Position numbers and translations under genes: made by a program
In this document: positions 1 to 64,000 of the stretch, one piece after another
Position numbering within the stretch: position 1 is the first letter of the stretch
How the letters are laid out: each line of letters starts with the position of its first letter
Source of the DNA: Minisyncoccota bacterium
GTDB taxonomy: Bacteria; Patescibacteriota; Minisyncoccia; Phycocordibacterales; SW-6-46-9
DNA: 64,000 nt
Direction of reading: 5' to 3'
Assembly: GCA_040905385.1 (NCBI GenBank)
Contig: JBBDRP010000002.1
Location: 395,526 to 459,525, forward strand
The notes under the pieces: model-generated
What the model saw: only the letters and a program-made list of their open reading frames with translations
Database searches by the model: none
Told to the model about the DNA's origin: nothing

Positions 1-115
1 CGTGTTGTATAGGCTGAGTTTGCTTTCACTTGCATTCATACGTCACATTGTATCATTTATGTTGTGTTTATAACCAAGTTGCGATAGGTCGTCGGCTGTG
101 GCAAACTGGTAGGTA

Positions 116-1357
116 ATGACGTTGCCAAAAAGCTCAGCCAAAACAGCCGTTGGAGCAATTTTCTTTTCACTTATTATATTTGGAGTTGGTTTTTACTATG
201 GAAACATTCATGAGCAGGAGTACGGCAATAATGCAAATTTACTTGATTCACGTGAGGTGACACAGGATGATGTTGATTTTGAGGTTTTTTGGGAAGCCTG
301 GAACGTGCTGAACGAAAAGTTTGTATCCCAAAGCGGTACGTCAACTGATGAGCAGTACACAGATGAGCAGAAGCGAGTCTACGGTGCTATTCAGGGAATG
401 ACTCGATCGCTTGGGGATCCGTACACTACCTTTTTGCCACCGTCTGAAAATGAGACTTTTTCCGAGACGATATCCGGTGAATTTGGAGGTGTAGGAATGG
501 AGGTAGGAAACCGGGACGGTATCATCACCATTATCTCACCACTGAAAGGTTCTCCTGCTGAGGCGGCCGGCGTGCAACCAGGAGACCGAATTCTGAAAAT
601 TGACGGTGAATCAACCGAAATAACCTCACTTCAGCGAGCGGTTCAAAAAATCCGTGGTGAGGTTGGCACAGAGGTTAGCTTAACGGTACTACGTGAAGGT
701 GAAAGTGAAACCACAGAAATCACTATTGTGCGTGATTTAATTCAGGTTCCGACTATCCATACTGAGGTTCGGGATGATGCTTTTGTGATTTCACTGTATA
801 ATTTCTCGGCTCAGTCAGCTGAGCTCTTCCGACAGGCCTTGCTCGAGTATAATGTCTCTGGTAAGGATAATCTTGTGATCGATCTGCGAAATAATGCTGG
901 TGGGTTCTTGCAGGCATCGGTTCAAATTGCTAGTTTCTTTGTAGATGAAGGTAAGGTGATTGTGGAAGAAGACTTTGGCAGCAAGCAGGAACCCCGTGTG
1001 TATCGATCACGCGGATACGATCTAGTACCAGAATCAACGAATGTTGTGGTGCTTGTGAATGGTGGAAGTGCCTCGGCTTCAGAGATTGTTGCCGGCGCAC
1101 TGCGTGACCACGGAGTTGCTCAGCTGGTTGGTACGCAGACCTTTGGTAAGGGTTCGGTACAAGAGTTGGTTGATCTGTCTGGTGAGACAGCGCTGAAGGT
1201 GACGGTCGCGCGCTGGATGACACCGAACGGTGTGTCTATCTCTGAGGGCGGGCTGGAGCCGGATGTGGTAATTGAACGGGAGGATGAAGAGGATCCAGAA
1301 GTATACTCTCAGCGACAGATTGAAAGAGCAATTCAGGTGCTGCTGAATGATAATTAA
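116..1357 (+). CDS. ctpA: Carboxyl-terminal processing (tail-specific) protease, S41 family
   Basis: N-terminal TM anchor, then PDZ-like region and S41 catalytic region with conserved blocks LRNNAGG and GGSASASEI..GTQTFGKG. Confidence 0.85.
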   Translation: MTLPKSSAKTAVGAIFFSLIIFGVGFYYGNIHEQEYGNNANLLDSREVTQDDVDFEVFWEAWNVLNEKFVSQSGTSTDEQYTDEQKRVYGAIQGMTRSLGDPYTTFLPPSENETFSETISGEFGGVGMEVGNRDGIITIISPLKGSPAEAAGVQPGDRILKIDGESTEITSLQRAVQKIRGEVGTEVSLTVLREGESETTEITIVRDLIQVPTIHTEVRDDAFVISLYNFSAQSAELFRQALLEYNVSGKDNLVIDLRNNAGGFLQASVQIASFFVDEGKVIVEEDFGSKQEPRVYRSRGYDLVPESTNVVVLVNGGSASASEIVAGALRDHGVAQLVGTQTFGKGSVQELVDLSGETALKVTVARWMTPNGVSISEGGLEPDVVIEREDEEDPEVYSQRQIERAIQVLLNDN

Positions 1358-1377
1358 TACATTAAATAAATACAGAT

Positions 1378-1923
1378 ATGAAGGTAATTCTATTACAGGA
1401 CGTTCCAAACGTAGGAAAGAAATTTCAGGAAGCTGAGGTTGCCAATGGCTATGGCAGTAACTACCTTATCCCGAATGGTCTGGCACAGGTGGCTACAGAG
1501 GAAACCTTGGCCCGTTACAGTGCTCAGCAGGAGGCTGCTGAGGCAGCTCGACAGGAAGCTCGTGAGAAGCTAGCAACAGCCGTGGAGACGATTGATGGTA
1601 GTACTGTTACCATCACCGTAGAGAATGCTGGTGATCAAGGTCAGCTATTTGCTGGTATTTATCCCCAAGACATAGCCGCGGCTGTAAATAAGGAGTTCGG
1701 TGTGGATATTGCCGGTGTGGATATTGACCGAGACGCACCAATCAGCAAGGTGGGGGAGGAAGATGTGACCGTATCAATCCTGGATACGACCGTGACTGTT
1801 ACCGTCGAGGTGACTGCAGATAACTTTACCGATGAGGCTGATCCGGATGCAGATGAGGAGGAAGTAGAAGAGTATGATGAAGATTTCGTTGATGATGAGG
1901 TCGCGGATGAAGAAGAGGAATAG
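1378..1923 (+). CDS. rplI: 50S ribosomal protein L9 with poly-acidic C-terminal tail
   Basis: N-terminal MKVILLQDVPNVGK..EV..GY..NYLIP matches the L9 signature; the C-terminal 30 aa are D/E-rich (DEADPDADEEEVEEYDEDFVDDEVADEEEE). Confidence 0.85.
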   Translation: MKVILLQDVPNVGKKFQEAEVANGYGSNYLIPNGLAQVATEETLARYSAQQEAAEAARQEAREKLATAVETIDGSTVTITVENAGDQGQLFAGIYPQDIAAAVNKEFGVDIAGVDIDRDAPISKVGEEDVTVSILDTTVTVTVEVTADNFTDEADPDADEEEVEEYDEDFVDDEVADEEEE

Positions 1924-1931
1924 CACTAGTG

Positions 1932-1966
1932 GAAAGTCTAAAGTAGAAGGTCTAAAGTCAAAAACC
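1932..1966. repeat. Heptamer tandem repeat array (GAAAGTC TAAAGTA GAAGGTC TAAAGTC AAAAACC), GAAAGTN family
   Basis: Five contiguous 7-nt units directly after the rplI stop, merging into the terminator hairpin. Confidence 0.7.
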
Positions 1967-1986
1967 GCCGTTAGGCGGTTTTTGTG
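1961..1986 (+). terminator. Rho-independent terminator after rplI
   Basis: Hairpin accgcc-gtta-ggcggt followed by a T-run. Confidence 0.7.
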
Positions 1987-2055
1987 TTAAATGTGACTAA
2001 TTATAGGGCTATTATAAGAAAAAGGTATGTACTACTTGCCTGCGTAAAGCAGACA

Positions 2056-2205
2056 TGACTACCAAGCGGAGTGAGCGAAACGCAAGTTTACTTGCATGTC
2101 CGAACGGAGCGCCGGGAGGCAGATTGATAAATCTGCTCATCAAACGGAGTGAGCGACATGGTCACTTGTATCCATGTCCGAACGTAGTGCAGAGAGACAA
2201 ATAAA
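2056..2205. repeat. Structured repeat family, locus 1: two tandem ~65-nt units (ACCAAGCGGAGTGAGCGA..hairpin..TGTCCGAACGGAGCG..hairpin)
   Basis: Units at about 2056-2140 and 2141-2205 share the motifs cggagtgagcga and gtccgaacg with a second locus at 17813-17950; the internal hairpins covary between copies (gcaagt/acttgc vs gacatgg/ccatgtc; gcagat/atctgc vs gcagg/cctgc). Confidence 0.55.
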
Positions 2206-2210
2206 TGGCT

Positions 2211-2235
2211 AATATTCGCAGTATTTGCGAATATT
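2211..2235. promoter_or_regulatory. Perfect palindromic operator AATATTCGCA-N5-TGCGAATATT upstream of the promoter of gene 2399..3130
   Basis: 10-bp inverted repeat with 5-bp spacer, centred about 50 bp upstream of the -35; nearly identical copy at 31684..31708. Confidence 0.6.
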
Positions 2236-2269
2236 AAGAGTATACTCGGACAAATGTCCCACCATTTAT

Positions 2270-2297
2270 TTGACAAACATTATACAATATGTACTAT
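2270..2297 (+). promoter_or_regulatory. Sigma70-type promoter (TTGACA-16-TACTAT) for gene 2399..3130
   Basis: Consensus -35 and near-consensus -10 with 16-bp spacer; the whole about 110-bp block is duplicated at 31680-31790. Confidence 0.55.
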
Positions 2298-2398
2298 TAT
2301 AGTCAGAAAGTAATAGATAGATCAAATAATGGTCTTTCAAATTTTAACCAAGAGGACGCAAGATGTACTCCTCTCCAAAGCAAAAAAGGTGAAACCGT

Positions 2399-3130
2399 AT
2401 GAAAATTCTTGTTATCGAAGATACTCAAAAACACCTGCAAGACGCTAAAGAATACGTATCAAATCTTGTGAATTGCTCGGTTCATTATGCAACCACACTC
2501 ACAGAAGCCATGGAATTACTCGAGAAGAATGAGTACGATGCCGTAATTTCTGATGTATTCTTTCCTGCAGACAGTGAGTCTGAGGCAGATACATATGAGA
2601 ATGCGCTGACAGTTTCTAAAAAACTGAGAGAACTCGATGTTTACCACGTGTTTAACACATCCTTGCATCACCATGGTTCTGGCTTCGGGAATTTTTTCAG
2701 TGACGCTAAAATCCTTCAGGATTTTAGTCTTGCTAAGATCATTGAGGTATTTCCTGATGTAAATAGCTGGAATGAAGCCGTAAACAGCATCAGTCTAGTA
2801 TCTTACCCATTCACAATAGGGGTAGTTCTTGAGTCAAATATTAGTGGAGAAGAGGTGGATACGAAGCAGTGGGAAGGAGCTTTCCGTCAAGTTATTTTGG
2901 CTATTGAGGTTCGTCCTATTATTCTAGAAAATCGATTCAAGCTTTCAAAAGCACTTAAAAAAGGAAGAGATGGAAAAGGATACGAAGATCTGAATTCTCT
3001 CGTAGAAAAATACTATGGTGGTCCGATAAAAACTAGTTTCCATACCATTTTTGACTATGGACGTACCACTTCAAATTTAAGAGATACTCCAGACCATTTC
3101 CAGAAAATTTTTAAAAAATACAATGCTTAA
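2399..3130 (+). CDS. Orphan response-regulator receiver-domain protein with uncharacterised C-terminal domain
   Basis: N-terminus MKILVIEDT..DAVISDVFFP resembles a CheY-like receiver (acid pocket E7/D8, putative phospho-Asp in ISDVF); the C-terminal about 120 aa have no recognisable domain; AT-rich gene behind the duplicated operator/promoter cassette. Confidence 0.5.
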   Translation: MKILVIEDTQKHLQDAKEYVSNLVNCSVHYATTLTEAMELLEKNEYDAVISDVFFPADSESEADTYENALTVSKKLRELDVYHVFNTSLHHHGSGFGNFFSDAKILQDFSLAKIIEVFPDVNSWNEAVNSISLVSYPFTIGVVLESNISGEEVDTKQWEGAFRQVILAIEVRPIILENRFKLSKALKKGRDGKGYEDLNSLVEKYYGGPIKTSFHTIFDYGRTTSNLRDTPDHFQKIFKKYNA

Positions 3131-3212
3131 AAATTGGATTGTCTAGACCAGAAGATTTGTGGATGATTTCGTAAGAAATCTGTACACAGATTAAACCAAT
3201 AAATTAAAGGCG

Positions 3213-3240
3213 GCAAGATTGAATCTTGTCGTCTTTTTTC
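3213..3240. terminator. Bidirectional terminator between 2399..3130 and rnr
   Basis: Hairpin caagat-tga-atcttg followed by tcgtctttttt. Confidence 0.5.
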
Positions 3241-3305
3241 ATACCCAAATATTTAGTTTTTAGTCAACCAGCATGGTCAAACGAATAAATGAGGCACAAA
3301 TTTTT

Positions 3306-5276
3306 TTAATCACTTTCTACTAGAGAAAAATCAATCTCCCGATTATCGATGTTGACCTTGGTTAGCTTGACCTTTACTTCATCACCGAGGGTAAAGGTGC
3401 GGCCACTGTCACGACCAACGAGGGCGTAGTTTTCCTTATCCAGCTCGTAGTAGTCATCGTTGAGGGAACGCATTGATACCATGCCATTGGCCAGCGTCTT
3501 CTTCTCTTCGACGTAGAAGCCGCGCTTGGAGATACCACTGATAACGGCCGTAAACTCCTCGCCAATGTGATTCTCCATGTACTCAGCACGCTTGAAGGAG
3601 ATTGAGTCACGCTCGGCATCCATCACCTCACGCTCGCGCTCAGAGGCGTGCTTGGCAGCTGATTGATAGAAGTTGAATTCCTGCGGTGGGACCGGAATAT
3701 CATTCAGGTGCTTGTAGAGCAGGCGATGAACCAGCAGGTCGGGGTAGCGACGAATTGGGGAGGTGAAGTGGGTGTAGTACTCGAAAGCGAGACCGAAGTG
3801 ACCCTTGTTGGTGGTCTCATAAATCGCCTTGTCCATAGTGCGGATTACCTCGGTATTGACGAGGCCTTCTTCGGCCTTACCCTCGGCCTGGTTAAGCAGG
3901 GCGTTAATGTCGCTGTGGGTGATTTCGGCACCTTTCTCTAGCTCGAAGTCGTAACCAAGGGCACGCAGAAAGACTCCAAGCTCAGCAAGCCGGTCGCGGT
4001 CAGGAAGCCCGTGAACACGATAAACAAAGAAGTGACGCTCATCCTCATCCTCGGTCATACGGTGAATTTCCTTGGCAATCTCGCGGTTGGCCAGAAGCAT
4101 GTACTCCTCGACGAGCTCGTGAGTATCCATGTGTTCCTTTTTGGTAATAGACAGCACCGTACCATCATCGGTAATGTCGAACTCGACCTCTTCGCCGTGA
4201 AAGTTGATGGAGCCGTTAGAGAATCGCCGGTTTCGGAAGGTCTTGGCGATGTTATTTAAAATTAGCAGTTCATCAGAGAATTCATCATTTCCTGAATCAA
4301 TCTGTTTCTGCGCCTGTTCGTAGGTGAAGCGCTTGTCTGAGTGGATGATGCCTTTTCCAAACCAGCGATCCAGCACATTTCCTTCTGGAGAAACCGTAAA
4401 TTCAGCCGAGAAGGCCAGGCGATCAAGATTAGGGTTCAGCGAACAGAGATCATTAGAAAGAATCGGTGGTAGCATCGGAATCGTTCGGTCAACGAGGTAA
4501 GCAGAGAAGGAGCGCTTACGGGCCTCGCGATCGATGGCGGTGCCGGGCTGAACAAAGTGGGATACATCGGCGATGTGAACACCGATTTTGTAGTTTCCGT
4601 CCTTCTGCCGCTGAAAGGTGATGGCATCATCAAAGTCCTTGGCGGTTACGGGGTCGATGGTCATCGTGAGGACATCGCGAAAGTCACGCCGCTCGGAGAG
4701 GTCGACGTCGTCCATGCTCCAGTCCTCAAGCTCGGCAGCCTCGGCCATAACATCATCAGGGAAGTCAACTTCGATACCTTTGTCCATCAGAATCGATTTA
4801 ATTTCGACTTCATGATCGCCCTTTGGGCCGAGTACCTCAATAACCTTTCCGGCTGGATTGCGATCCTTGTTAATGTCGCCCCAGTCGGTAATCTCTACTA
4901 GTACCTTGTGACCGTCGGGAATTTCCTCATTCGTACGGACGAAGATGTCCTGGTACATGTGCTTTTTATCCGGCAGTAGGAAGTAGGTGTTGCCGTTTCG
5001 CTGGATAGTACCCACAAACTGTGTGCGAGCCCGGCGAACGACTTCGACAACCTCACCAATCATCAGGTCACCACGGTCATTCTTGATATCCGGTCGAGGC
5101 TTAACTTTTACGGTGTCGCCGTCGTAGGCATTGTTGATGTAGTCGGTCGGGATGACTAGGTCAGCAACATCCTTAACATCCTCTGGGTCGTGGGGAGGGG
5201 TAACGAACCCAACGCCGCTGCCGATGGTGGAGATAACTGTCTCAAATATATCTTCAGAATTTTTTTCTTGTGTCAT
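3306..5276 (-). CDS. rnr: Ribonuclease R (RNB family 3'-5' exoribonuclease with C-terminal S1 domain)
   Basis: 656 aa; cold-shock-like N-terminal domain, central RNB catalytic domain, C-terminal S1-like domain (GEEFTAVISGISKRGFYVEE..GMVSMRSL). Confidence 0.9.
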   Translation of the reverse strand: MTQEKNSEDIFETVISTIGSGVGFVTPPHDPEDVKDVADLVIPTDYINNAYDGDTVKVKPRPDIKNDRGDLMIGEVVEVVRRARTQFVGTIQRNGNTYFLLPDKKHMYQDIFVRTNEEIPDGHKVLVEITDWGDINKDRNPAGKVIEVLGPKGDHEVEIKSILMDKGIEVDFPDDVMAEAAELEDWSMDDVDLSERRDFRDVLTMTIDPVTAKDFDDAITFQRQKDGNYKIGVHIADVSHFVQPGTAIDREARKRSFSAYLVDRTIPMLPPILSNDLCSLNPNLDRLAFSAEFTVSPEGNVLDRWFGKGIIHSDKRFTYEQAQKQIDSGNDEFSDELLILNNIAKTFRNRRFSNGSINFHGEEVEFDITDDGTVLSITKKEHMDTHELVEEYMLLANREIAKEIHRMTEDEDERHFFVYRVHGLPDRDRLAELGVFLRALGYDFELEKGAEITHSDINALLNQAEGKAEEGLVNTEVIRTMDKAIYETTNKGHFGLAFEYYTHFTSPIRRYPDLLVHRLLYKHLNDIPVPPQEFNFYQSAAKHASEREREVMDAERDSISFKRAEYMENHIGEEFTAVISGISKRGFYVEEKKTLANGMVSMRSLNDDYYELDKENYALVGRDSGRTFTLGDEVKVKLTKVNIDNREIDFSLVESD

Positions 5277-5394
5277 ATGTCTATGAGTGTATCACAGTCA
5301 GGTGATTTTATAAGTCGCTTGTATAATATTGACAAATAGACAATATTAGGTAGAATAATAATCAGACTAAATCTTTAATAAAACGGAGAATAAA

Positions 5395-5757
5395 ATGGAA
5401 AAGGAAGTAGCGGTAATACTCACTATTATTGGAGCACTTGCGTATGGAGCAACATTCACTGCCATTCCGGCAATATCATTAATTATGTTTGGGCTGGGTG
5501 TAGTCGTTTCCATATTTGCTGGCCCTGAAGTTTTATATCCTGAAGTCGAGAAAGTTATGAAGATATTTTTTTGGGCCGCACTTGCATCAGTTACGTCCAT
5601 CGTATTATTGTGGATTGATTACTTTGGCGTCACCCAGTATTTCCCACGATCTATGGATTTCTACTTCTATGCCGTCTTTAGCTATGGTTCACTAATTGCT
5701 ATGGGACATTTATTCTATTTTATGATTAAGAAAAAACATACTCATTCTAATGAATAA
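5395..5757 (+). CDS. Hypothetical small membrane protein (3-4 TM)
   Basis: Hydrophobic 120-aa ORF with RBS; followed by a terminator hairpin at about 5779-5808. Confidence 0.4.
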   Translation: MEKEVAVILTIIGALAYGATFTAIPAISLIMFGLGVVVSIFAGPEVLYPEVEKVMKIFFWAALASVTSIVLLWIDYFGVTQYFPRSMDFYFYAVFSYGSLIAMGHLFYFMIKKKHTHSNE

Positions 5758-5883
5758 ATAATTAATTAAAATCTAATAAAACCGTCCCTGTAACTGGGGC
5801 GGTTTTTTATATAGCAGCCTACGCAAAGCTTATAGAGCCTGGTATAGTGTAGATAGAGCCAACCTTCACATAATCCCGATCCC

Positions 5884-6177
5884 ATGGAAACTCTCACCTC
5901 TGTATTCACTGGTGGCTTACTAGTAACATACATCGCATTGATCGCGTATGTCGTGTATCAGTTTGCCGCAACTTGCGCATCCTGTACGTTACGCAATTGT
6001 CTGCATTATATTCTGTCACTATTAACTTTGTTCGCTTTTTTCTGGCTAAGCTCAGGATTGTCCTTAGTACAGGATATTGCGTATCCAGATAAATTCGTTG
6101 CACTCGTCATGCTCACTATCTGTAGCATCATGGCTGGCGCGATTTTTTACATAAAGTATCCACAATTAGAAACCTAA
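5884..6177 (+). CDS. Hypothetical small membrane protein
   Basis: 97-aa hydrophobic ORF, Cys-containing N-terminal region. Confidence 0.35.
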   Translation: METLTSVFTGGLLVTYIALIAYVVYQFAATCASCTLRNCLHYILSLLTLFAFFWLSSGLSLVQDIAYPDKFVALVMLTICSIMAGAIFYIKYPQLET

Positions 6178-6257
6178 ATCCATGCCACTGTTGGTTTAAC
6201 ACCCCAACAGTGGCTTTTTCTTTGCATTATGTTGTATTTCTGCTATTATTTTCCCAT

Positions 6258-6704
6258 ATGTTACGAATAAGACTTTCAAGAGTAGGCCGAAAACACGACC
6301 CATCCTATCGGATGATTGTGACGGAAAAAGGTCGTGGGCCACAAACAGGAAATTATGTTGAGCAGGTTGGTACGTATGATGCTCGCTCAGACGAGCACAA
6401 CCTGAAGGCTGATCGTATTACGCACTGGATTTCAGTGGGTGCGCAGCCAAGTGATACGGTACACAACCTTCTTCTGAAGGCTGGTGTTATCAAGGGTGAG
6501 ACAGTTAATCCGCTGCCAAAGAAAACGCCGATTGTTTCTGAATCTGACCCCGTAAAGGAATCTGAAGATTCCCACGAGGCAGGAGAAGAAGAGGAAGCAG
6601 AAAAAGCTGATGAAGAATCTGATGACGAAGATAACGAAGCCGTGGAAGCTGAGGAAGATAATGAGGACGACGATACTGACGAAGAAGAGGAGGAAAATCA
6701 GTAG
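6258..6704 (+). CDS. rpsP: 30S ribosomal protein S16 with long poly-acidic C-terminal extension
   Basis: MLRIRLSRVGRKHDPSYRMIV..ITHWISVGAQPSDTV is canonical S16; internal ATG at 6258 within ORF 6210..6704; C-terminal about 65 aa are D/E-rich and carry the 41-nt element shared with udg. Confidence 0.85.
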   Translation: MLRIRLSRVGRKHDPSYRMIVTEKGRGPQTGNYVEQVGTYDARSDEHNLKADRITHWISVGAQPSDTVHNLLLKAGVIKGETVNPLPKKTPIVSESDPVKESEDSHEAGEEEEAEKADEESDDEDNEAVEAEEDNEDDDTDEEEEENQ

Positions 6705-6738
6705 AAAGTCGAAAGTCGAAAGTTGAAAGTTGAAAACC
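6704..6738. repeat. Heptamer tandem repeat array (GAAAGTC x2, GAAAGTT x2, GAAAACC)
   Basis: Five 7-nt units starting in the rpsP stop codon and running into the terminator stem. Confidence 0.7.
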
Positions 6739-6756
6739 GCCTAGGGGCGGTTTTTG
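6733..6756 (+). terminator. Rho-independent terminator after rpsP
   Basis: ccgcc-tagg-ggcgg stem followed by TTTTT. Confidence 0.7.
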
Positions 6757-6837
6757 TTTATTTAGAAATGTACCGTATAATGAAACTACAGTTTCGTCGA
6801 AGCTGTGATTAGCAAACCAATCTAGCTGAATCATATT

Positions 6838-7209
6838 ATGGCAGAATCACACGAAGATAAAGATTTTTTAGAATTTACAGTTAAGCATATTGTTGATAAC
6901 CCTGAAGCGGTGAACGTAGATCGAACCGTTGATGAGATGGGGGTACTAATGACACTGGATGTTCACGCTGATGACATGGGAAAGGTGATCGGCCGCAATG
7001 GTAATACTGCCAAGGCGCTACGCACGCTTCTACGGGTCGTGGGAATGAAGAATCAGGCTCGCGTTAACCTCAAGATTCGTGAACCAGAAGACCGAGAGGA
7101 TGCACCCGAAGCACCAGAATCATCTGCTCAAGACGCTGATGAAAAGGATGAAAAAGCGGATGACTCAGATACTTCTGTTGATGATGCGATGGAGGAATTG
7201 AAATCCTAG
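6838..7209 (+). CDS. KH-domain RNA-binding protein (YlqC/UPF0109-like) with acidic C-terminal tail
   Basis: VIGRNGNTAKALRTLL GxxG KH motif; conserved position between rpsP and trmD; C-terminal 45 aa acidic. Confidence 0.75.
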   Translation: MAESHEDKDFLEFTVKHIVDNPEAVNVDRTVDEMGVLMTLDVHADDMGKVIGRNGNTAKALRTLLRVVGMKNQARVNLKIREPEDREDAPEAPESSAQDADEKDEKADDSDTSVDDAMEELKS

Positions 7210-7230
7210 TTTCGAAACTTCATCAATAGT

Positions 7231-7260
7231 AAAAGCCGACCTTATTGGCCGGCTTTTTTA
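7231..7260. terminator. Bidirectional terminator between the KH gene and membrane gene 7242..7691
   Basis: aaaagccgacc-ttat-tggccggctttttt. Confidence 0.6.
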
Positions 7261-7691
7261 TGTTTATTTGCAGATTCTATAATCCTTCTTTTACCGAGCA
7301 TATACCCAATCCACGCACTCATAATTGTACTCGTAAATATTACAACAAGATAGGCTACAGCTAATTCTTCAAAACGTGAGAAGATATCAATAGGTAAGCT
7401 ACCTAGGAGAAATATTCCTAAAGGACTAAATAGTGCATACGTGGCTAAGCTTATACCCACCCATTGCTGATTTCCATCACTACTGACAAGATAAGCGAAT
7501 ACTGCAATGGAGAAAGCCATGATTAGTATAGAGATTACCGAAATTATAACAGCGATCGTCGTCATCTGTATACTGGTGATTTGAAATAAATCAGGAAATG
7601 CGAATACTTTAACAATTGCAGTGATTAACCAGATAAGAATTATAACTATTGCTGGATAAAAAGAGCCACTATGAGATTTTGAAGTTGACAT
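7242..7691 (-). CDS. Hypothetical 4-TM membrane protein (paralog A; divergent from trmD)
   Basis: 149-aa hydrophobic ORF; its upstream promoter region is about 85% identical to that of 8723..9142. Confidence 0.5.
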   Translation of the reverse strand: MSTSKSHSGSFYPAIVIILIWLITAIVKVFAFPDLFQITSIQMTTIAVIISVISILIMAFSIAVFAYLVSSDGNQQWVGISLATYALFSPLGIFLLGSLPIDIFSRFEELAVAYLVVIFTSTIMSAWIGYMLGKRRIIESANKHKKAGQ

Positions 7692-7733
7692 ACAACCTCC
7701 GGATTTAAGAGTTAAAGGTAGTTTCTGTCTTTA

Positions 7734-7762
7734 TTAATACCACTAAAATGCTATACTTGCAA
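7734..7762 (-). promoter_or_regulatory. Sigma70-type promoter for 7242..7691 (TTGCAA-17-TATTAA on the minus strand) with conserved spacer
   Basis: The same promoter, with a near-identical 17-bp spacer (ccacNaaaatgNtatac), recurs at 9185..9213. Confidence 0.5.
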
Positions 7763-7837
7763 GGTACGTGAATTCTCTACAAAATATAGAGGTTCAATCA
7801 TAATTCCTAATTCTTAAATTCTCTATTCAAAATTTCT

Positions 7838-7870
7838 ATGAAATTTTCAATAATTACAATATTTCCCTAA
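7838..7870 (+). repeat. Partial duplication of the trmD 5' end (atgaaattttcaataattacaatatttccctaa = MKFSIITIFP*)
   Basis: About 24 of 27 nt identical to the true trmD start region at 7944-7976 (aattcacaataattacaatatttcctgg), followed by a hairpin at 7899-7921. Confidence 0.55.
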
Positions 7871-7943
7871 AACAAATTTCTTTGAAATTTGTTCGGGCGA
7901 CGAAATCTTTTAGATTTCGTTTAGCCCAGACTAAAATCAATCT

Positions 7944-8642
7944 ATGCAATTCACAATAATTACAATATTTCCTGGCATGATCAAAGCCTATACCGACGAG
8001 TCGATCCTTGGTCGGGCGCAGGCAGATGGCCACATCCAGGTCGACATCATCGATCCGCGTGACTTTGCTGAAGACAAGCACAACAGTGTGGACGCACCGC
8101 CGTATGGTGGTGGACCAGGGATGGTCATGCAGGCCGAGCCGGTGCTACGCGCTGTTGAGAAAGCGCGTAGCGAGTCGAAAGTAGAAAGTAAAAAGTCGAA
8201 AGTCGTTGTATTATCGGCGCAAGGAAAGCAGTTCGATCGTCAGATGGCAAAGGGTACGGCAACAAGTATTGAGCATCTTATTTTGATCTGCGGGAGGTAC
8301 GAAGGGATTGACCGGCGAGTAATTGAAGCGCTGGAGGCCGAGGAAGTTTCGGTAGGGCCGTACATCCTTACTGGCGGTGAGTTGCCAGCACTGATCATGG
8401 TCGATGCGACCGCTCGGTTTGTATCAGGAGTACTTGGCAATGAGGAGTCCTTGGAGGATGAGCGTAGTGCCGGCACACACGTGTATACCCGACCAGAGAC
8501 CATTACCTATGAAGGCCAGGAGTATACGGTTCCGGAGGTACTAATGAGCGGTCACCACGCCGAGATCGAGGAGTGGCGAGCCCAGCAAGCCCCTCCTTCG
8601 CACAAGGCTTCGGAAGGGCGAAGGAAGAATCAGGAATCATGA
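7944..8642 (+). CDS. trmD: tRNA (guanine37-N1)-methyltransferase
   Basis: GGGPGMVMQAEPV, ICGRYEGIDRRV and ILTGGELPALIMVDA motifs; carries an in-frame heptamer-repeat insert encoding SESKVESKKSKV. Confidence 0.9.
   Translation: MQFTIITIFPGMIKAYTDESILGRAQADGHIQVDIIDPRDFAEDKHNSVDAPPYGGGPGMVMQAEPVLRAVEKARSESKVESKKSKVVVLSAQGKQFDRQMAKGTATSIEHLILICGRYEGIDRRVIEALEAEEVSVGPYILTGGELPALIMVDATARFVSGVLGNEESLEDERSAGTHVYTRPETITYEGQEYTVPEVLMSGHHAEIEEWRAQQAPPSHKASEGRRKNQES
8177..8204. repeat. Heptamer repeat array inside the trmD CDS (GAAAGTA GAAAGTA AAAAGTC GAAAGTC)
   Basis: Four in-frame 7-nt units of the GAAAGTN family encoding KVESKKSKV. Confidence 0.7.
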
Positions 8643-8722
8643 ATCCCGCTGAAAGCGAGGCTCCCCGAAGGCGGCAAGAAGAAAAGCCGTCTCGAAATGT
8701 ATCGAAACGACTTTAGTTACTA

Positions 8723-9142
8723 TTATTTTTGGAGATTATTTCCAATCCACATAGAGATAATCCAACCTGAAATTGCGTAAAGATTAAATATCAATCCTGG
8801 TAGGTAGTTGGCACCTACACTTGGTAATGTAAAAAGTGCTGCTGGAACCAAAAAGCTGACAACTATAAGATTAATAATTGCAGTTCGAGGTCTTTCTTTG
8901 CATTTCCAAAATCCGATCATTAGAAATGGAAAAGATGCAGTAAGAAGAGAAAAGCTTACAACCACTGGATTCTCTATACTTACGTTAAGAAGTGTGGAAA
9001 TTAATGACTCTTCTACTCCGGTAAGTAGCTGTACTAGAATAAGAAAGAATCCAATCATAAGCCAAGCTACTAGTATTACTGCAGGAACAAGAAGTATCTT
9101 TTCAACGGGTATCAACTGATTTTGTTTCTCGAAAGAAGTCAT
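8723..9142 (-). CDS. Hypothetical 4-TM membrane protein (paralog B; divergent from mnmA)
   Basis: 139-aa hydrophobic ORF; promoter region conserved with paralog A. Confidence 0.5.
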   Translation of the reverse strand: MTSFEKQNQLIPVEKILLVPAVILVAWLMIGFFLILVQLLTGVEESLISTLLNVSIENPVVVSFSLLTASFPFLMIGFWKCKERPRTAIINLIVVSFLVPAALFTLPSVGANYLPGLIFNLYAISGWIISMWIGNNLQK

Positions 9143-9184
9143 AAGACCTCCTTTTTTAAGAGTGAAAGATTATATCTGTATTTA

Positions 9185-9213
9185 TTAATACCACGAAAAT
9201 GATATACTCGCAA
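9185..9213 (-). promoter_or_regulatory. Sigma70-type promoter for 8723..9142 (TTGCGA-17-TATTAA on the minus strand)
   Basis: tttattaataccacgaaaatgatatactcgcaaggta matches the 7731-7765 block. Confidence 0.5.
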
Positions 9214-9278
9214 GGTAAGTAGGGTTACTTGCATTGGTAATAAAACACCTTCATGATTCCTCATTCTTATCTCTTAAT

Positions 9279-9311
9279 TCTTTCTACTTTAGACTTTTAA
9301 CTTTCTACTAA
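9279..9311. repeat. Heptamer repeat array (reverse orientation: TAGTAGAAAGTTAAAAGTCTAAAGTAGAAAGA) 5 nt upstream of the mnmA start
   Basis: Reverse complement of GAAAGTN-family units directly abutting the ATG at 9316. Confidence 0.6.
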
Positions 9312-9315
9312 TTTT

Positions 9316-10440
9316 ATGCTACCTAACTACATACAAAATATAGAAGATAAAGAAAACACGCACGTCTTCGTGGCAATGAGCGGCGGGGTGGACTCGTCTG
9401 TAGCCGCTTACCTCTTGAAGGAAGCTGGCTTTCAGGTGACTGGCTGTTTTATGACGGTCTGGCAGCCACCATTTCTTGACTGCTCGATGGAGAGCGAGCG
9501 ACAGGATGCGATGCGCGTGGCTGCTGAGCTCGAGATTGACTTTCAGACGGTGGATCTGGCTGAGGAGTACAAGACTCGTGTGGTCGACTACATGATTGCC
9601 GAGTACAAGGCGGGGCGGACACCTAACCCAGATGTGATGTGCAACGGTGAGATTAAATTTGGTGCTTTTTTTGACTGGGCGATGGATGAGGGAGCAGACT
9701 ATGTGGCGACTGGACATTATGCGCGGCTTCGCAAGTCGAAAGTAGAAAGTGGAAAGTCAAAGGTTGAATTACTAGCCGGAGTTGATGAGAAAAAGGATCA
9801 GACGTACTTTCTGTGGCAGGTACCAACCGATCGACTAGAAAAAACGATGTTTCCCATCGGTCATCTAGAGAAGTCACAAGTACGCGAAATCGCGACCGAA
9901 GCTCAGCTGCCAGTGGCAGACAAAAAAGACAGCCAGGGTCTGTGCTTTCTTGGCCAAGTTGACATGCCGACATTCCTCGCCGAGTTCACCGACCTGAAAC
10001 CCGGAGACGTGCTTAATGAAGCCGGCGAGGTCATCGGTACCCATGATGGGGCGGTGGTCTATACCATCGGCCAGCGACATGGTTTTAATATCCAGAAAAA
10101 GATGCCAGACAGTGGTCCGTGGTATGTCACCGACAAAGATACCGAAGCTAATACCATTACCGTCACCGAGGACAATACCATCGGTGGCGCCACCTTCAAC
10201 TGTCGTGAGATGAAGCTTACAAAGACAAACTGGATCAACGGCCAGCCCGAGGGTCGGCTGCAGGCACGAATCCGCTATAATCAAACGTTGCAGCCGTGTG
10301 AAGTTATGGAGAAGGACGGAGAAGTCGTTGTCACCTTTGATGAACCACTGCGGGCAGTGGCTGTGGGGCAGTCGTGTGTGGTTTATGATGGAGAGCACTG
10401 TCTGGGGGGAGGAATCATTGACATAATAAATATAGTGTAG
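9316..10440 (+). CDS. mnmA: tRNA-specific 2-thiouridylase
   Basis: PP-loop VAMSGGVDSSVAAYLL, catalytic Cys motifs; in-frame heptamer insert encoding KSKVESGKSKV. Confidence 0.9.
   Translation: MLPNYIQNIEDKENTHVFVAMSGGVDSSVAAYLLKEAGFQVTGCFMTVWQPPFLDCSMESERQDAMRVAAELEIDFQTVDLAEEYKTRVVDYMIAEYKAGRTPNPDVMCNGEIKFGAFFDWAMDEGADYVATGHYARLRKSKVESGKSKVELLAGVDEKKDQTYFLWQVPTDRLEKTMFPIGHLEKSQVREIATEAQLPVADKKDSQGLCFLGQVDMPTFLAEFTDLKPGDVLNEAGEVIGTHDGAVVYTIGQRHGFNIQKKMPDSGPWYVTDKDTEANTITVTEDNTIGGATFNCREMKLTKTNWINGQPEGRLQARIRYNQTLQPCEVMEKDGEVVVTFDEPLRAVAVGQSCVVYDGEHCLGGGIIDIINIV
9738..9765. repeat. Heptamer repeat array inside the mnmA CDS (GAAAGTA GAAAGTG GAAAGTC AAAGGTT)
   Basis: Same family as the arrays at 1932, 6704, 8177 and 17259. 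Confidence 0.7.
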
Positions 10441-10495
10441 TAATATTATTTTATAGCATTCTTTAAATAAAACAATAAGAAACGGAGGAACTACT

Positions 10496-11113
10496 ATGAA
10501 GAAAGTTATTTTCTTCTTAACACTCATTGTCACTGCAGCTACTGCTCCAGAGGCAACGGCACAGAGAGTTTTTAATTTCGAGTACGTCACGATGGGGAGT
10601 GGTGAAAGTGTAGTGGCTGATGGCATGTACTTCACAGCCACTGCATCACATGGTAATAATCTCTTAACCGCAGCTTTTACGCCAATAAGTGCAGAAGCCA
10701 GGTATCTAAGTAGTGATGTATTTGGAATCAACGGCCTCTATCTTGGCCCGTCAGGTGGCTTCATGAAAGGAGTTCCGTGGTTTGGTCCAATTGCAACGTA
10801 TTCGCCGATATCAGCGATAAGCTTGACCGCCTGGACTGGTGTCTCAGCTGGGGATGCTGCTCTCGGTGTTTTTGATCTAAAAAATCCAGAAATGGCTTTT
10901 CTGCAGCTAGATGCGATGATAAATTTTACAGAGAATCTTTATGTAGGGTTTAGTTATCTTGAATTTTCTGGTGACCATTATCTGCCATATGCTGGCGGTG
11001 AAATGTCATTAGGTAGTGCGATGGCAATCTTTGGTTCAATTACGCTTCCTGTGAAAGACGGTAAATTCGATGATCCCATGTTCTTTCTAGGCTTTCGTTT
11101 GGGATTTAATTAA
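10496..11113 (+). CDS. Hypothetical secreted protein
   Basis: Signal peptide MKKVIFFLTLIVTAATAPEATAQ; Gly/Ala-rich beta-type composition; terminator hairpin at about 11126-11159. Confidence 0.5.
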   Translation: MKKVIFFLTLIVTAATAPEATAQRVFNFEYVTMGSGESVVADGMYFTATASHGNNLLTAAFTPISAEARYLSSDVFGINGLYLGPSGGFMKGVPWFGPIATYSPISAISLTAWTGVSAGDAALGVFDLKNPEMAFLQLDAMINFTENLYVGFSYLEFSGDHYLPYAGGEMSLGSAMAIFGSITLPVKDGKFDDPMFFLGFRLGFN

Positions 11114-11196
11114 TTTTTTTTAACAAAGACACCTTGGCTTCACAGCTCTGGTGTCTTTTCATCTATATGTGGTGTATGCAGATAAAATGTACTTTT

Positions 11197-11228
11197 AACT
11201 TTACAGACCTTTGACTTTAGACTCTTTG
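11197..11228. repeat. Heptamer-family repeat (reverse orientation: ..GAGTCTAAAGTCAAAGGTCTGTAAAGTT) in the leader of 11250..12089
   Basis: Reverse complement of GAAAGTN-like units immediately upstream of the ATG at 11250. Confidence 0.5.
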
Positions 11229-11249
11229 TTCGTGATACAATTTATCTAT

Positions 11250-12089
11250 ATGAGTAAACGAATTATTGTTGAAAAGTATGACGGTACTAAGGAGCCGTTT
11301 GATGCAGAAAAGCTGCGCGAGTCGCTTGAGGAGTCTCAGACTCCGGAAGATCTGATTGATGATATTATTGCTACGATCGAGGCTGAGGTGGATGAGCAGA
11401 CGACGACGAAGGTTATCTACACACGAGCTTTCGATCTTCTGAAGGAGAAACGCCATTCGTACGCTGCCCGGTACTCATTACGTCAGGCATTAGCGGATCT
11501 AGGACCGACCGGGTATCCGTTCGAGCAGTTTGTAGCGCACATTTTTGAGGCCCAGGGATTTAAAACGACTGTTGGAGAGGTAATGCAGGGCTCATGCACG
11601 ACACATGAGATTGATGTAGTAGCAGAAAATGATGAGAAGCTGATTCTGGTAGAGGCAAAATTTCACAATGATCGGACAATTAAATCAGCACTGCAAACAG
11701 CCCTTTATGTTAGGGCTCGGTTTGATGATCTGCAGGATAACCATCATGACAAGTTTAAGGATGACGGAAAAAAGATTGAGCGCTGGCTGGTTACAAACAC
11801 AAAGTTCTCCAAGCAGGCTATTGAGTACGGCGAGTGTGCTGGTCTGCATATGGTTGGTTGGGGGCATCCAAAGCGGGGAAATCTAGAACATCTCATCACC
11901 GAGGCTGATCTACAGCCAGTCACCGCCCTAACAACACTATCTAATAGTCATAAGAGAGATCTTACGAAGCGAGGATTAGTTCTTTGTAAGAATATGCGTA
12001 ACGAGACGGACAAGCTTAAAGAGTTAGGTTTCAGTGATGAAAAAATTAAGGAGGTGTTGAATGAGGTCAATCATCTTTGTCAGTTATAA
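11250..12089 (+). CDS. ATP-cone domain fused to Mrr-like (PD-(D/E)XK) restriction endonuclease domain
   Basis: N-terminus RIIVEKYDGTKEPFDAEKLRESL..YSLRQ fits the ATP-cone pattern; GYPFEQFVAHIFEAQGF..THEIDVVAE..LILVEAKF..WLVTNTKFSKQA fits the Mrr catalytic domain; internal ATG chosen within ORF 11211. Confidence 0.6.
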   Translation: MSKRIIVEKYDGTKEPFDAEKLRESLEESQTPEDLIDDIIATIEAEVDEQTTTKVIYTRAFDLLKEKRHSYAARYSLRQALADLGPTGYPFEQFVAHIFEAQGFKTTVGEVMQGSCTTHEIDVVAENDEKLILVEAKFHNDRTIKSALQTALYVRARFDDLQDNHHDKFKDDGKKIERWLVTNTKFSKQAIEYGECAGLHMVGWGHPKRGNLEHLITEADLQPVTALTTLSNSHKRDLTKRGLVLCKNMRNETDKLKELGFSDEKIKEVLNEVNHLCQL

Positions 12090-12230
12090 TTGATTTATCA
12101 TTCATGGTATTGAATCGGTCACAGGTATACTAAAGTTGAACTATTTTTCACTTTTCACCCGGGCATAAAATCGTAGATTTCATTTTTGCGAAGAAAAATG
12201 TTTAACCGGGTAAACTTTTAACTAATTATC

Positions 12231-13025
12231 ATGTCTCAGTATTATCGCGTTCCGCGCACAAAATATAAGTTTAATCCCGAAAAGCCAGAGAGCTTCGAGC
12301 TTAGTCGGTCCAAAATTGATCTGTTTGTTGAGTGTCCACGTTGTTTTTATGTTGATATGCGGCTGGGAGTAAAGCGTGTTCCAGGTTATCCATTTACGCT
12401 AAACAATGCCGTTGATGAGCTAATGAAGCGTGAGTTTGATGAGTACCGAAAGGATGGCAAGACGCACCCTATCATGGAGGAGTATGGAATTGATGCGGTT
12501 CCATTTCAGCATGATGACCTTGAGGACTGGCGGCATCCGTTTACTGGTATTCGACGTAAACATGAAGCGACTGGATTTACTGTCTACGGTGCACCGGATG
12601 ACATCTGGAAGAATCCAGAAGGCCGGCTGGCGGTCGTGGATTACAAGGCCACTTCCAAGCAGGAGAAACTGAGCTTATCGGCCGACTGGCAGGGTGCCTG
12701 GAAGCGGCAGATGGAGGTGTACCAGTGGCTCTTGCGGGGGCAGGACTTTGATGTATCCGATCGCGGTTACTTTGTGTATGCAAACGCGGACAAGTCGCTG
12801 GCAGGGCTAAACGGATCGCTGCAGTTTGATCTGCAGATTCTGCCGTACGATGGCAGTGATGACTGGATTGATGAGACAATAGTTGCTATTGAGGAATGCT
12901 TGATGAGTGACGAGGTTCCACCGGCTGATGCCGAGTGTGACTACTGCACGTATCGAGAGGTCGCCAGCGAAGTCATCCAGAAAGCGGTTGAGGATGAGAA
13001 GCCGGATCAGGAGCTTCCATTTTAA
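12231..13025 (+). CDS. Cas4/RecB-like PD-(D/E)XK nuclease with Cys cluster (stand-alone, no CRISPR)
   Basis: VVDYKAT ((D/E)xK) and QMEVYQWLL (QxxxY) motifs; CPRC near the N-terminus and CDYC near the C-terminus suggest an Fe-S cluster. Confidence 0.55.
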   Translation: MSQYYRVPRTKYKFNPEKPESFELSRSKIDLFVECPRCFYVDMRLGVKRVPGYPFTLNNAVDELMKREFDEYRKDGKTHPIMEEYGIDAVPFQHDDLEDWRHPFTGIRRKHEATGFTVYGAPDDIWKNPEGRLAVVDYKATSKQEKLSLSADWQGAWKRQMEVYQWLLRGQDFDVSDRGYFVYANADKSLAGLNGSLQFDLQILPYDGSDDWIDETIVAIEECLMSDEVPPADAECDYCTYREVASEVIQKAVEDEKPDQELPF

Positions 13026-13027
13026 GT

Positions 13028-13288
13028 ATGTCTACAACGTTTTCAGATGCAGTTCTGGAATATGTTGCCAAAATACCAGCCGGTGAGGTGCGAACCTACG
13101 CCGAGGTCGCGGCGGCCTGCGCATCTCCGTTAGCATCACGAGCGGTAGGGTCGATTATGGCTAAAAATTTTAATCCTCAGGTTCCATGTCACCGGGTGAT
13201 TCGATCCGACGGTACGGTCGGAGACTATAATCGCGGTGGATCAGCGGCCAAGCGGAAGATTTTAGAGCGCGAAGGTGTTATGCTTTAG
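13028..13288 (+). CDS. ogt: Short methylated-DNA-protein-cysteine methyltransferase DNA-binding-domain protein (Ogt/ATL-like)
   Basis: VPCHRVI active-site motif in an 86-aa single-domain protein. Confidence 0.7.
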   Translation: MSTTFSDAVLEYVAKIPAGEVRTYAEVAAACASPLASRAVGSIMAKNFNPQVPCHRVIRSDGTVGDYNRGGSAAKRKILEREGVML

Positions 13289-13300
13289 GCGTCCAGGAAT

Positions 13301-13324
13301 CTAGGCTTTAGGCCTTTAGTAATT
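13301..13324. repeat. Octamer repeats in reverse orientation (CTAGGCTT TAGGCCTT TAGTAATT)
   Basis: TAGG-phased 8-mers, complementary orientation of the CCTA array 20 bp downstream. Confidence 0.5.
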
Positions 13325-13343
13325 CAATTTCATAGACTTTAAG

Positions 13344-13391
13344 CCTAGTAACCTAAATTCCTAGCAACCTAACTTCCTAGTAACCTAGACC
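13344..13391. repeat. Octamer tandem array CCTAGTAA CCTAAATT CCTAGCAA CCTAACTT CCTAGTAA CCTAGACC ending at the pcm start codon
   Basis: Six phased 8-nt units CCTARNNN ending at the base before the ATG at 13392; a sister array lies at 27662-27701. Confidence 0.7.
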
Positions 13392-14039
13392 ATGAATACT
13401 ACTGATATTTTTGCCGACAACTGGAAATCACACAATGACCTCGTCGATCGTCTTAAAGATGAGACGGGGGTACTGGAGACGCCGCGTATAGAGAGAGCCT
13501 TCAGAGAGATAGACCGCCGTGACTTTGTGCGTGATATGTATGATGTCGAGGCTTATGAAGACTATCCTATTCCGATTGGACAGGAGCAGACGATTTCGCA
13601 ACCTACGACGGTGGTCTACATGCTTGAGCTACTGTCACCACAAGAAGGTGATACGATTCTTGATGTTGGCTGTGGTTCTGGCTGGACGACAGCGCTGCTT
13701 GGAGAGATTGTTGGTCGACATGGTCGAGTGGTGGGCATGGAGATAATCGAGGAGCTGGCTGAATTTGGACAGAAGAATCTGGCTCGTTACGAGCTTCCGC
13801 AAGCTGAGATTCGTCATGGCAATCCACTCAAGGAAAAGCAGCCAGAAGCGCCGTTTTCGCGTATTCTGGTCTCGGCCGGAACTAATCATGTACCGAAAGC
13901 CTTAACCGACCAGCTGGCTGTAGGTGGAGTGATGGTGATTCCGATTGATGAGTCATTAGTGCAAGTTAAAAAGAAGTCTGATGATGAGCTGCTCCAGAAG
14001 GAGGTACCAGGCTTTGTTTTTGTACCGCTTCAGGAGTAA
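13392..14039 (+). CDS. pcm: Protein-L-isoaspartate O-methyltransferase
   Basis: TISQPTTVVYMLELL and ILDVGCGSGWTTALL SAM-binding motifs. Confidence 0.85.
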   Translation: MNTTDIFADNWKSHNDLVDRLKDETGVLETPRIERAFREIDRRDFVRDMYDVEAYEDYPIPIGQEQTISQPTTVVYMLELLSPQEGDTILDVGCGSGWTTALLGEIVGRHGRVVGMEIIEELAEFGQKNLARYELPQAEIRHGNPLKEKQPEAPFSRILVSAGTNHVPKALTDQLAVGGVMVIPIDESLVQVKKKSDDELLQKEVPGFVFVPLQE

Positions 14040-14044
14040 AGATT

Positions 14045-14722
14045 ATGAGCAACAAAGATAAAACTGCGGCATTAGAGGCGCTAAAGGACGAGGTGGTTGC
14101 CTTGGAAGCGTCGCCGCTGTATACGTACCGTCAGGAGCACGGTTATCTACCGGTGCTGGGTGAGGGAAGTCACGATGCTGATATTATGTTCATCGGTGAG
14201 GCTCCCGGAGAGAGCGAGGCCAAGACCGGTCGGCCATTTTGCGGACGAAGTGGGAAGCTTCTGGATGAGTTTTTGGAGCATATTAATCTTGATCGTGCGG
14301 ATGTGTACATCACCAATGTGCTGAAGGATCGCCCGCCAGAGAATCGTGATCCGCAAACGGACGAGATTGAGATTTATACGCCTTTTTTACGCCGGCAGAT
14401 CTCAATCATCCAGCCGAAGGTGATTGCTACGCTAGGTCGTTTCTCGATGGAGTTTATTGCCGATGAGTACGGTATCGAGCTGGATGGTACGATTACCCAG
14501 GTACGGGGTAAGATTTACGAGATAGACCCCGGTACCACGTCGTCTGACCCCGTAGAGGAATCAGAAAATTCCCACGAGGCAGGTGACGACGGCTACGGGG
14601 CAGGGGAGGATGGCCAGACGATTACCTTTATCCCGCTGTTTCATCCGGCCGTAGCGTTGTATGATGGTTCCAAGCGCGATGTGCTGAAGGAGGATTTTGA
14701 AACATTGGCCGACTTCACATAA
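14045..14722 (+). CDS. udg: Uracil-DNA glycosylase, family 4
   Basis: GEGSHDADIMFIGEAPGESEAKTGRPFCGRSGKLL and FIPLFHPA motifs; in-frame insert SSDPVEESENSHEAGDDGYGAGEDGQT before the HPA motif. Confidence 0.8.
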   Translation: MSNKDKTAALEALKDEVVALEASPLYTYRQEHGYLPVLGEGSHDADIMFIGEAPGESEAKTGRPFCGRSGKLLDEFLEHINLDRADVYITNVLKDRPPENRDPQTDEIEIYTPFLRRQISIIQPKVIATLGRFSMEFIADEYGIELDGTITQVRGKIYEIDPGTTSSDPVEESENSHEAGDDGYGAGEDGQTITFIPLFHPAVALYDGSKRDVLKEDFETLADFT

Positions 14723-14832
14723 ACGCTATAATAAATTGGGTGTGAAAAGCAAATACATCCAACGACTTGAATGAGCACCCGAAATCTTTTTTTTCTTGCT
14801 TGCAAGACAAAAGAACGGTTGTGTGAATTTAT

Positions 14833-14862
14833 GTCCGAATATTGCATGTAATATTCCTGGAC
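14833..14862. promoter_or_regulatory. 30-bp palindrome gtccGAATATTgcatgtAATATTCctggac upstream of pepF
   Basis: 7-bp inverted AATATT-containing half-sites with 6-bp spacer, flanked by gtcc/ggac; about 50 bp upstream of the ATG at 14912. Confidence 0.4.
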
Positions 14863-14911
14863 CAAGTCGGCACAGTTTTTAGTAAATAACTTGTCTTAAT
14901 AGATAAATTTT

Positions 14912-16699
14912 ATGAATACAAATGAGATTAAAACCAAGTGGGACCTGTCACTTTTTTATGAAGACGACTCGTCTAATAATGAGGCAGGAGATCCGTCTGA
15001 GGCAATTCAGGCTGATGTGGCATCGGCCAGAGAGGCGTACGAAGGATTTGCCGACACGTACCGAGCGGATGAGTCATACCTAGAAGACCCAAAGGCACTA
15101 AAGGGGGCACTAGAGGAGCTGGAGTACCTGGGCGGAAAAAAGAACCTGTCTCGACCACTCTACTATTTGGCGTACCGACGTAGTCTTAATTCAGCCGATC
15201 AAGAGGCCGAGGCAATGGAGAACAAGCTGTCGCAGGAGTATACCAAGCTCGGCAATCTTCTGACCTTTTTCGATCTCAAACTGGGGAAGGTATCTAAAGC
15301 GAAGCAGCAGGAGTTTCTGGCTTCTGAGGAGCTGGCCCATTATCGCAAGTATCTCCAGTGGTTTTTCAAGACAGCTCAGTACCAGCTGGATGAATCAACC
15401 GAGAATACCCTGTCACTAACAAGTCTCCCACGATTTGGAATGTGGGTAGATGGGGTGCAGAAGGTGCTGAGTCAGAAGACGGTGGAGTGGAAAGGTGAAG
15501 AGCTGCCACTGCCGGAGGCGATGAACAAGATTCAGGATTTGATCACTGACGATCGCCGGAAGCTACACAACCTCTGCATAGAGAAGGTCAAGGAAGTAAA
15601 GGAGTTTTCCGAAAGTGAGATTAATGCGGTGGTGACCAACAAGAAAATTGTCGATGAGATGCGGGGTTACGAAAGCCCGTATCAGGCCACGGTGCTTGGC
15701 TATGAAAATACACCAGAAGAGGTGGAGACGCTGGTAAATACTGTTACCGATAATTTTGATGTTGCTCATGATTTTTATGATATCAAGGCGGAGATACTGG
15801 ATGTCGATAAGCTTTCTTATGCTGATCGGCAGGCATCGGTTGGGAATATGGATCGAGAGTTTGATTATCAAAGAAGCGTAGAGCTGGCACATGAAGCCAT
15901 TAGTGGAATGGATGCAGATTTCGCTGCTGTATTTGAACGGCTTGTCACCGGAGGGCAGGTGGATGTGTATCCAAAGAAGGGCAAGCAGGGTGGTGCCTTT
16001 TGTTCCGGAGCTCAGTATCTACCAACTCTGCTTTTTTTGAACCATGTTGATAATTACGACTCACTTAAGACGTTTGTTCATGAGATGGGACATGCTATTC
16101 ATACTGAAATGTCTAAGGAGCGAACTCCGCTATATCAAGAATATACAACCTCCACGGCCGAGACAGCTAGTACATTGTTCGAGAAGGTCTTCTTTAATTA
16201 TTTGTACCCGCAGCTAACAGATGAAGAGAAGGTGATTGCCCTTCATGACAAGATTAACGGCAAGGTATCGACTATTTTCCGTCAGGTTGCCTGCTTTAAC
16301 TTTGAAAAGGATTTACATGAAGGCATTCGTGAGAAAGGAAGCCTACCACATACGGAGATTGCCAAGCTGATGAATCGGCATATGCAGGCGTATCTCGGTG
16401 ATCGGTTTGAGCTTACCGACGATGATGGTTACTTCTTCATCAGCTGGCCGCATATTCGTAACTCATTCTACGTATACAGCTACGCGTACGGAGATCTTGT
16501 TAGTAGTGCAATGATGGAAAAGCTGGATGATGATCCTGACTACACCCAGGAGATCAAGCAGTTCCTGTTGGCTGGAAGCTCGAAAAGCCCGCAGGAGATC
16601 TTTGCAGATATTGGTATCGACACCACAACACCGGAAGTCTTCGAGACCGGCATTCAGGCCGTGCGAGACGATATCGAGGAATTAAGAAAGCTTATCTAG
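14912..16699 (+). CDS. pepF: Oligoendopeptidase F (M3B family)
   Basis: HEMGHAIH zinc motif, 595 aa. Confidence 0.85.
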   Translation: MNTNEIKTKWDLSLFYEDDSSNNEAGDPSEAIQADVASAREAYEGFADTYRADESYLEDPKALKGALEELEYLGGKKNLSRPLYYLAYRRSLNSADQEAEAMENKLSQEYTKLGNLLTFFDLKLGKVSKAKQQEFLASEELAHYRKYLQWFFKTAQYQLDESTENTLSLTSLPRFGMWVDGVQKVLSQKTVEWKGEELPLPEAMNKIQDLITDDRRKLHNLCIEKVKEVKEFSESEINAVVTNKKIVDEMRGYESPYQATVLGYENTPEEVETLVNTVTDNFDVAHDFYDIKAEILDVDKLSYADRQASVGNMDREFDYQRSVELAHEAISGMDADFAAVFERLVTGGQVDVYPKKGKQGGAFCSGAQYLPTLLFLNHVDNYDSLKTFVHEMGHAIHTEMSKERTPLYQEYTTSTAETASTLFEKVFFNYLYPQLTDEEKVIALHDKINGKVSTIFRQVACFNFEKDLHEGIREKGSLPHTEIAKLMNRHMQAYLGDRFELTDDDGYFFISWPHIRNSFYVYSYAYGDLVSSAMMEKLDDDPDYTQEIKQFLLAGSSKSPQEIFADIGIDTTTPEVFETGIQAVRDDIEELRKLI

Positions 16700-16700
16700 T

Positions 16701-17270
16701 ATGAGATTCGCGATACAAGGTGGACCGGGGAGCTTTTCGGCCGAGGCCGGTGGTCGCTATGCAGATGACAATGACCTGACGCTGGAGCTTGATTACCGCT
16801 ACACCAGCGAAAATGTTCTTACGGCGGTTGAGGAAGGCTCGGTAGAGCAGGGGCTGATAGCGATTGAGAACGCCACCGGTGGCGTAGTGTATGAATCAAT
16901 CGAGGCGCTGGCCGAGCATCGCTGCCGGATTCTACACTTCCTGAATATCTTGGTGGTGCATGCGCTGCTTGTTCGGCCCGGTACTTCGATAGATACCATT
17001 GAATGCATCATCTCGCATCCACAGGCACTTAAGCAGTGTGAGGATACGCTAGCCACACGATTCGCCGATATTCCTACCGAGGTAGGGAAGGGTGAGGCGG
17101 TCGATCAGGCTACGGCTGCCAAGCAGCTGGCTGAGGGGAAACTGCCGGCAACAACGGCGGTGCTGGCCTCTCGTGTCTGCGCTGATCTGTATAATCTAGA
17201 GATCGTTGCCGAGAACCTACAGGATATCGAGGAAAACTATACGACGTTTTTGGTAGTCGAAAGTCTATAA
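16701..17270 (+). CDS. Prephenate dehydratase-like (PDT catalytic domain only, no ACT domain)
   Basis: MRFAIQGGPGSFSAEA..AIENATGGVVYESIEAL resembles the PDT N-terminal region; 189 aa. Confidence 0.4.
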   Translation: MRFAIQGGPGSFSAEAGGRYADDNDLTLELDYRYTSENVLTAVEEGSVEQGLIAIENATGGVVYESIEALAEHRCRILHFLNILVVHALLVRPGTSIDTIECIISHPQALKQCEDTLATRFADIPTEVGKGEAVDQATAAKQLAEGKLPATTAVLASRVCADLYNLEIVAENLQDIEENYTTFLVVESL

Positions 17271-17288
17271 AGTAGAAAGTCAAAAGTT
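17259..17288. repeat. Heptamer repeat array (GAAAGTC TATAAAGTA GAAAGTC AAAAGTT) spanning the stop codon of 16701..17270
   Basis: GAAAGTN family; followed by GAGTGAGTGAAACG, which resembles the start of the structured repeat units. Confidence 0.6.
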
Positions 17289-17456
17289 GAGTGAGTGAAA
17301 CGAAGGAAATCCAGCCCTAGCGTGCTGGGGCTGGATAAATGGGGAAATTTAAGGTGAGTTACTTTACAATACTGTATTTATTGTGTATTATAATAATCAG
17401 AAGCACCAAAGTTACTTAAACAATAATCCAAACTAATCAAACCAGAGAGGTTTGTT

Positions 17457-17693
17457 ATGAAAATAGAAAAAGAATTATCATTAGCCAAGACATATAGAGC
17501 AATATTCCTGATACTCTTTGTTGTCTCTGCTATCTTTGCAATTTTTGTTTTTAGTATAGAAGGTGTAAACAGTGAGTTTTTTTTGGGGCCTTTTGCACTG
17601 AGTATCCTTACGGGTTTTATGATTAAATTTATGAGTAGAGTCGTATCGGATGTAAAAAAAAGAATGAAAGCAAAAAGTACGGAAAATGCTTAA
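17457..17693 (+). CDS. Hypothetical small membrane protein (paralog 1 of 3)
   Basis: 78 aa, two TM; leader caaaccagagaggtttgttATG with the SD inside a caaacc/ggtttg hairpin; terminator at about 17705-17740. Confidence 0.4.
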   Translation: MKIEKELSLAKTYRAIFLILFVVSAIFAIFVFSIEGVNSEFFLGPFALSILTGFMIKFMSRVVSDVKKRMKAKSTENA

Positions 17694-17812
17694 ATCTATT
17701 TTTGATCCCGTTGTCTATCTAGGCAGCGGGATTTCTTTTATGTACGTGCTGTTACCCCCCCTAGCTAATAGTATTTAGCTAATGGGAACATCCGATGTTC
17801 ACATTATGTACT

Positions 17813-17950
17813 TGACTACCAAGTGAAGTGAGCGACATGCAAGCTTGCTTGCATGTCCGAACGGAGCGATGGGAGGCAGGAACCTGCTCACCAAGCGGAG
17901 TGAGTAGAATGAACGCTTGCATTTATTCTCGAGCGAAGTGCCGGCAGACA
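17813..17950. repeat. Structured repeat family, locus 2: two tandem ~70-nt units
   Basis: accaagtgaagtgagcgacatgcaagcttgcttgcatgtccgaacggagcgatgggaggcaggaacctgctc followed by accaagcggagtgagtagaatg..; homologous to locus 2056-2205 with compensatory stem changes. Confidence 0.55.
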
Positions 17951-18033
17951 AACAGATAACTATCTTCTGAGTCAAACTCAGAAGATAGGAGAGTTTTAAA
18001 CTCTTCTTGGTTTATATCTGTTATCTGTTTGAC
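17947..18033. repeat. Nested palindrome complex (gacaaacagataac [ctatcttctgag-tcaaa-ctcagaagatag][agagtt-ttaa-aactct] .. gttatctgtttgac)
   Basis: Outer 14-bp inverted repeat enclosing a perfect 12-bp-stem hairpin and a second hairpin; overlaps the -35 of the promoter for 18123. Confidence 0.5.
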
Positions 18034-18057
18034 AACACTTATAAAGTTATCTACTAT
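18029..18057 (+). promoter_or_regulatory. Sigma70-type promoter TTGACA-17-TACTAT for the small-membrane-protein genes
   Basis: Consensus -35 and a -10 identical to the one in the cargo cassette. Confidence 0.5.
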
Positions 18058-18122
18058 ATATAGCAGAAACACATAGTTCTATTAAATAAAAATCGAAATA
18101 AACCAAACCTTAGGAGGTTTGT

Positions 18123-18410
18123 ATGGAATTGTTACTCGCACTAATTGCTATAGGAGTTATTGGAACTCTTTTGAGTTTATTCTATGGCGACAATCTGATT
18201 GTTTTTCTGCTTCTAATAATCACTACAGCTGTATCTATGGCTATTTACTCAGTTTATGGTCTAGGGGGTCTGGAGAGCTATCTCGGTATAGCTTTATACT
18301 TTGGGTCATTTATCTGGGCTATTGGCGCATTTGGGCTTTATGTGTGGCAGGTAAGACGAGGGAATGCTGAAGAAGAGAAGGAGGTGGAAGAAACACCAAA
18401 GTTCTATTAA
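18123..18410 (+). CDS. Hypothetical small membrane protein (paralog 2 of 3)
   Basis: 95 aa, 3 TM; leader aaaccttaggaggtttgtATG. Confidence 0.4.
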   Translation: MELLLALIAIGVIGTLLSLFYGDNLIVFLLLIITTAVSMAIYSVYGLGGLESYLGIALYFGSFIWAIGAFGLYVWQVRRGNAEEEKEVEETPKFY

Positions 18411-18447
18411 ATTAAAATCGAAACAAGTAAACCTTAGGAGGTTTGTT

Positions 18448-18678
18448 ATGGAAAATGTGTTAATGGTATTTGCGCACATTATCATTGTGGGTATAACGAT
18501 CCCTGTTTTATATATTATTTATAAAACAAATCGTATCATTGCTATATGCTCAATCTTAATTGCTGGGGCGCTTATTATCTATTCTTTAATAAATAATATC
18601 GCTATGCCTATATCCTCACTTTCGATAATCTGGATAGTGGGGGTGGTAATGTATCTAAATGAAAAAATTGTCGGATAA
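18448..18678 (+). CDS. Hypothetical small membrane protein (paralog 3 of 3)
   Basis: 76 aa from the internal ATG; leader aaaccttaggaggtttgttATG near-identical to the 18123 leader; terminator palindrome at 18721-18746. Confidence 0.4.
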   Translation: MENVLMVFAHIIIVGITIPVLYIIYKTNRIIAICSILIAGALIIYSLINNIAMPISSLSIIWIVGVVMYLNEKIVG

Positions 18679-18899
18679 TTATAATTCTCGGTGTCTAATT
18701 TCTAGGCATCGAGATTTTATAAATAACTCAACCGGTTGAGTTATTTAGCTCTTTTCTAAAAATAATAATTATTTCAACGAGACAACGGGGTGTTCGTGTA
18801 TTATTTTAAATACGTATCTCGTTAGTTGATAAGCGAAGTATCATCGGCTCAAGCCGCTATATATTTTTGATTAGCTACTATATTTGCTAGAATACCCAT

Positions 18900-20681
18900 A
18901 TGAAATCAACCGAAATCAGACAGCGTTTCCTGGACTTTTTTAAAGACCGCGATCACGCGGTCATTCCATCAGCCAGTCTGATCCCGAAGGATGATCCGTC
19001 AGTACTGTTTACGACTGCCGGCATGCAGCCACTGGTGCCGTATCTCCTTGGTGGGAAGCATCCGGAAGGGAAGCGAGTCGTCAATGTCCAGAAGTGCGTG
19101 CGTACCCAGGATATCGAGGAGGTCGGGGATAAGACGCACGACACCTTTTTTGAGATGCTCGGTAACTGGTCGTTTGGTGACTACTTTAAAAAAGAAGCTA
19201 TTACCTGGAGCTATGAGTTCCTTACGGATGAGGAGGCCGGACTCGGGCTCGATCCTGATCGGCTTTACGTTACGTGTTTTGCTGGTAACGACGACGTGCC
19301 GCGTGATGAGGAGTCGGCTGAAATATGGCAATCACTTGGTGTTCCTGAGCACCGAATTTACTTCTTGAAAGAGAACTGGTGGTCTCCGGGACCAGACGGC
19401 CCGTGCGGACCGGATACCGAAATGTTTTATGATATTACTTCGGATGGATTAGGTGATCTCGATCTGCGTAGCTTTAAGGAAGCCGATGGTCGCCAGCAGG
19501 TGGTTGAGATCTGGAATGATGTTTTGATGGAGTATGAGAAGAAGGACGGCGAGGTTGTTGGCAAACTCGAACAACAGAATGTTGATACAGGGGCTGGTCT
19601 GGAGCGGCTGGCGATGGTACTACAGAGCGTCGACTCCATATTTGCCACTGATCTGTTCGCCCCGATAATGGAAAGAATCGATGAGCTTAAAGAGCAGGCG
19701 CACGAGCAGTCCGAGCGAATCGTGGCTGACCACATCCGTACCGCCAGCTTCATCATTGCTGCTGGGGTACAGCCGGACAATACCGGCCGTGGCTACGTCC
19801 TGCGCCGGCTGTTGCGCCGAGCGGTCCAGCACGCCGACAAACTCGGGATGCAGTCGGGGGATCTCCTTGAGCTTGTGCCGTCAGTTGTATCTATATACAA
19901 GAAGCCATATCCAGAAATATCCGATAATGAAGCCCTGATTGTCAGCACCATCGAGGAAGAGGAGGGAAGTTTTCGGGAGACACTTGAACGCGGCCGGGCA
20001 GAGTTTACAAAGATTAATGGCGACATCTCTGGGAAGCAGGCGTTTGACCTGTATCAGACTCACGGCCTGCCGCTGGAGATCACGCTGCAACTAGCTGAAG
20101 AGAAAGGAGTAGCAGTGGATGTGCCGGCCTTTGAGGAGGCAATGAAGGATCATAAGGAGAAGTCACAAGCCGCCGGTAGTAAACAGTTTGCTGGTGGACT
20201 GGCTGACAGTCAGGAGGAGACGGTGAAGCTACATACGGCTACTCATCTTTTGAATCAAGCGTTGCGGGATGTGTTGGGTGATCATGTGGCACAGGAAGGC
20301 TCCAACATTACGACCGAGCGTCTGCGGTTTGACTTTACGCATGACGAGGCTTTAACGGAGGAGGAGATCGCGGAGATTGAGCGGATTGTCAACGAAAAGA
20401 TTCAGTCTGGCCTGGAGGTTCGTTGTGAGGAACGCTCGGTAGAGCGGGCTAAGGAGAACGGAGCGATTTATCTACCGCAAGCGGATTACCCGGACACCGT
20501 GACGGTTTACGAAATGGCGCATCCCGAGTCTCATGAACATGGAGGCGTTATCTACTCTCGAGAGATCTGTATGGGTCCGCATGTTGAGAACACACGCGAT
20601 CTGGGAACCTTTAAGATCACAAAAGAAGAGTCGAGCTCAGCCGGTATTCGCCGAATCAAGGCTATCCTAGAATCTACATAA
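18900..20681 (+). CDS. alaS: Alanyl-tRNA synthetase, short form (catalytic and editing regions, no C-Ala domain)
   Basis: N-terminus FLDFFKDRDHAVIPSASLIPKDDPSVLFTTAGMQ; editing HTATHLLNQAL..H and CMGPHV motifs; 593 aa. Confidence 0.85.
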   Translation: MKSTEIRQRFLDFFKDRDHAVIPSASLIPKDDPSVLFTTAGMQPLVPYLLGGKHPEGKRVVNVQKCVRTQDIEEVGDKTHDTFFEMLGNWSFGDYFKKEAITWSYEFLTDEEAGLGLDPDRLYVTCFAGNDDVPRDEESAEIWQSLGVPEHRIYFLKENWWSPGPDGPCGPDTEMFYDITSDGLGDLDLRSFKEADGRQQVVEIWNDVLMEYEKKDGEVVGKLEQQNVDTGAGLERLAMVLQSVDSIFATDLFAPIMERIDELKEQAHEQSERIVADHIRTASFIIAAGVQPDNTGRGYVLRRLLRRAVQHADKLGMQSGDLLELVPSVVSIYKKPYPEISDNEALIVSTIEEEEGSFRETLERGRAEFTKINGDISGKQAFDLYQTHGLPLEITLQLAEEKGVAVDVPAFEEAMKDHKEKSQAAGSKQFAGGLADSQEETVKLHTATHLLNQALRDVLGDHVAQEGSNITTERLRFDFTHDEALTEEEIAEIERIVNEKIQSGLEVRCEERSVERAKENGAIYLPQADYPDTVTVYEMAHPESHEHGGVIYSREICMGPHVENTRDLGTFKITKEESSSAGIRRIKAILEST

Positions 20682-20792
20682 TCTTCTAATTTGCGAGCAT
20701 ATGTGCCGGCTTGAGCCGTTTAATAAAGATGGCTATCTGAAAAAAATTTCTTTATACAAACCTCACGAGAGGAGGAGTTCGTTAAGTTAAGC

Positions 20793-20819
20793 GATTTAGA
20801 AATATAAAATTTCTAAATC
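20793..20819. promoter_or_regulatory. Perfect 11-bp inverted repeat GATTTAGAAAT-ATAAA-ATTTCTAAATC upstream of gene 20905
   Basis: Same 11-bp arm / 5-bp spacer architecture as the grpE operator candidate. Confidence 0.45.
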
Positions 20820-20904
20820 GGTATTCGCACGGTTTCCTTACATTTAATTATATGGAATTAATATAAAGTTAGTGGAGTTTAAAGTGTGCTAATATTATAA
20901 GTAC

Positions 20905-22068
20905 ATGGGTTTCTTTACGAAAAAATCTTCATCGCGAGCCGCCGTTGTTTACGACATTAGTGATAACAGCGTGGCAGCGGCCTTTGTTGCTACTGATAAG
21001 AAGTTGCCAGAGATATTCTGGTCGCGTCGGTATCCTGTGGTTGTAAATAAGGATCATGGTCATAACTCCTACACCCGCGCTTTACGCCGAGCACTCGAGG
21101 TTCTGCAGCGAGATGTTCTGAAGACCGGACTTCCGCTTCTGAACCGACTCGGTATAGAGACTGATTCGCTGACGGTGAAGTGCGTTCTGTCATCTGGATG
21201 GCATACGGCCGATACTATTACGTCGCGTCTACATACGGGCGAAGCATTTATACCGGGTACGCATCATATAGAGAAGGCGCAGCAGCAGGCACATGATGAT
21301 TTCGTTTCTCGTTATGGCGATGCATTTTACGGTGATGATCCGGCACACCTTAGCCACCGCTTACTCGGTATTCACGGTGATGGTCAACCAGCTATGCTGT
21401 CGCGAAAGCGTCCGGTAGAGAAGCTGGACGTTCATATGTATATCAGTAAGGCACCACAGATGGTGCAGCAGATTCTCGAGTCACAGCTTGGGCAAACCTT
21501 TAATCGGGAAAGCATTGATTATCATTCTGGGTACGAGACAGTAAATGATGCCTTGATGGGAGCTGATCGCAGTCTACGAGATTTTCTCGTGATACTTCCG
21601 AGCCGACGTAAAACCGATGTACTACATACGGCCGGTGGCACAATTCGCGGTATCTCTTCATCACCGCTTGGTGAGGACTTTATGATCCGCACAATTTCTA
21701 AGGCATTCAATCGACCAGTATCTGACATTCGATCTCGAATTGAGCTGCATCGGCAGCAGCGTCATCATCCTGATTCTGCTCAGGAGATGGACATTGCACT
21801 GAGTGAAATATCCCGTCGCTGGACGGAGTCGGTCTACGAAAGTATGAGAGCTGCCAGCAACGGATCACTGCCGCAGCAGGCGTACCTTATGCTTCCGGCT
21901 ACAAAGACCAGTATTGTATTTGCTGACTTTGCATCCCGTCTCCTTGATAAGGCGCCGAGTCTGGAAGTATTTCTTATCAACCAGGAGCGATTCAGTGATT
22001 ACGTGCAGAATTACAACAAATCCGATCATACTCTCACAGTCAGTGTGCTTGGATCTTGTGGATATTAA
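20905..22068 (+). CDS. Hypothetical protein, possibly actin-like ATPase fold (PilM/FtsA/Ppx-like N-terminus)
   Basis: AVVYDISDNSVAAAFVA resembles the phosphate-1 motif of ASKHA-superfamily proteins; weak. Confidence 0.3.
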   Translation: MGFFTKKSSSRAAVVYDISDNSVAAAFVATDKKLPEIFWSRRYPVVVNKDHGHNSYTRALRRALEVLQRDVLKTGLPLLNRLGIETDSLTVKCVLSSGWHTADTITSRLHTGEAFIPGTHHIEKAQQQAHDDFVSRYGDAFYGDDPAHLSHRLLGIHGDGQPAMLSRKRPVEKLDVHMYISKAPQMVQQILESQLGQTFNRESIDYHSGYETVNDALMGADRSLRDFLVILPSRRKTDVLHTAGGTIRGISSSPLGEDFMIRTISKAFNRPVSDIRSRIELHRQQRHHPDSAQEMDIALSEISRRWTESVYESMRAASNGSLPQQAYLMLPATKTSIVFADFASRLLDKAPSLEVFLINQERFSDYVQNYNKSDHTLTVSVLGSCGY

Positions 22069-22097
22069 TCAGCTTTAACGTGATATACTAGCAATCA

Positions 22098-23384
22098 ATG
22101 AGCAAATCTGTATCAGGGATAACACAACGAAATAAACGCTCCATTCAGGAGATTCAGCGTCATCGTGAGGATTCAGGTGGCGGAGGTAGCCGTAATGGGG
22201 GAGATAATGATCATCATAATGGACCAGAGTATCAACCACCGGGACGACATGACTCACAGCGAGCTGCTACCTTTGGGATCTGGTTTGTTGGGGTTGTTAG
22301 TATCTTTTTTGTATTCTTTCTCTTCTCGGTTCTTTTTGCTGAGACGACTGTGACGGTTTACCCCGAGACTGCTGATATTAACATTGACGAAACGTACACT
22401 GCTTCTAACGCTAATGATGTAGACGGCGTACCATTTTCAGTTGTAACCGCCAAGGAGTCTATTGCGGTGAATGCCACGACAACCGGTACTGAGTATCGCG
22501 AGCAGGCGGCATCTGGTGAGATAACAATTTATAATGACTACTCAAACGAGACAATTCGTTTAGTACCGAATACACGTTTTCAGACTGATGAGGAGCTAAT
22601 CTATCGGACCAGCGAAGCCATCACCGTCCCGGGTCAGATGTCTGATGGTACTCCAGGCACGGTGATTGCCACAGTAACTGCAGATGAGCCGGGTGCTGAC
22701 TACAACGTTTCTAATATCAGGTTCTCAATTCCTGGCTTTGCGGATACGGTGTACGAGGAAGATGTATATGCTGAGTCGAACGGAGATATTTCTGGCGGCA
22801 TTGCTGGGGATGTACCGATTGTAGCCACCAGTACCCGTCAGGCTTTAGAAGAAGAGGTTGGTGATCAACTTCGAAGTCAACTACAAACATCAGTAGAGGC
22901 AGAACTTCCGGATGGATTTATTCTTTATGATGACGCTATGTTCTTTTCTACCAGCCTTGGTACTGATGACGAAGATGATACTACATTAGCTGTGGAGGGT
23001 GAGTTGCAGGCAGTTGTATTTGACGGTCGTCAGTTGTCGACATTCCTGGCCACTAACTATAGTGATGATATTTCACCGCAATCTAATATACGGATTCAGA
23101 ATTTGGAGGATTTTGTTTTTGAGATTATTGATCGTGAATCTTATACACCGTCTGAGGGATCAAGTTTCGAATTTTCATTACAAGGTGATTCACAAATTGT
23201 CTGGCAGTTTGATGAGCGGGCACTGGTCCGTGATCTCCGTGGTTTGCAGAAGGATCGGCTGAATGAAGTGTTAGTAAATTACGACAGCATTCAGGAGGCA
23301 GAGGTAGTAACCCGACCATTCTGGAAGCAGAATCTGCCGGATGATGCAGCTGAGATCGGTGTCCAGACAGTAATTGATCGCTAA
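22098..23384 (+). CDS. Hypothetical membrane-anchored protein with large extracytoplasmic domain
   Basis: Gly/His-rich cytoplasmic N-terminus, single TM (FGIWFVGVVSIFFVFFLFSVLFA), Thr/Asp-rich ectodomain. Confidence 0.4.
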   Translation: MSKSVSGITQRNKRSIQEIQRHREDSGGGGSRNGGDNDHHNGPEYQPPGRHDSQRAATFGIWFVGVVSIFFVFFLFSVLFAETTVTVYPETADINIDETYTASNANDVDGVPFSVVTAKESIAVNATTTGTEYREQAASGEITIYNDYSNETIRLVPNTRFQTDEELIYRTSEAITVPGQMSDGTPGTVIATVTADEPGADYNVSNIRFSIPGFADTVYEEDVYAESNGDISGGIAGDVPIVATSTRQALEEEVGDQLRSQLQTSVEAELPDGFILYDDAMFFSTSLGTDDEDDTTLAVEGELQAVVFDGRQLSTFLATNYSDDISPQSNIRIQNLEDFVFEIIDRESYTPSEGSSFEFSLQGDSQIVWQFDERALVRDLRGLQKDRLNEVLVNYDSIQEAEVVTRPFWKQNLPDDAAEIGVQTVIDR

Positions 23385-23427
23385 GTATTGACGTAGCCCG
23401 CTCATTTGCTACAATTGCAGTCGTCTA

Positions 23428-23640
23428 ATGGCAAAAAAACCAGAAGAAACAAAGAAAGCTACTGTCATAGAAGCATTGCCAAATGCGATGTTTCGTATTC
23501 AGACTGAAGACGACGAGGAGCTCCTCGGATACTTAGCAGGAAAGATGAAGCGCTATCACATCCGCGTACTGATAGGGGATGAGATACAGTACGTCGAGAA
23601 TCCTTACGGTGGAAAAGTTCGTATTACCCGCCGTCTCTAG
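23428..23640 (+). CDS. infA: Translation initiation factor IF-1
   Basis: S1-like IF-1 signature [24 protein letters not shown]. Confidence 0.9.
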
Positions 23641-23666
23641 GTCACTGCTTTTGTTGCTATTTAATT

Positions 23667-23780
23667 ATGAAAGTAAAAGCCTCAGTAAAAAAACGTTGTC
23701 CGAAGTGTAAAGTCGTCCGCCGGAAAGGGCGGGTGTATGTGACGTGTGAGAACCCACGCCACAAGCAACGCCAGGGGTAA
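23667..23780 (+). CDS. rpmJ: 50S ribosomal protein L36
   Basis: [37 protein letters not shown]; absent from the ORF track because under 60 aa. Confidence 0.85.
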
Positions 23781-23790
23781 GTAAATCACT

Positions 23791-24174
23791 ATGCGAATCG
23801 AAGGAATTACAATTAATGATAATGCACATCTGGCCGTTGGCCTTACGACTATTTTTGGTGTTGGTCGTTCGCGAGCAGAAGAAATTTTGGATGCGATTAA
23901 TGTTTCCTACGATACAAAGCCTACTGAGCTTACGGAGGAGCAGGACAAGAAACTACGGCAGAAGCTTGAGGATTACTCACTGGAAGGTGACCTCCGTCGT
24001 CAGAAAGAGTCTGACATCAAACGTCTCAAGGACATCAAGGCTTACCGAGGTACGCGTCACTCAAAAAATCTTCCGGCGCGCGGACAGAATACACAAACAA
24101 ACTCACGAACGAATCGTCCATACAAGGGTTATAAAACAGCTGGTTCTGGTAAGCGTTCAGTAGAAAAGAAATAA
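23791..24174 (+). CDS. rpsM: 30S ribosomal protein S13
   Basis: MRIEGITINDNAHLAVGLTTIFGVGRSRAEEIL. Confidence 0.9.
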   Translation: MRIEGITINDNAHLAVGLTTIFGVGRSRAEEILDAINVSYDTKPTELTEEQDKKLRQKLEDYSLEGDLRRQKESDIKRLKDIKAYRGTRHSKNLPARGQNTQTNSRTNRPYKGYKTAGSGKRSVEKK

Positions 24175-24220
24175 GTGAGTGCACAAAATCACTAGATAAT
24201 ATAATTTATAATTTTTTCAC

Positions 24221-24658
24221 ATGGGTAAAAAAAGAGTAGCCGAAAAAAAAGGAACAGTAGTTAACACGAAGTCGCGCGCTGAGGAATTTAAGCGTACGAC
24301 CAAACGACAGCTTACCGCTGTGGTTCTTCATATTCGCGCTACGCAGAACAATACCCAGGTAACGCTGACTGATCCTGAAGGTGATGTTATTTTTACCTCA
24401 TCATCTGGTGCTCTTGGTTTTCGTGGAGCTAAGAAAGGAACTCCGTTTGCAGCAGCCAAGGTTGGTGAGCTTGTTGGGGCCAAGGCCAAGGCACTGAATG
24501 CGAAGACTGCTAGAGTTGTAGTGAAGGGAACTGGTTCAGGTCGTGAGTCACCAATTCGGGCCTTTATGAATACAAGTGATGCATCGGTGACGGAGATTTG
24601 TGATGCAACACCAATTCCACACGGTGGAAACCGACCAAAGAAGCCTCGGCGAGTGTAA
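24221..24658 (+). CDS. rpsK: 30S ribosomal protein S11
   Basis: HIRATQNNTQVTLTDPEGDV..SSGALGFRGAKKGTPFAA. Confidence 0.9.
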   Translation: MGKKRVAEKKGTVVNTKSRAEEFKRTTKRQLTAVVLHIRATQNNTQVTLTDPEGDVIFTSSSGALGFRGAKKGTPFAAAKVGELVGAKAKALNAKTARVVVKGTGSGRESPIRAFMNTSDASVTEICDATPIPHGGNRPKKPRRV

Positions 24659-24683
24659 TAAATACCTATTAAAATTACTTACT

Positions 24684-25292
24684 ATGCAAATCGGACCACG
24701 ATACAAAATATGTAAACGACTCGGATCTGGTGTTTTTCAGAAGTGTCAGACACAGAAGTTTGAAACTGCGAAATCTCGTGGTGAGAAGCGTGGTGGACGT
24801 CCGCGCCGGCAATCAAATTACGGTGCTCAACTAGTAGAAAAGCAGAAGGTTCGTTACAGCTACGGTATTGAGGAGAAGCAGTTCCGTCGCTATATTAAAG
24901 GCGCTGTGTCCCAAAACCGCCGACGACCAGTAACTGCACTGTACCAGGATCTCGAATCTCGACTTGATAATGTCGTCTTTCGTGCTGGATTTGCCAAAAG
25001 TCGCCAGATGGCCCGACAGCTGGTCGTACATGGGCACATTTTTGTGGATGGTAAGCGTGTTGATGTACCTTCATATACGGTTAAGACAGGAGACAAGATA
25101 CATGTACGTGAGCAGAGTCAGGACAAGGGGCCATTTGTTGAAGCCAAGGAGAATCTTGAGGGTTTCACTGCACCAGCCTGGCTATCTGTTGATCGCTCTA
25201 ACCTAACAGTTGAGCTCCAAGCAGCACCAAACTATGACCCAACAGTGGAAATCTTCGATCTTACTTCAGTCATCGAGTTCTACAGTCGATAA
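24684..25292 (+). CDS. rpsD: 30S ribosomal protein S4
   Basis: MQIGPRYKICKRLG..; S4 domain LESRLDNVVFRAGFAKSRQMARQLVVHGHIFVDGKRV. Confidence 0.9.
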   Translation: MQIGPRYKICKRLGSGVFQKCQTQKFETAKSRGEKRGGRPRRQSNYGAQLVEKQKVRYSYGIEEKQFRRYIKGAVSQNRRRPVTALYQDLESRLDNVVFRAGFAKSRQMARQLVVHGHIFVDGKRVDVPSYTVKTGDKIHVREQSQDKGPFVEAKENLEGFTAPAWLSVDRSNLTVELQAAPNYDPTVEIFDLTSVIEFYSR

Positions 25293-25400
25293 GAAACTGT
25301 TTAGAGTCTCTAACAGTTTCTAAGTTTGCAAAGCAGTCAAAAATACGGTACTCTTTGACTGTTTGAAATACATTTTATGCGTTAACGTAAATATATTAGA

Positions 25401-26375
25401 ATGCCTCTGTCAACAAACATCTCATTTCCATCAAAACCCGAAGTCGTGAAGGAAGAAGGTTTTCAAGGAAAGTATAAAATAGACGGTCTGTATCCCGGAT
25501 ATGGTTACACGCTTGGTAATTCCTTGCGTCGTATCATCCTGTCTTCACTACCAGGAACAGCCATTACTGCCATTAAAATTGAGGGTGTCGAGCATGAGTT
25601 TTCCACGCTTGATGGGGTAAAGGAAGACGTCATCACTATGATGATGAATCTCAAGAATGTTCGTTTTAAAGCCAGCACAGACGAGCCGCAAACTGCTACA
25701 TTGTCAGCTAGCGGAGTGGGCGAGGTCACGGCTGGTGATATTGACGTACCCGGCCAACTTGAGGTCATTAATGATGATCTTGTCATTGCTAATATTACTG
25801 ACAAAGGTACAAACTTAGAAATTGAGATGAAAATTGAGAGTGGACTTGGGTATGTTAGCAAGGAAGATCACAAGCAGGAGAAGGTAAGTGCTGGAGAAAT
25901 TGCCGTTGACGCTAACTTTAGTCCGATTCGATTGGTAAACTACGAAGTTGAAGAGATGCGTGTTGGTGACCGAACCGACTACAACCGTCTTGAGATTACT
26001 ATCGAGACAGATGGCACGTTGTCACCACGAGAGGCACTTGAGACCTCAATACTGACAATGATTCGTCAACTGCAGGCGATTATTGATATTCAGGAACCAG
26101 TACGCGGACCAGTACCAGATGAACCAGAAGAAGTAGAGGAAGACATCGAAGACACTGACAGTGAATTAGCTGAATTTCTGAAGACACGTATTGAGAACCT
26201 TGATCTGCCAACTCGTACTACGAATGCGCTAGAACGTGCTAGTATCCGTACGGCTGGTGGACTTGTCAAAAAGACACGCTCTGATTTGCTGGTTGTCGAT
26301 GGCCTGGGAAAGAAGGGTGTAGATGAAATCGAGGACATGCTCGAGGATAACAACGCTTCGCTGTCAGAGTCATAG
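25401..26375 (+). CDS. rpoA: DNA-directed RNA polymerase alpha subunit
   Basis: GYGYTLGNSLRRIILSS, alpha-NTD and alpha-CTD. Confidence 0.9.
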   Translation: MPLSTNISFPSKPEVVKEEGFQGKYKIDGLYPGYGYTLGNSLRRIILSSLPGTAITAIKIEGVEHEFSTLDGVKEDVITMMMNLKNVRFKASTDEPQTATLSASGVGEVTAGDIDVPGQLEVINDDLVIANITDKGTNLEIEMKIESGLGYVSKEDHKQEKVSAGEIAVDANFSPIRLVNYEVEEMRVGDRTDYNRLEITIETDGTLSPREALETSILTMIRQLQAIIDIQEPVRGPVPDEPEEVEEDIEDTDSELAEFLKTRIENLDLPTRTTNALERASIRTAGGLVKKTRSDLLVVDGLGKKGVDEIEDMLEDNNASLSES

Positions 26376-26387
26376 AAATTTTTTATT

Positions 26388-26747
26388 ATGAAGCATCACA
26401 CGAAACAAAAAAAACTTGGTCGTGTAAAGAATCAGCGCAAGGCATTGCTGTGTTCGTTGACTGAGGCGTTGGTTGATCACGGTCAAATTACGACTACCGA
26501 AGCCAAGGCCAAAGCATTGCGACCATTTGTAGAGAAATTGATTACGAAGGCTCGAGCAGGTGATGATCAGCAGACGCGTCGCTTGCTAATCAAGCGTTTA
26601 AATGGCCGCAAGGAGACAGCTGCCAAGCTTATCCAGGATATTGCCCCTCAGTACAAGGATAGAAATGGTGGATATACACGAATAGTAAAGCTTCCGCCGC
26701 GAAAGAGTGATAGTGCAAAGCAGGCGATCATTCAGTTTGTTTCCTAA
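26388..26747 (+). CDS. rplQ: 50S ribosomal protein L17
   Basis: MKHHTKQKKLGR..LLCSLTEALVDHGQITTTEAKAKALRPFVEKLITKA. Confidence 0.9.
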   Translation: MKHHTKQKKLGRVKNQRKALLCSLTEALVDHGQITTTEAKAKALRPFVEKLITKARAGDDQQTRRLLIKRLNGRKETAAKLIQDIAPQYKDRNGGYTRIVKLPPRKSDSAKQAIIQFVS

Positions 26748-26757
26748 ATTTTATATT

Positions 26758-27111
26758 ATGCCAACAGATTCACACACAATTGATGCAACCGGAGAGAAGC
26801 TTGGACGTCTCGCGTCTCAGGTCGCCACGATACTAATGGGAAAGGATCGAGTCGATTTCGCCCGTAACCAGGTAGCCGACGTTACCGTGACAATTGAAAA
26901 TGCCTCGAAATTGGATATTACGGCTGACCGTTTGGACAATAAAGTTTATGACCGTTTCTCAGGGTATCCTGGTGGCCGCAAAGAGGAAACAGCCCGCGAA
27001 GTTGTTGAAAAAAAGGGATACGGAGAGTTGATTCGACGAGCAGTTCGTGGAATGCTTCCGGACAACAAGCTAAAGGATCCAACCATGAAAAACCTTATTA
27101 TTACGGAGTAG
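26758..27111 (+). CDS. rplM: 50S ribosomal protein L13
   Basis: MPTDSHTIDATGEKLGRLASQVATILMGK; internal ATG within ORF 26707. Confidence 0.85.
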   Translation: MPTDSHTIDATGEKLGRLASQVATILMGKDRVDFARNQVADVTVTIENASKLDITADRLDNKVYDRFSGYPGGRKEETAREVVEKKGYGELIRRAVRGMLPDNKLKDPTMKNLIITE

Positions 27112-27185
27112 TTAACGCTTGATACGGATTGAAATCAAGTCAAATATTTAGTAAAATACTTATGATGATCGATTACGATAAAAAA

Positions 27186-27584
27186 ATGACAGGAGAATAT
27201 ATTGAATCAGTTGGCCGCCGCAAGACGGCGACTGCGAGAGTGCGAATGTTTAAAGCTAAAAAGACTGAGGTTATCGTAAACGGTCAGCCTGTCGAGGAAT
27301 ACTTTCCGACCGAAGAAATGCAGTTAATGACAAAAGAGCCATTCACTACCGTAGAAGAACTAGCTGATCCATTTTTTGTTTCAGTTCATGTTTCAGGTAG
27401 TGGTTTGTCCGGGCAGGCACAAGCAGTACGTCACGGTATTTCCCGTGCGCTGGTTGATTTCTCAAGTGAAGCAAAAAAACCACTAAAGGACAAAGGATTT
27501 CTCAAGCGTGACCCACGAATGGTTGAGCGAAAGAAGCCAGGAAGAAAGAAGGCCCGAAAGTCATCACAATGGTCTAAGCGATAA
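27186..27584 (+). CDS. rpsI: 30S ribosomal protein S9
   Basis: ESVGRRKTATARV..; C-terminus RKKPGRKKARKSSQWSKR. Confidence 0.85.
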   Translation: MTGEYIESVGRRKTATARVRMFKAKKTEVIVNGQPVEEYFPTEEMQLMTKEPFTTVEELADPFFVSVHVSGSGLSGQAQAVRHGISRALVDFSSEAKKPLKDKGFLKRDPRMVERKKPGRKKARKSSQWSKR

Positions 27585-27606
27585 GTTACTATTACGCTAG
27601 CTTATG

Positions 27607-27633
27607 TATGAAAAATATACTGTATTTTTCATA
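27607..27633. promoter_or_regulatory. Perfect 11-bp inverted repeat TATGAAAAATA-TACTG-TATTTTTCATA upstream of grpE-dnaK-dnaJ (non-CIRCE operator candidate)
   Basis: Perfect palindrome about 70 bp upstream of the grpE ATG; no CIRCE (TTAGCACTC-N9-GAGTGCTAA) present in the operon region. Confidence 0.5.
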
Positions 27634-27661
27634 CGAACAAGGTCATCTAGTGTCACAAGAT

Positions 27662-27701
27662 CCTAGCACCCTAATTTCCTAAAAACCTAATCTCCTAGAA
27701 T
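27662..27701. repeat. Octamer tandem array CCTAGCAC CCTAATTT CCTAAAAA CCTAATCT CCTAGAAT ending 1 nt before the grpE start codon
   Basis: Five phased CCTARNNN units; same family and same position relative to the ATG as the array 13344-13391. Confidence 0.7.
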
Positions 27702-27702
27702 T

Positions 27703-28320
27703 ATGGCGGATACTGAGGATAAAGAAACACAGCAAGATCCTGAAGAAAACGCAACTGTCGACGCTGAGACTGATGGTGAGTATGTTATTGAGGAAGAGAA
27801 TGATGGAGATCATACCGACAGCGATAATCAGTCAAAAGACACTGTCAGCCGACTGAGAGAGAAGCTGAAGCAGTGTGTATCTGAAAAGCAGGAGTATCTT
27901 GATGGTTGGCAGCGGGCCAAGGCCGACATGGTTAACACACGTAAGGAGTTTGCAAGGGAGCGTGAGCGGATGAAGGAACGCACAACCGAGGAGGTGATTG
28001 CCTCGATTCTACCAGTCCTAGACTCATTTGAGATGGCTTTTGCTGATAAGGACAAATGGAATGAGGTTGAGGAGCAGTGGCGATCAGGAGTTGAGCATAT
28101 ACACACGCAGCTCGTTAATGTGCTCAAGTCACATGGTGTTGAGTCAATTATTCCCGGCGAGGGCGATGCTTTTAGTCCACAGCAGCATACATCGGTCGAT
28201 ACGATGGCTGCAGCGAGTGCGGATCAGGATGATACGGTGGCTCGCTGTGAGAAGACTGGTTACCGTATCGGTGATCGCATCATCCGCAGTGCAAATGTTG
28301 TGGTTTATAAATCAGAGTAG
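27703..28320 (+). CDS. grpE: Nucleotide exchange factor GrpE
   Basis: Coiled-coil N-terminus, SILPVLDSFEMAF, C-terminal beta domain GYRIGDRIIRSANVVV. Confidence 0.85.
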   Translation: MADTEDKETQQDPEENATVDAETDGEYVIEEENDGDHTDSDNQSKDTVSRLREKLKQCVSEKQEYLDGWQRAKADMVNTRKEFARERERMKERTTEEVIASILPVLDSFEMAFADKDKWNEVEEQWRSGVEHIHTQLVNVLKSHGVESIIPGEGDAFSPQQHTSVDTMAAASADQDDTVARCEKTGYRIGDRIIRSANVVVYKSE

Positions 28321-28365
28321 TTTAAACATATTTACGTATTATCAAGTAATTAATCATTACCTATC

Positions 28366-30252
28366 ATGAGCAAAATTCTCGGAATTGATCTCGGAACAAC
28401 CAACTCAGCCTTTGCTATTTTTGAAGGTGGAGATCCAAAAATTTTAGAAAATGCCGAAGGAAATCGTACAACACCGTCAGTGGTGGCGATGTCTAAGAAT
28501 GATGAGCGATTGGTCGGGCAGCTAGCGAAACGTCAGGCTGTTACCAACCCAGAAAATACTATTTTTGGTATCAAGCGCTTTATTGGTCATAGTTTCGACG
28601 AGGATGTAGTTGCAGCGGAGAAGGACATTGTGCCGTACGAAGTAACAGAGAGTAAAAATGGTGGTGTTGTGGTAAAGATGGGAGAGAAGACGTATCGACC
28701 AGAGGAAATTTCAGCTATGATACTCGGAAAGATCAAGCAGGATGCCGAAGAAAAAATTGGCGAAGAAATCACTCAGGCGGTTATTACCGTTCCGGCCTAC
28801 TTCAATGACTCGCAGCGAAAGGCCACCAAGGATGCTGGTGAGATTGCCGGTCTGGAGGTGAAGCGAATTATTAATGAGCCAACTGCCGCAGCCTTGGCAT
28901 ATGGCTTTAATAAAAAAGAAGACAAGCAGATCGTTGTCTTTGACTACGGAGGTGGAACCTTTGATGTCTCTGTTCTAGAGGTGGGTGAAGGTGTGGTTGA
29001 GGTAAAAAGTACTGACGGTGACAGCCACATGGGTGGTAAGGATATCGACCAGAAGATAATCAACTGGATTATTGAGGAGTTCAAGAAGGATTCAGGTATT
29101 GATATCTCCAAGGACCGTCTTGCATTGCAGCGACTAGATGAAGCGGCCGAGAAGGCCAAGATCGAGCTGTCTACTACCAACGAAAGCGAGATAAATATCC
29201 CGTTTATTACATCTAATGACTCCGGGCCACAGCACCTGATGCTGAAGCTGAGTCGTTCAAAACTTGAGCAGCTGGCCGGTGAGTTTATTGATCGCTCTAT
29301 TGATATTACGAAATCAGCCATCGAAGCCTCTCCATTCTCTAAGGGAGATATTGATGAGATTATTCTCGTTGGTGGACAGACGCGAATGCCGAAAATCTCA
29401 TCACGTGTCGAGGAGTTCTTTGGTAAGGCACCCAATAAGACAATCAACCCGGATGAGGTAGTGGCACTGGGTGCCGCGGTGCAGGGAGGAATCTTCCAGG
29501 ACGATGTGAAGGATGTACTGCTTCTGGATGTAACGCCGTTGTCGCTGGGAATCGAGACAATGGGTGGTGTATTTACCGAGCTGATTGAGGCCAACACCAC
29601 AATTCCAACCAGCCGTTCCAAGACCTTTTCAACTGCCCAGGATAATCAGACCTCAGTAGAGATCCACGTCCTGCAGGGAGAGCGCTCCATGGCCTCTGAC
29701 AATAAGTCACTTGGACGTTTTGTTCTTGAGGGAATTCCACCGGCCGCGCGCGGAAAGCCACAGATCGAGGTAGAGTTTGATATTAATGCCGATGGTATCC
29801 TGAATGTGAGTGCTAAGGATAATAACTCTGGCAAGGAGCAGTCGATTAAGATCGAGGCTAACTCGGATCTATCTGATGATGAGATTGAGAAGATGAAGCA
29901 GGATGCTGAAGCTCATGCTGATGAAGATAAAAAGAAGAAGGAGCTGATTAATACACGCAATCAGGCCGAGCAGCTCGCCTTTACCGCCGAGGAAGCGATG
30001 AAGGAAAACAAGGAGGCGATTGATGATGATACTGCCGAAGAAATCGAGGCTGATATAAAGAATCTTCGCGAAAAGAAGGAGTCAGATGATATTGATGAGA
30101 TTAAAGAGGCTACGGAAAAGCTTTCGAAATCTATGCAGAAAATTGGTGAGGCGATGCAGCAGAAGGCCGAGGCTCAAGAGGATAACGATAAGGAAGGTGA
30201 TGTTCGTGATGCTGAGGTGGAGGATGATGATGACAGCAAAGACGAAAAATAG
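28366..30252 (+). CDS. dnaK: Chaperone DnaK (Hsp70)
   Basis: [28 protein letters not shown]; acidic C-terminal tail. Confidence 0.95.
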
Positions 30253-30466
30253 GTCGTTCGCATCCCACTTTCCAAGATGCACATATCGAATTCCCAGCGG
30301 GAATTCGCACTCAGTCTCGCCAGCATATTCCGCGCATGCGGAACCATGCATATGCTGGCTCCGAAGGCATCATGGAAAGGAGATGCTCACTTTAAGGTCA
30401 CCACGTACAATGAGTATAATTAATTTACTTGCTAACTGCTAAGCGCTAGCAGCTAAAAGCTCAATC

Positions 30467-31528
30467 ATGTCAAAAGACTATTACAAGATATTAGGAGTTG
30501 ATAAGGACGCTTCGCAGGCGGATATCAAGAAGGCGTATCGCAAAAAGGCGCACAAGCACCACCCGGACAAGTCGGATGGTGACGAAGACGAGTTCAAGCG
30601 CATCAGCGAGGCATACAGTGTGCTCTCTGATGAGGATAAGCGAGCCAAGTATGACCGTTTTGGATCTGACTTTGATCAGGCTGGTGCTGGTGGATTCGGC
30701 GGCGGCTTTTCTGGATTTCAGCAGGCAGGTGGGGCGCAGGGCTTTAATATGGGTGATATCTTTTCTGAATTCTTTGGTGGCGGTGCGCGTACAGCCACCA
30801 AGCAAGCGGTTGGTAATGATGTGCAGGTTGATACCGAGCTTACTTTCAAGGAGTCAGTGTTTGGCACGACCAAGACCATTTCTCTTAGTCGCCAGACGAC
30901 CTGCAGTAAGTGTGGAGGCGCGCGTACAACCGATGGGGAGATGAAGGAGTGTGACCGCTGTGAGGGCTCTGGACAGGTAGAGACGGTTCAGCAGACGATG
31001 CTGGGCCGGATCCAGACAACACAGGCATGTAAGAAGTGCTTTGCCACCGGCGAGATTCCGGAGAATCCATGCTCTCGGTGTGGTGGTTCCGGTGTTACCA
31101 AGGAGTCTGAGGAGATTGATATCAAGATTCCGGCTGGTGTTTCCGATGGAGAGATGGTGCGAATTCGCGGTAAAGGTGAGCAGGCGCCAGGCGGTCAGGC
31201 TGGCGATCTGTATGTAAAGCTGCATGTTGGTGGTAGCAGTGAGTTCCAGAAGGATGGCCAGAATCTAAAAAAGCAGCTGACTATCAGCATGAGCGAAGCT
31301 GCGCTCGGAACCAAGAAGAAAATCAAGACACTGGATGACGGTGAGGTGACACTGAAAATCCCGGCCGGCATCACCCACGGAGAGCTTTTGAAAATAAGCA
31401 GCAAGGGAATTCCTGATCGTCGTGGCAGTCGTGGAGATCTTCTGGTGCGTATTCGTGTTAACATTCCCGATAAGCTGACCAAGGAGCAGAAGGAGCTTTT
31501 GAGTAAACTCCAAGACACCGGTTTATAA
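30467..31528 (+). CDS. dnaJ: Chaperone DnaJ
   Basis: J domain with HPD; four CxxCxGxG zinc-finger repeats. Confidence 0.9.
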
Positions 31529-31540
31529 AGACACTCATTC

Positions 31541-31609
31541 AGCCGTTTTTACTTAGCACGAGTCGAGCTCTCCGCTCAGCTTCGCTTCCGCGAGGTACGT
31601 AAAACGGCT
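31541..31609. other. Long-range inverted repeat (agccgtttttac .. gtaaaacggct) enclosing about 45 nt downstream of dnaJ
   Basis: About 11-bp arms bracketing a GC-rich segment; possible terminator or structured element. Confidence 0.3.
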
Positions 31610-31683
31610 AAATTCGCTCTATCACCACACAGGTTGAACCAGTGTGGTAAGGAAGCATACTCTAAATATATTAAAATGTGGCT

Positions 31684-31708
31684 AATATTCACAAATACTG
31701 CGAATATT
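31684..31708. promoter_or_regulatory. Second copy of the palindromic operator (AATATTCACA-N5-TGCGAATATT) upstream of the ankyrin gene
   Basis: One mismatch relative to the 2211-2235 copy; same spacing to the promoter. Confidence 0.6.
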
Positions 31709-31742
31709 ATGAGTATTATCGTACGTTTGTCCTGCCATTAAT

Positions 31743-31770
31743 TTGACAAAGAATATAAGATATGTATGAT
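31743..31770 (+). promoter_or_regulatory. Sigma70-type promoter TTGACA-16-TATGAT for the ankyrin gene (second cassette copy)
   Basis: Whole block 31680-31790 is about 80% identical to 2207-2315. Confidence 0.55.
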
Positions 31771-31842
31771 TATAGTCAGAAACTAAAATGTTCATTGTAT
31801 AATTCGATATCCAGTGATTAAAACAATAAAGCGAGGTGAATT

Positions 31843-32382
31843 ATGGATTCTTCTATAAACTTTACTCGATATTTTTTAGATGCAGTAAGCTATGGTGATG
31901 AAAAAGCTATGCGTTTTTTTATCAAAAAAGGTGCTGATATTAAGGGAGTAAAAGATGGTGGTACAACAGGATTAATGCTTGCTGCAGAGAAAGGTCATTT
32001 AGGTATTGTTAAAATATTTCTAAATGAATATAGTGTGAATGTGGATCAGAAAGACAAAAAAAGAGGAAACACAGCCTTGATTTATGCCATACGTCGTTCT
32101 GGAAGTACGCCTGTTCCGTGTACAAAAAAACTTCTTGAGAAGTACATAAAAATAATCGAGTTATTACTTGATTACGGTGCTGATGTAAATGTTAAAAACA
32201 AATACGGAAAAACACCTTTGATGTATGCATGTGAAGATGAGTACGGACTTAGATGGCACATCGTTGATATCTTAAACAATAATGGAGCCAATCTAGGTAC
32301 TAAAGACACGTGGGGTAAAAAAGCTCTAGATTACGCACGCGAAAATCCTGGAATTGTTGGTATTAAGGTATCTGCAATATAA
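31843..32382 (+). CDS. Ankyrin-repeat protein
   Basis: Three to four ANK repeats (TGLMLAAEKGHLGIVKIFL; GNTALIYAIRR; KTPLMYACE..IVDILNNNGANL); AT-rich; terminator at about 32423-32455. Confidence 0.7.
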   Translation: MDSSINFTRYFLDAVSYGDEKAMRFFIKKGADIKGVKDGGTTGLMLAAEKGHLGIVKIFLNEYSVNVDQKDKKRGNTALIYAIRRSGSTPVPCTKKLLEKYIKIIELLLDYGADVNVKNKYGKTPLMYACEDEYGLRWHIVDILNNNGANLGTKDTWGKKALDYARENPGIVGIKVSAI

Positions 32383-32674
32383 AAATTTAACTTTGTAACT
32401 TATTTACAAATATAAATATTAAGGCCAATCGGAGAATCCGATTGGCTTTTTTCTTTGCGAGTAGGTCGCTTAGGCTGTATTATAAAAAAGTATGAGTAAT
32501 GAAAATAAACCCCAGCGGTCGTTCACCTGATACCTTCTCAATCTCCACGCGTTAATTTATCCAGCGATAAATTACGCTCACTCTCAAATAATTTCCACTT
32601 TCAGCGGACCCTGCAAATTATTCTCCGAGAGGGAGCTGAGAAGGAACGGGTTCACTTTAAGGTAAAATGATTTT

Positions 32675-34048
32675 ATGACAGACAAAGAAAACAATTTAGA
32701 GGAGATAGTATCACTGGCAAAACAACGCGGGTTTATATATCAAGGTTCAGAGATTTATGGCGGCCTGGCCGGGACGTGGGATTACGGACCGCTGGGTGTA
32801 GAGCTGGTTCGTAATATTAAGAATATTTGGTGGAAGCAGTTTGTGCAGGCTCGCCCGGATATCTACGGAGTTGATGCTGATATCTTGATGAGCGCAAAGG
32901 TTTGGCAGGCGAGTGGTCATGTCGACGGCTTCTCTGATCCTCTTGTTGAGGACGTAAAGACCAAGAAGCGCTACCGGGCCGATCATCTGCTGGAAGAGGC
33001 AGGTGTTGCAGGTGCGGAAGGGATGACTATAGAAGAGATGGATGCAGCTATTAAGGAGAAGGGAGTTAAGAGCCCGGACGGTAATGAGCTCGGTCAGGTA
33101 CAGGAGTTTAATATGATGTTTGCGACGGAAATCGGCGCCTCGGGAGAGTCGGCCGAGACAACGTACCTGCGACCAGAGACGGCACAGGGAATGTTTGTGA
33201 ACTTCAAGAATATTATTGATTCATTTCACCCGGATATTCCGTTTGGTATGGCACAGATTGGTAAGGCCTTTCGTAATGAGATTACGCCACGTAACTTCCT
33301 GTTTCGTACCCGAGAGTTCGAGCAGATGGAGGTAGAGTACTTTGTTCGCCCAGACGAGTGGGAGGATAGCTTTGAGATGTGGCGCAAAGAGATCTGGACT
33401 TTTATGGAGTCGATTGGGCTTGATACAGATAAGGTATCCGAGTACGACGTACCAGATGGCGAAGGAGCTCATTACGCAAAGCGCACGATTGATTTCGAGT
33501 TTTCCTATCCTTTTGGTACGAAGGAGTTGTACGGTCTGGCCTACCGCACTGATTACGACCTCACGAACCACATCGATGGCAGTGGCGAGAAGCTCGAGTA
33601 CTTTGATCAGGCAGCCGGTGAACGCTTCGTACCGCACGTGATCGAGCCGTCACTGGGAATTGACCGAACGGTGCTAGCACTGTTGTGTTCGGCGCTTGAG
33701 ACCGAGGAGGTTGATGGGGATGAGCGAACGGTGCTGCGGCTTGCTAAGAAAATTGCACCAATCAAGGTGGCGGTACTACCACTGCAGCGTAAGGACGGGC
33801 TACCAGAGAAGGCGCAGGAAGTATTCGCCACCCTGCAGCAGGATTTTGTGTGTCAGTATGACAAGACTGCCTCGATCGGAAAGCGCTACCGGCGCCAGGA
33901 CGAGGTCGGTACCCCGTACTGTGTGACGATTGATTACGATACGCTCGAGGATGACACTGTCACCATTCGCGATCGTGATACGATGGAGCAGGAACGAGTC
34001 GCTATTGGTGATCTGGTAGAGGTTATAAATACAAAACTCAGCGCCTAA
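32675..34048 (+). CDS. glyQS: Glycyl-tRNA synthetase (dimeric class II)
   Basis: Class II motifs; FRNEITPRNFLFRTREFEQMEVEYF; C-terminal anticodon-binding domain. Confidence 0.9.
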   Translation: MTDKENNLEEIVSLAKQRGFIYQGSEIYGGLAGTWDYGPLGVELVRNIKNIWWKQFVQARPDIYGVDADILMSAKVWQASGHVDGFSDPLVEDVKTKKRYRADHLLEEAGVAGAEGMTIEEMDAAIKEKGVKSPDGNELGQVQEFNMMFATEIGASGESAETTYLRPETAQGMFVNFKNIIDSFHPDIPFGMAQIGKAFRNEITPRNFLFRTREFEQMEVEYFVRPDEWEDSFEMWRKEIWTFMESIGLDTDKVSEYDVPDGEGAHYAKRTIDFEFSYPFGTKELYGLAYRTDYDLTNHIDGSGEKLEYFDQAAGERFVPHVIEPSLGIDRTVLALLCSALETEEVDGDERTVLRLAKKIAPIKVAVLPLQRKDGLPEKAQEVFATLQQDFVCQYDKTASIGKRYRRQDEVGTPYCVTIDYDTLEDDTVTIRDRDTMEQERVAIGDLVEVINTKLSA

Positions 34049-34050
34049 AT

Positions 34051-35037
34051 ATGGAAGAAAAAAAGATACAATCAATTGTCTCTGGCATCCAGCCGTCGGG
34101 ACGACCGCACATTGGAAACTACTTTGGTGCCATGGCGCGGCACATCGAGATGCAGGATGAATTTGATAAGGTCTATCTTTTCATTGCTGAGCATCACGCC
34201 ATCACCTCAACCCAGGACAAGGAGACACTGCGACAGAATATTTATGATCTGGCTGTGGATTACTTGGCTCTCGGTTTAGATCCGGATAAGGCAGTCTTTT
34301 ACCGTCAGCAGGACGTACCGGAGATTTTCGAGCTCACCTGGATCTTCAACTGTTTGGTGACTACTGGCTTTCTCGATCGGGCACATGCCTTCAAGGATAA
34401 AAGCAGCCAGGGTGTGAGTTCGAGTGTCGGGCTTTTTGACTACCCAGTGCTGCAGGCGGCCGACATTTTAATAACTGATGCGGATGGCGTGCCGGTCGGC
34501 GAGGACCAGCGCCAGCACATAGAGTATACGCGGGAGATTGCCCGAAAATTTAATACTACGTACGTAGAAGTTTTCAAGGAACCGACCGAACTGATCGAGG
34601 AATCAGCCGGTACAATTGCAGGTATCGACGGGCAGAAGATGAGTAAATCATACGGAAATGATATCCCGTTATTTGCTGACGACGAGACGCTGGAAAAGAA
34701 GGTAATGGCCATCGAGACTGACTCTCAGCCAGTCGAGGCTAAGAAGGATCCAGATGAAGATTTGGTATTTAGCTTTCATAAACTCTTCACACCGCAACCG
34801 CAGCTGTCTGAAGTTCGTGCCGGATACGAAGAGGGCGGGCTTGGTTATGGTGAGTCAAAAAAGATTCTTTTGGAGAATATGAAGAGATTTGTTGCGCCAC
34901 TGCGCGAGAAGCGAACAGAGATTGCAGATGACAGGGAATTTGTAATGGATGTGCTGGCGGCCGGGGCAAAAAAGATTCGTCCCCAGGCTGAAAGGAAGCT
35001 TGCTCAAGTCCGCGAAGCAGTTGGACTGATTTTGTAA
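34051..35037 (+). CDS. trpS: Tryptophanyl-tRNA synthetase
   Basis: [16 protein letters not shown] (HIGH-like) and KMSKS motifs. Confidence 0.9.
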
Positions 35038-35081
35038 AAGTGACCTGCAAAATTGCGCTAATCCTGTATACTAAAGAGTAT

Positions 35082-36497
35082 ATGCAACGAACCAAAATCA
35101 GTGACTTACACGAACATATTGGCAAGGAGGTGACAATTAAGGGCTGGGTGGATAGTCGGCGGGACCATGGCAAGCTGGCTTTTTTTGATATTCGTGATGG
35201 CTGGGGAAAGATTCAGACCGTCGTCAAGGGTGAGGTGTATGGGGAGAATGAAAATCTGCGACCCGAGTGGGTGGTGGCTGTAACCGGTGAGGTCAAAGAG
35301 CGACCAGAGAAAATGATCACCGAAGATGAGGCTAATGGTGATCTAGAAATGCTAGTGACCGGCATTGATGTGCTGAACCAGGCAGAAACGCCCCCGTTTG
35401 ATATTTATGAGGATGGATACGAAATTGATGAGGATACGCGGATGAAGTACCGCTATCTGGATCTGCGGCGTCCTCGGCTGCAGAAGAATCTCCGCAGGCG
35501 CAACGAAATCATCCGCTTTTTTCGCGAGTACATGCACAAAAATGATTTTGTGGAAATCGAAACACCGATGTTGATGAAGGACACCCCCGAGGGCTCGCGT
35601 GAGTATGTCGTGCCGTCTCGATTGCATCAAGGAAGCTTCTACGCACTACCACAGTCCCCACAGCAGTTCAAGCAGTTGACGATGGTGGCTGGCTTTGAAC
35701 GGTACTATCAGGTGGCTCGCTGTATGCGTGACGAGGACCTCCGCGGCGATCGTCAGCCGGAATTTACTCAGCTTGACTATGAAATGTCCTTCGTTGACCA
35801 GGAAGATGTACTGCAGTTTACTGAAGAAATGTTTATCCAGCTTGTACGCGAACTATTTCCGGGTAAGAAAATAAAGGATGAGCCATTCCAGCGGCTAACG
35901 TATAAAGAGTCAATGGAGAAGTATGGCAGCGATAAGCCGGACTTGCGCAAGGAAAAGCAGGATGACGACGAGCTGGCCTTCGTGTGGGTGCTGGACTTTC
36001 CGATGTTTGAAAAGAAGGACAACGGCAGCATCGGGACAATGCATCATCCATTCTGCTCGGTAAAGGAAGAGGATAAAGAGCTTTTCCTGCGGGATGATCT
36101 GAGTGAAGATGAACTGCTTAGTATCCGGGCTAATGCGTATGACCTGGTGCTAAATGGCTACGAACTTTCCAGCGGCAGTATTCGTATTCACGAGCCAGAT
36201 GTCCAGCGGCGAATGTTCGCGCTCTTGGAAATCGACAATGAGGAGCAACAGCAACGCTTCGGCCACATGCTGGATGCATTTTCGTACGGTACGCCGCCGC
36301 ATGGTGGTTTCGCCCCAGGTATCGACCGGATTGCCATGCTTCTCTCTGACGAGCCGAATATTCGTGAGGTGATTGCTTTTCCGAAAAATGGGGAAGGAAA
36401 GGACCCGATGATGCAGGCTCCGGCTCCAATCTCTAATGCACAGCTAGCTGAGCTCGGACTTGATATTGTGGCTGACCCTGGCGAAGAGGAGGAATAA
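35082..36497 (+). CDS. aspS: Aspartyl-tRNA synthetase, short type lacking the GAD insertion
   Basis: [47 protein letters not shown]; [13 protein letters not shown] motif 3; internal ATG within ORF 35040. Confidence 0.85.
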
Positions 36498-36508
36498 GAA
36501 ATTCAGAA

Positions 36509-37210
36509 ATGAAAACAGACTTCGTCGTACAAACCGAAGGTTTCCAGGGACCGCTGAGTACGCTGCTGTCGATGATCGAGAAGCGGAAGCTGTACATTAA
36601 TAATATTTCGCTTGCGAAGGTCACCAATGACTACGTTCGTTTTGTGGCGGATAACCAGGAAACGGTAGAAAATAAAATTGAGTTTGTTCGTATTGCCTCA
36701 ACACTTGTGTTGGCAAAATCAAAGTCGCTTCTACCAGATATAGTTACAAGCGAAGACCAGGAGGAAATCGATGAGCTAGAGGATCGTCTGCGTGCCTATC
36801 AAATTATAAAGAATCAAAAGCAGGTGCTCGCAGATTTGTTTGGTAGCAATATGTTGTTTTCCGTCTCGCCACCTGCACAGGAGACAGCCGAAAATATCTT
36901 TGCACCCGGTACGACGCTTACGGTGAATCTGTTGGCAGATAAGGCTCGGAGATCAATCACGACGCTTCCTAAAGAGAGTCTCCCAACTGCACAGATTGAA
37001 AGAAAGGTGTCGCTGGCTGAGGAGATTGACCGCCTCCGTGATCGCTGTCGACAGACTCGTTCGATCTCATTTTCTGCTGCCGTTCGGTCTGATGACAAGC
37101 GTGATCAGGTGGTGATGTTTGTGGCAATTCTGGAGCTGATTAAGGCCGGAGAATTAGCCGCTGAGCAGAAGGGTATTTTTCGGGATATCAAAATACAGTA
37201 TCAATCATAA
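36509..37210 (+). CDS. scpA: Segregation and condensation protein A (kleisin)
   Basis: FQGPLSTLLSMIEKRKLYINNISLAKVTNDYVRFV N-terminal signature; adjacent scpB. Confidence 0.75.
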   Translation: MKTDFVVQTEGFQGPLSTLLSMIEKRKLYINNISLAKVTNDYVRFVADNQETVENKIEFVRIASTLVLAKSKSLLPDIVTSEDQEEIDELEDRLRAYQIIKNQKQVLADLFGSNMLFSVSPPAQETAENIFAPGTTLTVNLLADKARRSITTLPKESLPTAQIERKVSLAEEIDRLRDRCRQTRSISFSAAVRSDDKRDQVVMFVAILELIKAGELAAEQKGIFRDIKIQYQS

Positions 37211-37212
37211 AT

Positions 37213-37773
37213 ATGCCTGATAAAATTACCGCGAAAATCGAAAGTTACTTATTTTACTCGGGTGATGCCGAGTCATTTTCAACACTGGCTAAGCACTGCA
37301 GTATTTCAAAGCAGGACGTATCCATACAGTTGGATAAACTATCATCTGAACTAACTGACAGAGGGGTTTCACTAATCATTCACGATGAAACGGCTAAACT
37401 GGTTATCGCTAAGGAGTATAGTGAATTCATTGAGGAAATTCGTCATGCATCGATTGACAGTGACTTAACTGATGCGCAGGCCGAGGCACTATCGGTTGTG
37501 GCGTATCTTGCTCCGGTGCAGAAAATGGCCATTGATTTTATCCGTGGCGTGAATTCACGCGCAGTGCTACGGAACCTGGCTGCAAGAGGTCTAGTTCGTA
37601 GCCGGAAGGAGAATAGTATAAAATGCTATGTACTGACCAGTGATGCGCTGGCACACCTGGGTATTTCTGACACTGATCAGCTTCCTGATTATGGGGAAAC
37701 TCGAAATCAGCTGCAGGAGTTCGTGCACTCTGATACGCAGATGTCCCTTGAAATAGAAGGGGATGATGAATAA
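37213..37773 (+). CDS. scpB: Segregation and condensation protein B
   Basis: Winged-helix tandem; AEALSVVAYLAPVQKMAIDFIRGVNSRAVLRNLAARGLV. Confidence 0.75.
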   Translation: MPDKITAKIESYLFYSGDAESFSTLAKHCSISKQDVSIQLDKLSSELTDRGVSLIIHDETAKLVIAKEYSEFIEEIRHASIDSDLTDAQAEALSVVAYLAPVQKMAIDFIRGVNSRAVLRNLAARGLVRSRKENSIKCYVLTSDALAHLGISDTDQLPDYGETRNQLQEFVHSDTQMSLEIEGDDE

Positions 37774-37776
37774 AAT

Positions 37777-38910
37777 ATGAAAAAAACACAAAAAATGAGT
37801 TCATATCTACGCGATAATAAGACATTTGTCATTGCTGTACTTGGGGTACTGACAGTAATTCTTCTTCTGCTGTTTGTGACAACAAAGACCAATGGAGTAT
37901 CTACGATGAATTCAGAACCATCGCTGGCTCAAAATCAGTACCCAATAAAGGACTCTGACGTGCAGGGTGTGCAGTCAGATAATTCCAGAGATGATACGTC
38001 TACGACCACCACCGCTACGAATATAGGAGAAGCTGCTGAAAGTCAGGATATAAATCAAGACGATAATCAGCCGGAGCCAGTAGAACCTGAGCCGCAGGAC
38101 CTATCATCTGTACAAGTTCAAGCTGAGGCAGCTATCGTGTGGGATACTGAGACCGGAACTTCGCTATACGAGAAGAATGTGGATACGGAGATGCCGCTGG
38201 CATCTATAACCAAGCTGATGACAGCGCTGGTAGCAGCCGAGTCAGTTAACAATCCAGATGAGCAGGAAGTTATAATAACGCGAGAGCATTTGGAGGCATA
38301 CGGAACAAGCGGGCTGGTGGCCGGACAGACCTGGAATATTCAGGATCTTATATCCTTTATGTTGATGAGCTCAGCTAATGACGCGGCTCGGGCTGTCGCG
38401 GCACATTCGAGTGAAGAAAAAGCTGACGGCTACTATGCAAAGGCTTTCATTGAGGAGATGAACAACAAGGCGCGTGAGCTTGATCTTGAATCAACGTATT
38501 TTTTTAATCCATCCGGTTTGGATCTAAACGAGACACTCATTAGTGGTGGGTACGGAAATGCACGGGATGTGGCGCGATTATTTGGATATATTCTCCAGAC
38601 AAATCAAGGTATTCTGGAGCCAACCACGGTCTCATCTCGTGTATTTCAGTCCAATGAAGGCGCAACCTATTCGTCTCAAAATACGAACACCCAACTATCA
38701 CGTTTCTCCAATATACTGGGTTCGAAGACAGGGTATACTGTACTTGCGGGAGGGAACTTGGTAATGGGGTTTGATCTAGAAAATCCGGTTGTAATTGTAG
38801 TGCTGGGATCAACAAGACATGGGCGGTTTACCGATATGGAAAAGCTTTATCACGCAACCATCCAACACTTTAATCAACAGAAGACTACAAATGAGATAGG
38901 TATAAATTAA
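37777..38910 (+). CDS. dacA: D-alanyl-D-alanine carboxypeptidase (S11 family, PBP5-like)
   Basis: SITK (SxxK), SSAN (SxN) and KTGYT (KTG) motifs; N-terminal TM anchor. Confidence 0.75.
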   Translation: MKKTQKMSSYLRDNKTFVIAVLGVLTVILLLLFVTTKTNGVSTMNSEPSLAQNQYPIKDSDVQGVQSDNSRDDTSTTTTATNIGEAAESQDINQDDNQPEPVEPEPQDLSSVQVQAEAAIVWDTETGTSLYEKNVDTEMPLASITKLMTALVAAESVNNPDEQEVIITREHLEAYGTSGLVAGQTWNIQDLISFMLMSSANDAARAVAAHSSEEKADGYYAKAFIEEMNNKARELDLESTYFFNPSGLDLNETLISGGYGNARDVARLFGYILQTNQGILEPTTVSSRVFQSNEGATYSSQNTNTQLSRFSNILGSKTGYTVLAGGNLVMGFDLENPVVIVVLGSTRHGRFTDMEKLYHATIQHFNQQKTTNEIGIN

Positions 38911-38917
38911 TAATACT

Positions 38918-39994
38918 ATGTTTGGACTGGAACCGACAACAATTAATGCAATCGTTATTTTTGCACCGGCGGTGGTGTCCTTTTTTATCGGAATCATTAT
39001 AACGCCTGGTATAACTGATTTTTTATATGCAAACAAGATGTGGAAGCAGAAGAGTGGTAAGACGACACCGGATGGTCGAGAGGCCAAGATTTTCAACGAG
39101 CTACACAAGGAAAAGGAGACTGGAACTCCACGTATGGGTGGTTCCATTATCTGGATAGCAGTACTTCTAACCACAGCCCTTTTTGCTTTATTGGGGATGT
39201 TTGAGAGTTTCTGGCTGGAAAAACTTGACTTCTTTAGTCGTTCGCAGACCTGGCTGCCACTTTTTACACTGCTGGGTGGGGCAGTGGTTGGCCTTATTGA
39301 TGACTGGTTTGAGATTGTGGGTACGGAAAGCTATCTGGCTGGTGGATTATCTTTGAAAAAGCGGCTGGGAGTAGTGGCGTTGATGGGAGTTGTTGGCGGC
39401 TGGTGGTTTTTCTCTAAACTCGATATCAGTAGTATCGCTGTACCGTTTATAGGCAGCATCTCTTTGGGGTGGCTGTTCATTCCGTTCTTTGTTGTGGTGA
39501 TGATGGCAGTTTATTCGAGCGGTATTATCGATGGTATTGATGGACTTTCTGGTGGGGTGTTTGCCACTAGTTTCAGTGCCTATGGTGTCATTGCTTTTGC
39601 ATTGGGAATGATCAATCTAGCTGCTTTTTGTTTTGTGATTGTTGGTGGAATACTAGCGTTTCTTTGGTTTAATATTCCGCCGGCTCGATTTTATATGACC
39701 GAAACAGGCACAATGGCACTGACAACCACCTTAGCGGTGGTGGCTTTTCTCACGAATCAGGTGTTTGTTCTCCTGATAATTGGCTTCCCGCTCGTGGCCA
39801 CTACGGCCTCAAGCATTATTCAGCTCTTCTCTGTACGCTTTCGCGGTAAAAAAGTGTTTCGAGTTGCACCACTTCATCATCATTTTGAAGCGATGGGCTG
39901 GTCGGGCGCTAAGGTGACCATGCGGTACTGGGTCGTAAGCGTGGTGTGTGCTATCAGCGGAACGATTATTGCGTTACTTAGTATCGTTGGATAA
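38918..39994 (+). CDS. mraY: Phospho-N-acetylmuramoyl-pentapeptide transferase
   Basis: Ten-TM protein with APLHHHFE motif. Confidence 0.9.
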   Translation: MFGLEPTTINAIVIFAPAVVSFFIGIIITPGITDFLYANKMWKQKSGKTTPDGREAKIFNELHKEKETGTPRMGGSIIWIAVLLTTALFALLGMFESFWLEKLDFFSRSQTWLPLFTLLGGAVVGLIDDWFEIVGTESYLAGGLSLKKRLGVVALMGVVGGWWFFSKLDISSIAVPFIGSISLGWLFIPFFVVVMMAVYSSGIIDGIDGLSGGVFATSFSAYGVIAFALGMINLAAFCFVIVGGILAFLWFNIPPARFYMTETGTMALTTTLAVVAFLTNQVFVLLIIGFPLVATTASSIIQLFSVRFRGKKVFRVAPLHHHFEAMGWSGAKVTMRYWVVSVVCAISGTIIALLSIVG

Positions 39995-39996
39995 AT

Positions 39997-41103
39997 ATGC
40001 CTTCAAAAAAACCAAAACAATGGGATAGCTTATTTTTCTGGCTGGTTCTTACCTTGGTATTTTTTGGTTTTCTCATCTTTATTTCGGCTTCGCTGGGGCT
40101 GTTTGCTCAGACAGAGACAAGCTTTGGATCAATTGCCTTTCGGCAGTTTCTGATTGGTATTGTGTTTGGTTTTGGATTTCTGTGGGGTGTATCGCATATT
40201 CCGTACACATACTGGAAGCGATTTGCTGTTCCATTCTTTTTGCTTTCACTTGGTGCTACACTTCTCGTGTTTGTGCCAAGTATTGGATTTACGTACAACG
40301 GCGCTACCCGCTGGCTTGATATATTCGGCGTATCCTTTCAACCAGTAGAGTTGCTTAAAATTGGTGTTGTGGTCTGTCTAGCTGCCTGGTTTGCTCATAC
40401 TGGTGATAAGATTAGGACTTTTAAGTATGGTGTGCTTCCATTTATTTTTATATTAGCTTTGGTAGCCGGAGTCCTGTTTGCTCAACCAGATACTGGAAGT
40501 TTTCTGGTTATTGGTATGACCGCAGCAGCCGTTTTTGTAGCGGCCGGTGCTCGGTGGACACATATACTTGGAATTGGATCGTTGGGTGGGATCGGGCTAA
40601 CAGCGCTGGTGTATTCGCGGCCATACTTGCAGGAACGATTGATTACTTTTATAAACCCGGCTGTTGATCCATTAGCTGGTGGATATCAGATCAAACAGTC
40701 TTTAATAGCAGTCGGATCAGGGGAATGGTTTGGTCGTGGGCTCGGGCAGAGTATTCAAAAGTTCAACTACGTACCTGAGCCGCTTGGCGACTCCATCTTT
40801 TCAGTCTTTGCTGAAGAATGGGGTTTTATCGGCTCGGTAATCCTTATTAGTCTGTTCGTGGCGATGGCATTACGAGGTTATAAAATAGCTGTAAATTGTA
40901 AGGATACCTTTGGTCAGTTACTGGTCGTGGGATTGGTTACTGCCATCGCGGCGCAGTCATTTGTGAATATTGCTGCGCTTATTGGAGTTATCCCACTTAC
41001 TGGATTACCACTTATCTTTGTTAGTCAGGGAGGATCTGCACTACTGATGGCTTTGGTATCCGTAGGAATAATACTGAATGTGTCACGTTATTCTTCAAAG
41101 TAA
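39997..41103 (+). CDS. ftsW: Cell division protein FtsW / SEDS family
   Basis: Polytopic membrane protein with SEDS signature; position between mraY and murG. Confidence 0.85.
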   Translation: MPSKKPKQWDSLFFWLVLTLVFFGFLIFISASLGLFAQTETSFGSIAFRQFLIGIVFGFGFLWGVSHIPYTYWKRFAVPFFLLSLGATLLVFVPSIGFTYNGATRWLDIFGVSFQPVELLKIGVVVCLAAWFAHTGDKIRTFKYGVLPFIFILALVAGVLFAQPDTGSFLVIGMTAAAVFVAAGARWTHILGIGSLGGIGLTALVYSRPYLQERLITFINPAVDPLAGGYQIKQSLIAVGSGEWFGRGLGQSIQKFNYVPEPLGDSIFSVFAEEWGFIGSVILISLFVAMALRGYKIAVNCKDTFGQLLVVGLVTAIAAQSFVNIAALIGVIPLTGLPLIFVSQGGSALLMALVSVGIILNVSRYSSK

Positions 41104-41152
41104 TACGGAAAAGATGCTACTATTGTAAGTACATGTTTAAGCAGAGGATACT

Positions 41153-42295
41153 ATGCGAATAATTCTTACAGGTGGCGGAACTGGTGGTCATTTTTACCCG
41201 CTTATGGCGGTGGCAGATTCTGTGTATAAACAAGCTAGTAAAGGGAAAATACTGGGAGATCCAGATATATACTATCTTGCTCCAGAACCATACGATAGAA
41301 CTATGTTGAACAAGTATGGTGTTACGTTCCGGTCTGTTCAGGCAGGGAAGTCACGACCGGGATTTTCCTTCAAGAATTTTTTTGATTGGTTTAAGACAGG
41401 ATGGGGAGTTATTAAGGCCATCTGGACAGTGTTTGTAATTTATCCGGATGTAATATTTGCTAAGGGTGGATATGTGAGTTTTCCAGTTCTTTTAGCTGGA
41501 AGATTGCTGCGTATTCCGATTATTATCCATGAGTCTGATAGTGTTCCGGGTCGTGTTAATCGCTGGGCGAGTTCCTTTGCCAAACAAGTAGCCACCTCAT
41601 ACCCACAGGCAGCAAAGTTCTTTCCGGCAGAAAAAGTAGCTCTCACTGGTAATCCGATTCGAATGGAGGTGGCTGACCCAGCTCAGTCAGGAGCACGTGA
41701 GTTTTTGGACATGGACGAGAATATTCCAGTAATATTTGTGCTGGGCGGCTCACAAGGAGCACAAATCATCAACAGTGTTATTTTAGAGACATTGCCAAAA
41801 TTACTAGAATCATACTACGTCATACATCAGGTAGGAGAGAAGAATTTTAAAACCAGCCAAGAGACGACTGATTTTTTCTTTTCGGAGTTATCACGCTCGC
41901 AGCAGGAACTGCGTCGGCGATACAAACCGTTTGGATTTTTGGATGAAAATGCGATGAGAATGGCTGCCGGAGCGGCTGATATTGTTATATCTCGCGCGGG
42001 CTCAACAATCTTTGAGATTGCTGCCTGGGCGGTACCGAGCATCCTGATTCCGTTGGACATTGCCCACGCTGATCATCAGCGAAAGAATGCTTACGCGTAC
42101 GCTGCTACCGGCGCGTCGGTTGTAATTGATGAAGCTAATCTTGGTGATGATATATTACTATCAGAGATTCATAATATAATGGACAATTCCGAAAGGTATG
42201 AGAGTATGACAAAGGCAGCAGCCAGATTTGCTCGGCTGGATGCCGCTGAGGTAATAGCTGGAGAGATTATTCATATTGCTCGAAAGCACATGTAA
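41153..42295 (+). CDS. murG: UDP-GlcNAc:lipid I GlcNAc transferase MurG
   Basis: MRIILTGGGTGGHFYPLMAV G-loop; GT28 fold. Confidence 0.85.
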   Translation: MRIILTGGGTGGHFYPLMAVADSVYKQASKGKILGDPDIYYLAPEPYDRTMLNKYGVTFRSVQAGKSRPGFSFKNFFDWFKTGWGVIKAIWTVFVIYPDVIFAKGGYVSFPVLLAGRLLRIPIIIHESDSVPGRVNRWASSFAKQVATSYPQAAKFFPAEKVALTGNPIRMEVADPAQSGAREFLDMDENIPVIFVLGGSQGAQIINSVILETLPKLLESYYVIHQVGEKNFKTSQETTDFFFSELSRSQQELRRRYKPFGFLDENAMRMAAGAADIVISRAGSTIFEIAAWAVPSILIPLDIAHADHQRKNAYAYAATGASVVIDEANLGDDILLSEIHNIMDNSERYESMTKAAARFARLDAAEVIAGEIIHIARKHM

Positions 42296-42307
42296 TTTAC
42301 GGTAACT

Positions 42308-43669
42308 ATGCCAAAAAAATCACTACAAAACGAGGTTGTGACCCGATTTCCTCCCAGTCCAACAGGGAATTTACATATAGGAGCAGCGCGTACAGCTCTC
42401 TTTAACTGGCTGTTTGCAAAACACCACGATGGTCGTGTTGTACTTCGGTTTGAGGATACTGATGTTGCTCGTAGTGACAAAAAGTATGCTGAAAATATCA
42501 AGGAAGGTCTCGAGTGGCTTGGGATTGATTATGATGGCCCCTACTGGCAGAGCGAACGAACTGATATCTATAAGGGTTATATTGAGAAGCTTCTGGAGTC
42601 GGGAGCGGTGTATGTTTCTGATGAGTCCAAATCAGAGGGCGATCGTGACGAGGTGATTCGCTTTAAGAACCCAAATAAAATTATTACCTTCGAGGATATG
42701 ATTCGTGGTGAGATCAGTGTTGACACGACCGATCTTGGAGATTTCGTGATTGCCAAAAGTGTCGATGAGCCGCTGTATCACCTGGCTGTTGTTGTCGATG
42801 ATCACGAAATGGGAATCACAAACGTAATTCGCGGTGATGAGCATATTGCCAATACACCGCGGCAGCTGCTGCTTCTTGAGGCGATGGAGGTCACGCCACC
42901 AACGTATGCCCACATTCCGCTCATTCTTGGGGATGACGGCAAAAAGCTTTCTAAACGCCACGGTGCGACTGGCCTGGATGTGTACCGTGATATGGGTGTT
43001 CTACCAGAGGGGATGATAAACTACTTATCTCTTCTTGGTTGGCACCCAAGTGATGATCAGGAGATTTTTACACCTAAAGAGCTAATTGCTGCCTTCACAA
43101 TTGATCGTGTACAGAAGAGTCCGGCTACTTTTTCGAAAGAGAAGCTCCGCTGGGTGAATCGCCAGCATATTTTAGAAATGACCGAGGAGGAGTTCTATGA
43201 TGAGGTGAAGGGGCAGATTCCGGCTGATATTACCAAGCTACCGCAGTACCATCTGGATCGGGTGCGAGCATCACTACCAATTTTTCGTGAGCGCATTGAG
43301 TTACTGTCGGATATTGTCGAGATGGCGGAAGCAGGTGAGATGGAGTTTCTTTTCGAGGCACCGGATTATGGAGCCGGGGATATCGCCTGGAAGGATGACA
43401 CTCCTGAGGAGACGGCTTCATATCTACAGAAGGTAGCTGATCTATTGGATGCAGTACCGGCCGATGATTTTGCTACCGAGCTAGTCAAGGACGCTGTCTG
43501 GGATTATGCGAGCGAAATAGGGCGGGGAAATGTTCTGTGGCCGACACGTTTCGCCCTCAGTGGACAGAAGCAATCACCCGGGCCATTTATGATTGCTACC
43601 GCAATAGGGAAGGAGGAGACGGTTTCTCGGCTGCAGACGGCTATCTCTAAGCTAAAGGATGAAAGCTAA
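42308..43669 (+). CDS. gltX: Glutamyl-tRNA synthetase
   Basis: RFPPSPTGNLHIGAARTALFNW (HIGH) and KLSKR motifs. Confidence 0.9.
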   Translation: MPKKSLQNEVVTRFPPSPTGNLHIGAARTALFNWLFAKHHDGRVVLRFEDTDVARSDKKYAENIKEGLEWLGIDYDGPYWQSERTDIYKGYIEKLLESGAVYVSDESKSEGDRDEVIRFKNPNKIITFEDMIRGEISVDTTDLGDFVIAKSVDEPLYHLAVVVDDHEMGITNVIRGDEHIANTPRQLLLLEAMEVTPPTYAHIPLILGDDGKKLSKRHGATGLDVYRDMGVLPEGMINYLSLLGWHPSDDQEIFTPKELIAAFTIDRVQKSPATFSKEKLRWVNRQHILEMTEEEFYDEVKGQIPADITKLPQYHLDRVRASLPIFRERIELLSDIVEMAEAGEMEFLFEAPDYGAGDIAWKDDTPEETASYLQKVADLLDAVPADDFATELVKDAVWDYASEIGRGNVLWPTRFALSGQKQSPGPFMIATAIGKEETVSRLQTAISKLKDES

Positions 43670-44954
43670 TTTATTACAATCAGTTTTTACACTCGTTGTT
43701 GGCAGTATCTTGCTGCTTGTGCCGCTTTCCGCATGGGGACAGTCGTCTAATGAGCTGGAGGCTGAGATTGAGGAGCGCAGCGATCGAATTCGGCAGCTAG
43801 AGGAGGAGATTGGTCAGTATGAGGTCGAGCTGCAGGATACACGTCAGGAATCCTCAACGCTGCAGTCAGCAGTATCCCAACTGGACGAAAATGTTGACCG
43901 TATTTCGGGTCAAGTTGCCAACACACAGTCATCGATTAACAGGACACAGAAGGAGATTGCGAATTTAGAAGCATCAATTAGTGAAATTGAAAGGAGTATC
44001 AAGCAGAATCATTCAGCCATCGCCCAGATGGTGAAGGTAATGCAGCAGAATGATAACCAGACCTTTGTTGAGACAATTCTTAGTGCTGATACCTTTGGTC
44101 AGGCCTGGGAGCGCATTGATCAACTCCAGCAGATTCAGTCTCGTGTCCAAACCCAGCTAGAGGAGCTACGGACGAGTCGCGCCGAGCTTGCTTCTCAGCA
44201 GGCGGAGGCACAAGCCCAGCAGGCAGAGCTTCGTGGCTTACGCAGCGAGTACGCCGACCAGCAGGCGATAGTCGAGGACCAGAAACAGGAAAAGGCACGA
44301 CTGCTGGCAGCAACCAATCAGGAGGCAAGTGAGTACGAGCAGATGATTACGGAGCGGCGTCGGCTTAAAGAACAGTTTGAGGCTGAACTACGATCTTTTG
44401 AGGAGCAGCTAAACGCTCAGGCGAGTGGTGCGACGATCTCAGAGGACTCCGTGAGATTTTCCTGGCCGATCTCGCCAGTGGTGATTACGCAGCTTTTTGG
44501 TGGTACCGAGTTTGCTCGTCGTAATCCTGGTGTATACGGCCGACCATTTCATAACGGAACTGACTTTGGAGCACCAATTGGTACTCCAGTTACAGCTCCA
44601 GCCGGTGGAACTGTTCGTGGCAGTGGTAACACCGACGTTATAAGTGGCTGCTACTCATACGGTAAGTGGATTCTGGTTGATCATCCGACGGGCGTGTCGA
44701 CGCTGTATGCGCACCTATCGCAAATTGCTGTTCAACCAGGAGATCAGGTAGCCAGAGGAGATCGTATCGGTTATGTTGGAAATACCGGCTACTCGACCGG
44801 CCCGCATTTACACTTTACCGTCTACGTTCGTCAGGATGTCGAAATTGTGCGACTTGGCGATGTGAAGACGCGGACAAATTGTGCCTCAGCCGAAATACCG
44901 GTATCACCACTTGACAGTTATCTTAATCCGATGGATTATTTACCATCTAGGTAA
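43659..44954 (+). CDS. M23-family peptidase with N-terminal coiled coil (EnvC-like)
   Basis: Signal/TM, long Q/E-rich coiled coil, C-terminal HNGTDFGAPIGTPV..HLHF LytM motifs. Confidence 0.8.
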   Translation: MKANLLQSVFTLVVGSILLLVPLSAWGQSSNELEAEIEERSDRIRQLEEEIGQYEVELQDTRQESSTLQSAVSQLDENVDRISGQVANTQSSINRTQKEIANLEASISEIERSIKQNHSAIAQMVKVMQQNDNQTFVETILSADTFGQAWERIDQLQQIQSRVQTQLEELRTSRAELASQQAEAQAQQAELRGLRSEYADQQAIVEDQKQEKARLLAATNQEASEYEQMITERRRLKEQFEAELRSFEEQLNAQASGATISEDSVRFSWPISPVVITQLFGGTEFARRNPGVYGRPFHNGTDFGAPIGTPVTAPAGGTVRGSGNTDVISGCYSYGKWILVDHPTGVSTLYAHLSQIAVQPGDQVARGDRIGYVGNTGYSTGPHLHFTVYVRQDVEIVRLGDVKTRTNCASAEIPVSPLDSYLNPMDYLPSR

Positions 44955-44962
44955 TATATATT

Positions 44963-45241
44963 ATGAAGGAGTCTGGATTCATTCGTATAATTTTACTGAT
45001 TGTCGGCGTCATCATTTTACTGATGGTCAGCGGAATCGATGTTCGCGAAACAATCGAGTCAGTAGATGTTAGCAAACAGCTGGCAAATTTCCAGACGACT
45101 GCTATAAATTTTTACACCGGCCATATCCAGGAGCCACTGTATCGATTTGTGATCACACCAGCTGTGACGCTGTACGGATACATCAAACTTTACATAATAG
45201 ATGTTCTTGTTGAATTTATCCAGCAAAACACCGATATATAA
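44963..45241 (+). CDS. Hypothetical small membrane protein
   Basis: 92 aa, one TM. Confidence 0.35.
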   Translation: MKESGFIRIILLIVGVIILLMVSGIDVRETIESVDVSKQLANFQTTAINFYTGHIQEPLYRFVITPAVTLYGYIKLYIIDVLVEFIQQNTDI

Positions 45242-45249
45242 GGTTAAAA

Positions 45250-45740
45250 TACTGATACAGGAGGCAAAATCTTTTAATATCACATAATAAGGCTTATATT
45301 AGGGCTATTTCGCCCAAACGCTCTAATTTGGCCATAGCGCGGTGTTTATACGAAAGAGGTGTCCTTGCACCTATATATGGGGCAAATAAGGCTAATAAGA
45401 GCCTGAATACACGAGAGGGCGTAAATTTATGATCCGGAAAGAGGTAAATCATGCGCAGACAGAATAAAAGCGAAAGTAAAATATAAAAATAAAAATATTT
45501 AAGGTTCAGGAGGGAATCCAGAGAATATTTTCATCATAAAAATCAGCCAGATAGTTGTTGAGGGTTGAGTAATGAAAGAGAAGAGAAGGTACTGTGGATA
45601 AGAGGTAAGTGAAAGCATGTATAATGGGCGCAGTGAATAAGGTTCGCATAATTTAACTTAACCGACTATATAGGGGATATTGAATGGGTCTGAGGCTCGG
45701 ATACAATGTACATAGCTCATTCTGTTAAATCGTAAGTTCT
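45250..45740 (+). ncRNA. ORF-free purine-rich 490-bp region; candidate structured ncRNA (possibly divergent RNase P RNA)
   Basis: No ORF over 60 aa on either strand despite 490 bp; local resemblance to RNase P RNA conserved blocks (GAAAGaGGUG..AUAUGGGGCA; ACACGAGAG; GGUAAGUGAAAGCAUG..GGGCGCAG; ACAGAAU; AUAGGGG); local hairpins GGGCUAUUUCGCCC and GGUGUCCUUGCACC. Confidence 0.3.
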
Positions 45741-45744
45741 ATAT

Positions 45745-46701
45745 ATGAAAAAAAGCTCAACACCAATAATAAAGCATCTCCATGACTTTCTCGACTGGAT
45801 CGATGTCGAGAAAGGCTTGGCTTCGACGACGCAGGAAAATTACGCTCGCTTCCTGGAACGCTTTTTTCAGTGGTTGAGAAACAATGATCTTACAGACCTG
45901 AAACCACATGAGCTCTCTGAGGATCATGTCTGGAAGTATCGTATTTATTTGGCTCGATACGCTAAAGGAACCGGATCCGAGGGGTTAAAGCGTAGCACCC
46001 AGCAGTACTACCTAATTGGCTTGCGGAGTCTGCTGCGATACTTTACCAAACGTGACATTACTTCCCTTCCCCCGGATAAAATTACGTTACCGAAGGATGA
46101 TACTGGTGATGAGGTACGAAACCTGACCATTGATCAGTTAAAAAAGATTTTTAAAGCACCAGATGTATCTACCAAAAGCGGTCTGCGAGATCGGACAATC
46201 CTGGAGACCTTTTTCTCTACCGGTATGCGAATATCTGAGCTGGTAGCTTTAGATAAGAAGCAGATTTCAAGTTCTATAAATAAAGACGAGCTGGAGCTGA
46301 GTATTACTGGTAAAGGTAGAAAAACTCGAACCGTTTACTTTTCGCCCCGAGCTCTGAAGTGGCTCGGCCGGTACCTGCAGTCACGCAAGGATGATGAGCC
46401 TGCCTTGTTTGTTAACTACCGAGCACCAAAGGATGCGTCACGGCGTCTGACACCTCGTTCAATTCAAAAACGGGTAAAAAAATATGCCGTATCCGCCGGT
46501 CTCCCGCAGGACACGACACCGCACGTGCTTCGACACTCTTTTGCAACAGATCTGCTGCGAAAAGGTGTTGATATCCGTATTCTGCAGGAGTTTCTCGGTC
46601 ACAGTAGTATTACAGCAACCCAGATATACACTCATGTAACCGACAAGCAGCTGCGGGATATACACGGTAAATTTCATGGTGGTGATGAACTAGATGAGTA
46701 G
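45745..46701 (+). CDS. xerC: Tyrosine site-specific recombinase, XerC/XerD type
   Basis: RISELVAL (Arg I), HVLRHSFATDLL (HxxR), LGHSSITATQIYTHV (catalytic Tyr). Confidence 0.85.
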   Translation: MKKSSTPIIKHLHDFLDWIDVEKGLASTTQENYARFLERFFQWLRNNDLTDLKPHELSEDHVWKYRIYLARYAKGTGSEGLKRSTQQYYLIGLRSLLRYFTKRDITSLPPDKITLPKDDTGDEVRNLTIDQLKKIFKAPDVSTKSGLRDRTILETFFSTGMRISELVALDKKQISSSINKDELELSITGKGRKTRTVYFSPRALKWLGRYLQSRKDDEPALFVNYRAPKDASRRLTPRSIQKRVKKYAVSAGLPQDTTPHVLRHSFATDLLRKGVDIRILQEFLGHSSITATQIYTHVTDKQLRDIHGKFHGGDELDE

Positions 46702-46705
46702 ACTG

Positions 46706-46918
46706 TTATGCAACATCAAAATTTTCCCACCATGGCATGGCGATGTATAGAAAAGCAACCATAGGCACTAGAAAAATTCCGGTAAAGATTTTTACTGGTA
46801 CACTGGTGGTCTCCCAGCTGGGCTTTACCAGGTCAAGAAAGATTCCCATCGGAATGATGATAAAGCCTGATACGCCCTTAATAACGGCGCGTATGAATAT
46901 TTTGAGATTTTCTGACAT
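46706..46918 (-). CDS. Hypothetical small membrane protein
   Basis: 70 aa, two TM. Confidence 0.35.
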   Translation of the reverse strand: MSENLKIFIRAVIKGVSGFIIIPMGIFLDLVKPSWETTSVPVKIFTGIFLVPMVAFLYIAMPWWENFDVA

Positions 46919-47185
46919 ATTTATATTATATAAGGTGTAGTATAGATTGTCAAACTAATAATCCATAACGTATAACGCAAATCTTGTAGCGAAAAAAACC
47001 GCCTAATTTAGAGATATGAGCACCTTCCTTCATAAATCTATAAGACCGCGATTATAAATCGTAGTCGCTAACTCAAAGCAGCCCAGTTGTTTTTACGTGC
47101 CTTATACTAAAGTCGAATTTGGTACTTCCCTACTAAATCGTGTATACAGTAAAAGTTAAGGTAGGTTACCTTCAATGCGAATGTT

Positions 47186-47298
47186 CTCTTTTCTAGACCT
47201 CGCGCAAGGCGCTTAGCATGGTGTTCCTCGTACGCGGAACTGAGCGCCTGAGCGGATATAAGTCCTCGTCAGGGACTTATTTGTGTCTTAGAAAAGAG
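47186..47298. ncRNA. Candidate structured RNA element (multi-hairpin, bracketed by ctcttttctag / cttagaaaagag)
   Basis: Outer 11-bp inverted repeat enclosing hairpins gcgcaaggcgc, gttcctcgtacgcggaac and aagtcctcgtcagggactt; lies next to the 3' end of the - strand gene 47307..47633. Confidence 0.25.
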
Positions 47299-47306
47299 GA
47301 TATGAG

Positions 47307-47633
47307 CTATAGACCGGGACAATTCGAAGCCGGCTCATACCCGGCCGCTTCAGCTTCTTCAACACTATTAAAGTACAGACGATTTTCTGGACTAATGCGT
47401 TGCCCACCTCCACACCAGCGATAATGGTATTTATCTGAGTTTACCGACCCAACAAACAATCCGGCCGTCTCCGCATTTGAGAACGGAATCCTCTCGACTG
47501 TTACCGGGTGGGTTTTTTGCTCGCCACGAGCAATCCAACCTAATGCAAAGGAACTAAAGCCAATCAAGGCTATCAATACGGCGATGAATATATCAAATGG
47601 TATGTAACGTAGTTTTTGCTTGATGTTAGGCAT
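47307..47633 (-). CDS. Membrane-anchored protein with Ada-like metal-binding-domain remnant
   Basis: N-terminal TM; C-terminus KYHYRWCGGGQRISPENRLYFNSVEEAEAAGYEPASNC parallels Ada N-domain FCRPSCRARHALRENVSFYANASEALAAGFRPCKRC but keeps only 2 of 4 Cys. Confidence 0.4.
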   Translation of the reverse strand: MPNIKQKLRYIPFDIFIAVLIALIGFSSFALGWIARGEQKTHPVTVERIPFSNAETAGLFVGSVNSDKYHYRWCGGGQRISPENRLYFNSVEEAEAAGYEPASNCPGL

Positions 47634-47678
47634 CCTTTTATGTATACTTACGTACGTAAATAATACACTTTATTATCT

Positions 47679-47957
47679 ATGGCAACAACAAAATCCGCTG
47701 GAACAGCCTCGAACTTACGCGACTCTAACCCACAGTATCTGGGGGTTAAGCTGTCAGATGGTGCTCACGCACAGACTGGTTCAATCATCGTACGCCAACG
47801 CGGTACGAAGATCATGGCTGGTGATAATGTTGGTACTGGTAAGGATCATACGCTTTTTGCCAAGACTGATGGTACCGTGCGCTTCCGTCAGAAGAACCGC
47901 ACTCGCTTTAACGGCAAGACTGTAAAGAAGAAGTTTGTAGACGTGATCCCGGCTTAA
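47679..47957 (+). CDS. rpmA: 50S ribosomal protein L27
   Basis: GLGSTRNGRDS-like [41 protein letters not shown]. Confidence 0.9.
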
Positions 47958-47985
47958 GAAAAAAAGACAGGCAGATATAAGTAAA

Positions 47986-48012
47986 AACACCCGACATTTC
48001 TCGGGGTTTTTA
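47986..48012. terminator. Bidirectional terminator between rpmA and the LOG gene
   Basis: cacccgacatttctcggggttttt. Confidence 0.5.
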
Positions 48013-48035
48013 CGTTACTGCCAGCAATTTTCTTA

Positions 48036-48755
48036 CTACTCGTTTCTCATCGAGGCACCCTTGGTAATCTCGATAACCTCATCAACATTATCGGTGATAA
48101 CAAACAAATCTGTGTCGTCTTCACTGATAGTTTTGAACGTCTGCTTCTGGACATTTTCCATAAAGTCCAGTAATGGGTTCCAGAAATCGGACCCAACCAG
48201 CACGATCGGTACACGGACAATCTTTCCTGTTTGTACTAATGTCAGAATTTCGAAAAATTCATCGAGCGTTCCAAATCCACCAGGAAAAAATAGGTAAGCT
48301 TCAGCAGAGAATGTCAGGGCCACCTTACGTGAAAAGAAGTAATGAAAGGATTCGTTCTCATTAACGTATGGATTCAACAACTGCTCGTTTGGTAGACTGA
48401 TATTTAATCCAAGAGAATGTCCCCTTCCCTCCCCTTCTGCCTGATCGGCTCCGCGGTTGGCTGCCTCCATGATCCCTGGTCCACCACCAGTAACAATGTC
48501 GATCCCGGACTCCGCTATACCTTGAGCGATTTTAACTGCTTTCTCGTAGTATGGGTTACCCTCGTCAAATCGAGCCGAGCCGAAAAAAGTTACAGAGTGA
48601 TCATGCTGACGAATAAAGTTGAGGCCACGGATAAACTCACGTCGAATAACGTGGATGCGGTGTCTAAGGTCTCTGTCTAGATCTTCCATCCGCAGTGGTT
48701 GCTTGTCAGCTTCACCACTAGATTTATTTACAATCGGTTTTTCTTCTGCAGACAT
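48036..48755 (-). CDS. LOG-family protein (TIGR00730, Rossmann-fold nucleotide-binding)
   Basis: GGGPGIMEAANRGA and PGGFGTLDEFFEILTL motifs. Confidence 0.8.
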   Translation of the reverse strand: MSAEEKPIVNKSSGEADKQPLRMEDLDRDLRHRIHVIRREFIRGLNFIRQHDHSVTFFGSARFDEGNPYYEKAVKIAQGIAESGIDIVTGGGPGIMEAANRGADQAEGEGRGHSLGLNISLPNEQLLNPYVNENESFHYFFSRKVALTFSAEAYLFFPGGFGTLDEFFEILTLVQTGKIVRVPIVLVGSDFWNPLLDFMENVQKQTFKTISEDDTDLFVITDNVDEVIEITKGASMRNE

Positions 48756-48772
48756 AATTTATTATTAATATA

Positions 48773-51049
48773 TTAACTTTCAACTGTATCCATCGCCTCA
48801 CTAAAATTAAGCGACAGGAGGCGGGAACCTCCAGCCTGGTCCATAGTAACACCATAAAGAATATCGGCTCGAGACATGGTCTCACGATTATGAGTTACTA
48901 CCACAAGCTGTGAACGATTGGATAACTTTTCTATCATGTCACCAAACCGCTGTGAGTTAGACTCATCCAAAGCAGCATCCGCCTCGTCCAACACAATAAA
49001 TGGCGGCGGATTAATCTGCGACAGGGCGAACAGGAGCGCAATTGAGACTAGGGATCGCTCACCGCCAGATAGTACCCCCAATCCGCTCACTTTCTTGTTT
49101 GGTAGTCTGACACTGATATCAATACCACGCTCGGTCTCGTTAGGATCCTCGTCGATGTCTTCAACCCGAACATTTTTTCCTTTTGGATGCTCGGTAATGG
49201 ACAGCTGAGCATCGCCGCCACCGAACATAGTCGCAAAGAAGTCACCGAAGGCGGTATTAATCCTCTTTACTCCTCGGTCAAATTTTTGAGCGACGGTTTC
49301 TTCTATGTCCGAGATAAGCTCAAGCAGTGATTCTTTTGATGTACGCAAATCAGACATTTCTCCTTGGAGGAAATCGACATGCTCGGTGACGCGCTCGTAC
49401 TCGCGCAGAATCTCTGATTTGTCACTGACTCGAGTATTCTCAAGTTTGATCTTCAGTCGCTCTAGCTGACGATTAAATTCCCGATTTGATCGTTTGGTAC
49501 TGCCTTCGATTAGTTCTTCCTGGGTAACTTCTGTTCCGGCTGCATCTACGAGCGTTGTTGACCCAGTTTCAAGGGCTGCTGAACCGCACAGAATTTGTGC
49601 CTCGGCACGTTCATTATCCAGCTGCTCAATGGCATCAATAGTATCTTTATTCTGCTCTTCTGTTCTTTCAAGCTCTGCTGATGTATTTTCCAGCTGTGAT
49701 CGGAGTTGCAGAAGCTTTTTTTCGGCTTCGTGCTGTTGCCCTCTTTTCTGCTGCTGCTCCTTGTCTATTTTTTCACGTCGGGTCTGAAGCTCTGTTTTTT
49801 TCTCTTGTAAGGTCTGCTTCTTATCTTCTATATCGAGCTTTTGCTGCTGTAAGTTTTTAATCTGGTCGGCTTCATCATTGTCATTTTTAGTGTCTTTAGC
49901 CGTATCACTCGACTGCTGGATGTCTCCTAGAAATTCGCGTACTGCTGCTTGAAATTTAGCAAAAAGATCCAAACGACCCTGCTGGTCTTCAATGTTATCT
50001 GACTTGGTGATAAGGGTATCGAAATTTTCCTTGTGACGCCTAAGTGATGAGTTATCGATTCTGATGTCTGGATCATTCACGTTCCTTCCAATCTCTTGCT
50101 GTCGCTGAAGTGCTTGCAGCTGACCATGTATCTCACCCAGCTTCTGTGTGACGTGTGAAAGTTTCTTCTCTGTATCTTCAAGATGCGATTTAATTTGTGA
50201 TATCTCATCAACTACAGACGTATCTAAAATTTCCTCTTTTGAATGTAGTATCTTTTCCTTATCAGCAATCTCGTCTTTAAGACTTGATAAATTTTCTACC
50301 AAACGTTTCTTTTTTTCTCTAAGCTGCTGACTTTGAGCGTCTAGAAGTAGAGATTCACGTTTAAAAAACTGCTGGTATTTTTTTGTTAGTTGCTGGCGAA
50401 GCTTCTTTGTCTCGTCAATGCGTTTCTTTTGTCGAGTGAGAAATGAAACTTCCGGCTGAAGATCACGCAGTCGCTCCTTTACCTGTGTCAGATTATCCTC
50501 GGTCTTTTCTAGTTTATGCAGAGCATCTCGGCGCTGCTGGTAAAAGCGTCGTAGACCAAGCGCATCCTCGATCACACCCTTTCGTTCACGTTCTGAAATA
50601 TTTAAAATCCGGTCAGCCTCACCCTGAGAGATAATGTGGTGTCGAGAGGTTCCAATGTTAGCATCTGAAAGAAGATCTGCTACATCTTTTAGCCGCACCC
50701 GACTACCGTTGATTCGATACTCACTCGCATCACCACGCTGAATAATACGTTCGATCACAACTTCCGAGTACTCGATATCAAGTTGCTTATTACTATTATC
50801 AAAGACTGCCTTCACACTAGCTCGATTGGCACGACTTCCTTCGTGACCACCGTTGTAAAGAAGCTCATCACTATGCCGGGCACGTAAAGCCTTTAGAGAC
50901 TGCTCACCCAGCACAAAGCGAAATGCCTCGGCAGTATTTGATTTTCCTGATCCATTTGGACCAACAATTACGGATATCGGGGCGTCAAAAACGAGCGTAC
51001 TATTTCTACGAAAGGATTTAAATCCGTTTATTTCTAACGATTTAAGCAT
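48773..51049 (-). CDS. smc: SMC-like chromosome segregation ATPase, short (758 aa)
   Basis: N-terminal Walker A GPNGSGKSN; long coiled coil; C-terminal LSGGERSLVSIALLFA signature and VLDEADAALD Walker B; located between rnc and LOG; scpA/scpB present at 36509-37773. Confidence 0.75.
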   Translation of the reverse strand: MLKSLEINGFKSFRRNSTLVFDAPISVIVGPNGSGKSNTAEAFRFVLGEQSLKALRARHSDELLYNGGHEGSRANRASVKAVFDNSNKQLDIEYSEVVIERIIQRGDASEYRINGSRVRLKDVADLLSDANIGTSRHHIISQGEADRILNISERERKGVIEDALGLRRFYQQRRDALHKLEKTEDNLTQVKERLRDLQPEVSFLTRQKKRIDETKKLRQQLTKKYQQFFKRESLLLDAQSQQLREKKKRLVENLSSLKDEIADKEKILHSKEEILDTSVVDEISQIKSHLEDTEKKLSHVTQKLGEIHGQLQALQRQQEIGRNVNDPDIRIDNSSLRRHKENFDTLITKSDNIEDQQGRLDLFAKFQAAVREFLGDIQQSSDTAKDTKNDNDEADQIKNLQQQKLDIEDKKQTLQEKKTELQTRREKIDKEQQQKRGQQHEAEKKLLQLRSQLENTSAELERTEEQNKDTIDAIEQLDNERAEAQILCGSAALETGSTTLVDAAGTEVTQEELIEGSTKRSNREFNRQLERLKIKLENTRVSDKSEILREYERVTEHVDFLQGEMSDLRTSKESLLELISDIEETVAQKFDRGVKRINTAFGDFFATMFGGGDAQLSITEHPKGKNVRVEDIDEDPNETERGIDISVRLPNKKVSGLGVLSGGERSLVSIALLFALSQINPPPFIVLDEADAALDESNSQRFGDMIEKLSNRSQLVVVTHNRETMSRADILYGVTMDQAGGSRLLSLNFSEAMDTVES

Positions 51050-51111
51050 TATGTATATATGGAAATACCCCTTTTACGTAGATAAATTATAGCATGTAGC
51101 TGTGAATAGAC

Positions 51112-51810
51112 TTACTCCCAGCCTTTTTCCGACAAGGCTGCTTCAGCCGCCATGCTCTCGGCCTCCTGCTTACTTTTTCCTTTACCAGTAGCAATCTGAT
51201 TCTCTTCAAGAAAAACCCCGACAGTAAAGACCTTGTCATGATCCGGTCCATACTCGTCAATAATTTCGTATGTAGGAGTGATTGATTTATGCTTCTGCGC
51301 CTCCTCCTGAAATACGCTTTTAGCATCACGCCAGCTTTCATTATCAATAATATCACCAACCTCACTTAGCAGCGTCTCGCTGATAAAGTGAGCCGCCGTT
51401 TCATACCCCTGATCCAGATAAATGGCACCAATAATCGCTTCATACGTATTGGCAAGTATAAAACGCCGGCCTCGGCCAGTATCTTTAGCTTCCCCTTTTG
51501 AAAGCCATAGAAATTCTTCTGCACCGATTTTTTTTGCCGCTGCTGATATTGAGAGTGTATTGACCAAAGCTGCACGAATTGCGGTTAACTCCCCTTCAGG
51601 ACGATCTGGATACGCAGAAAACAGGTGGTCAGTTACCACCAGCTCCAGCACCGCATCACCAAGAAACTCAAGCCGTTCATTGTGTTTAATAGATTTATCC
51701 GGATGCTCGTTTATGTACGAACGATGGGTAAAGGCTCGCTGCAGTAGACTCTTATCATCAAAATGAATATCAAGTCGGTCTTCAAATTTTTCAAGATTAT
51801 TTCCATTCAT
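51112..51810 (-). CDS. rnc: Ribonuclease III
   Basis: ERLEFLGDAVLELVVTDHLF signature plus C-terminal dsRBD. Confidence 0.9.
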   Translation of the reverse strand: MNGNNLEKFEDRLDIHFDDKSLLQRAFTHRSYINEHPDKSIKHNERLEFLGDAVLELVVTDHLFSAYPDRPEGELTAIRAALVNTLSISAAAKKIGAEEFLWLSKGEAKDTGRGRRFILANTYEAIIGAIYLDQGYETAAHFISETLLSEVGDIIDNESWRDAKSVFQEEAQKHKSITPTYEIIDEYGPDHDKVFTVGVFLEENQIATGKGKSKQEAESMAAEAALSEKGWE

Positions 51811-51816
51811 ATAAAT

Positions 51817-52734
51817 TTAGTCGTCTATTTCGAGGTCAAGGTCAAGTAAGTACTCAACAGCGTCAGTTACGATCGGCATAATATCGTCGTAAAAATTAAG
51901 ATCCACAATCTCTGTAAGCGGAAACCACTTAGCATCGTCAAGACCACCTTTATCCTTAGGAAGCTGTAGCTTTCCGTAGTCTGCCGAGGCCAGATAGTAG
52001 GTCACCTGTTTGCGGATCTTGCCTTTGTCCGGATCAGCGGCAACGTACTCATTTTCACCTAGTTTATTTTCCAGCGTTATTTCTAAACCAATTTCTTCCT
52101 CAACCTTGCGCTGAATCTCCTCTCTTGTGTCTTCACTATCAAGGTGTCCTTTTGACAGCGTCCAGTGTCCAAAAACGTCATGCACAAGCGCAAGTTCGAT
52201 GTTACCGTTGTTTTCAGCGTAGACCACTGCCCCACCCAGCCGCTCGATTGGCATTTCTTCGTACGGAATATCCTTGATATTACTGGCCGAGCTTTGATCC
52301 TTTTCTGGCTCCCCGATTTCCTTGTAAACAGCCCCGATTACGCCGTTCACAAAGGAACCACTAGCATCACCTCCGTACCCCTTCGCCAGCTCAATTGCCT
52401 CATTAATAGCAACTTTTGGTGGAACATCTTCACGGTCTGCATACAGTAGTTCAAACAGGCCAATACGCAGAATATTACGATCAACCGTCGTAATTTTTTC
52501 CAGTGGCCAGTGTGGTGCCGCTGATGAAATAACTTCATTAAGATCTTCGAGATGCTCAACAACACCATTGAGAAGTTCGTATATATATGAGTAGTCCTCA
52601 AGACCAGGTGCAAACTCGTAAGCATTGCGCTCTAGTGCGGATAATAGCTCGGGCTGCGTATATGACTGGCCGCGAAAATCCCACTCGAAGAGCGTTTGCA
52701 TTACTACTGAGCGTGAGACATGTCGATTTGCCAT
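51817..52734 (-). CDS. nusB: NusB antitermination factor fused to a C-terminal Nudix hydrolase domain
   Basis: Residues about 1-140: LRIGLFELLYADREDVPPKVAINEAIELAKGYGGDASGSFVNGVIG (NusB). Residues about 170-300: GHLDSEDTREEIQRKVEEEIGL, a near-canonical Nudix box (GX4EX7RKUXEEXGU). Confidence 0.7.
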   Translation of the reverse strand: MANRHVSRSVVMQTLFEWDFRGQSYTQPELLSALERNAYEFAPGLEDYSYIYELLNGVVEHLEDLNEVISSAAPHWPLEKITTVDRNILRIGLFELLYADREDVPPKVAINEAIELAKGYGGDASGSFVNGVIGAVYKEIGEPEKDQSSASNIKDIPYEEMPIERLGGAVVYAENNGNIELALVHDVFGHWTLSKGHLDSEDTREEIQRKVEEEIGLEITLENKLGENEYVAADPDKGKIRKQVTYYLASADYGKLQLPKDKGGLDDAKWFPLTEIVDLNFYDDIMPIVTDAVEYLLDLDLEIDD

Positions 52735-52768
52735 TTGTTAATGAAATAAAATTAAACAGACAACCTTA

Positions 52769-53062
52769 CTAGTTGTTGCCTGCCTTGAGTTCTTGGTTTG
52801 TTTCTACTGAATCAGCGTTGATAGTCTCTGGATCATCACCACGGCTGCGGGCCTTTTCTCGGGCTCGCTCAAGTTGCTTCTGGCGCTTGGAGCGAACATC
52901 AATCACCTCACGGCCGCGATACGTACCGGTCTGGAGACTGGCTCGGTGACGCAGGTGATACACACCATCCTCCTTTGACAAGCGTTGCTCATCAAGCGAA
53001 TGATGCGAACGACGGTTACCCGTCTGCCCTTTGGTTTTTCTCATACGAGAAGACATGTGCAT
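52769..53062 (-). CDS. rpmF: 50S ribosomal protein L32 (Cys-less form) with C-terminal basic extension
   Basis: RMRKTKGQTGNRRSHHSL..HLRHRASLQTGTYRGREVI parallels E. coli L32 RSKRGMRRSHDALT..HLRHHITADGYYRGRKVI. Confidence 0.7.
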   Translation of the reverse strand: MHMSSRMRKTKGQTGNRRSHHSLDEQRLSKEDGVYHLRHRASLQTGTYRGREVIDVRSKRQKQLERAREKARSRGDDPETINADSVETNQELKAGNN

Positions 53063-53159
53063 ACGAGTATACGAAACTTTGCCCTAAATAGCAAGTAGTT
53101 TTACACATTTTGATAAGAAAAAAGACCAAGCTGATTTGCTTGGTCTTTTCGACAGTTGA

Positions 53160-53783
53160 TTAAACAGCCGTCGCTGAAACTTTGTTTTTCGAAATGATAT
53201 CATCTGTCATTAGACTAACTACACGCTGCGTTAAGGCAGTATCCAGATGTTGGATTACATCGATGGTTTTCATACCAAATCCGGAAGTTAATTCATCAAC
53301 TGATTCAATGAATATCTGTGAAAGTCTTTCGTTGGTGGGATTATTTTCCTTCCAACTGAATTTCTTTGACTCAGTACATCTATTTATCTCAGACTTGATT
53401 CGACTCAAATGAAAGTGAATTTGTTTGATTTGTATCTCAGTGCAATTTTCTGGCAGATAACTACGTCGCTTCTGTAGAGAACCAAGTTGCTTGATTGCAC
53501 TCGAAGAAAAAACATTTTCTGGATAAATTAAAACTTGCTTACCCTCTCCATTTAATCCACTTCTATACTTATCTGATTGAATCACCAGAAGATCTGAAGG
53601 TAGTAATCTGACCTCGAAGTCGATTATTTCAGGCATGCGAAATTTCTTGTGACACAAATATTGGTTTATCAGCCCAGCACCGCAAATATAACTTATAAGA
53701 TGGTAATTGTTTATTTCAAACATCCGTGCAGAGATAATAATATCTGCTGCGGTGGGGTTATACTTCATACGAAGCTTGTTCAT
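53160..53783 (-). CDS. Hypothetical AT-rich protein in the conserved rpmF-upstream (yceD/DUF177) position
   Basis: 207 aa, no recognisable motif; directly upstream of rpmF on the same strand, where DUF177/YceD usually sits; markedly AT-rich; perfect 29-bp tandem duplication in its promoter region. Confidence 0.3.
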   Translation of the reverse strand: MNKLRMKYNPTAADIIISARMFEINNYHLISYICGAGLINQYLCHKKFRMPEIIDFEVRLLPSDLLVIQSDKYRSGLNGEGKQVLIYPENVFSSSAIKQLGSLQKRRSYLPENCTEIQIKQIHFHLSRIKSEINRCTESKKFSWKENNPTNERLSQIFIESVDELTSGFGMKTIDVIQHLDTALTQRVVSLMTDDIISKNKVSATAV

Positions 53784-53861
53784 ATATTTTACTCCTTTTG
53801 TTTTGTTAAATAACTAGTTCGCGAGCAATGGTAATACTAATTGAATGGTATGTCAACTAGC

Positions 53862-53919
53862 TATTTTTTATACGATATTCGTAATGTAAGTATTTTTTAT
53901 ACGATATTCGTAATGTAAG
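53862..53919. repeat. Perfect 29-bp tandem direct repeat (TATTTTTTATACGATATTCGTAATGTAAG x2)
   Basis: The second copy encodes the last 7 codons plus stop of rnhB (minus strand); the first copy is an exact duplicate in the 53160..53783 promoter region. Confidence 0.8.
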
Positions 53920-54493
53920 AACGTCGGTGGATTGGTGAAGGTCCATGTGTTTGTATCGCCTCACAATGAGCTTCTGTACCGTAACCCTTGTGCTGGGCAA
54001 GCTTAAACGTCGGATACATGACATCAAGTCGACGCATATGATTATCTCTGGACACCTTGGCAATCACGGAGGCCAGCGAAATAATCGGCTGAATACCATC
54101 ACCTCCAATGATCGTTTTCTGGTGCTTGAATTTATCTGGCGCCTGTAATCCCCCATCCAGATAAATCTTTACGTTATCAGGATTAGGTACTAACCTCTCC
54201 AGTCCGCTATCTATTGCGTTCTGGACAGCTTGCTGAATACCGTCAGAATCAATTTCCGTAGCACTAGTATGGCTAGTAGTCCATCTTATACCGGGTGATG
54301 CTTCCTCCATTTTCCTCAGTATCGTATAAACCTTCTCGCGCCTACGTTCGGTCATCTTCTTGGAGTCATCGAGATGCGGAAAAATGCCAAAATCAAAGTC
54401 TATCGGTGCAGCCACAAGACCAACATAAACCGGACCAGCCAGTGGTCCGCGGCCAGCCTCATCGATGCCAATATGAAGTGTCGGTTTTTTCAT
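53897..54493 (-). CDS. rnhB: Ribonuclease HII
   Basis: MKKPTLHIGIDEAGRGPLAGPVYVGLV; internal ATG within ORF ending at 54550. Confidence 0.85.
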   Translation of the reverse strand: MKKPTLHIGIDEAGRGPLAGPVYVGLVAAPIDFDFGIFPHLDDSKKMTERRREKVYTILRKMEEASPGIRWTTSHTSATEIDSDGIQQAVQNAIDSGLERLVPNPDNVKIYLDGGLQAPDKFKHQKTIIGGDGIQPIISLASVIAKVSRDNHMRRLDVMYPTFKLAQHKGYGTEAHCEAIQTHGPSPIHRRSYITNIV

Positions 54494-54567
54494 ACACCTT
54501 ATAGTACCGCATGAATGCCGACACAGATCTCTTGTATAATGGTCATGCAATAAGCCGCCGCAACCTT

Positions 54568-57500
54568 ATGTCTCAAATTACCCATTTACATACACACAGC
54601 CACTACAGCCTGCTGTCGGCACTGCCAAAGATTCCGGAGCTGGTTGAACGAGCCGGGAAGCATAACCTATCGGCCTTAGCCCTTACCGATAGCAATAACC
54701 TGTACGGCGCGATTGAGTTTTATAAAGCCTGCCAGGCAGCAGATATTAAGCCCATTATTGGGGCTGAGATGTATGTTGCTCCACGCACTCGCCACGACAA
54801 ACAGGCCGGTGTCGACAAGGCTCGTGATCGTGTGATCCTTTTGGTAAAGAATGAGGTCGGGTACAAAAACCTCATACGTCTTGTAACCGATGCTAACCTT
54901 GAAGGTTTCTACTACACACCACGAATCGATACCGAACTGATGAAGAAACACCAGGAAGGACTCATTGCTATTCTGCCGGCACAAAATTCCGAGGTTACTG
55001 ATGCCTTGAAGGCAGATGATACTCAACGAGCTATCGACGCGATTGAAAAGTATCGAGGTGTGTACGGTCCAGAGAATACCTATCTCGAAATTACGCGGCA
55101 TCCAGAGATACCTGGATACGATGACGCCACCGAAAAGATTGTTCCACTTGCCAAGAAAACTGATACACCACTAGTGGCCGGACATGACATCTTTTATCTG
55201 GATCCAGATGATCATCAGGCCTGCCAAACACTACGAGATGTACAGTCGGCTGGAGGTGACTTCATGGCCGAGGGTGGTGATTTTTCCTTTCTGTCGCCAA
55301 AGGAAATGAAAAAGCGCTTCAAGGATCTTCCCGAGGCGCTGGACAATATCGATAAAATTGTCGCGGCCTGCAATCTAGAACTCGAACTCGGAAACTGGGT
55401 ATTCCCTGACATAGAAACAACCGGCGGACGCTCGTATGATGAGGAATTAAAGACCCTGGTCTATGACGGTATTCCCTGGCGAGAGCTAGAGAAGACCGAC
55501 AAACTTGTCGAACGAATTGAGTATGAGCTCGGTATCATTCGCAACAAAGGTTACTCCTCTTACTTTCTTGTGGTGGCTGACCTTCTCGCCTATGCCCGAG
55601 AAAACGACATTCTGACGACAATTCGTGGTTCGGTGGCGGGATCACTTGTTACCTACCTGGCCGGTATTACCAACCTGAACCCACTTGATTACGGTCTGCA
55701 GTTTGAGCGATTCCTGAATCCAGACCGACCGAGTGCACCGGATATTGATATGGACTTTGCTGACAACCGCCGAGACGAGGTAATTCAGTATGCTCGTAGA
55801 AAGTACGGTACAGACACTGAGGAACGCGTCGCCCAGATTGGTACTTTTGGAACCATGGCGGCTCGTGGATCGATTCGTGATGTCACTCGCGCCCTTGGTT
55901 ACAACTACAGTCTCGGTGATGATATCGCCAAGAAAATCCCCCTCGGGAGCCAGGGATTCAAGATGACCATCGAGCGGGCGCTAGATGAGTCTGATGATCT
56001 CGCCGAGATGTATAAAGATGATCCAAAGGTGAGAGAAATTGTCGACATGGCGCAAAAGGTTGAGGGTTGTGCCCGGCACATATCCGTCCATGCTGCTGGT
56101 GTGGTAATCGCCCCCGAGGAGATCACGAACTATGTCCCACTTGAGGTGGATAGTAAAAAAGGTGAGGTCATCACCCAGTATGACATGCACTCTGTTGAAG
56201 ACGCTGGACTGGTAAAGTTCGACTTTCTGGGCCTGAAAAACCTGGCCATCCTCTCTGACGCTATTCATCGAGTCGAGGATCGCACCGGCGAAAGGATCGA
56301 TATCGAGAAGATTCCGCTTGATGATGAGAACACCTTCGAGATGCTTGGTGAGGGTCATACCCATAGCACCTTTCAGCTGAATGGTGAAGGAATGACACAG
56401 TTTCTGCAGAAACTAAAGCCTACCAATATCAATGACATTAATGCGATGGTAGCGCTGTATCGACCGGGGCCGATGAAGTTTATCCCGGAGTACATCAAGC
56501 GCAAGCACAATCCTGAGCTCGTTGATTACCCCCACGAGGATCTCAAGGAGTTTTTGGAGCAGTCATACGGGCTGCTGATTTATCAGGAGGACGTTATGCT
56601 TACCGCTATTCACCTGGCCGGCTACTCCTGGCTTGATGCGGACAAGTTCCGTAAAGCAATGGGTAAGAAAATTCCCGAGCTGATGGCCAAGCAGGAGCAA
56701 AAGTTCAAGGAGGGATGTGTAAAAAATGGTATTAAGGACTCATTGGCAGATAATCTCTGGGAGCGTATCAAGCCCTTTGCTGCCTACGCCTTTAATAAGG
56801 CTCATGCTGCCTCCTACGGACGTGTGGCGTACCAAACAGCCTACATGAAGGCTAACTACCCCAAGGAGTACATGGCCGCAGTCCTAACCGCTGATGCTGG
56901 AAATGTCGAAAAGATTCATGACATCATCGGTGAGTGTGAGCGCATGGGTTTGGATGTGCTTCCACCAGATATCAATGAATCCTTTGGTACCTTCACGATT
57001 GTGGATGAAGGTGATCACGAGGCAATTCGTTTCGGACTCTTTAGTGTCAAGCATGTGGGCGAAAAGATTACGCAGACGATTATAGATGAGCGAGAAAAAC
57101 ACGGTAAGTTCTCCTCGCTTGAGGATCTCCTGACCCGTATCACCGGACGAAACTTCAATAAAAAGACCCTTGAAGCGCTGATTAAGTGTGGGGCTCTAGA
57201 CTCACTCGGTAAGCGGTATCACATGCTGGCTCATATTGATGAAATCCTGACCTTCTCCAAGGAGGCGGATTCGCGATCAAAGGATCAGCAGTCACTCTTT
57301 GGTGCTGCAGCGATCGAAGCGCAGCCGAAGTTGCGACTGAGTCGTGGTGAACCACACACCAAGGAAACCAAGCTGGCCTGGGAAAAGGATCTACTGGGTC
57401 TATATGTCTCGGGTCACCCACTGGATAAAATCCGCGAGAAGCTCGAGAAGCGAGAGAAGGATATCGCCTTTATTAAGAAGTATCATAAAAAGATGCCCAA

Positions 57501-57738
57501 GGTTGTTATCCCTGGGTTACTGGAAAGCATCAACGTTATCCGCACCAAAAAAGGTGACGAAATGGCCTTTGTTCGTGTGGCTGATTTATCCGACTCTATC
57601 GAGATTGTAGTTTTCCCGGATGCATTTGAAAAGTACAAAGACTCACTCGTGTCTGACTCCTGTGTGGTTGTGGAGGGAAAGATTTCAAATCGAAACAATG
57701 AGGTCAGTGTGATCCTTGATCGAATTAAGATTCTATAG
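54568..57738 (+). CDS. dnaE: DNA polymerase III alpha subunit
   Basis: PHP domain HLHTHSHYSLL; polymerase core; C-terminal OB fold; no intein. Confidence 0.9.
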   Translation: MSQITHLHTHSHYSLLSALPKIPELVERAGKHNLSALALTDSNNLYGAIEFYKACQAADIKPIIGAEMYVAPRTRHDKQAGVDKARDRVILLVKNEVGYKNLIRLVTDANLEGFYYTPRIDTELMKKHQEGLIAILPAQNSEVTDALKADDTQRAIDAIEKYRGVYGPENTYLEITRHPEIPGYDDATEKIVPLAKKTDTPLVAGHDIFYLDPDDHQACQTLRDVQSAGGDFMAEGGDFSFLSPKEMKKRFKDLPEALDNIDKIVAACNLELELGNWVFPDIETTGGRSYDEELKTLVYDGIPWRELEKTDKLVERIEYELGIIRNKGYSSYFLVVADLLAYARENDILTTIRGSVAGSLVTYLAGITNLNPLDYGLQFERFLNPDRPSAPDIDMDFADNRRDEVIQYARRKYGTDTEERVAQIGTFGTMAARGSIRDVTRALGYNYSLGDDIAKKIPLGSQGFKMTIERALDESDDLAEMYKDDPKVREIVDMAQKVEGCARHISVHAAGVVIAPEEITNYVPLEVDSKKGEVITQYDMHSVEDAGLVKFDFLGLKNLAILSDAIHRVEDRTGERIDIEKIPLDDENTFEMLGEGHTHSTFQLNGEGMTQFLQKLKPTNINDINAMVALYRPGPMKFIPEYIKRKHNPELVDYPHEDLKEFLEQSYGLLIYQEDVMLTAIHLAGYSWLDADKFRKAMGKKIPELMAKQEQKFKEGCVKNGIKDSLADNLWERIKPFAAYAFNKAHAASYGRVAYQTAYMKANYPKEYMAAVLTADAGNVEKIHDIIGECERMGLDVLPPDINESFGTFTIVDEGDHEAIRFGLFSVKHVGEKITQTIIDEREKHGKFSSLEDLLTRITGRNFNKKTLEALIKCGALDSLGKRYHMLAHIDEILTFSKEADSRSKDQQSLFGAAAIEAQPKLRLSRGEPHTKETKLAWEKDLLGLYVSGHPLDKIREKLEKREKDIAFIKKYHKKMPKVVIPGLLESINVIRTKKGDEMAFVRVADLSDSIEIVVFPDAFEKYKDSLVSDSCVVVEGKISNRNNEVSVILDRIKIL

Positions 57739-57784
57739 TATTCGTGTTGTACATGTGCAGCATATAAGCTACAATTTTTAATAT

Positions 57785-59596
57785 ATGAGTAACCAAAATA
57801 TCGATAAACAACGTCACTCCCTGGCGCATCTTCTCGCCCGAGCTGTTCTGGAGCATTATCCCGACGCCAAGCTCACGCTGGGTCCAGCCGTTGATACTGG
57901 TTTTTACTACGACATAGACTTCGGTGATACCGACTTCTCCGATGATGACCTCAAAAAGATCCAGAAGACAATGCGTAAACTACTTGGCGGCTGGAACACC
58001 TTCTCTCGTATTGAGGTCTCAGTTGACGAAGCTCGAGATTTTTTTTCCGACAATCCCTACAAGCTTGAACTTATTGATGATATTGAGTCGGCCGACGAAG
58101 CGGTCTCACTTTACTACGCCGGTCCAGAGGATGCTGTACCCACAAAGGATGATCTACTTGCAACTGGTAGTGTGGTTGTCGGTCGCGGATTTGTTGATCT
58201 CTGTCGTGGAGGTCATGTCGATAATCCGGCCGCCGATATTGACGCCAAGTCATTCGAACTAGACTCGGTGGCGGGTGCCTACTGGCGCGGTGATGAGGAT
58301 AACAAGATGCTGACACGGATTTATGGACTCTCCTTCCCTTCTTCAGAAGAGTTACAGGACTTTAAAACCAAGCGTGAAGAGGCAAAGAAGCGCGATCACC
58401 GCAAGCTGGGCAAGGAGCTCGGTCTCTTTACTTTTTCTCCGCTGGTGGGCTCAGGATTGCCGCTATTTACTCCAAAAGGAACGGCAATGCGGGATGCAAT
58501 TGTCGATAAAATTAACGAGATCCAGTCACAGTTTGATTACCAACGCGTGACTATTCCCCATCTAACAAAGCCGGCACTATATGAAAAATCCGGTCACTGG
58601 GAGAAGTTTGGCGAGGAGCTTTTTCATGTAAAGGGGATGGAGTCAGAGTTTGTTATGAAGCCGATGAACTGCCCGCATCACACGCAAATTTACGCTGCCG
58701 AGATGCGTAGCTACCGCGATTTACCGCTGCGTTTTGTTGAGAATACGATGGTCTATCGTGACGAGCAGTCTGGTGAGCTGTCGGGACTGTCTCGCGTTCG
58801 CTCTATCACCCAGGATGACGGTCACGTCTTCTGTACACCCGAGCAGATGCATACGGAGATTGATCAGATTGTTACAGTAATTGAGGAGTTCTATACCGCT
58901 CTAGATATGTGGCAGGAAGATCGTTTCTGGGTATCGCTGTCGGTGCGTGATCCGGAAACTCCGGAAAAGTATCTTGGAGACGATGAGCGCTGGAATGAGG
59001 CAGAAGCGTCTCTAAAGGAAATCGCAGAAAAGCGCAATTTTGATATTAAGGTTGTCGAGGGTGAAGCGGCTTTTTACGGGCCAAAAATTGATTTCATGTT
59101 TTATGATGCCCTGGATCGCGAGCGTCAGCTGGCAACCGTCCAGCTTGATTTTGTAATGCCGGAACGATTTGAGCTTGAGTACACTGATGAAGACGGCGAG
59201 CGTAAAACCCCCGTCATGATTCATCGTGCTATTGCTGGATCCCTAGAGCGCTTTATGTCGGTCATCATCGAGCACTTTGCTGGCAGCTTTCCGTTCTGGC
59301 TATCACCGGTCCAGATCGCCCTCCTCCCTATCGCTGATGAGCATGAAGCGTACGCTCAGAAATCCCGAAAGGTACTAAAGGATGCCGGGTATCGAGTAGA
59401 GATTGTCGGCGGCAGTGACTCACTTGGTAAGCGTATTCGTGGACTCCACGAACAGAAAGTCTTTAGCTTTGCCGTTATTGGTGATGATGAGGTAGAGAAT
59501 GAAGAGCTTAATATCGAAGCCCGGGTTGATGATGAAGAGATCACTGCTCCGCTGGATACTATCACCAAAAAACTTATCGAGTGGAAGCAGAACTAA
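57785..59596 (+). CDS. thrS: Threonyl-tRNA synthetase (no TGS domain; begins at the editing domain)
   Basis: HSLAHLLARAV editing motif; class II core; C-terminal anticodon-binding domain. Confidence 0.9.
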   Translation: MSNQNIDKQRHSLAHLLARAVLEHYPDAKLTLGPAVDTGFYYDIDFGDTDFSDDDLKKIQKTMRKLLGGWNTFSRIEVSVDEARDFFSDNPYKLELIDDIESADEAVSLYYAGPEDAVPTKDDLLATGSVVVGRGFVDLCRGGHVDNPAADIDAKSFELDSVAGAYWRGDEDNKMLTRIYGLSFPSSEELQDFKTKREEAKKRDHRKLGKELGLFTFSPLVGSGLPLFTPKGTAMRDAIVDKINEIQSQFDYQRVTIPHLTKPALYEKSGHWEKFGEELFHVKGMESEFVMKPMNCPHHTQIYAAEMRSYRDLPLRFVENTMVYRDEQSGELSGLSRVRSITQDDGHVFCTPEQMHTEIDQIVTVIEEFYTALDMWQEDRFWVSLSVRDPETPEKYLGDDERWNEAEASLKEIAEKRNFDIKVVEGEAAFYGPKIDFMFYDALDRERQLATVQLDFVMPERFELEYTDEDGERKTPVMIHRAIAGSLERFMSVIIEHFAGSFPFWLSPVQIALLPIADEHEAYAQKSRKVLKDAGYRVEIVGGSDSLGKRIRGLHEQKVFSFAVIGDDEVENEELNIEARVDDEEITAPLDTITKKLIEWKQN

Positions 59597-59940
59597 ATCA
59601 GCCGAATTGCAACCAAAATTCCAATACCACCAAGTAGCGTAACTGCCAACCAGAAAAATACCGTGTTCCATTTGCGCAAATGTCGTCGGGTTCCGTGCTG
59701 CAGTCCACGCCAGGAGAGCAGCAGGCTAACCAACGGCAGCACAAGCCAGAGAATTATCTGCACTGGATAGCTGGCGGAGATTATAAACTCGAGAAAGCTT
59801 GTTACTGCAGCTAAACTTGTAAACTGCAGAACGATAATACCGATCGCTGTAAGAAATAACGGAGTAATTGCTAGTCCGCCGAGATACGTCAGTCGCCGGT
59901 GCTCCCTGGTAAATATAAATTTATCATCCTTTACGTTCAT
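59593..59940 (-). CDS. Hypothetical membrane protein
   Basis: 115 aa, 3 TM. Confidence 0.4.
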   Translation of the reverse strand: MNVKDDKFIFTREHRRLTYLGGLAITPLFLTAIGIIVLQFTSLAAVTSFLEFIISASYPVQIILWLVLPLVSLLLSWRGLQHGTRRHLRKWNTVFFWLAVTLLGGIGILVAIRLI

Positions 59941-59994
59941 AGAATTTGGTGCAACAATATGTTCGTACTACTTATTATATAACAGATTTAACTT

Positions 59995-60246
59995 ATGGCA
60001 CAGTATCGAAATGGAAAAACTATTGCCTGGGCAGCGCTTATAATTTCTATTGCGGCGCTGGTTCTGGCCTGGATGTCATATACACAAGCAGATTCAAGCA
60101 TGCTAGATACATCTTCTGCATCAGATGATAATACTATTCAAATGAGGACTGATTTCCAGGCAACTGAAGAGGAGCTACTTGGTGACGACAGTGATGAAGA
60201 AAATGAACCTGAAACAGGTACATCTTCGGACACAGATCAGGAGTAG
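59995..60246 (+). CDS. Hypothetical small membrane-anchored acidic protein
   Basis: One TM, D/E/S-rich C-terminus; terminator at 60312-60340. Confidence 0.35.
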   Translation: MAQYRNGKTIAWAALIISIAALVLAWMSYTQADSSMLDTSSASDDNTIQMRTDFQATEEELLGDDSDEENEPETGTSSDTDQE

Positions 60247-60346
60247 TTAATAAGTGTCCCGTAAAAGAGTCTCACTACGCTTAATTCCCGCGGCGGATCC
60301 ACGTGATAAATAAACACCTGCTAAAGGTGTTTTTTTATTTTACGTG

Positions 60347-60365
60347 GTGGACCTGAGGGGACTCG
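60347..60365 (-). repeat. 19-nt direct repeat of the tRNA-Ala(GGC) 3' terminus (GTGGACCTGAGGGGACTCG), followed by CCA on the minus strand
   Basis: Identical to 60527-60545; lies 162 bp downstream (minus sense) of the tRNA; att-core-like. Confidence 0.7.
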
Positions 60366-60527
60366 GTCACGAATAAATTTGCTCACGCAAATTTTTCTCG
60401 ACCCCGGCTCGCTATTCTCACCTTTCGCTTGCGCTCAAACTCAAATAAAGCTGCGCCTTTCGAGATCCCCACGTGAGTGCAGAAATGCACTCACTCAGCT
60501 CCAGTCGTCGAAGTAAATTCTCCTTTG

Positions 60528-60600
60528 TGGACCTGAGGGGACTCGAACCCCTGATCTCATCGCTGCCAGCGATGCGCTTTACCAGCTAAGCCACAGGCCC
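60528..60600 (-). tRNA. tRNA-Ala (anticodon GGC)
   Basis: GGGCCTGTGGCTTAGCTGGTAAAGCGCATCGCTGGCAGCGATGAGATCAGGGGTTCGAGTCCCCTCAGGTCCA; cloverleaf with G3:U70 Ala identity pair; CCA not encoded. Confidence 0.85.
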
Positions 60601-60701
60601 GTCCAATGCACTCTTCCACCTATTTCTTGTCTCGTTCCTCGACAAACAAAATTTTCTCACAATGTTCGAAACCAGATAAAAAGCAAAGAAGGTTGCTTTT
60701 T

Positions 60702-60722
60702 ATCCAACTGAGCTAACGGCCC
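60702..60722 (-). pseudogene. tRNA 5'-half fragment (GGGCCGTTAGCTCAGTTGGAT, acceptor and D arm) with no 3' half
   Basis: Abuts the trhO terminator hairpin at 60677-60706; resembles the tRNA-Ala 5' half. Confidence 0.4.
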
Positions 60723-60730
60723 ATATGTAT

Positions 60731-61609
60731 TTAGGAAGTTTTTGCGTGCATTTTGCGTGCCAGGCGCAGAGAATCCGAACGCTTAGCAAAGCAATTATCA
60801 CAGCAAAGCAGCTGACGGGACGGCGTGACCGAGTCATCATCTACATACTGCTCGGTAGTATCGCCACAGAAAAAGCACTCGCCCACAATACCACGCTCGC
60901 TCGGATCATCGGCCATATCAATGGTCATTCGCCCGTCGAATACGTACAGAGCACCTTTGTAGTGACCATCGGGATACTTTTCAATGTAGCGATGAATTCC
61001 ACCCTGTAGCTGATGCACATCTGAAAAGCCTTCCTTTTTCAGAAAGGCAGTCGCCTTCTCACACCGAATTCCACCCGTACAGACGGCCACCACTTTTTTG
61101 TCCTTGAGATCCTCAATCTCTTCGTGCGTCTCGTGAATCTCACGGAAGTTTCGCATGCCCGGATGGCGCGTCTTTTCGAACTTACCGCTGATGACCTCGT
61201 AATCATTGCGCATATCCACCACCGTAAAATCCTCATCCTTCTCGAACCACTCATGCAGTGTATCTGGGGTGATGTGGGTGCCCGTATCAACGGTCGGGTT
61301 GATGTTATCGCCAAGATCAGAGGCCACAATCTCCTCCCGAGCCTTTACAGAAAGCTTCGGAAAAGCCGCACCGGTACCGGGACTTCGCTTGAAGTCGATA
61401 TCGGCAAAGCGGTCATCGGCCTTCATCGACGTAATGTACGCCTGGATGTTCTCATCGGTACCTTCTAAGGTGGCGTTAATTCCCTCCTCTGCCACAATAA
61501 CTCGGCCCGTAAGACCATACTTCTTGCACAGCTCCCGCTGCCGTTGTCGCTCGGCCTCCGGATCAGCAATGGTCACATATTTGTAGAACAGAATTACGGT
61601 GTAGTCCAT
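60731..61609 (-). CDS. trhO: tRNA uridine(34) hydroxylase TrhO (rhodanese-domain protein, YceA/UPF0176)
   Basis: ILFYKYVTIADPEAERQRQRELCKKYGLTGRVIVAEEGINATLEG; rhodanese Cys CTGGIRCEKA; C-terminal CxxC..CC Zn ribbon. Confidence 0.8.
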   Translation of the reverse strand: MDYTVILFYKYVTIADPEAERQRQRELCKKYGLTGRVIVAEEGINATLEGTDENIQAYITSMKADDRFADIDFKRSPGTGAAFPKLSVKAREEIVASDLGDNINPTVDTGTHITPDTLHEWFEKDEDFTVVDMRNDYEVISGKFEKTRHPGMRNFREIHETHEEIEDLKDKKVVAVCTGGIRCEKATAFLKKEGFSDVHQLQGGIHRYIEKYPDGHYKGALYVFDGRMTIDMADDPSERGIVGECFFCGDTTEQYVDDDSVTPSRQLLCCDNCFAKRSDSLRLARKMHAKTS

Positions 61610-61656
61610 ACGGAATATTATAAAGTTTCGCGTAGTTTATTCAAGTAAGGAGTATC

Positions 61657-62043
61657 TTAAAATAGTGCAACCGAACTGACAAACAAGGCAATTCCAAGTC
61701 CCATACCAACAATACTGCTGGCAGTAATTACGTCGTCATTATCAATACTATTGATTAGTGTTACAAGTGATCGATGTGGAAGGAAAAGGTACAGCAGTGA
61801 CTCAACCACGGCTCCCCAGGCAATGATACCCACCAGGAACCCATGAAAGCTCTTCCAGTCGTTATGCAGCAGTGTTAAGAGCAATCCGAAGCTGAATACA
61901 ACCGTGCCCATCACAAAGAACGCACCATTCGATTCCTTTAATGACATCAGCATTGCCCTGACCTTCCGGCGGTCTATCAAGATAGCTAGACTAATCACAA
62001 AGTAAAGTACTCCTAAAAACTGAGCTAGATATAGTGTCATCAT
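61657..62043 (-). CDS. Hypothetical 4-TM membrane protein
   Basis: 128-aa hydrophobic ORF. Confidence 0.4.
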   Translation of the reverse strand: MMTLYLAQFLGVLYFVISLAILIDRRKVRAMLMSLKESNGAFFVMGTVVFSFGLLLTLLHNDWKSFHGFLVGIIAWGAVVESLLYLFLPHRSLVTLINSIDNDDVITASSIVGMGLGIALFVSSVALF

Positions 62044-62140
62044 GAAATATATTAGTTATGCATCCAGTATACCGTGTGCAGTTATAACAAAAAAGCATCA
62101 CGTCTAGCGTAATGCTTTGGATCTTCAACCTGTACTATAT

Positions 62141-63043
62141 TTAGAACTCCTCGATAGTACGAGCACTCTGTACCTGACCATCATCATCACCGTCGCCACC
62201 ATCATCACCTTGTACATCAACAGAACAGAGAGTTGAATGGAACTCATCTCCAGAGCTTACAGTTCCAAAGGCCTTCTTTTCGCCAGCAGTGCTGTATGAA
62301 GTCTCGACTTGAGATTCGTTGCCAGAAACAGCCCCTGTCCATTCATAGTTATAGGAGCCATCACCCCCGGTTACTGTCATACTCCAGGTCACCGTTTCAT
62401 CAATTTCTGGTTCGGATGGTGTTGCACTACACTGACCACTTAGTGTGCCGGCGTCAGTAACTTCGTCCTCACAATCGACCGTAAATGTAACGCTGGCTTC
62501 TTCTCCGTTGTTGAATACACTCATTTCATAGGATCCGTTCGGAAGATCTGCGTGCGTTAGAAAGTCTGCATCATCCTCATTTACTCCGACCCTGTAAATA
62601 TCACCATCAAGCGATAGTCCGTATGAATGGACATTCGTTACCGCGAATTCCACAACACCATCACCGTCAACACAACGCTGGTCAAGAATGGAAATCTGAA
62701 TTTCCTCCTCCTCATTATTATTTGATTCATTACTGCCCTCATCAGTATCGGTACTGTCAAAGAACGCAGCTCCAACACCGGCTAGGTTGCTAAACTCATC
62801 TGCTGATTCAAACGAACCGCAGTTATCAGAAAAAATAGCATTAAATGAGTCACAGTTAGCCAGCGTAGATCCCTCCTGTTCGCTCAGCCAGTCACTGAAT
62901 GCTGTGCCGGAATCCTGATCAGAAAAGTAATCTCCGTGTGGAGCAGCTTGGGCAGTTACCGCAAGTACAACAAACAGCATCACCGTAAATATAGCGACAA
63001 TGGCCCGTACGGTTGTAATTGTAGTATCGGTTTTTGTATTCAT
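62141..63043 (-). CDS. Hypothetical secreted acidic Cys-containing protein
   Basis: Signal anchor, D/E/S/T-rich, C-terminal GDDGGDGDDDG. Confidence 0.45.
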   Translation of the reverse strand: MNTKTDTTITTVRAIVAIFTVMLFVVLAVTAQAAPHGDYFSDQDSGTAFSDWLSEQEGSTLANCDSFNAIFSDNCGSFESADEFSNLAGVGAAFFDSTDTDEGSNESNNNEEEEIQISILDQRCVDGDGVVEFAVTNVHSYGLSLDGDIYRVGVNEDDADFLTHADLPNGSYEMSVFNNGEEASVTFTVDCEDEVTDAGTLSGQCSATPSEPEIDETVTWSMTVTGGDGSYNYEWTGAVSGNESQVETSYSTAGEKKAFGTVSSGDEFHSTLCSVDVQGDDGGDGDDDGQVQSARTIEEF

Positions 63044-63206
63044 AATTTATTTCTTAACGTGAGAATATAATACCTTTGTTATTTCTTTTGTCAATAGGTA
63101 ATAGAAATCGTTTAAAACTGTTTAGATTCGGCTTTTCTCTATTCTCTAACACGACAGCCGGCTGTCGTGTTTATATAACGTATTCTGATTTCTCTCCGAG
63201 TATATT

Positions 63207-63226
63207 TGTGGACCCGACAGGACTCG
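63207..63226 (-). repeat. 20-nt direct repeat of the tRNA-Ala(TGC) 3' terminus (TGTGGACCCGACAGGACTCG)
   Basis: Identical to 63372-63391; preceded by hairpin 63236-63255, which is homologous to hairpin 60375-60394. Confidence 0.7.
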
Positions 63227-63373
63227 CCTACAAGTAAATTTCCATACGGAAATTTCTCGCAGGCCGCCCCTCGCGGTCGTGCTCGTATACTGCGCACGAC
63301 ATCGCTGCGGCCTTCTCGTCTGACGAAGACAAAGAAATTTGTCTTCTTCGTCTCCACACTCACTTCGTTCGTG

Positions 63374-63446
63374 TGGACCCGACAGGACTCGAACCTGCCA
63401 CCTCCTCAGTGCAAGTGAGGCGCTCTACCAGATGAGCTACGGGCCC
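63374..63446 (-). tRNA. tRNA-Ala (anticodon TGC)
   Basis: GGGCCCGTAGCTCATCTGGTAGAGCGCCTCACTTGCACTGAGGAGGTGGCAGGTTCGAGTCCTGTCGGGTCCA; G3:U70; CCA not encoded. Confidence 0.85.
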
Positions 63447-63482
63447 GTTATCTTACCCGTGAAATTATATCTGAAACTATAT

Positions 63483-64000
63483 TTAAATCAAATTACCGCT
63501 TCTGTTTCGGATTTTTTTGTGTTTCGTTGACTCCTTATGCCGTTTATGTGTGTGCCGTGTCACCGTAGCCAGTACTTCTGATATCGTACCACCTACCCGG
63601 CCAGCTGCATCAGCCACTAAGGAATGACGGTCAAGCGCCGGGTGCGGATCAACATCCAGCACGTACAGCTCATTATCGGGTGTCTCCAGAATATCCACCC
63701 GAGCTATATCTCGCAGATGTAATGCACTAAAGACTGATTTGGAAAGCGCAATAACATCATCCGGTGTTGGCCCGGATGATAATGGTCGATGTGTGCTGTC
63801 ATCCTGGTCATACGCATTCGCAACATCATGGTTGTGCAGAAGTTCATACGCCGGAAATACGTACGGAGACTGCTCGCGGAATGACTGCATCACAACAGTG
63901 GCGTACAGGTTCCCTTTGTAGCTGTCAGACACAGTAACCGGTGACTCGAGTGACATACATCGATCCAACACCTCCAGAAGCTCACCTTCTGAACGAACCA
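63483..64000 (-). CDS. ddl: D-alanine--D-alanine ligase (C-terminal part; continues past the window end)
   Basis: ARVDILETPDNELYVLDVDPHPAL..SLVADAAGRVGGTISEVLATV parallels Ddl [36 protein letters not shown]; basic C-terminal tail. Confidence 0.6.
   Translation of the reverse strand, partial: VRSEGELLEVLDRCMSLESPVTVSDSYKGNLYATVVMQSFREQSPYVFPAYELLHNHDVANAYDQDDSTHRPLSSGPTPDDVIALSKSVFSALHLRDIARVDILETPDNELYVLDVDPHPALDRHSLVADAAGRVGGTISEVLATVTRHTHKRHKESTKHKKIRNRSGNLI

Follow-up and report, generated by a model that had tools for sequence, protein, structure and literature searches.

Small, hairpin-rich intergenic repeats that bear promoters are represented by the Correia repeat-enclosed elements of Neisseria and by the modular BOX-, RUP- and ERIC-type repeats. 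Reviews of repeats of these types are available (PMC10969869, PMC3184786). The intergenic repeats of halovirus HF2 also carry promoters (PMC8707807). Such promoter-bearing repeats are the closest known counterpart of the duplicated block that we describe here, and cassette arrays are closest to it in organisation; our search of the literature returned no description of heads of this kind in Patescibacteria. Like the Correia, BOX, RUP and ERIC elements, the block is a short, modular, hairpin-rich non-coding repeat that supplies a promoter and a terminator-like hairpin, with copies lying before unrelated genes. It differs from Correia and MITE-type elements in that no terminal inverted repeats are found on reading its ends, nor any target-site duplication. 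It differs from Correia, BOX and ERIC repeats in its copy number, which is two (plus one) within the window (the whole 64-kb stretch analysed here, in which copies were counted, of a 784-kb genome), in having the promoter as its main conserved part, always directed into AT-rich cargo, and in belonging to a module that includes tRNA-like units (D1), for which mobility is a candidate role only.

Members of the candidate phyla radiation, among them the Paceibacterota that the window comes from, have tiny genomes with a strongly conserved gene order, and the gain, expression and turnover of their few variable genes, which probably mediate host or phage interactions, are poorly understood. We propose that the two blocks, A and B, are paralogous portable promoter heads of accessory-gene cassettes, in which the palindrome is a hairpin (an insulator or terminator) and not an operator; from the sequences compared here we regard this reading as quite possible, though short of probable. 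The heads would form the non-coding front of single-gene accessory cassettes lodged in variable intergenic slots of a streamlined, syntenic Paceibacterota genome. Their 3' half, judging by its consensus match, position and conservation, would act as a strong sigma-70-type promoter that transcribes any AT-rich cargo placed downstream. The palindrome in the 5' half would work through hairpin formation, and not as a sequence-specific operator, ending transcripts or insulating the cassette from the upstream core operon by stopping either incoming read-through or outgoing, upstream-directed (divergent or antisense) transcription. The sharp boundaries of similarity and the comparison of slots among relatives suggest that duplication or gene conversion carries heads from one slot to another, and that cargo may be exchanged downstream of the initiation region.

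The two copies (Table 1) match at 85 of 109 bases in an ungapped alignment (78%, offset 29473), or at 83% if the flipped 5-nt centre of the palindrome is counted, and the same pair was recovered as repeat family D3 by a repeat search of the window. On either side identity falls to the background expected of AT-rich DNA (31% over 105 nt upstream, 38% over 79 nt downstream). The duplication leaves out the coding regions: similarity stops 80-90 nt (A) and about 50 nt (B) before their start codons (2399 and 31843). The alignment thus bears out the earlier note, which had described a block of about 110 bp occurring twice (2207-2315 and 31680-31790) at about 80% identity, and it speaks against the case named there as contrary, a larger duplication that includes the coding regions. 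Each copy runs through GGC, the 27-bp palindrome (TAATATTCGCA-N5-TGCGAATATTA), 32 poorly conserved nucleotides and the promoter, itself laid out as CCATTnATT-TTGACAAA, a 16-nt spacer, TAnnAT and TAGTCAGAAA. Identity between the copies is 10/11 in the left arm, 11/11 in the right arm, 0/5 in the centre, 17/26 (65%) in the segment between palindrome and -35, and 41/49 in the promoter.

Table 1. Positions of the duplicated heads, the related cassette C and their neighbours in the window.
Feature	Position	Strand	Description and basis
Copy A of duplicated head	2207..2315	+	Palindrome, promoter and initiation region; 78% ungapped identity to 31680-31788
Copy B of duplicated head	31680..31788	+	Ungapped alignment with copy A
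Two D1 structured repeat units	2053..2200	+	About 70 nt each, directly upstream of copy A; repeat search, alignments, nhmmer
Palindrome A	2210..2236	.	TAATATTCGCA-gtatt-TGCGAATATTA; perfect 11-bp arms, 5-nt centre
Palindrome B	31683..31709	.	TAATATTCACA-aatac-TGCGAATATTA; one arm mismatch, centre reverse-complemented relative to A
Two short secondary palindromes (GAGTATACTC, GGACAAATGTCC)	2238..2259	.	In the 32-nt segment between palindrome and -35; read from sequence and fold
Promoter A	2270..2309	+	-35 TTGACA 2270-2275, 16-nt spacer, -10 TACTAT 2292-2297, TAGTCAGAAA 2300-2309; consensus match
Promoter B	31743..31782	+	-35 TTGACA 31743-31748, 16-nt spacer, -10 TATGAT 31765-31770, TAGTCAGAAA
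Cargo A, 243 aa	2399..3130	+	Partial receiver (REC)-like N-terminus, GC 0.38; Pfam Response_reg, structure model
Terminator of cassette A (GGCGGCAAGATTGAATCTTGTCGTC + T6)	3209..3239	+	Homologous to an inter-cassette terminator in the same slot of L164
Cargo B, 179-aa ankyrin-repeat protein	31843..32382	+	GC 0.35; Pfam Ank_2 1.2e-23; canonical terminator 32421-32449
Cassette C head	17810..18060	+	D1 x2 17810-17951; palindrome CTATCTTCTGAG-tcaaa-CTCAGAAGATAG 17960-17988
Cassette C promoter	18029-18057	+	TTGACA-17-TACTAT then ..AGCAGAAAC; 40 nt past palindrome
Cassette C cargo	18123-18410, 18448-18678		Two small membrane-protein ORFs

Both promoters have hexamers near TTGACA and TATAAT, a spacer within 16-18 nt and a position before a gene, as expected of sigma-70-type promoters. 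A promoter scan recovered TTGACA-16-TACTAT (10/12, 2270-2297) and TTGACA-16-TATGAT (11/12, 31743-31770), in agreement with the consensus -35, 16-bp spacer and -10 hexamers that had been read there before. The predicted promoters sit 102 nt (A) and 73 nt (B) before the start codons, which would place transcription starts near 2304 and 31777. The same design (TTGACAA, 16-17 nt, TAnnAT, about 6 nt, CAGAAA(C)) recurs before other AT-rich ORFs of the window at 5329(+), 18029(+) and 46953(-), and the promoter family is also found before accessory ORFs of relatives. The initiation region that had been put forward as a conserved part of the block is indeed shared by A and B, but its CAGAAA(C) is partly a genome-wide feature of promoters. 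Promoter identity is 0.80 between A and B, 0.62-0.65 between either and L012 (a locus from another Paceibacterota species, discussed below), 0.60-0.65 to one cassette of L164 (L164_c2) and 0.33-0.57 to the others. The promoter region is also pseudo-symmetric, with promoter-like hexamers on the minus strand.

The genes behind the two heads are unrelated and AT-rich, as the earlier note had stated; core genes have a GC content of about 0.45-0.54. The receiver-like part of cargo A is incomplete: its Response_reg match scores 23.2 bits, below the cutoff of 30.2, and spans profile positions 1-53 of 111; its AlphaFold model is confident over residues 1-50 and moderate to about residue 90 (mean pLDDT 57); and its Foldseek matches are REC proteins, weakly matched. 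It belongs to a family with 204 representatives. In homologues at 45% identity (P0002, P0003) the upstream DNA lacks a head of this kind; head and gene family are therefore not bound to each other. PADLOC and PHROGs searches of the cargo gave only generic REC and ankyrin matches.

Comparison with relatives shows that the two heads stand in variable slots of a conserved gene order. The loci of relatives were obtained through their DnaJ and RNase R homologues, which yields a few tens of kb per relative, and the order of genes around both is that of the window. Between DnaJ and GlyRS, where the window has the ankyrin gene, the closest relative sampled at this slot, whose DnaJ is 85% identical (L150), has a 163-aa ORF unrelated to the ankyrin protein by BLASTP; two others (L157/158) have an unrelated 211-aa ORF behind another promoter, and three (L151-153) have no gene in 87 bp. 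In three more (L154-156) the interval measures about 500-590 bp and contains a D1 remnant, but lacks a real ORF. The promoter core of L150 at this slot (ATATAAG-TATGTATGATTATAGgCAGA) is nearly identical to that of copy B and comes without a recognisable palindrome. At the slot between L9 and RNase R, where cassette A occupies about 1.3 kb (roughly 1990-3300), five loci (L159-L163; RNase R 87-89% identical) have the L9 terminator alone in about 85-100 bp, and in L164 (RNase R 87% identical) the slot is filled by three promoter-ORF-terminator cassettes in tandem, whose small ORFs are unrelated. Since this slot is empty or otherwise filled in relatives, cassette A is a lineage-specific filling of a variable slot. 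In the window, L9 has a canonical bidirectional terminator at 1959-1984, upstream of copy A.

A search of 185,579 species representatives with the palindrome returned 14 matches, of which 13 were due to chance; the sole homologue lies after ruvB in L012. There, one D1 unit is followed by an A-type palindrome with the arm mismatch of copy B, then by 33 unrelated nucleotides with a small palindrome of their own, ATTTATTTGACAAG, a 16-nt spacer, TATAAA and TAATCAGAAAC. The gene behind it, a 263-aa ORF without a Pfam domain, is unrelated to cargo A by BLASTP. In about 220 kb of relatives' loci no A-type copy was found. Of the two possibilities raised at the outset by the earlier note, a small regulon under one regulator or a portable expression cassette, it is the cassette that gains from the unrelated cargo, the variable slots and this third copy; the single-regulator regulon, though possible, we rate lower.

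The palindrome itself offers several indications of self-pairing. It had been taken as perfect in both copies; this holds for A, and B has one arm mismatch (TTCACA / TGCGAA), which gives A.C in plus-strand RNA and G.U in minus-strand RNA, as does the mismatch in L012. The two centres, GTATT in A and AATAC in B, are exact reverse complements, matching at 0 of 5 positions directly and at 5 of 5 in reverse complement, so that the 27-nt units are complementary at 26/27 positions and identical in the same orientation at only 21/27. Such a flipped centre between perfect arms reads as the mutational signature of a self-pairing sequence, inversion of the loop; the flip also shows that the centre is free to face either way with respect to the promoter. 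Symmetry is perfect over 11-13 bp per arm, beyond what the half-site of a regulator needs, which argues for a hairpin. As RNA, palindrome A folds at -13.6 kcal/mol on the plus strand and -16.0 on the minus strand, and palindrome B at -6.6 versus -10.1 kcal/mol. Perfect palindromes with arms of at least 9 bp occur at about 22 loci in the window, against about 1 expected, among them AT-rich 12/5 hairpins that lack a T-tail, directly after AlaRS and S9. Perfect hairpins with 9-13-bp arms are characteristic of the genome's intergenic DNA in general.

Several features point to the strand opposite the cargo. A terminator scan called A (2237-2209, tail CCATTTATTT) and C (17988-17960) terminator-like on the minus strand only, and left B unflagged. 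A T-rich tract is present on the minus strand in all five palindrome copies (GCCATTTATTTGT, TTATCTGTTTGT and others). These calls and tracts, together with the G.U mismatch, would place an active hairpin on that strand, on evidence that is thin and conflicting, since one G.U pair in the D1 hairpin favours the plus strand and one in the palindrome favours the minus strand. The arrangement resembles intrinsic termination and the insulation of bidirectional promoters in its stable, perfect hairpin, in the T-rich tract opposite the cargo strand and in its place upstream of an AT-rich, pseudo-symmetric promoter. It is unlike intrinsic terminators in its AT-rich stem, with 3 G-C pairs, in T-tracts that start 3-4 nt after the stem and have interrupted tails, and in having no T-tract after the hairpin on the plus (cargo) strand. 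Against an insulator specifically stands the terminator that L9 already has at 1959-1984, so that a further one is not obviously needed. As bidirectional promoters are common in bacteria (bioRxiv 10.1101/2020.01.31.928960; PMC12825309) and promoter-like hexamers lie on the minus strand, a hairpin that stops upstream-directed transcripts, or read-through from the core operon, would nevertheless be coherent.

The same hexamers, at 2306-2279 (10/12) and 31779-31752 (9/12), allow the further idea that the minus strand yields a product of its own: a divergent small RNA of about 70 nt, started from a back-to-back promoter (CTGACT-16-TATAAT/TATATT) that overlaps the plus-strand promoter, and ended by the palindrome hairpin with its T-rich tail. 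The minus-strand promoter is poor in L012 and L150, however, and no part of the block is less conserved than the putative body of the RNA (2237-2262), which in L012 is unrelated. Neither the block nor D1 could be assigned to an Rfam family: over the window only two tRNA-Ala genes reach the gathering score, and over 1900-2420 nothing is better than E = 0.05 or overlaps the block meaningfully. Because its body is the least conserved part, we consider a short minus-strand RNA as the product very unlikely.

A structural role for the palindrome, which we rank above that of an operator, is favoured by the larger module in which it sits. Copy A, cassette C, L012 and L164 share a module, absent from copy B, in which one or two D1 repeats are followed by a perfect palindrome, about 30 nt and the promoter. 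In D1 a 7-bp hairpin is enclosed by conserved flanks (CAARCGGAGTGAGCGA and TCCGARCGNAGYGC), and all 7 pairs of that hairpin covary, with 94% of cells paired compared with 21-46% when the partner is slid. D1-containing modules occur at two sites in the window, one in L012 and one in L164, with remnants in L154-156; a more distant relative, L165, has neither D1 nor head. In L164 a D1 pair is followed by the perfect palindrome CTTCTTCTCAG-tcttgt-CTGAGAAGAAG, a promoter of the family and a 131-aa ORF. The palindromes at this position of the module differ: A-type in A and L012, CTATCTTCTGAG.. in C and CTTCTTCTCAG.. in L164, and where the L164 and cassette C stems differ, at three positions, both arms have changed every time. 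The palindrome half of the duplicated block is one allele of a hairpin position inside the larger module, and the different perfect palindromes at that position are among the reasons for which we prefer a structural to a sequence-specific role.

Sequence-specific binding could nevertheless account for part of the data. The palindrome may bind a homodimeric regulator that co-regulates a small accessory set, with the other palindromes answering other or diverged regulators, an arrangement we consider unlikely on the sequences at hand. The block resembles the operators of class I CRP-type activators and response regulators in that an inverted repeat, its arms conserved, precedes the promoters of two (three) unrelated genes by a fixed distance, and the palindrome centre lies about 81 bp before the inferred start, a typical distance for such regulators. 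Conservation within the block is highest in the arms, which are near-invariant in three copies from two species (21/22 for A against B and 21/22 for A against L012), and the 32 nt beside them have diverged. Between palindrome and -35 lie 32, 32 and 33 nt in A, B and L012. Conserved arms next to diverged sequence, at a fixed distance from the -35, also fit specific binding. A symmetric dimer would be indifferent to an inverted centre, and within the window the pattern AATATTCRCA-N5-TGCGAATATT is confined to the two copies (0.00 expected in 100 shuffles). A receiver-like domain is found in cargo A itself, whose C-terminal half is uncharacterised; that half, however, has a pLDDT below 50 and no DNA-binding match.

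Other observations weigh against an operator. No helix-turn-helix protein or other regulator is present among the window ORFs checked, as had been foreseen in the statement that the regulator is not identifiable in this window. The promoter is already near consensus (10-11/12), so that activation is unneeded, and a repressor acting by simple steric hindrance would need a site closer to the promoter. Arms that are perfect over 11 bp, and the different perfect palindromes that share the module position, are further departures from a regulon operator. The syntenic promoter of L150 keeps its core without a recognisable palindrome, and only one further copy exists among the species representatives. 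Of the known binding sites of the CIRCE, CRP/FNR, Rex, CodY and ARG-box types and others, none appears to fit the arms in orientation or spacing. Were the palindrome a true operator, it would define one of the first candidate regulons in this group.

The D1 units raise the possibility that the module moves. D1 and the hairpin, with or without the promoter, could be a non-autonomous mobile or recombinogenic element, either MITE-like or cis-mobilisable and att-bearing; the palindrome would be the core site of a recombinase (10-bp arms and a 7-bp asymmetric centre) and the tRNA-Pro-like D1 units the remnants of att sites. We judge this improbable. The presence of the module at equivalent places does differ between the window and L164: L164 has one before the 131-aa ORF that adjoins rnr, where the window has none, and the window has one at the L9|rnr slot, where L164 has none. 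These do not form a clean pair of empty and filled sites with a target duplication. The second D1 unit (D1u2) and palindrome are about 85-90% identical between the window and L012, where the adjacent DNA is unrelated; copy B has no D1 unit. The module begins with (T)TGACTAYCAA and ends with ATTTATTTGACAAA, a short direct repeat, but its ends read without terminal inverted repeats, having only the short direct motif TTGAC(T/A)A in common. Short-read contigs of the source sample break within D1.

The asymmetric centre, inverted between A and B, recalls sites of the lox and dif type, and a Xer-like tyrosine recombinase, the only tyrosine recombinase of the window, is encoded at 45745-46701. The centres of 5 or 7 nt depart from the 6-nt geometry of Xer sites, however; each cassette has one palindrome and not a flanking pair, and near the recombinase gene there is no dif-like site resembling the arms. 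The flanks of D1 are co-linear with tRNA-Pro in two short blocks with modest scores (z = 0.9-4.5). In a metagenome scan the D1 pattern also matched the reverse complement of tRNA-Pro, and the matches listed were mostly tRNAs, with a few D1-like sequences (L126, L127). Blastn against phage and plasmid collections gave no match, and viral scans gave, with the D1 pattern and the palindrome, only chance matches in GC-rich coding DNA or none.

It is tempting to extend the comparison to cassette arrays. This Paceibacterota clade may have a cassette system of its own, in which conserved promoter heads and terminators anchor the recombination that exchanges individual accessory genes at fixed chromosomal slots, with the D1 units and asymmetric-centre palindromes as signals for recombination or mobility; we think this doubtful, and a little more so than a mobile module as such. 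Such a system would amount to integron-like gene shuffling that dispenses with an integron integrase; DNA uptake or a Xer-type recombinase might feed it. As in integron arrays and dif/pdif modules, single-gene atypical cassettes are swapped at fixed slots, up to three in one slot (L164), and as in dif/pdif modules a palindromic site with an asymmetric centre adjoins the cargo. Unlike integrons, the locus has no integron integrase, nothing resembling attC was seen, and each cassette has its own promoter and terminator; unlike Xer dif/pdif sites, the centre is 5 or 7 nt long and not 6, and the site is single, not paired at both ends of the cassette.

The portable-head reading has consequences beyond these two loci. 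If the genome uses its heads repeatedly, with one cargo replacing another behind them at fixed slots, this would explain how foreign AT-rich genes can be expressed immediately. The combination of head, hairpin and D1 would, if the reading is true, also serve as a sequence tag for finding the accessory gene pool of uncultured bacteria in metagenomes. The window itself holds a second duplicated head (D6), on the minus strand at 7682-7769 and 9133-9220, about 80% identical over about 100 nt. It includes the 5' UTR and ribosome-binding site, and it precedes two membrane-protein genes without detectable similarity; as these are two further unrelated genes behind one head, the reuse of promoter heads is recurrent in this genome.

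The structured repeat D1, which lies upstream of copy A of the duplicated head and in the head of cassette C, is intergenic, measures ~70 nt per unit and occurs mostly as tandem pairs. It is present in the window, in a locus of another Paceibacterota species (L012) and in L164, with remnants in L154-156 (see table). A 7-bp hairpin is held between conserved flanks, CAARCGGAGTGAGCGA and TCCGARCGNAGYGC, and 7/7 of its pairs show covariation. Two blocks of the tRNA-Pro(CGG) reverse complement, GCACTGCGTTCGG and CTCACTCCG, are co-linear with the D1 flanks. The unrelated metagenome contigs L126 and L127 also contain D1-like units, and D1 has no match in Rfam.

Positions of repeated and palindromic elements
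Feature	Sequence	Position	Strand
D1	Window	2053-2200	
D1	Window	17810-17951	
D1	L012	5280-5352	-
D1	L164	1428-1628	-
D1 remnants	L154-156	near 11214	
Second duplicated head	Window	7682-7769, 9133-9220	-
57-nt 5' UTR repeat	Window	17406-17462, 18072-18128, 18397-18453	
Perfect palindromes, among others	Window	20792-20820, 27606-27634, 18720-18747, 53120-53149, 60675-60704	
29-nt tandem repeat	Window	53862-53919	
GAAAGT-like hexamer runs	Window	1927-1965, 6685-6737, 8165-8203, 9726-9764, 17256-17294	
47-nt segment	Window	6543-6589, 14543-14589	

A second duplicated head, comprising promoter, 5' UTR and ribosome-binding site, is ~80% identical between its two copies over ~100 nt. Each copy stands before a membrane-protein gene; the two genes (7242-7691 and 8723-9142) are AT-rich, share no similarity with each other and have trmD between them. 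Three small AT-rich membrane-protein ORFs, at 17457, 18123 and 18448, are likewise preceded by a 5' UTR and ribosome-binding-site repeat of 57 nt, with 63-100% identity among the copies. In the close relative represented by L164, the slot between the L9 and RNase R genes (3644-5183, minus strand) contains three tandem mini-cassettes, each composed of the stereotyped promoter, a small ORF and a terminator; the ORFs (101, 72 and 112 aa) are unrelated, and the spacers between the mini-cassettes are conserved (..CTTTCRACCAGTTT..).

The window has ~22 loci at which a perfect palindrome combines arms no shorter than 9 bp with a loop of 3-8 nt; the expectation from shuffled sequence is ~1. Among these palindromes are several AT-rich 12-bp/5-nt hairpins that lack a T-tail and directly follow core genes (AlaRS, S9). 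A perfect tandem repeat, two copies of the 29-nt TATTTTTTATACGATATTCGTAATGTAAG, carries the palindrome TACGA-TAT-TCGTA inside each copy and lies directly upstream of the -35 (53856, minus strand) of an AT-rich ORF (53160-53783). This arrangement resembles a double operator.

At ~46.7 kb (region 45241-47300) the GC skew changes together with the orientation of the genes, a joint switch similar to that at a replication terminus. Adjoining it are an Xer-like tyrosine recombinase gene (45745-46701) and an ORF-free stretch of 500 bp (45241-45745); we found no obvious dif-like site around the switch region.

Runs of GAAAGT-like hexamers (AGTCGAAAGTAGAAAGT...) occur at five sites in the window. Three are directly 3' of stop codons (L9, S16 and prephenate dehydratase), before the terminator, while the trmD reading frame and the next gene contain those at 8165-8203 and 9726-9764, respectively. 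A 47-nt segment recurs at a distance of exactly 8000 nt with 89% identity, both copies encoding the same acidic peptide, SDPV[K/E]ESE[D/N]SHEAG, one in a C-terminal extension of ribosomal protein S16 and the other within an internal insertion of an unrelated 225-aa protein (14045-14722). Long acidic tails are present on many proteins of the window.

Follow-up and report, generated by a model that had tools for sequence, protein, structure and literature searches.

A palindromic in-frame insertion in a uracil-DNA glycosylase gene and its match to the acidic tail of ribosomal protein S16

What could have placed nearly the same run of codons in two genes as unrelated as those for ribosomal protein S16 and a uracil-DNA glycosylase? 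Both genes lie on the + strand of a 64,000 nt stretch of DNA (the window). The first, rpsP (6258–6704), encodes an S16 protein of 148 aa (Pfam PF00886, E = 1.3e-16) with a 53 aa acidic C-terminal tail. It is recorded from a downstream start as P0121, 100% identical in a Logan contig, and an exact look-up found the 148 aa form itself not to be on record. The second, udg (14045–14722), encodes a family-4 uracil-DNA glycosylase (UDG) of 225 aa (Pfam PF03167, E = 1.4e-29) that has PDB relatives 4zbx (E = 7.5e-44) and 1ui0, and is identical to P0001, annotated as a Candidatus Paceibacterota MAG protein.

A first-pass annotation had reported that 6543–6583 and 14543–14583 differ at 3 of 41 positions, lie in frame in two unrelated proteins, and match far beyond chance. 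The same picture emerged from a DNA search of the window in which, with up to three mismatches allowed, the 41-mer was matched exactly twice, at 6543–6583 (no mismatch) and 14543–14583 (three). Both are in frame on the + strand, within open reading frames confirmed as Pfam Ribosomal_S16 and UDG, and none of 100 dinucleotide-preserving shuffles yielded any match. By repeat search the pair extends to 47 nt at 89% (6543–6589 and 14543–14589), with 42/47 positions identical, and 38/41 over the 41-mer. The rpsP copy encodes SDPVKESEDSHEAG(EE) and the udg copy SDPVEESENSHEAG(DD); the corresponding translations of the 47 nt are SDPVKESEDSHEAGEE and SDPVEESENSHEAGDD. One of the three mismatches is synonymous (TCT in rpsP, TCA in udg) and two are non-synonymous (K/E and D/N), the base differences from rpsP to udg being A>G, T>A and G>A. 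No third copy was found in the 64 kb window, either by blastn-short with the DNA or by tblastn with the peptide.

The start-to-start distance between the copies is exactly 8000 nt, a round figure that is treated as a coincidence. Contigs built by another assembler from run SRR27977661 (Logan) cover the region at 100% identity, L009 corresponding to 2097–12154 of the window and L001 to 12126–14837. As they reproduce both copies and the interval between them, neither the sequence nor the spacing of the pair is an artefact of the window or of one assembler. The rpsP and udg segments share descent.

Make-up of the udg insertion

The udg copy is part of a clean, in-frame, lineage-specific insertion of 78 nt, or 26 codons (PGTTSSDPVEESENSHEAGDDGYGAG), at 14527–14604 on the + strand, with boundaries good to 1–2 nt. 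The 26 residues are missing in all 14 of the closest UDG orthologs (about 200 aa, 57–82% identical), the site is empty in the DNA of four relatives (L002, L003, L018 and L020), and none of nine other aligned UDG homologs, longer ones included, has an insertion at this position. An insertion just before the FIPLFHPA motif had been proposed from the outset, and its lineage-specific, in-frame character is borne out by the ortholog alignment; its length is 78 nt, not 41. The ancestral junction was approximately GAG ATC GAA / GAG GAC, and there is no target-site duplication at the present one (GAGATAGA on the left, GGAGGAT on the right). The GC content of the insert is 63%, against 46% for the window, and two of its six frames are open, namely the frame in use, with no stop in 26 codons, and a minus-strand frame.

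The GEAPG and HPA motifs are invariant in the UDG alignment. The HMMER alignment to the PDB breaks at the insert (query residues 158/193 against chain residues 148/157), and an AlphaFold2 model of the protein has a confident fold (pTM 0.84) in which residues 167–188, between strands 158–160 and 193–198, fall below a pLDDT of 50. The insert is thus predicted to form a disordered surface loop that caps a beta-hairpin and directly precedes FIPLFHPA. The proteome of the window is acidic, with a median pI of 4.78 and 16.7% D+E against 11.2% K+R, and acidic C-terminal tails are carried by L9, KhpA and DnaK as well as by S16. Such a composition suggests a halophile-type, acid-tolerant proteome, and the host is probably halophilic. 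The listed relatives include the MAG Parcubacteria group bacterium SW_6_46_9.

The copy of rpsP 6543–6589 is only the core (14543–14589) of the udg insert, which as a whole is a nested quasi-palindrome; the 41 nt module first described had missed the palindromic arms that bring it to 78 nt. By exact matches and folding, the core is preceded on the + strand by a left outer arm, CCCCGGTACCACGTCG (14527–14542), and it is followed by a right outer arm, CGGCTACGGGGCAGG (14590–14604), which is an inverted copy of the core's own left end. The right arm matches the reverse complement of that end in its udg version (CTGACCCCGTAG) at 11 of 12 positions (P = 0.0012, shuffles), and its CTACGGGG is the reverse complement of the udg version CCCCGTAG, not of the rpsP version CCCCGTAA. 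Middle arms are formed by CGTCGTC of the left arm, which pairs in inverted orientation with GACGACG (14585–14591). Native udg sequence is represented as well: ACCCCGTA of the core is the reverse complement of TACGGGGT (14502–14509), and CCCCGGTACC of the left arm resembles the reverse complement of GGTACGGGG (14500–14508) at 9 of 10 positions with one gap, a match of marginal significance (P = 0.09). As terminal inverted repeats, the left arm and the reverse complement of the right arm share only CCCCG (P = 0.47).

The minus strand of the 78 nt folds strongly, both as RNA (−43.6 kcal/mol, z = −4.0, with 0 of 200 shuffles as good) and as DNA (−20.7 kcal/mol, z = −4.6). Sense-strand RNA folds are no better than those of shuffles (z = −1.2 and −1.6).

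A further inverted match links the recipient to the other copy. The native udg sequence TACGGGGTAAGATT (14502–14515, + strand), which provides the codons for VRGKI and sits 12 nt upstream of the insertion site, has a reverse complement that agrees at 13 of 14 positions (P = 0.0013) with AATCTGACCCCGTA, the left boundary of the rpsP segment (6541–6554). The VRG codons are conserved in relatives, so this stretch predates the insertion, and it is a candidate for the microhomology that nucleated the event. GAGGA is a possible return microhomology; the exact junctions share only 1–2 nt.

Proposed templated insertion and comparison with known systems

The best reading of these features, and one given somewhat better than an even chance, is a one-off templated (ectopic) insertion by microhomology and template switching. 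In an ancestor of this Paceibacterota lineage, while DNA was being replicated or a break repaired, a nascent end in udg would have switched to a template 8 kb upstream, the first part of the acidic-tail region of rpsP, which shares its strand and orientation. About 47 nt would have been copied there before the end went back to udg. Help for this switch probably came from the 13/14 inverted microhomology between udg 14502–14515 and the left boundary of the donor, and probably also from the donor's own quasi-palindromic hairpin, an inner GGAATC-TGAA-GATTCC set within CCCCGT/ACGAGG. The inverted outer arms, and with them the 78 nt nested palindrome, would stem from more short switches, onto complementary or nascent strands, that took place either during this event or afterwards. 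The product, presumably neutral, would have been retained because its length is a multiple of three, because the donor frame is the only stop-free sense frame, and because the acidic, disordered loop that it encodes falls at the tip of a beta-hairpin in a proteome that was already strongly acidic. The sole stop-free sense frame and a permissive loop in an acid-tolerant proteome would point to selection as the reason for its in-frame survival.

Several points count against templated insertion. A distance of 8 kb is long for classical intra-fork template switching, and a small mobile element would likewise be rich in GC and strongly palindromic, as the whole insert is. Two simple switch schemes were considered, fold-back of the nascent end and a lagging-strand switch via the inverted microhomology, and neither reproduces the exact order of the segments. 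The reach of classical quasi-palindrome switches is tens to hundreds of bases. Most of the record of ectopic templated insertions, a good one, comes from eukaryotes; they are rarely documented in bacteria and not, to our knowledge, in the Candidate Phyla Radiation (CPR) with its reduced genomes, and no bacterial example was found in the literature searched.

In microbes, mutation by template switching that makes hairpins or lengthens them is well established (PMC8794818, PMC5941160, PMC7202029). The udg insert resembles the template-switch and microhomology insertions (FoSTeS/MMBIR-type) of that literature in its retained donor (rpsP 6543–6589 is intact and identifiable), its empty ancestral site, its inverted copies of adjacent sequence, the candidate microhomology near the junction and the hairpin in the product. 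It differs from them in having a donor that is 8 kb away and in direct orientation, and in that no single clean switch path has been reconstructed. The proposal made at first sight, that the copying followed a mechanism not yet described, is wrong, as both hairpin-creating template switching (PMC8794818, PMC5941160, PMC7202029) and palindromic in-frame insertions (PMC10969869) are already on record.

The more general suggestion in the first-pass annotation, copying of a short tract between coding regions, stands as the best explanation, but its gene-conversion form does not. What the two have in common is that a short tract passes non-reciprocally from one locus to another on one chromosome. 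Gene conversion requires a pre-existing homologous tract in the recipient, and the udg site is empty in relatives, so the change in udg was an insertion and not a conversion. Diversity-generating retroelements are common in CPR bacteria, and the pair recalls their template and variable repeats in lying a few kb apart in a CPR genome. Typical template repeats are far longer than this tract, however, and the targets are housekeeping genes. An element of this kind was rejected, as the mismatches (A>G, T>A and G>A) are not adenine-specific and the scanned ORFs of the window include no reverse transcriptase.

The main rival to templated insertion is a low-copy palindromic element of RPE-, MITE- or REP-like type, present as a full 78 nt copy in udg and as a truncated or decayed copy of 41–47 nt in the tail of rpsP. 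Such an element is unlikely, although much about the udg copy is what it would predict: the whole insert is an imperfect palindrome with fold z scores of −4.0 to −4.6, its GC content is 17 points above that of the window, and short repeats of other kinds are dispersed in the genome, among them heptamer arrays within trmD and mnmA. RPEs are about 100–150 bp long and form families of tens to hundreds of copies. The udg insert is like Rickettsia RPEs and in-frame MITEs in being a hairpin-forming palindrome that interrupts a housekeeping gene without shifting its frame, has a single open sense frame and encodes a surface-loop peptide that fits the fold (PMC10969869). Unlike those families, there are just two copies here (78 and 41–47 nt), one of them native-looking, with neither conserved termini nor a target-site duplication, and in a different phylum (CPR). 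An in-frame, structurally permissive surface insertion is seen only for the udg copy. The rpsP copy lacks both arms and is in line with the native tails of orthologs, the terminal inverted repeats are poor, and the right arm is accounted for as an inverted copy of the core.

REP elements are extragenic, highly repeated palindromes of 20–40 nt with an associated RAYT gene. The udg copy shares with REP/BIME sequences a short imperfect palindrome and a GTAG tetranucleotide beside the stem; unlike them, the two copies are both intragenic and the window has no RAYT. A REP/RAYT element is ruled out by the intragenic location, the copy number of two and the lack of a Y1 transposase in the window.

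A mobile element would also be expected to leave further copies, and none came to light beyond the two that lie 8 kb apart, whether in the other 56 kb of the window or in protein, genome, metagenome and viral searches. The DNA-level count of two applies to the 64 kb window; in the other ~720 kb of the genome, copies that are intergenic or in stop-containing frames may exist. A peptide query that concatenated both variants and the open reverse frame was run against 5.8 billion proteins, the UDG of this MAG among them. It returned two word-sharing candidates in the 5.8e9 proteins, with one at E <= 10, the S16 cluster P0121. An exhaustive phmmer search of the 30 aa insert against 1.84e9 representatives gave only two unrelated tandem-repeat proteins, with scores inflated by their repeats. 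At the DNA level, GAANATTCCCACGAGGCAGG had three chance matches, in unrelated taxa, in a collection of species-representative genomes that does not contain this MAG, and TCTGACCCCGTANAGGAATC matched three JGI metagenome contigs that represent one unrelated intergenic sequence, with the match stopping after 20–24 nt. Scans of viral contigs with both halves of the module gave nothing. Rfam models across the whole window detected two tRNAs only, neither at these loci, and no transposase, RAYT, Y1 transposase or reverse transcriptase was present among the scanned ORFs of the window. The sole recombinase noted in the window is of XerC/D type (45745–46701), near a change in the sign of the GC skew.

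Direction of copying and remaining alternatives

Templated insertion takes as its donor the 47 nt at 6543–6589 on the + strand, which begin the acidic tail of S16. Acidic C-terminal tails are present in 17/17 aligned S16 orthologs of the clade and are ancestral across it. Counted after PIVSE, the tail is 53 aa long in the window and 42–55 aa in relatives, plus 81 aa in one, so the S16 protein of the window has no evident extra 14 aa. None of the 17 aligned orthologs carries SDPVKESEDSHEAG, and similarity is seen instead in register. After the conserved NPLPKK.PIVSE, the sequence is SEEPEEESVEADEAGED in P0126, SEEPEEDEGESEEEAGE in P0125 and SESDPVKESEDSHEAGE in the window, with EP/DP, ES(E) and EAGE as anchors common to the ortholog tails and the segment. 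In DNA, the segment and L015 (P0126) agree ungapped at 23/32 nt with a one-codon offset, GAATCTGAAGA is common to the segment and L016 (P0125), and GAAGA..C.CA.GAGGCAG is common to the segment and L002. Local alignments to the tails of orthologs score no better than codon shuffling would lead one to expect (best P = 0.09), and since this score-based test is not significant the case for a native rpsP copy becomes a positional one. The closest S16 relatives (P0122–P0124) are without the EAGE anchor.

The rpsP orthologs also give a polarity to the three differences, one in keeping with copying from rpsP to udg. Two changes would be derived in udg (T>A and G>A), as TCT and the G-first codons are ancestral in rpsP, and one would be derived in rpsP (G>A), as the third-site G is kept both in udg and in CTAC of the right arm. 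Together, the ancestral tails, their similar length and the in-register match to orthologs suggest that rpsP is the donor, and a native rpsP copy, rather than a second recipient, is moderately supported. The first-pass annotation had taken the segment for an insert in both genes; in S16 it is not demonstrably one, the tail being ancestral and no longer than in relatives.

The opposite direction is improbable. In that case the palindrome would have arisen first in udg, either de novo or from some other source, and the start of the rpsP tail would then have been overwritten by a short patch of gene conversion. The three closest relatives offer it some encouragement, as their rpsP DNA has a gap of 21 nt opposite the left part of the segment (TCTGACCCCGTAAAGGAATCT), flanked by a direct repeat of GAATCTGA, and the score-based support for a native rpsP copy is weak. 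Set against these are an rpsP tail that has not been lengthened, the EP/DP, ESE and EAGE anchors at the same register in P0125 and P0126, and outgroups that make the rpsP state ancestral at 2/3 of the differences. The reversed order would also leave the udg core without a source.

Still less probable is an element kept for a function, either as an RNA hairpin that both genes share (a regulatory or antisense target) or as a shared peptide motif that binds a partner. The three differences do avoid the main stems, falling in a bulge, a loop and a loop-closing pair, and the hairpin is stronger on the minus strand. With three differences, however, the avoidance of stems is not significant (about 0.09), sense-strand RNA folds like its shuffles, Rfam has no match, and the peptide is in no other protein searched and is predicted to be disordered in UDG. 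An assembly or chimera artefact, or a low-complexity acidic coincidence, is already essentially refuted: both contexts are acidic and of low complexity and the 8000 nt spacing is odd, but 0/100 shuffles match, the 41-mer itself, with CCCCGT and CCCACGAGGCAGG, is not low-complexity, two assemblers agree over both loci and the interval, and the insert is an exact multiple of 3 and stop-free, with the UDG motifs and fold intact.

Other short insertions and wider meaning

Insertions of at least 4 aa that are specific to the window are rare in comparison with the syntenic L002 and L003 (about 20 orthologs compared). They comprise the 26 aa of UDG, 7 aa (SSNNEAG) in pepF, 4 aa in trmD, and one DDFV. 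The pepF insertion (21 nt, 14968–14988) ends in GAGGCAGG and was considered as a third partial copy; this is unproven, and a local near-tandem duplication of pepF's own CCGTCTGAGGCA would explain it too. Period-7 arrays, (NNAAAGT)x4, occur 5–6 times between 1.9 and 17.3 kb, against an expectation of 0 in shuffles. Two of these keep the reading frame within variable loops, SKVESKKSKV in trmD and SKVESGKSKV in mnmA, at which two relatives differ in sequence, and others lie directly 3′ of the rplI and rpsP stop codons.

The resemblance of the trmD and mnmA arrays to the array after the rpsP stop, together with the 21 nt insert in pepF, hints at recurrence. The 3′ end of rpsP, a highly expressed gene, could have served as donor more than once, with its tail and the heptamer array that follows, perhaps via an RNA or R-loop intermediate. 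That either a low-copy mini-element or an active process in this lineage moves sequences of 30–80 nt into the loops of housekeeping genes is a doubtful proposition at present.

The udg insert looks like a templated or palindromic in-frame insertion, a mutational type that is already known. It offers a clean natural case in which a single step of copying from an unrelated gene gave a protein a new surface loop, with donor, recipient, empty ancestral site and junction features all directly readable. As a single event, it serves as a caution that short in-frame repeats across unrelated genes need no new mechanism. If the process were recurrent genome-wide, it would provide a tractable model for the innovation of loops and tails in streamlined, acid-proteome bacteria.

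Dispersed heptamer arrays

Period-7 arrays of four to five NNAAAGT units are dispersed in the window, with 5–6 copies in its first 18 kb, where shuffled sequences are expected to contain none. They lie at 1931–1961, 6696–6740, 8169–8206 and 9730–9767 on the plus strand, at 9276–9313 on the minus strand, and at 17256–17294; another is found on the minus strand of a relative's contig (L018, 1155–1185). The variable loops of trmD and mnmA each carry an in-frame array, encoding SKVESKKSKV and SKVESGKSKV, respectively, in identical codon phase, and two relatives have unrelated sequence at these sites. Further arrays occur immediately 3′ of the rplI and rpsP stop codons, before terminator hairpins, and a comparable A-rich period-7 spacer is present 3′ of rpsP in L002, a relative's contig that is syntenic with the window.

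The 3′ ends of rplI (L9; 1890–1985) and rpsP (S16; 6662–6757) align without gaps over 96 nt (73% identity), a stretch that takes in the end of each acidic tail with its stop codon, as well as the heptamer array and terminator hairpin (AAAACCGCC...GGCGGTTTTT). L002 lacks two small minus-strand ORFs for membrane proteins (7242–7691 and 8723–9142), of which one lies between KhpA and trmD and the other between trmD and mnmA. The promoter, 5′ UTR and start regions of these two ORFs are 80% identical over 88 nt (7682–7769 and 9133–9220), despite dissimilar coding sequences.

Spacing of the rpsP and udg copies

The start of the copy in rpsP (6543) is exactly 8000 nt from that of the copy in udg (14543). 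This spacing is a property of the genome, since it was recovered in an independent assembly (Logan contigs, run SRR27977661), and its exact value is taken to be a coincidence. Downstream of the udg insert by 370 nt, the M3 peptidase gene pepF carries a clean, window-specific insertion of 21 nt (14968–14988; seven codons, SSNNEAG) that ends in GAGGCAGG. An 11-mer, GAGGCAGGAGA, occurs both in this insertion and in the rpsP copy. An equally good reading is that pepF's own CCGTCTGAGGCA was duplicated nearly in tandem.

Other repeats and GC skew

A 70-nt repeat forms two intergenic tandem pairs (2053–2200 and 17810–17951; 66–87% identity) with internal hairpins (GCAAG...CTTGC), neither matching any Rfam family. 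A 125-nt direct repeat (2206–2330 and 31679–31803; 75% identity), lying 5′ of a response-regulator-like ORF and 5′ of an ankyrin-repeat ORF, holds a 27-nt near-perfect palindrome, TAATATTCGCAGTATTTGCGAATATTA, and may be an operator common to both. At 53862–53919, the 29-nt unit TATTTTTTATACGATATTCGTAATGTAAG is perfectly duplicated in tandem; the duplication extends over the intergenic DNA that separates two minus-strand genes and overlaps the rnhB (RNase HII) ORF (53897–54550) at its 3′ end.

The GC skew, positive over the interval from 1 to ~44 kb, reverses its sign at ~46–48 kb, adjoining a XerC/D-type tyrosine recombinase gene (45745–46701, in the region 44000–48000). The change could mark a replication terminus (dif) region, or could be a mere switch in gene strand.

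Acidic proteome

The proteins encoded in the window are strongly acidic (median pI 4.78, n = 43 ORFs), and S16, L9, KhpA and DnaK have long, acidic C-terminal tails. The acidity of this proteome suggests a CPR bacterium of the halophile (salt-in) type.

Follow-up and report, generated by a model that had tools for sequence, protein, structure and literature searches.

The window, the whole 64-kb stretch of DNA analysed here, derives from Candidatus Paceibacterota (CPR). All of the open reading frames that an earlier note on this DNA had flagged were recovered at the same positions and on the plus strand. At their head stands a gene, called X below, that encodes an ATP-cone joined to a nuclease domain; X lies downstream of mnmA and is followed by genes for a Cas4-like nuclease and a stand-alone MGMT domain and, as that note had said, by pcm and udg. 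The features of the locus are as follows.

9316..10440, plus strand: mnmA (tRNA 2-thiouridylase; Pfam), the best-conserved neighbour upstream of X in the CPR
10496..11113, plus strand: 205-aa open reading frame with a signal peptide, between mnmA and X, lineage-specific
11125..11158: hairpin 3′ of the 205-aa open reading frame, found in the sequence
11211..11241, plus strand: putative own promoter of X (TTGACT at 11211-11216; extended -10 TGaTACAAT at 11233-11241), picked out by eye and given low weight
11250..12089, plus strand: gene X, 279 aa, ATP-cone / Mrr-type PD-(D/E)XK nuclease / AF1548-like C-terminal (HhH-like) domain
11265..11483, plus strand: ATP-cone domain of X, aa 6-78 (PF03477)
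11511..11834, plus strand: Mrr_cat PD-(D/E)XK nuclease core of X, aa 88-195 (Pfam PF04471)
11916..12074, plus strand: AF1548-like helical C-terminal domain of X, HhH-like, aa 223-275
12231..13025, plus strand: PD-(D/E)XK nuclease of the RecB/Cas4 superfamily, 264 aa (Pfam PDDEXK_1, 49.4 bits against a cutoff of 22)
13028..13288, plus strand: stand-alone MGMT/Ogt C-terminal domain, 86 aa, with PCHR, starting 2 bp after the stop of the Cas4-like gene
13392..14039, plus strand: pcm (protein-L-isoaspartate O-methyltransferase; Pfam 182.5 bits, TIGR00080 172 bits)
14045..14722, plus strand: udg4, family-4 uracil-DNA glycosylase (TIGR00758, 172 bits), the most frequent downstream block member
14912..16699, plus strand: pepF-like M3 oligopeptidase (Pfam), a conserved block member
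18900..20681, plus strand: alaS (Pfam), the downstream anchor of the Paceibacteria synteny block

The -10 element of the putative X promoter ends 9 nt 5′ of the ATG, which possibly implies a near-leaderless mRNA; a consensus promoter scan made no call at this site because the spacer is 19 nt.

An ATP-cone joined to a nuclease core

Profile searches bore out the fusion that the earlier note had proposed for X, with both the ATP-cone (PF03477, 32.9 bits against a cutoff of 25.8, aa 6-78) and the Mrr core (PF04471, 31.5 bits against 21) scoring above cutoff. Residues 93-274 match AF1548 (PDB 1Y88) of Archaeoglobus fulgidus, a member of the Mrr_cat group/COG1787, and the match, which takes in the C-terminal domain PF22357, spans the nuclease and C-terminal domains of X in both sequence and fold. 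Unlike X, AF1548 (a 199-aa chain) has no ATP-cone. Since it is a structural-genomics protein of no known function, the match gives X a fold and no mechanism. In the family alignment the nuclease residues E92, D122 and E135-x-K137 are invariant in both the CPR and the non-CPR branches, and H119, E120, F138-H139-N140 and T182-N183-T184-K185 are further invariant residues of the core. D122, E135 and K137 align with residues D51, E64 and K66 of the 1Y88 chain, which we infer to be the predicted catalytic residues D38, E51 and K53 of AF1548 (PMC1821046), assuming a 13-residue tag offset. The HhH-like C-terminal domain is a probable binder of the nucleic-acid backbone.

The cone of X is folded as a β-hairpin lid with a four-helix cone, superposable on the cones of NrdR and ribonucleotide reductases (RNRs), and in a fold comparison it was closest to that of NrdR. 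The sequence alignment to NrdR is weak (E about 0.3) and is backed by the fold match; in it the nucleotide contacts K53, E59, K65, V51 and F61 of E. coli NrdR fall on K9, E15, K21, V7 and F17 of X, and L66, I108 and S105 on L22, I56 and T53. Across the X family K9, F17, K21 and L22 are invariant, E15, T53 and I56 are at least 90% conserved, and position 7 is a conserved hydrophobic. The position equivalent to R10 of RNR is variable in the family, being Y10 in the window protein, and is S54 in E. coli NrdR. These residues make it very probable that the cone is competent to bind a ligand. It is therefore reasonable to read X as a nuclease gated by nucleotides, because the architecture is real, the cone is probably competent and the catalytic residues are invariant.

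What distinguishes X from the known cone proteins is its output domain, a nuclease rather than the zinc-ribbon DNA binder of NrdR or the catalytic subunit of RNR. To our knowledge, functional characterisation of the ATP-cone has so far been limited to ribonucleotide reductases and the repressor NrdR, and we know of no other characterised stand-alone ATP-cone protein than NrdR. That the closest cone belongs to a repressor, and that X is typically the first gene before variable cargo in non-CPR loci, would suit an NrdR-like nucleotide-sensing transcription factor, whose nuclease-fold and HhH-like domains would bind an operator without cutting and which would control the variable downstream genes (the β-CASP/TP/PRPPS cluster described below, P-type ATPases and others). 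We consider this improbable: the invariance of E92, D122, E135 and K137 and of the surrounding polar residues in CPR and non-CPR proteins alike is unexpected of a domain that only binds DNA, profile searches detected no HTH or zinc ribbon in X, and the housekeeping block around X in the CPR offers no obvious regulon.

The Cas4-like and MGMT-domain neighbours

The gene at 12231..13025 had been read as a stand-alone Cas4/RecB-family nuclease with four Cys. The superfamily placement and the cysteines hold, but the Cas4 family models fall below cutoff (TIGR00372, 35.8 against 65; PF01930, 21.0 against 22.7) and only the superfamily model PDDEXK_1 passes. Its alignment revealed invariant motifs D123, D124, D137-x-K139 and Q160-x3-Y164, together with four invariant Cys arranged as C35-x2-C38 ... 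C236-x2-C239. The protein belongs to a large, well-conserved CPR family with at least 7954 homologues, and a 100%-identical NCBI protein comes from a Ca. Paceibacterota MAG. A phmmer search against PDB sequences returned nothing, and the protein was placed only by fold comparison: the top Foldseek matches of its AF2 model (pLDDT 88.3) were the AdnA nuclease, type I-C Cas4, SSO0001, lambda exonuclease, RecE and Exo5. With the RecB-family Fe-S nucleases Cas4, AddB, AdnA and Exo5 it has in common the RecB-type fold and the motifs (D, DxK, QxxxY), and it carries four invariant Cys. The canonical cysteine pattern of Cas4 and AddB is C...CxxCx5C, one N-terminal and three C-terminal Cys, whereas here the spacing is CxxC...CxxC, that is, 2+2. 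In agreement with the earlier note, the 64-kb window contains no CRISPR-like array, and no cas gene is found among the annotated neighbours of the Cas4-like gene, which are X, the MGMT domain, pcm and udg4. Similarly, its gene order is kept in 21 CPR loci with no cas genes among the recurrent neighbours. Cas4-like neighbours of X should accordingly not be annotated as CRISPR components.

The 86-aa protein is, as claimed, an MGMT DNA-binding domain with the PCHR motif (DNA_binding_1, PF01035, 93.9 bits against 27; TIGR00589, 74.2 bits against 46.4). It aligns to the C-terminal domains of human MGMT, Ada and Ogt, its PCHR coinciding with that of human MGMT, and it covers only residues about 90-175 of the full-length MGMT/Ogt enzymes. 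The predicted protein thus shares with Ogt/MGMT a complete C-terminal catalytic/DNA-binding domain, but those enzymes have two domains and this one has no N-terminal domain at all.

An inherited gene order in the CPR

De novo clustering of CPR loci placed X within a long Paceibacteria synteny block, leuS...mnmA-X-[variable slot]-udg4-pepF-alaS, whose 5′ part consists of leuS, a sigma-r4/HARE-HTH protein, unk424, mltG and mnmA. The strongest CPR neighbour of X is mnmA, which the earlier note did not mention; in 55 of the 70 CPR loci whose sequence extends far enough upstream, it immediately precedes X in the same orientation, often at gaps of 6-80 bp. These counts, with gaps down to 6 bp, and the RNA-type β-CASP partner found elsewhere (RMMBL domain, aCPSF1-like) would both be accounted for if X and MnmA acted jointly on tRNA or other RNA, for instance if X cleaved hypomodified tRNA or took part in its quality control. 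This reading is very unlikely. The upstream genes mltG (also yceG, a further conserved gene beside mnmA), unk424, the sigma-r4/HARE-HTH gene and leuS are conserved about as well as mnmA, so that the mnmA-X pair is part of general synteny, and mnmA accompanies X in none of 80 loci outside the CPR. Within the window an unrelated open reading frame with its own hairpin separates the two genes; this 205-aa frame has no Pfam or PHROG match and is absent from all 80 related loci examined. On the strength of the longer block (leuS ... alaS) and the 0/80 non-CPR count, mnmA was rejected as a functional partner of X.

Downstream of X, udg4 occurs in 34/73 CPR loci, the alaS cluster in 41/70 and pepF in about 12-13 (12/73; 13 of 70). 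The Cas4-like gene is found in about 20 (21/70; 19/73), directly after X in 15 and within 5 kb in 21, and the MGMT domain in 14 (of 70-73 loci). Other occupants of the variable slot include MgtC (16 loci), pepF (13), pcm (10) and DUF7282, and an HD_3/YfbR-like 5′-deoxynucleotidase follows X directly in 8 CPR loci and within 5 kb in 12. MgtC also recurs beside X in 8 non-CPR loci. The functional neighbourhood of three genes suggested by the earlier note is only weakly borne out: the Cas4-like and MGMT genes are both downstream of X in 11/70 CPR loci, but the three are together in 0/92 non-CPR loci and the frequencies are like those of unrelated genes in the same slot. Their co-occurrence fits an inherited gene order and not an obligate module. 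As the X region is one long inherited synteny block, adjacency carries little functional weight.

The same counts bear on the main rival to the reading we favour, namely that X serves in DNA repair or recombination, as a nuclease that recognises either lesions or particular structures (flap, fork or junction). The ATP/dATP ratio would gate it so as to couple cutting to the dNTP supply for repair synthesis, and in the CPR it would act together with udg4, the Cas4-like exonuclease and the MGMT domain. Short XPF/Mus81-type enzymes carry a nuclease and then an HhH-like domain, and the domain order of X parallels theirs; some sources name X homologues 'Holliday junction resolvase', and the downstream CPR neighbours (udg4 34/73, Cas4-like 19/73, MGMT domain 14/73) are of the expected kind. 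Against this, none of udg4, the Cas4-like gene and the MGMT domain stands beside X in 92 non-CPR loci, the same CPR slot is filled about equally by MgtC, pcm, pepF or DUF7282 in a long inherited synteny, and what X shares with NucS and Hjc is the generic PD-(D/E)XK fold. We therefore regard a repair role as unlikely, while holding it a serious contender.

A widespread family and its proposed role in nucleic-acid turnover

Homologues of X of about 280 aa number in the thousands and occur in at least 597 species genomes; of the 150 top representatives listed by an exhaustive search, nearly every one has a length of about 275-290 aa and aligns from about residue 5 onwards. Members of the family in the CPR, Bacteroidota and Chlamydiota thus normally carry the ATP-cone/nuclease fusion, and the architecture is constant across phyla. 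Database names conflict, with 'restriction endonuclease', 'ATPase', 'Holliday junction resolvase' and 'ATP cone domain-containing protein' all in use, and our literature search found no experimental work on the fusion family or on AF1548; a search with Pontibacter CA264_ locus tags gave unrelated matches only.

The earlier note had offered X as a dNTP-pool-sensing effector of defence or repair. Its idea of a nucleotide-gated nuclease stands as reasonable, but the defence part finds no support in the PADLOC, viral, plasmid, divergence and neighbourhood results. A defence effector, that is, a type IV/Mrr-like restriction or abortive-infection nuclease triggered by a phage-perturbed ATP/dNTP pool, would be in keeping with the Mrr_cat domain, with the structural similarity of the nuclease to those of AspBHI, MspJI, Can2, Card1, Hna, Avs3 and HamA, and with a sensor plus PD-(D/E)XK effector layout typical of defence nucleases. 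PADLOC nevertheless gave no significant defence model at the locus and only marginal partial matches, among them one to PDC-S02 (E=1e-4), and a PHROGs search gave no support for defence. No relatives were found in IMG/VR viral contigs or GenBank phages, and only 2 of 72,556 plasmids carried one. X holds a fixed place in a housekeeping block, it has diverged to the same degree as its locus neighbours mnmA, udg4 and pepF, its architecture does not vary between phyla, and no methyltransferase or defence genes were seen among its neighbours. In contrast to Mrr/type IV and MspJI/AspBHI-class restriction nucleases, it has no modified-DNA reader or winged-helix N-terminal domain but an ATP-cone, and it lies in a housekeeping context, not a defence one, with no sign of mobility. 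Similarly, Can2, Card1, Cdn1 and NucC (CRISPR type III/CBASS) use CARF or SAVED sensors for cyclic oligonucleotide second messengers, whereas X has an ATP-cone whose presumed ligand is a primary metabolite (ATP/dATP), with no CRISPR or CBASS genes nearby. The family is thus neither mobile nor defence-associated, a defence role for X is extremely unlikely, and X genes should not be annotated as restriction or defence genes.

Outside the CPR, X often heads an operon-like cluster in Bacteroidota and Chlamydiota that continues with a β-CASP RNase-type hydrolase, an AMP-phosphorylase-like (TP-family) enzyme and a PRPP-synthetase-like (PRPPS) enzyme, with Usp, PPK2 and MgtC genes near. For example, the identical cluster is present in Pontibacter (Bacteroidota) and Criblamydia (Chlamydiota). 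The β-CASP hydrolase is the strongest cross-phylum neighbour of X (42/92 non-CPR loci; 33 of 60 metagenome loci with enough downstream sequence, 20 of these 33 at a gap of at most 75 bp), followed through the non-CPR loci by Usp (28), the TP-family gene (17), PRPPS (14) and PPK2 (5). It carries an RMMBL 'RNA specificity' domain and resembles aCPSF1, and the TP-family protein is an archaeal-type phosphorylase that matches AMP phosphorylase over its full length at 480-506 bits, against a cutoff of 535. Bradyrhizobium carries the same trio of partner genes (bll3115-3117) and induces them in microoxia (PMC6515984). Not every X gene outside the CPR has the module beside it: that of Sporocytophaga is on its own, and that of Flavobacterium sp. 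overlaps at its end with a gene for a P-type ATPase. Non-CPR neighbours are a mixture of P-type ATPases, glycolytic enzymes and transporters. In the CPR, β-CASP directly follows X in 0/70 loci, the window included, and the 64-kb window has no β-CASP, TP-family, PRPPS, PPK2, Usp, MgtC or HD_3 gene.

Taken with the domain evidence, these clusters point, tentatively and with somewhat less than even confidence, to X as a chromosomal housekeeping, adenine-nucleotide-sensing endonuclease in nucleic-acid turnover and nucleotide salvage. The HhH-like domain would hold nucleic acid irrespective of sequence while the PD-(D/E)XK site cuts, and whether the cone holds ATP, dATP or ADP would set the activity, probably through oligomeric state by analogy with RNR and NrdR. 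In the cell, X would break down nucleic acid in a controlled way at times of energy or nucleotide shortage and so supply nucleotide salvage. Its partners in Bacteroidota and Chlamydiota would be the neighbouring β-CASP hydrolase and the AMP-phosphorylase-like and PRPP-synthetase-like enzymes; in salvage-dependent CPR cells X would be a constitutive core gene, sometimes beside a Cas4-like exonuclease or an HD-type 5′-deoxynucleotidase. Because about half of the non-CPR loci lack the β-CASP module, as do all of the CPR loci examined, the salvage role is extrapolated to the window X by orthology. Against salvage, X might share the regulation of a stress island without belonging to a pathway, its non-CPR neighbours being so mixed, and the CPR flanks udg4, MGMT and Cas4-like suit DNA repair equally well. 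It is also worth noting that the substrate signals diverge, as HhH domains usually bind duplex DNA, whereas the β-CASP partner (RMMBL, aCPSF1-like) belongs to an RNA-specific class.

A bolder and more doubtful form of the turnover reading is that X is the first ATP-cone-controlled nuclease, reading the (deoxy)adenylate pool, and forms with the β-CASP, AMP-phosphorylase-like and PRPPS-like enzymes a new recycling pathway. Such a pathway would convert nucleic acid to ribose phosphate and nucleotides when Bacteroidota and Chlamydiota meet hypoxia or energy stress, with X as a constitutive core salvage enzyme in nucleotide-auxotrophic CPR. A cone fused to an intact nuclease is the standard form of a family thousands strong, spanning CPR/Patescibacteria, Bacteroidota and Chlamydiota; if the cone gates the nuclease, this would be a simple and widespread coupling of nucleic-acid cleavage to cellular nucleotide status, and ATP-cone biology would extend beyond ribonucleotide reduction (RNR, NrdR). 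It would also bear on the nucleotide supply of ultra-small, salvage-dependent CPR cells and on nucleic-acid recycling by other bacteria under hypoxia or starvation. Homologues of X are encoded by several cultured, genetically tractable hosts, including Pontibacter, Flavobacterium, Sporocytophaga and Cyclobacterium.

Domain architecture and conservation of X

The open reading frames described in the earlier note are all present on the plus strand, as follows.

11250..12089 (+), X, a 279-aa ATP-cone/Mrr-type nuclease protein
12231..13025 (+), a RecB/Cas4-superfamily nuclease, here Cas4-like
13028..13288 (+), MGMT-C, an 86-aa MGMT domain with the PCHR motif
then (+) pcm and a udg of family 4, udg4

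Pfam bore out the proposed fusion of an ATP-cone to an Mrr core and added a C-terminal, HhH-like domain that the note had missed. Homologues share the MSK...VEKYDGTKE N-terminus, which makes the ATG at 11250 the usual start for this family.

Pfam domains of X, all exceeding their curated cutoffs
Domain, residues, score
ATP-cone, aa 6-78, 32.9 bits
Mrr_cat, aa 88-195, 31.5 bits
AF1548-like_C, aa 223-275, 24.8 bits

Alignment of the family revealed an invariant nuclease set (E92, D122 and E135-x-K137), further invariant polar positions (H119, E120, H139, N140 and T-N-T-K at 182-185) and an invariant, rigid LGPxGxPFE linker between cone and nuclease. The D/E/K positions correspond to D51, E64 and K66 in the chain numbering of 1Y88, the structure of AF1548, a cone-less Archaeoglobus fulgidus protein that a survey of PD-(D/E)XK enzymes files under Mrr_cat/COG1787 (PMC3424549). 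Assuming a 13-residue tag offset, we take these to be D38, E51 and K53, the predicted catalytic residues of AF1548 (PMC1821046). An NrdR-like regulatory role for X is improbable, because its catalytic residues are invariant.

In E. coli NrdR the nucleotide is contacted by K53, E59 and K65 over the adenine, by a pocket of V51, F61, L66 and I108, and by S105 at the gamma-phosphate (bioRxiv 10.1101/2025.03.28.645925). A profile alignment places these residues, in the same order, at K9, E15, K21, V7, F17, L22, I56 and T53 of X, of which K9, F17, K21 and L22 are invariant and E15, T53 and I56 are at least 90% conserved. Because the contact positions map to such residues, the cone, judged from alignment and fold, is very probably ligand-competent.

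One conserved polypeptide, X, thus combines an intact Mrr-type active site with an HhH-like domain and an ATP-cone that looks ligand-competent. [quoted passage not shown] X is built on the same plan as the CARF/SAVED-gated nucleases Can2, Card1 and NucC; unlike theirs, the sensor of X is proposed to read a primary metabolite. Seen as a system, X would put the ATP-cone to a new use and be a further variation on the theme of ligand-gated nucleases.

X is typical of its family, which is large and uniform. With the window's X as query, a word-indexed search returned 2745 relatives, and with a Bacteroidota X at least 7522. HMMER, run exhaustively over 1.84 billion cluster representatives, yielded 413 clusters (50% identity) at E<=1e-30. 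Among the best 150 representatives listed from that scan, nearly all were about 275-290 aa long and aligned from about residue 5; fusion to an ATP-cone is thus the rule in this family, and the AF1548 type, which lacks the cone, the exception. The family occurs in at least 597 GTDB species genomes. Among the carriers identified by name are numerous lineages of Paceibacteria, six genera of Bacteroidota (Pontibacter, Sporocytophaga, Flavobacterium, Cyclobacterium, Owenweeksia and Cellulophaga), Criblamydia (Chlamydiota) and one Nitrospira MAG. Database names for it conflict ('ATP cone domain-containing protein', 'restriction endonuclease', 'ATPase', 'Holliday junction resolvase'). Our literature searches found no characterisation of the ATP-cone-nuclease fusion and nothing on AF1548 beyond its prediction as a nuclease. 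X thus belongs, as a typical representative, to a family that is known but has yet to be characterised.

Gene order around X in CPR bacteria

From reference genomes we took 80 X loci, 70 from CPR and 10 from Bacteroidota; their contexts were searched first with the window's neighbour proteins and then by de novo clustering of all flanking ORFs. The most conserved CPR neighbour proved to be mnmA, which the earlier note had not listed: of 70 loci with sufficient upstream sequence, 55 have it immediately before X and in the same orientation, often with a gap of only 6-80 bp. Conservation reaches well beyond this pair, and the full block reads leuS, a sigma70-r4/HARE-HTH protein, an unknown 424-aa protein, mltG, mnmA and X, followed by a variable slot, udg4, in some cases pepF, alaS, an unknown protein and a GlxA-like protein.

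Gene immediately after X in CPR loci
Cas4-like, 15 loci (21 within 5 kb)
MgtC, 14 loci (16 within 5 kb)
HD_3/YfbR-like 5'-deoxynucleotidase, 8 loci (12 within 5 kb)
DUF7282, 5 loci
udg4, 5 loci
others, remaining loci

Downstream of X the window keeps this block (Cas4-like, MGMT-C, pcm, udg4, pepF, prephenate dehydratase, and alaS at 18900), and upstream it is rearranged, with trmD replacing mltG. A lineage-specific 205-aa signal-peptide ORF (10496..11113), followed by a terminator-like hairpin (11125..11158), lies between mnmA and X; it has no Pfam or PHROG match, and none of the 80 related genome loci contains it. In the first 46 kb of the window almost every gene points the same way, so common orientation alone is no sign of an operon.

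MGMT-C was found in 14 CPR loci and pcm in 10. The suggested three-gene neighbourhood of X, Cas4-like and MGMT-C is real, recurring in 11 of 70 CPR loci always in the same order, but it is weak as a module: Cas4-like is linked to X no more tightly than functionally unrelated slot occupants are, and inherited Paceibacteria gene order explains the arrangement best. Across the same loci, median identity to the window proteins was 45% for X, 49% for mnmA, 48% for udg4, 48% for pcm and 43% for pepF. Therefore X evolves like a housekeeping gene. Its family is chromosomal and non-mobile.

The product of 12231..13025 is, as had been noted, a RecB/Cas4-superfamily nuclease with four cysteines. It matches PDDEXK_1 (49.4 bits), and its RecB motifs are intact (D123, D124, D137-x-K139 and Q160-x3-Y164). 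A protein with 100% identity to it comes from a Candidatus Paceibacterota MAG (784-kb contig), which identifies the window as CPR/Patescibacteria DNA. The closest folds to its AF2 model (pLDDT 88.3) are the AdnA nuclease domain, type I-C Cas4, SSO0001, lambda exonuclease, RecE and Exo5. The name 'Cas4' was ruled out, as the protein falls below the cutoffs of both Cas4 models and has no CRISPR association; indeed, the window holds no CRISPR-like array, in agreement with the first reading. The family is very large in CPR (at least 7954 proteins; mean column identity 62% among 20 diverse members), with invariant cysteines in a CxxC...CxxC arrangement (C35, C38, C236, C239). Canonical Cas4/AddB cysteines comprise one N-terminal and three C-terminal residues, and the metal site may differ from theirs. 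A gap of 2 bp separates the Cas4-like stop from the start of MGMT-C, a full catalytic C-domain without the N-terminal domain; the two genes are paired in 11 loci.

Several block proteins merit separate mention. In a Patescibacteria MAG (L006:2603-5449), the block's leucyl-tRNA synthetase has a NUDIX domain (aa 389-502) that follows the editing domain and precedes the second half of the catalytic domain. The roughly 424-aa protein upstream of mltG (46 of 70 CPR loci) and a roughly 395-aa protein after alaS (22 CPR loci) lack Pfam matches, as do the window ORFs after alaS, 20905..22068 and 22098..23384, of which only the second matches the GlxA-like cluster.

Partners outside CPR and the role of X

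The earlier note proposed a dNTP-pool-sensing nuclease for defence or repair. Its architecture was right and sensing is plausible, but the defence part was not borne out. PADLOC gave only marginal partial matches to X and a PHROGs search nothing meaningful; relatives were absent from 2.9 million IMG/VR contigs and 50,697 phage records and appeared on only 2 of 72,556 plasmids. Similarly, no methyltransferase, modified-DNA reader domain or defence-island neighbour occurred in any X context examined. A defence role is thus very improbable.

The two plasmid copies, from cultured Pontibacter actiniarum (Bacteroidota) and Criblamydia sequanensis (Chlamydiota), share a tightly spaced cluster of X, an MBL-fold beta-CASP hydrolase, a thymidine-phosphorylase family (TP-family) protein and a ribose-phosphate pyrophosphokinase, flanked in Criblamydia by phosphoketolase, glycogen phosphorylase and acetate kinase. 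De novo clustering was applied to 92 non-CPR loci: 80 metagenome loci nearest to Bacteroidota-type X, the 10 Bacteroidota genome loci and the two plasmids.

Neighbours of X in 92 non-CPR loci
beta-CASP hydrolase, 42
Usp (usually upstream, often in tandem), 28
heavy-metal P-type ATPase, 23
TP-family protein, 17
PRPP-synthetase-like protein, 14
2-hydroxyacid dehydrogenase, 11
phosphofructokinase, 9
MgtC/DUF4010, 8
GAPDH-like protein, 8
PPK2, 5

The beta-CASP gene was present in 33 of 60 metagenome loci with enough downstream sequence, 20 of the 33 with a gap of at most 75 bp. Ten of the 33 have a fixed spacer of about 300 bp holding a conserved 84-aa ORF without a Pfam match (loci L097, L098, L105, L109, L113, L120, L121, L126, L132 and L137; for example, L105:8862-9116). 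The association is frequent, not universal: the Sporocytophaga X stands alone, and in one Flavobacterium the end of X overlaps the start of a P-type ATPase gene. No beta-CASP partner-module genes lie within the 64-kb window.

By NCBIfam, the beta-CASP partner has an aCPSF1/Cas14-like ribonuclease core, with an RMMBL 'RNA specificity' domain, and the kinase is a PRPP synthetase of subfamily PRK07199. The TP-family partner passes TIGR02645, the archaeal 'putative thymidine phosphorylase', and scores 480-506 bits over its full length against the AMP phosphorylase model (cutoff 535). Three contiguous genes of Bradyrhizobium diazoefficiens, bll3115-3117, code for an MBL hydrolase, a ribose-phosphate pyrophosphokinase and a TP-family protein; microoxia induces all of them, as transcripts and as proteins (PMC6515984). 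As far as we found, the association of these partners with X has not been described before.

The best-supported role for X, proposed tentatively, is regulated nucleic-acid turnover feeding nucleotide salvage. It is suggested by the cross-phylum, operon-like cluster of X, beta-CASP, AMP-phosphorylase-like and PRPP-synthetase-like genes, set in Usp, PPK2, MgtC and fermentative/glycolytic islands, and by the occasional CPR partners 5'-deoxynucleotidase and Cas4-like exonuclease. CPR bacteria generally lack de novo nucleotide synthesis, which would account for the fixed place of X in their core gene set. A DNA repair or recombination nuclease gated by dATP/ATP would suit the nuclease-plus-HhH layout and the CPR neighbours udg4, MGMT-C and Cas4-like; however, repair neighbours disappear outside CPR, where none of the loci examined contained mnmA, Cas4-like, MGMT-C, pcm or udg4, and we regard this role as rather unlikely. 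A tRNA or RNA role together with MnmA is very improbable.

MgtC-family genes adjoin X in two unrelated lineages, in 16 of 70 CPR loci (for example, L053:5592-6098) and, as MgtC/DUF4010, in 8 of 92 non-CPR loci (for example, L112:496-1764). MgtC in Salmonella modulates F1Fo ATP synthase and ATP levels, and its recurrence beside X would fit a theme of ATP status.

Other features of the window

A 16-nt tandem repeat, CCTAG[T/C]AACCTAA.., occurs three times at 13344..13388, ending 3 nt before the pcm ATG, and ORF 27703..28320 is preceded by a similar array of 2.5 copies (27661..27700) that stops 2 nt short of its ATG. If one mismatch is allowed, the pattern CCTAGWAACCTAA has 4 matches against 0.10 expected; the repeat may serve both genes as a common 5'-UTR or operator element. 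At each of two sites, 6700..6735 and 8173..8205, the 7-nt unit AGTCGAA is present five times. The latter lies within trmD and encodes ..SKVESKKSKV..; a similar KSKVESGKSKVE insert lies around aa 150 of mnmA, so two tRNA-modification enzymes share the same low-complexity peptide. A perfect 29-nt direct repeat in two copies (TATTTTTTATACGATATTCGTAATGTAAG; 53862..53919) marks the junction of the divergent ORFs 53897..54550 (-) and 54511..57738 (+). Across the whole window (1..64000), GC skew stays positive as far as about 46 kb, beyond which both it and gene orientation reverse; the switch near 46-48 kb could mark an inversion boundary or else the origin or terminus of replication.
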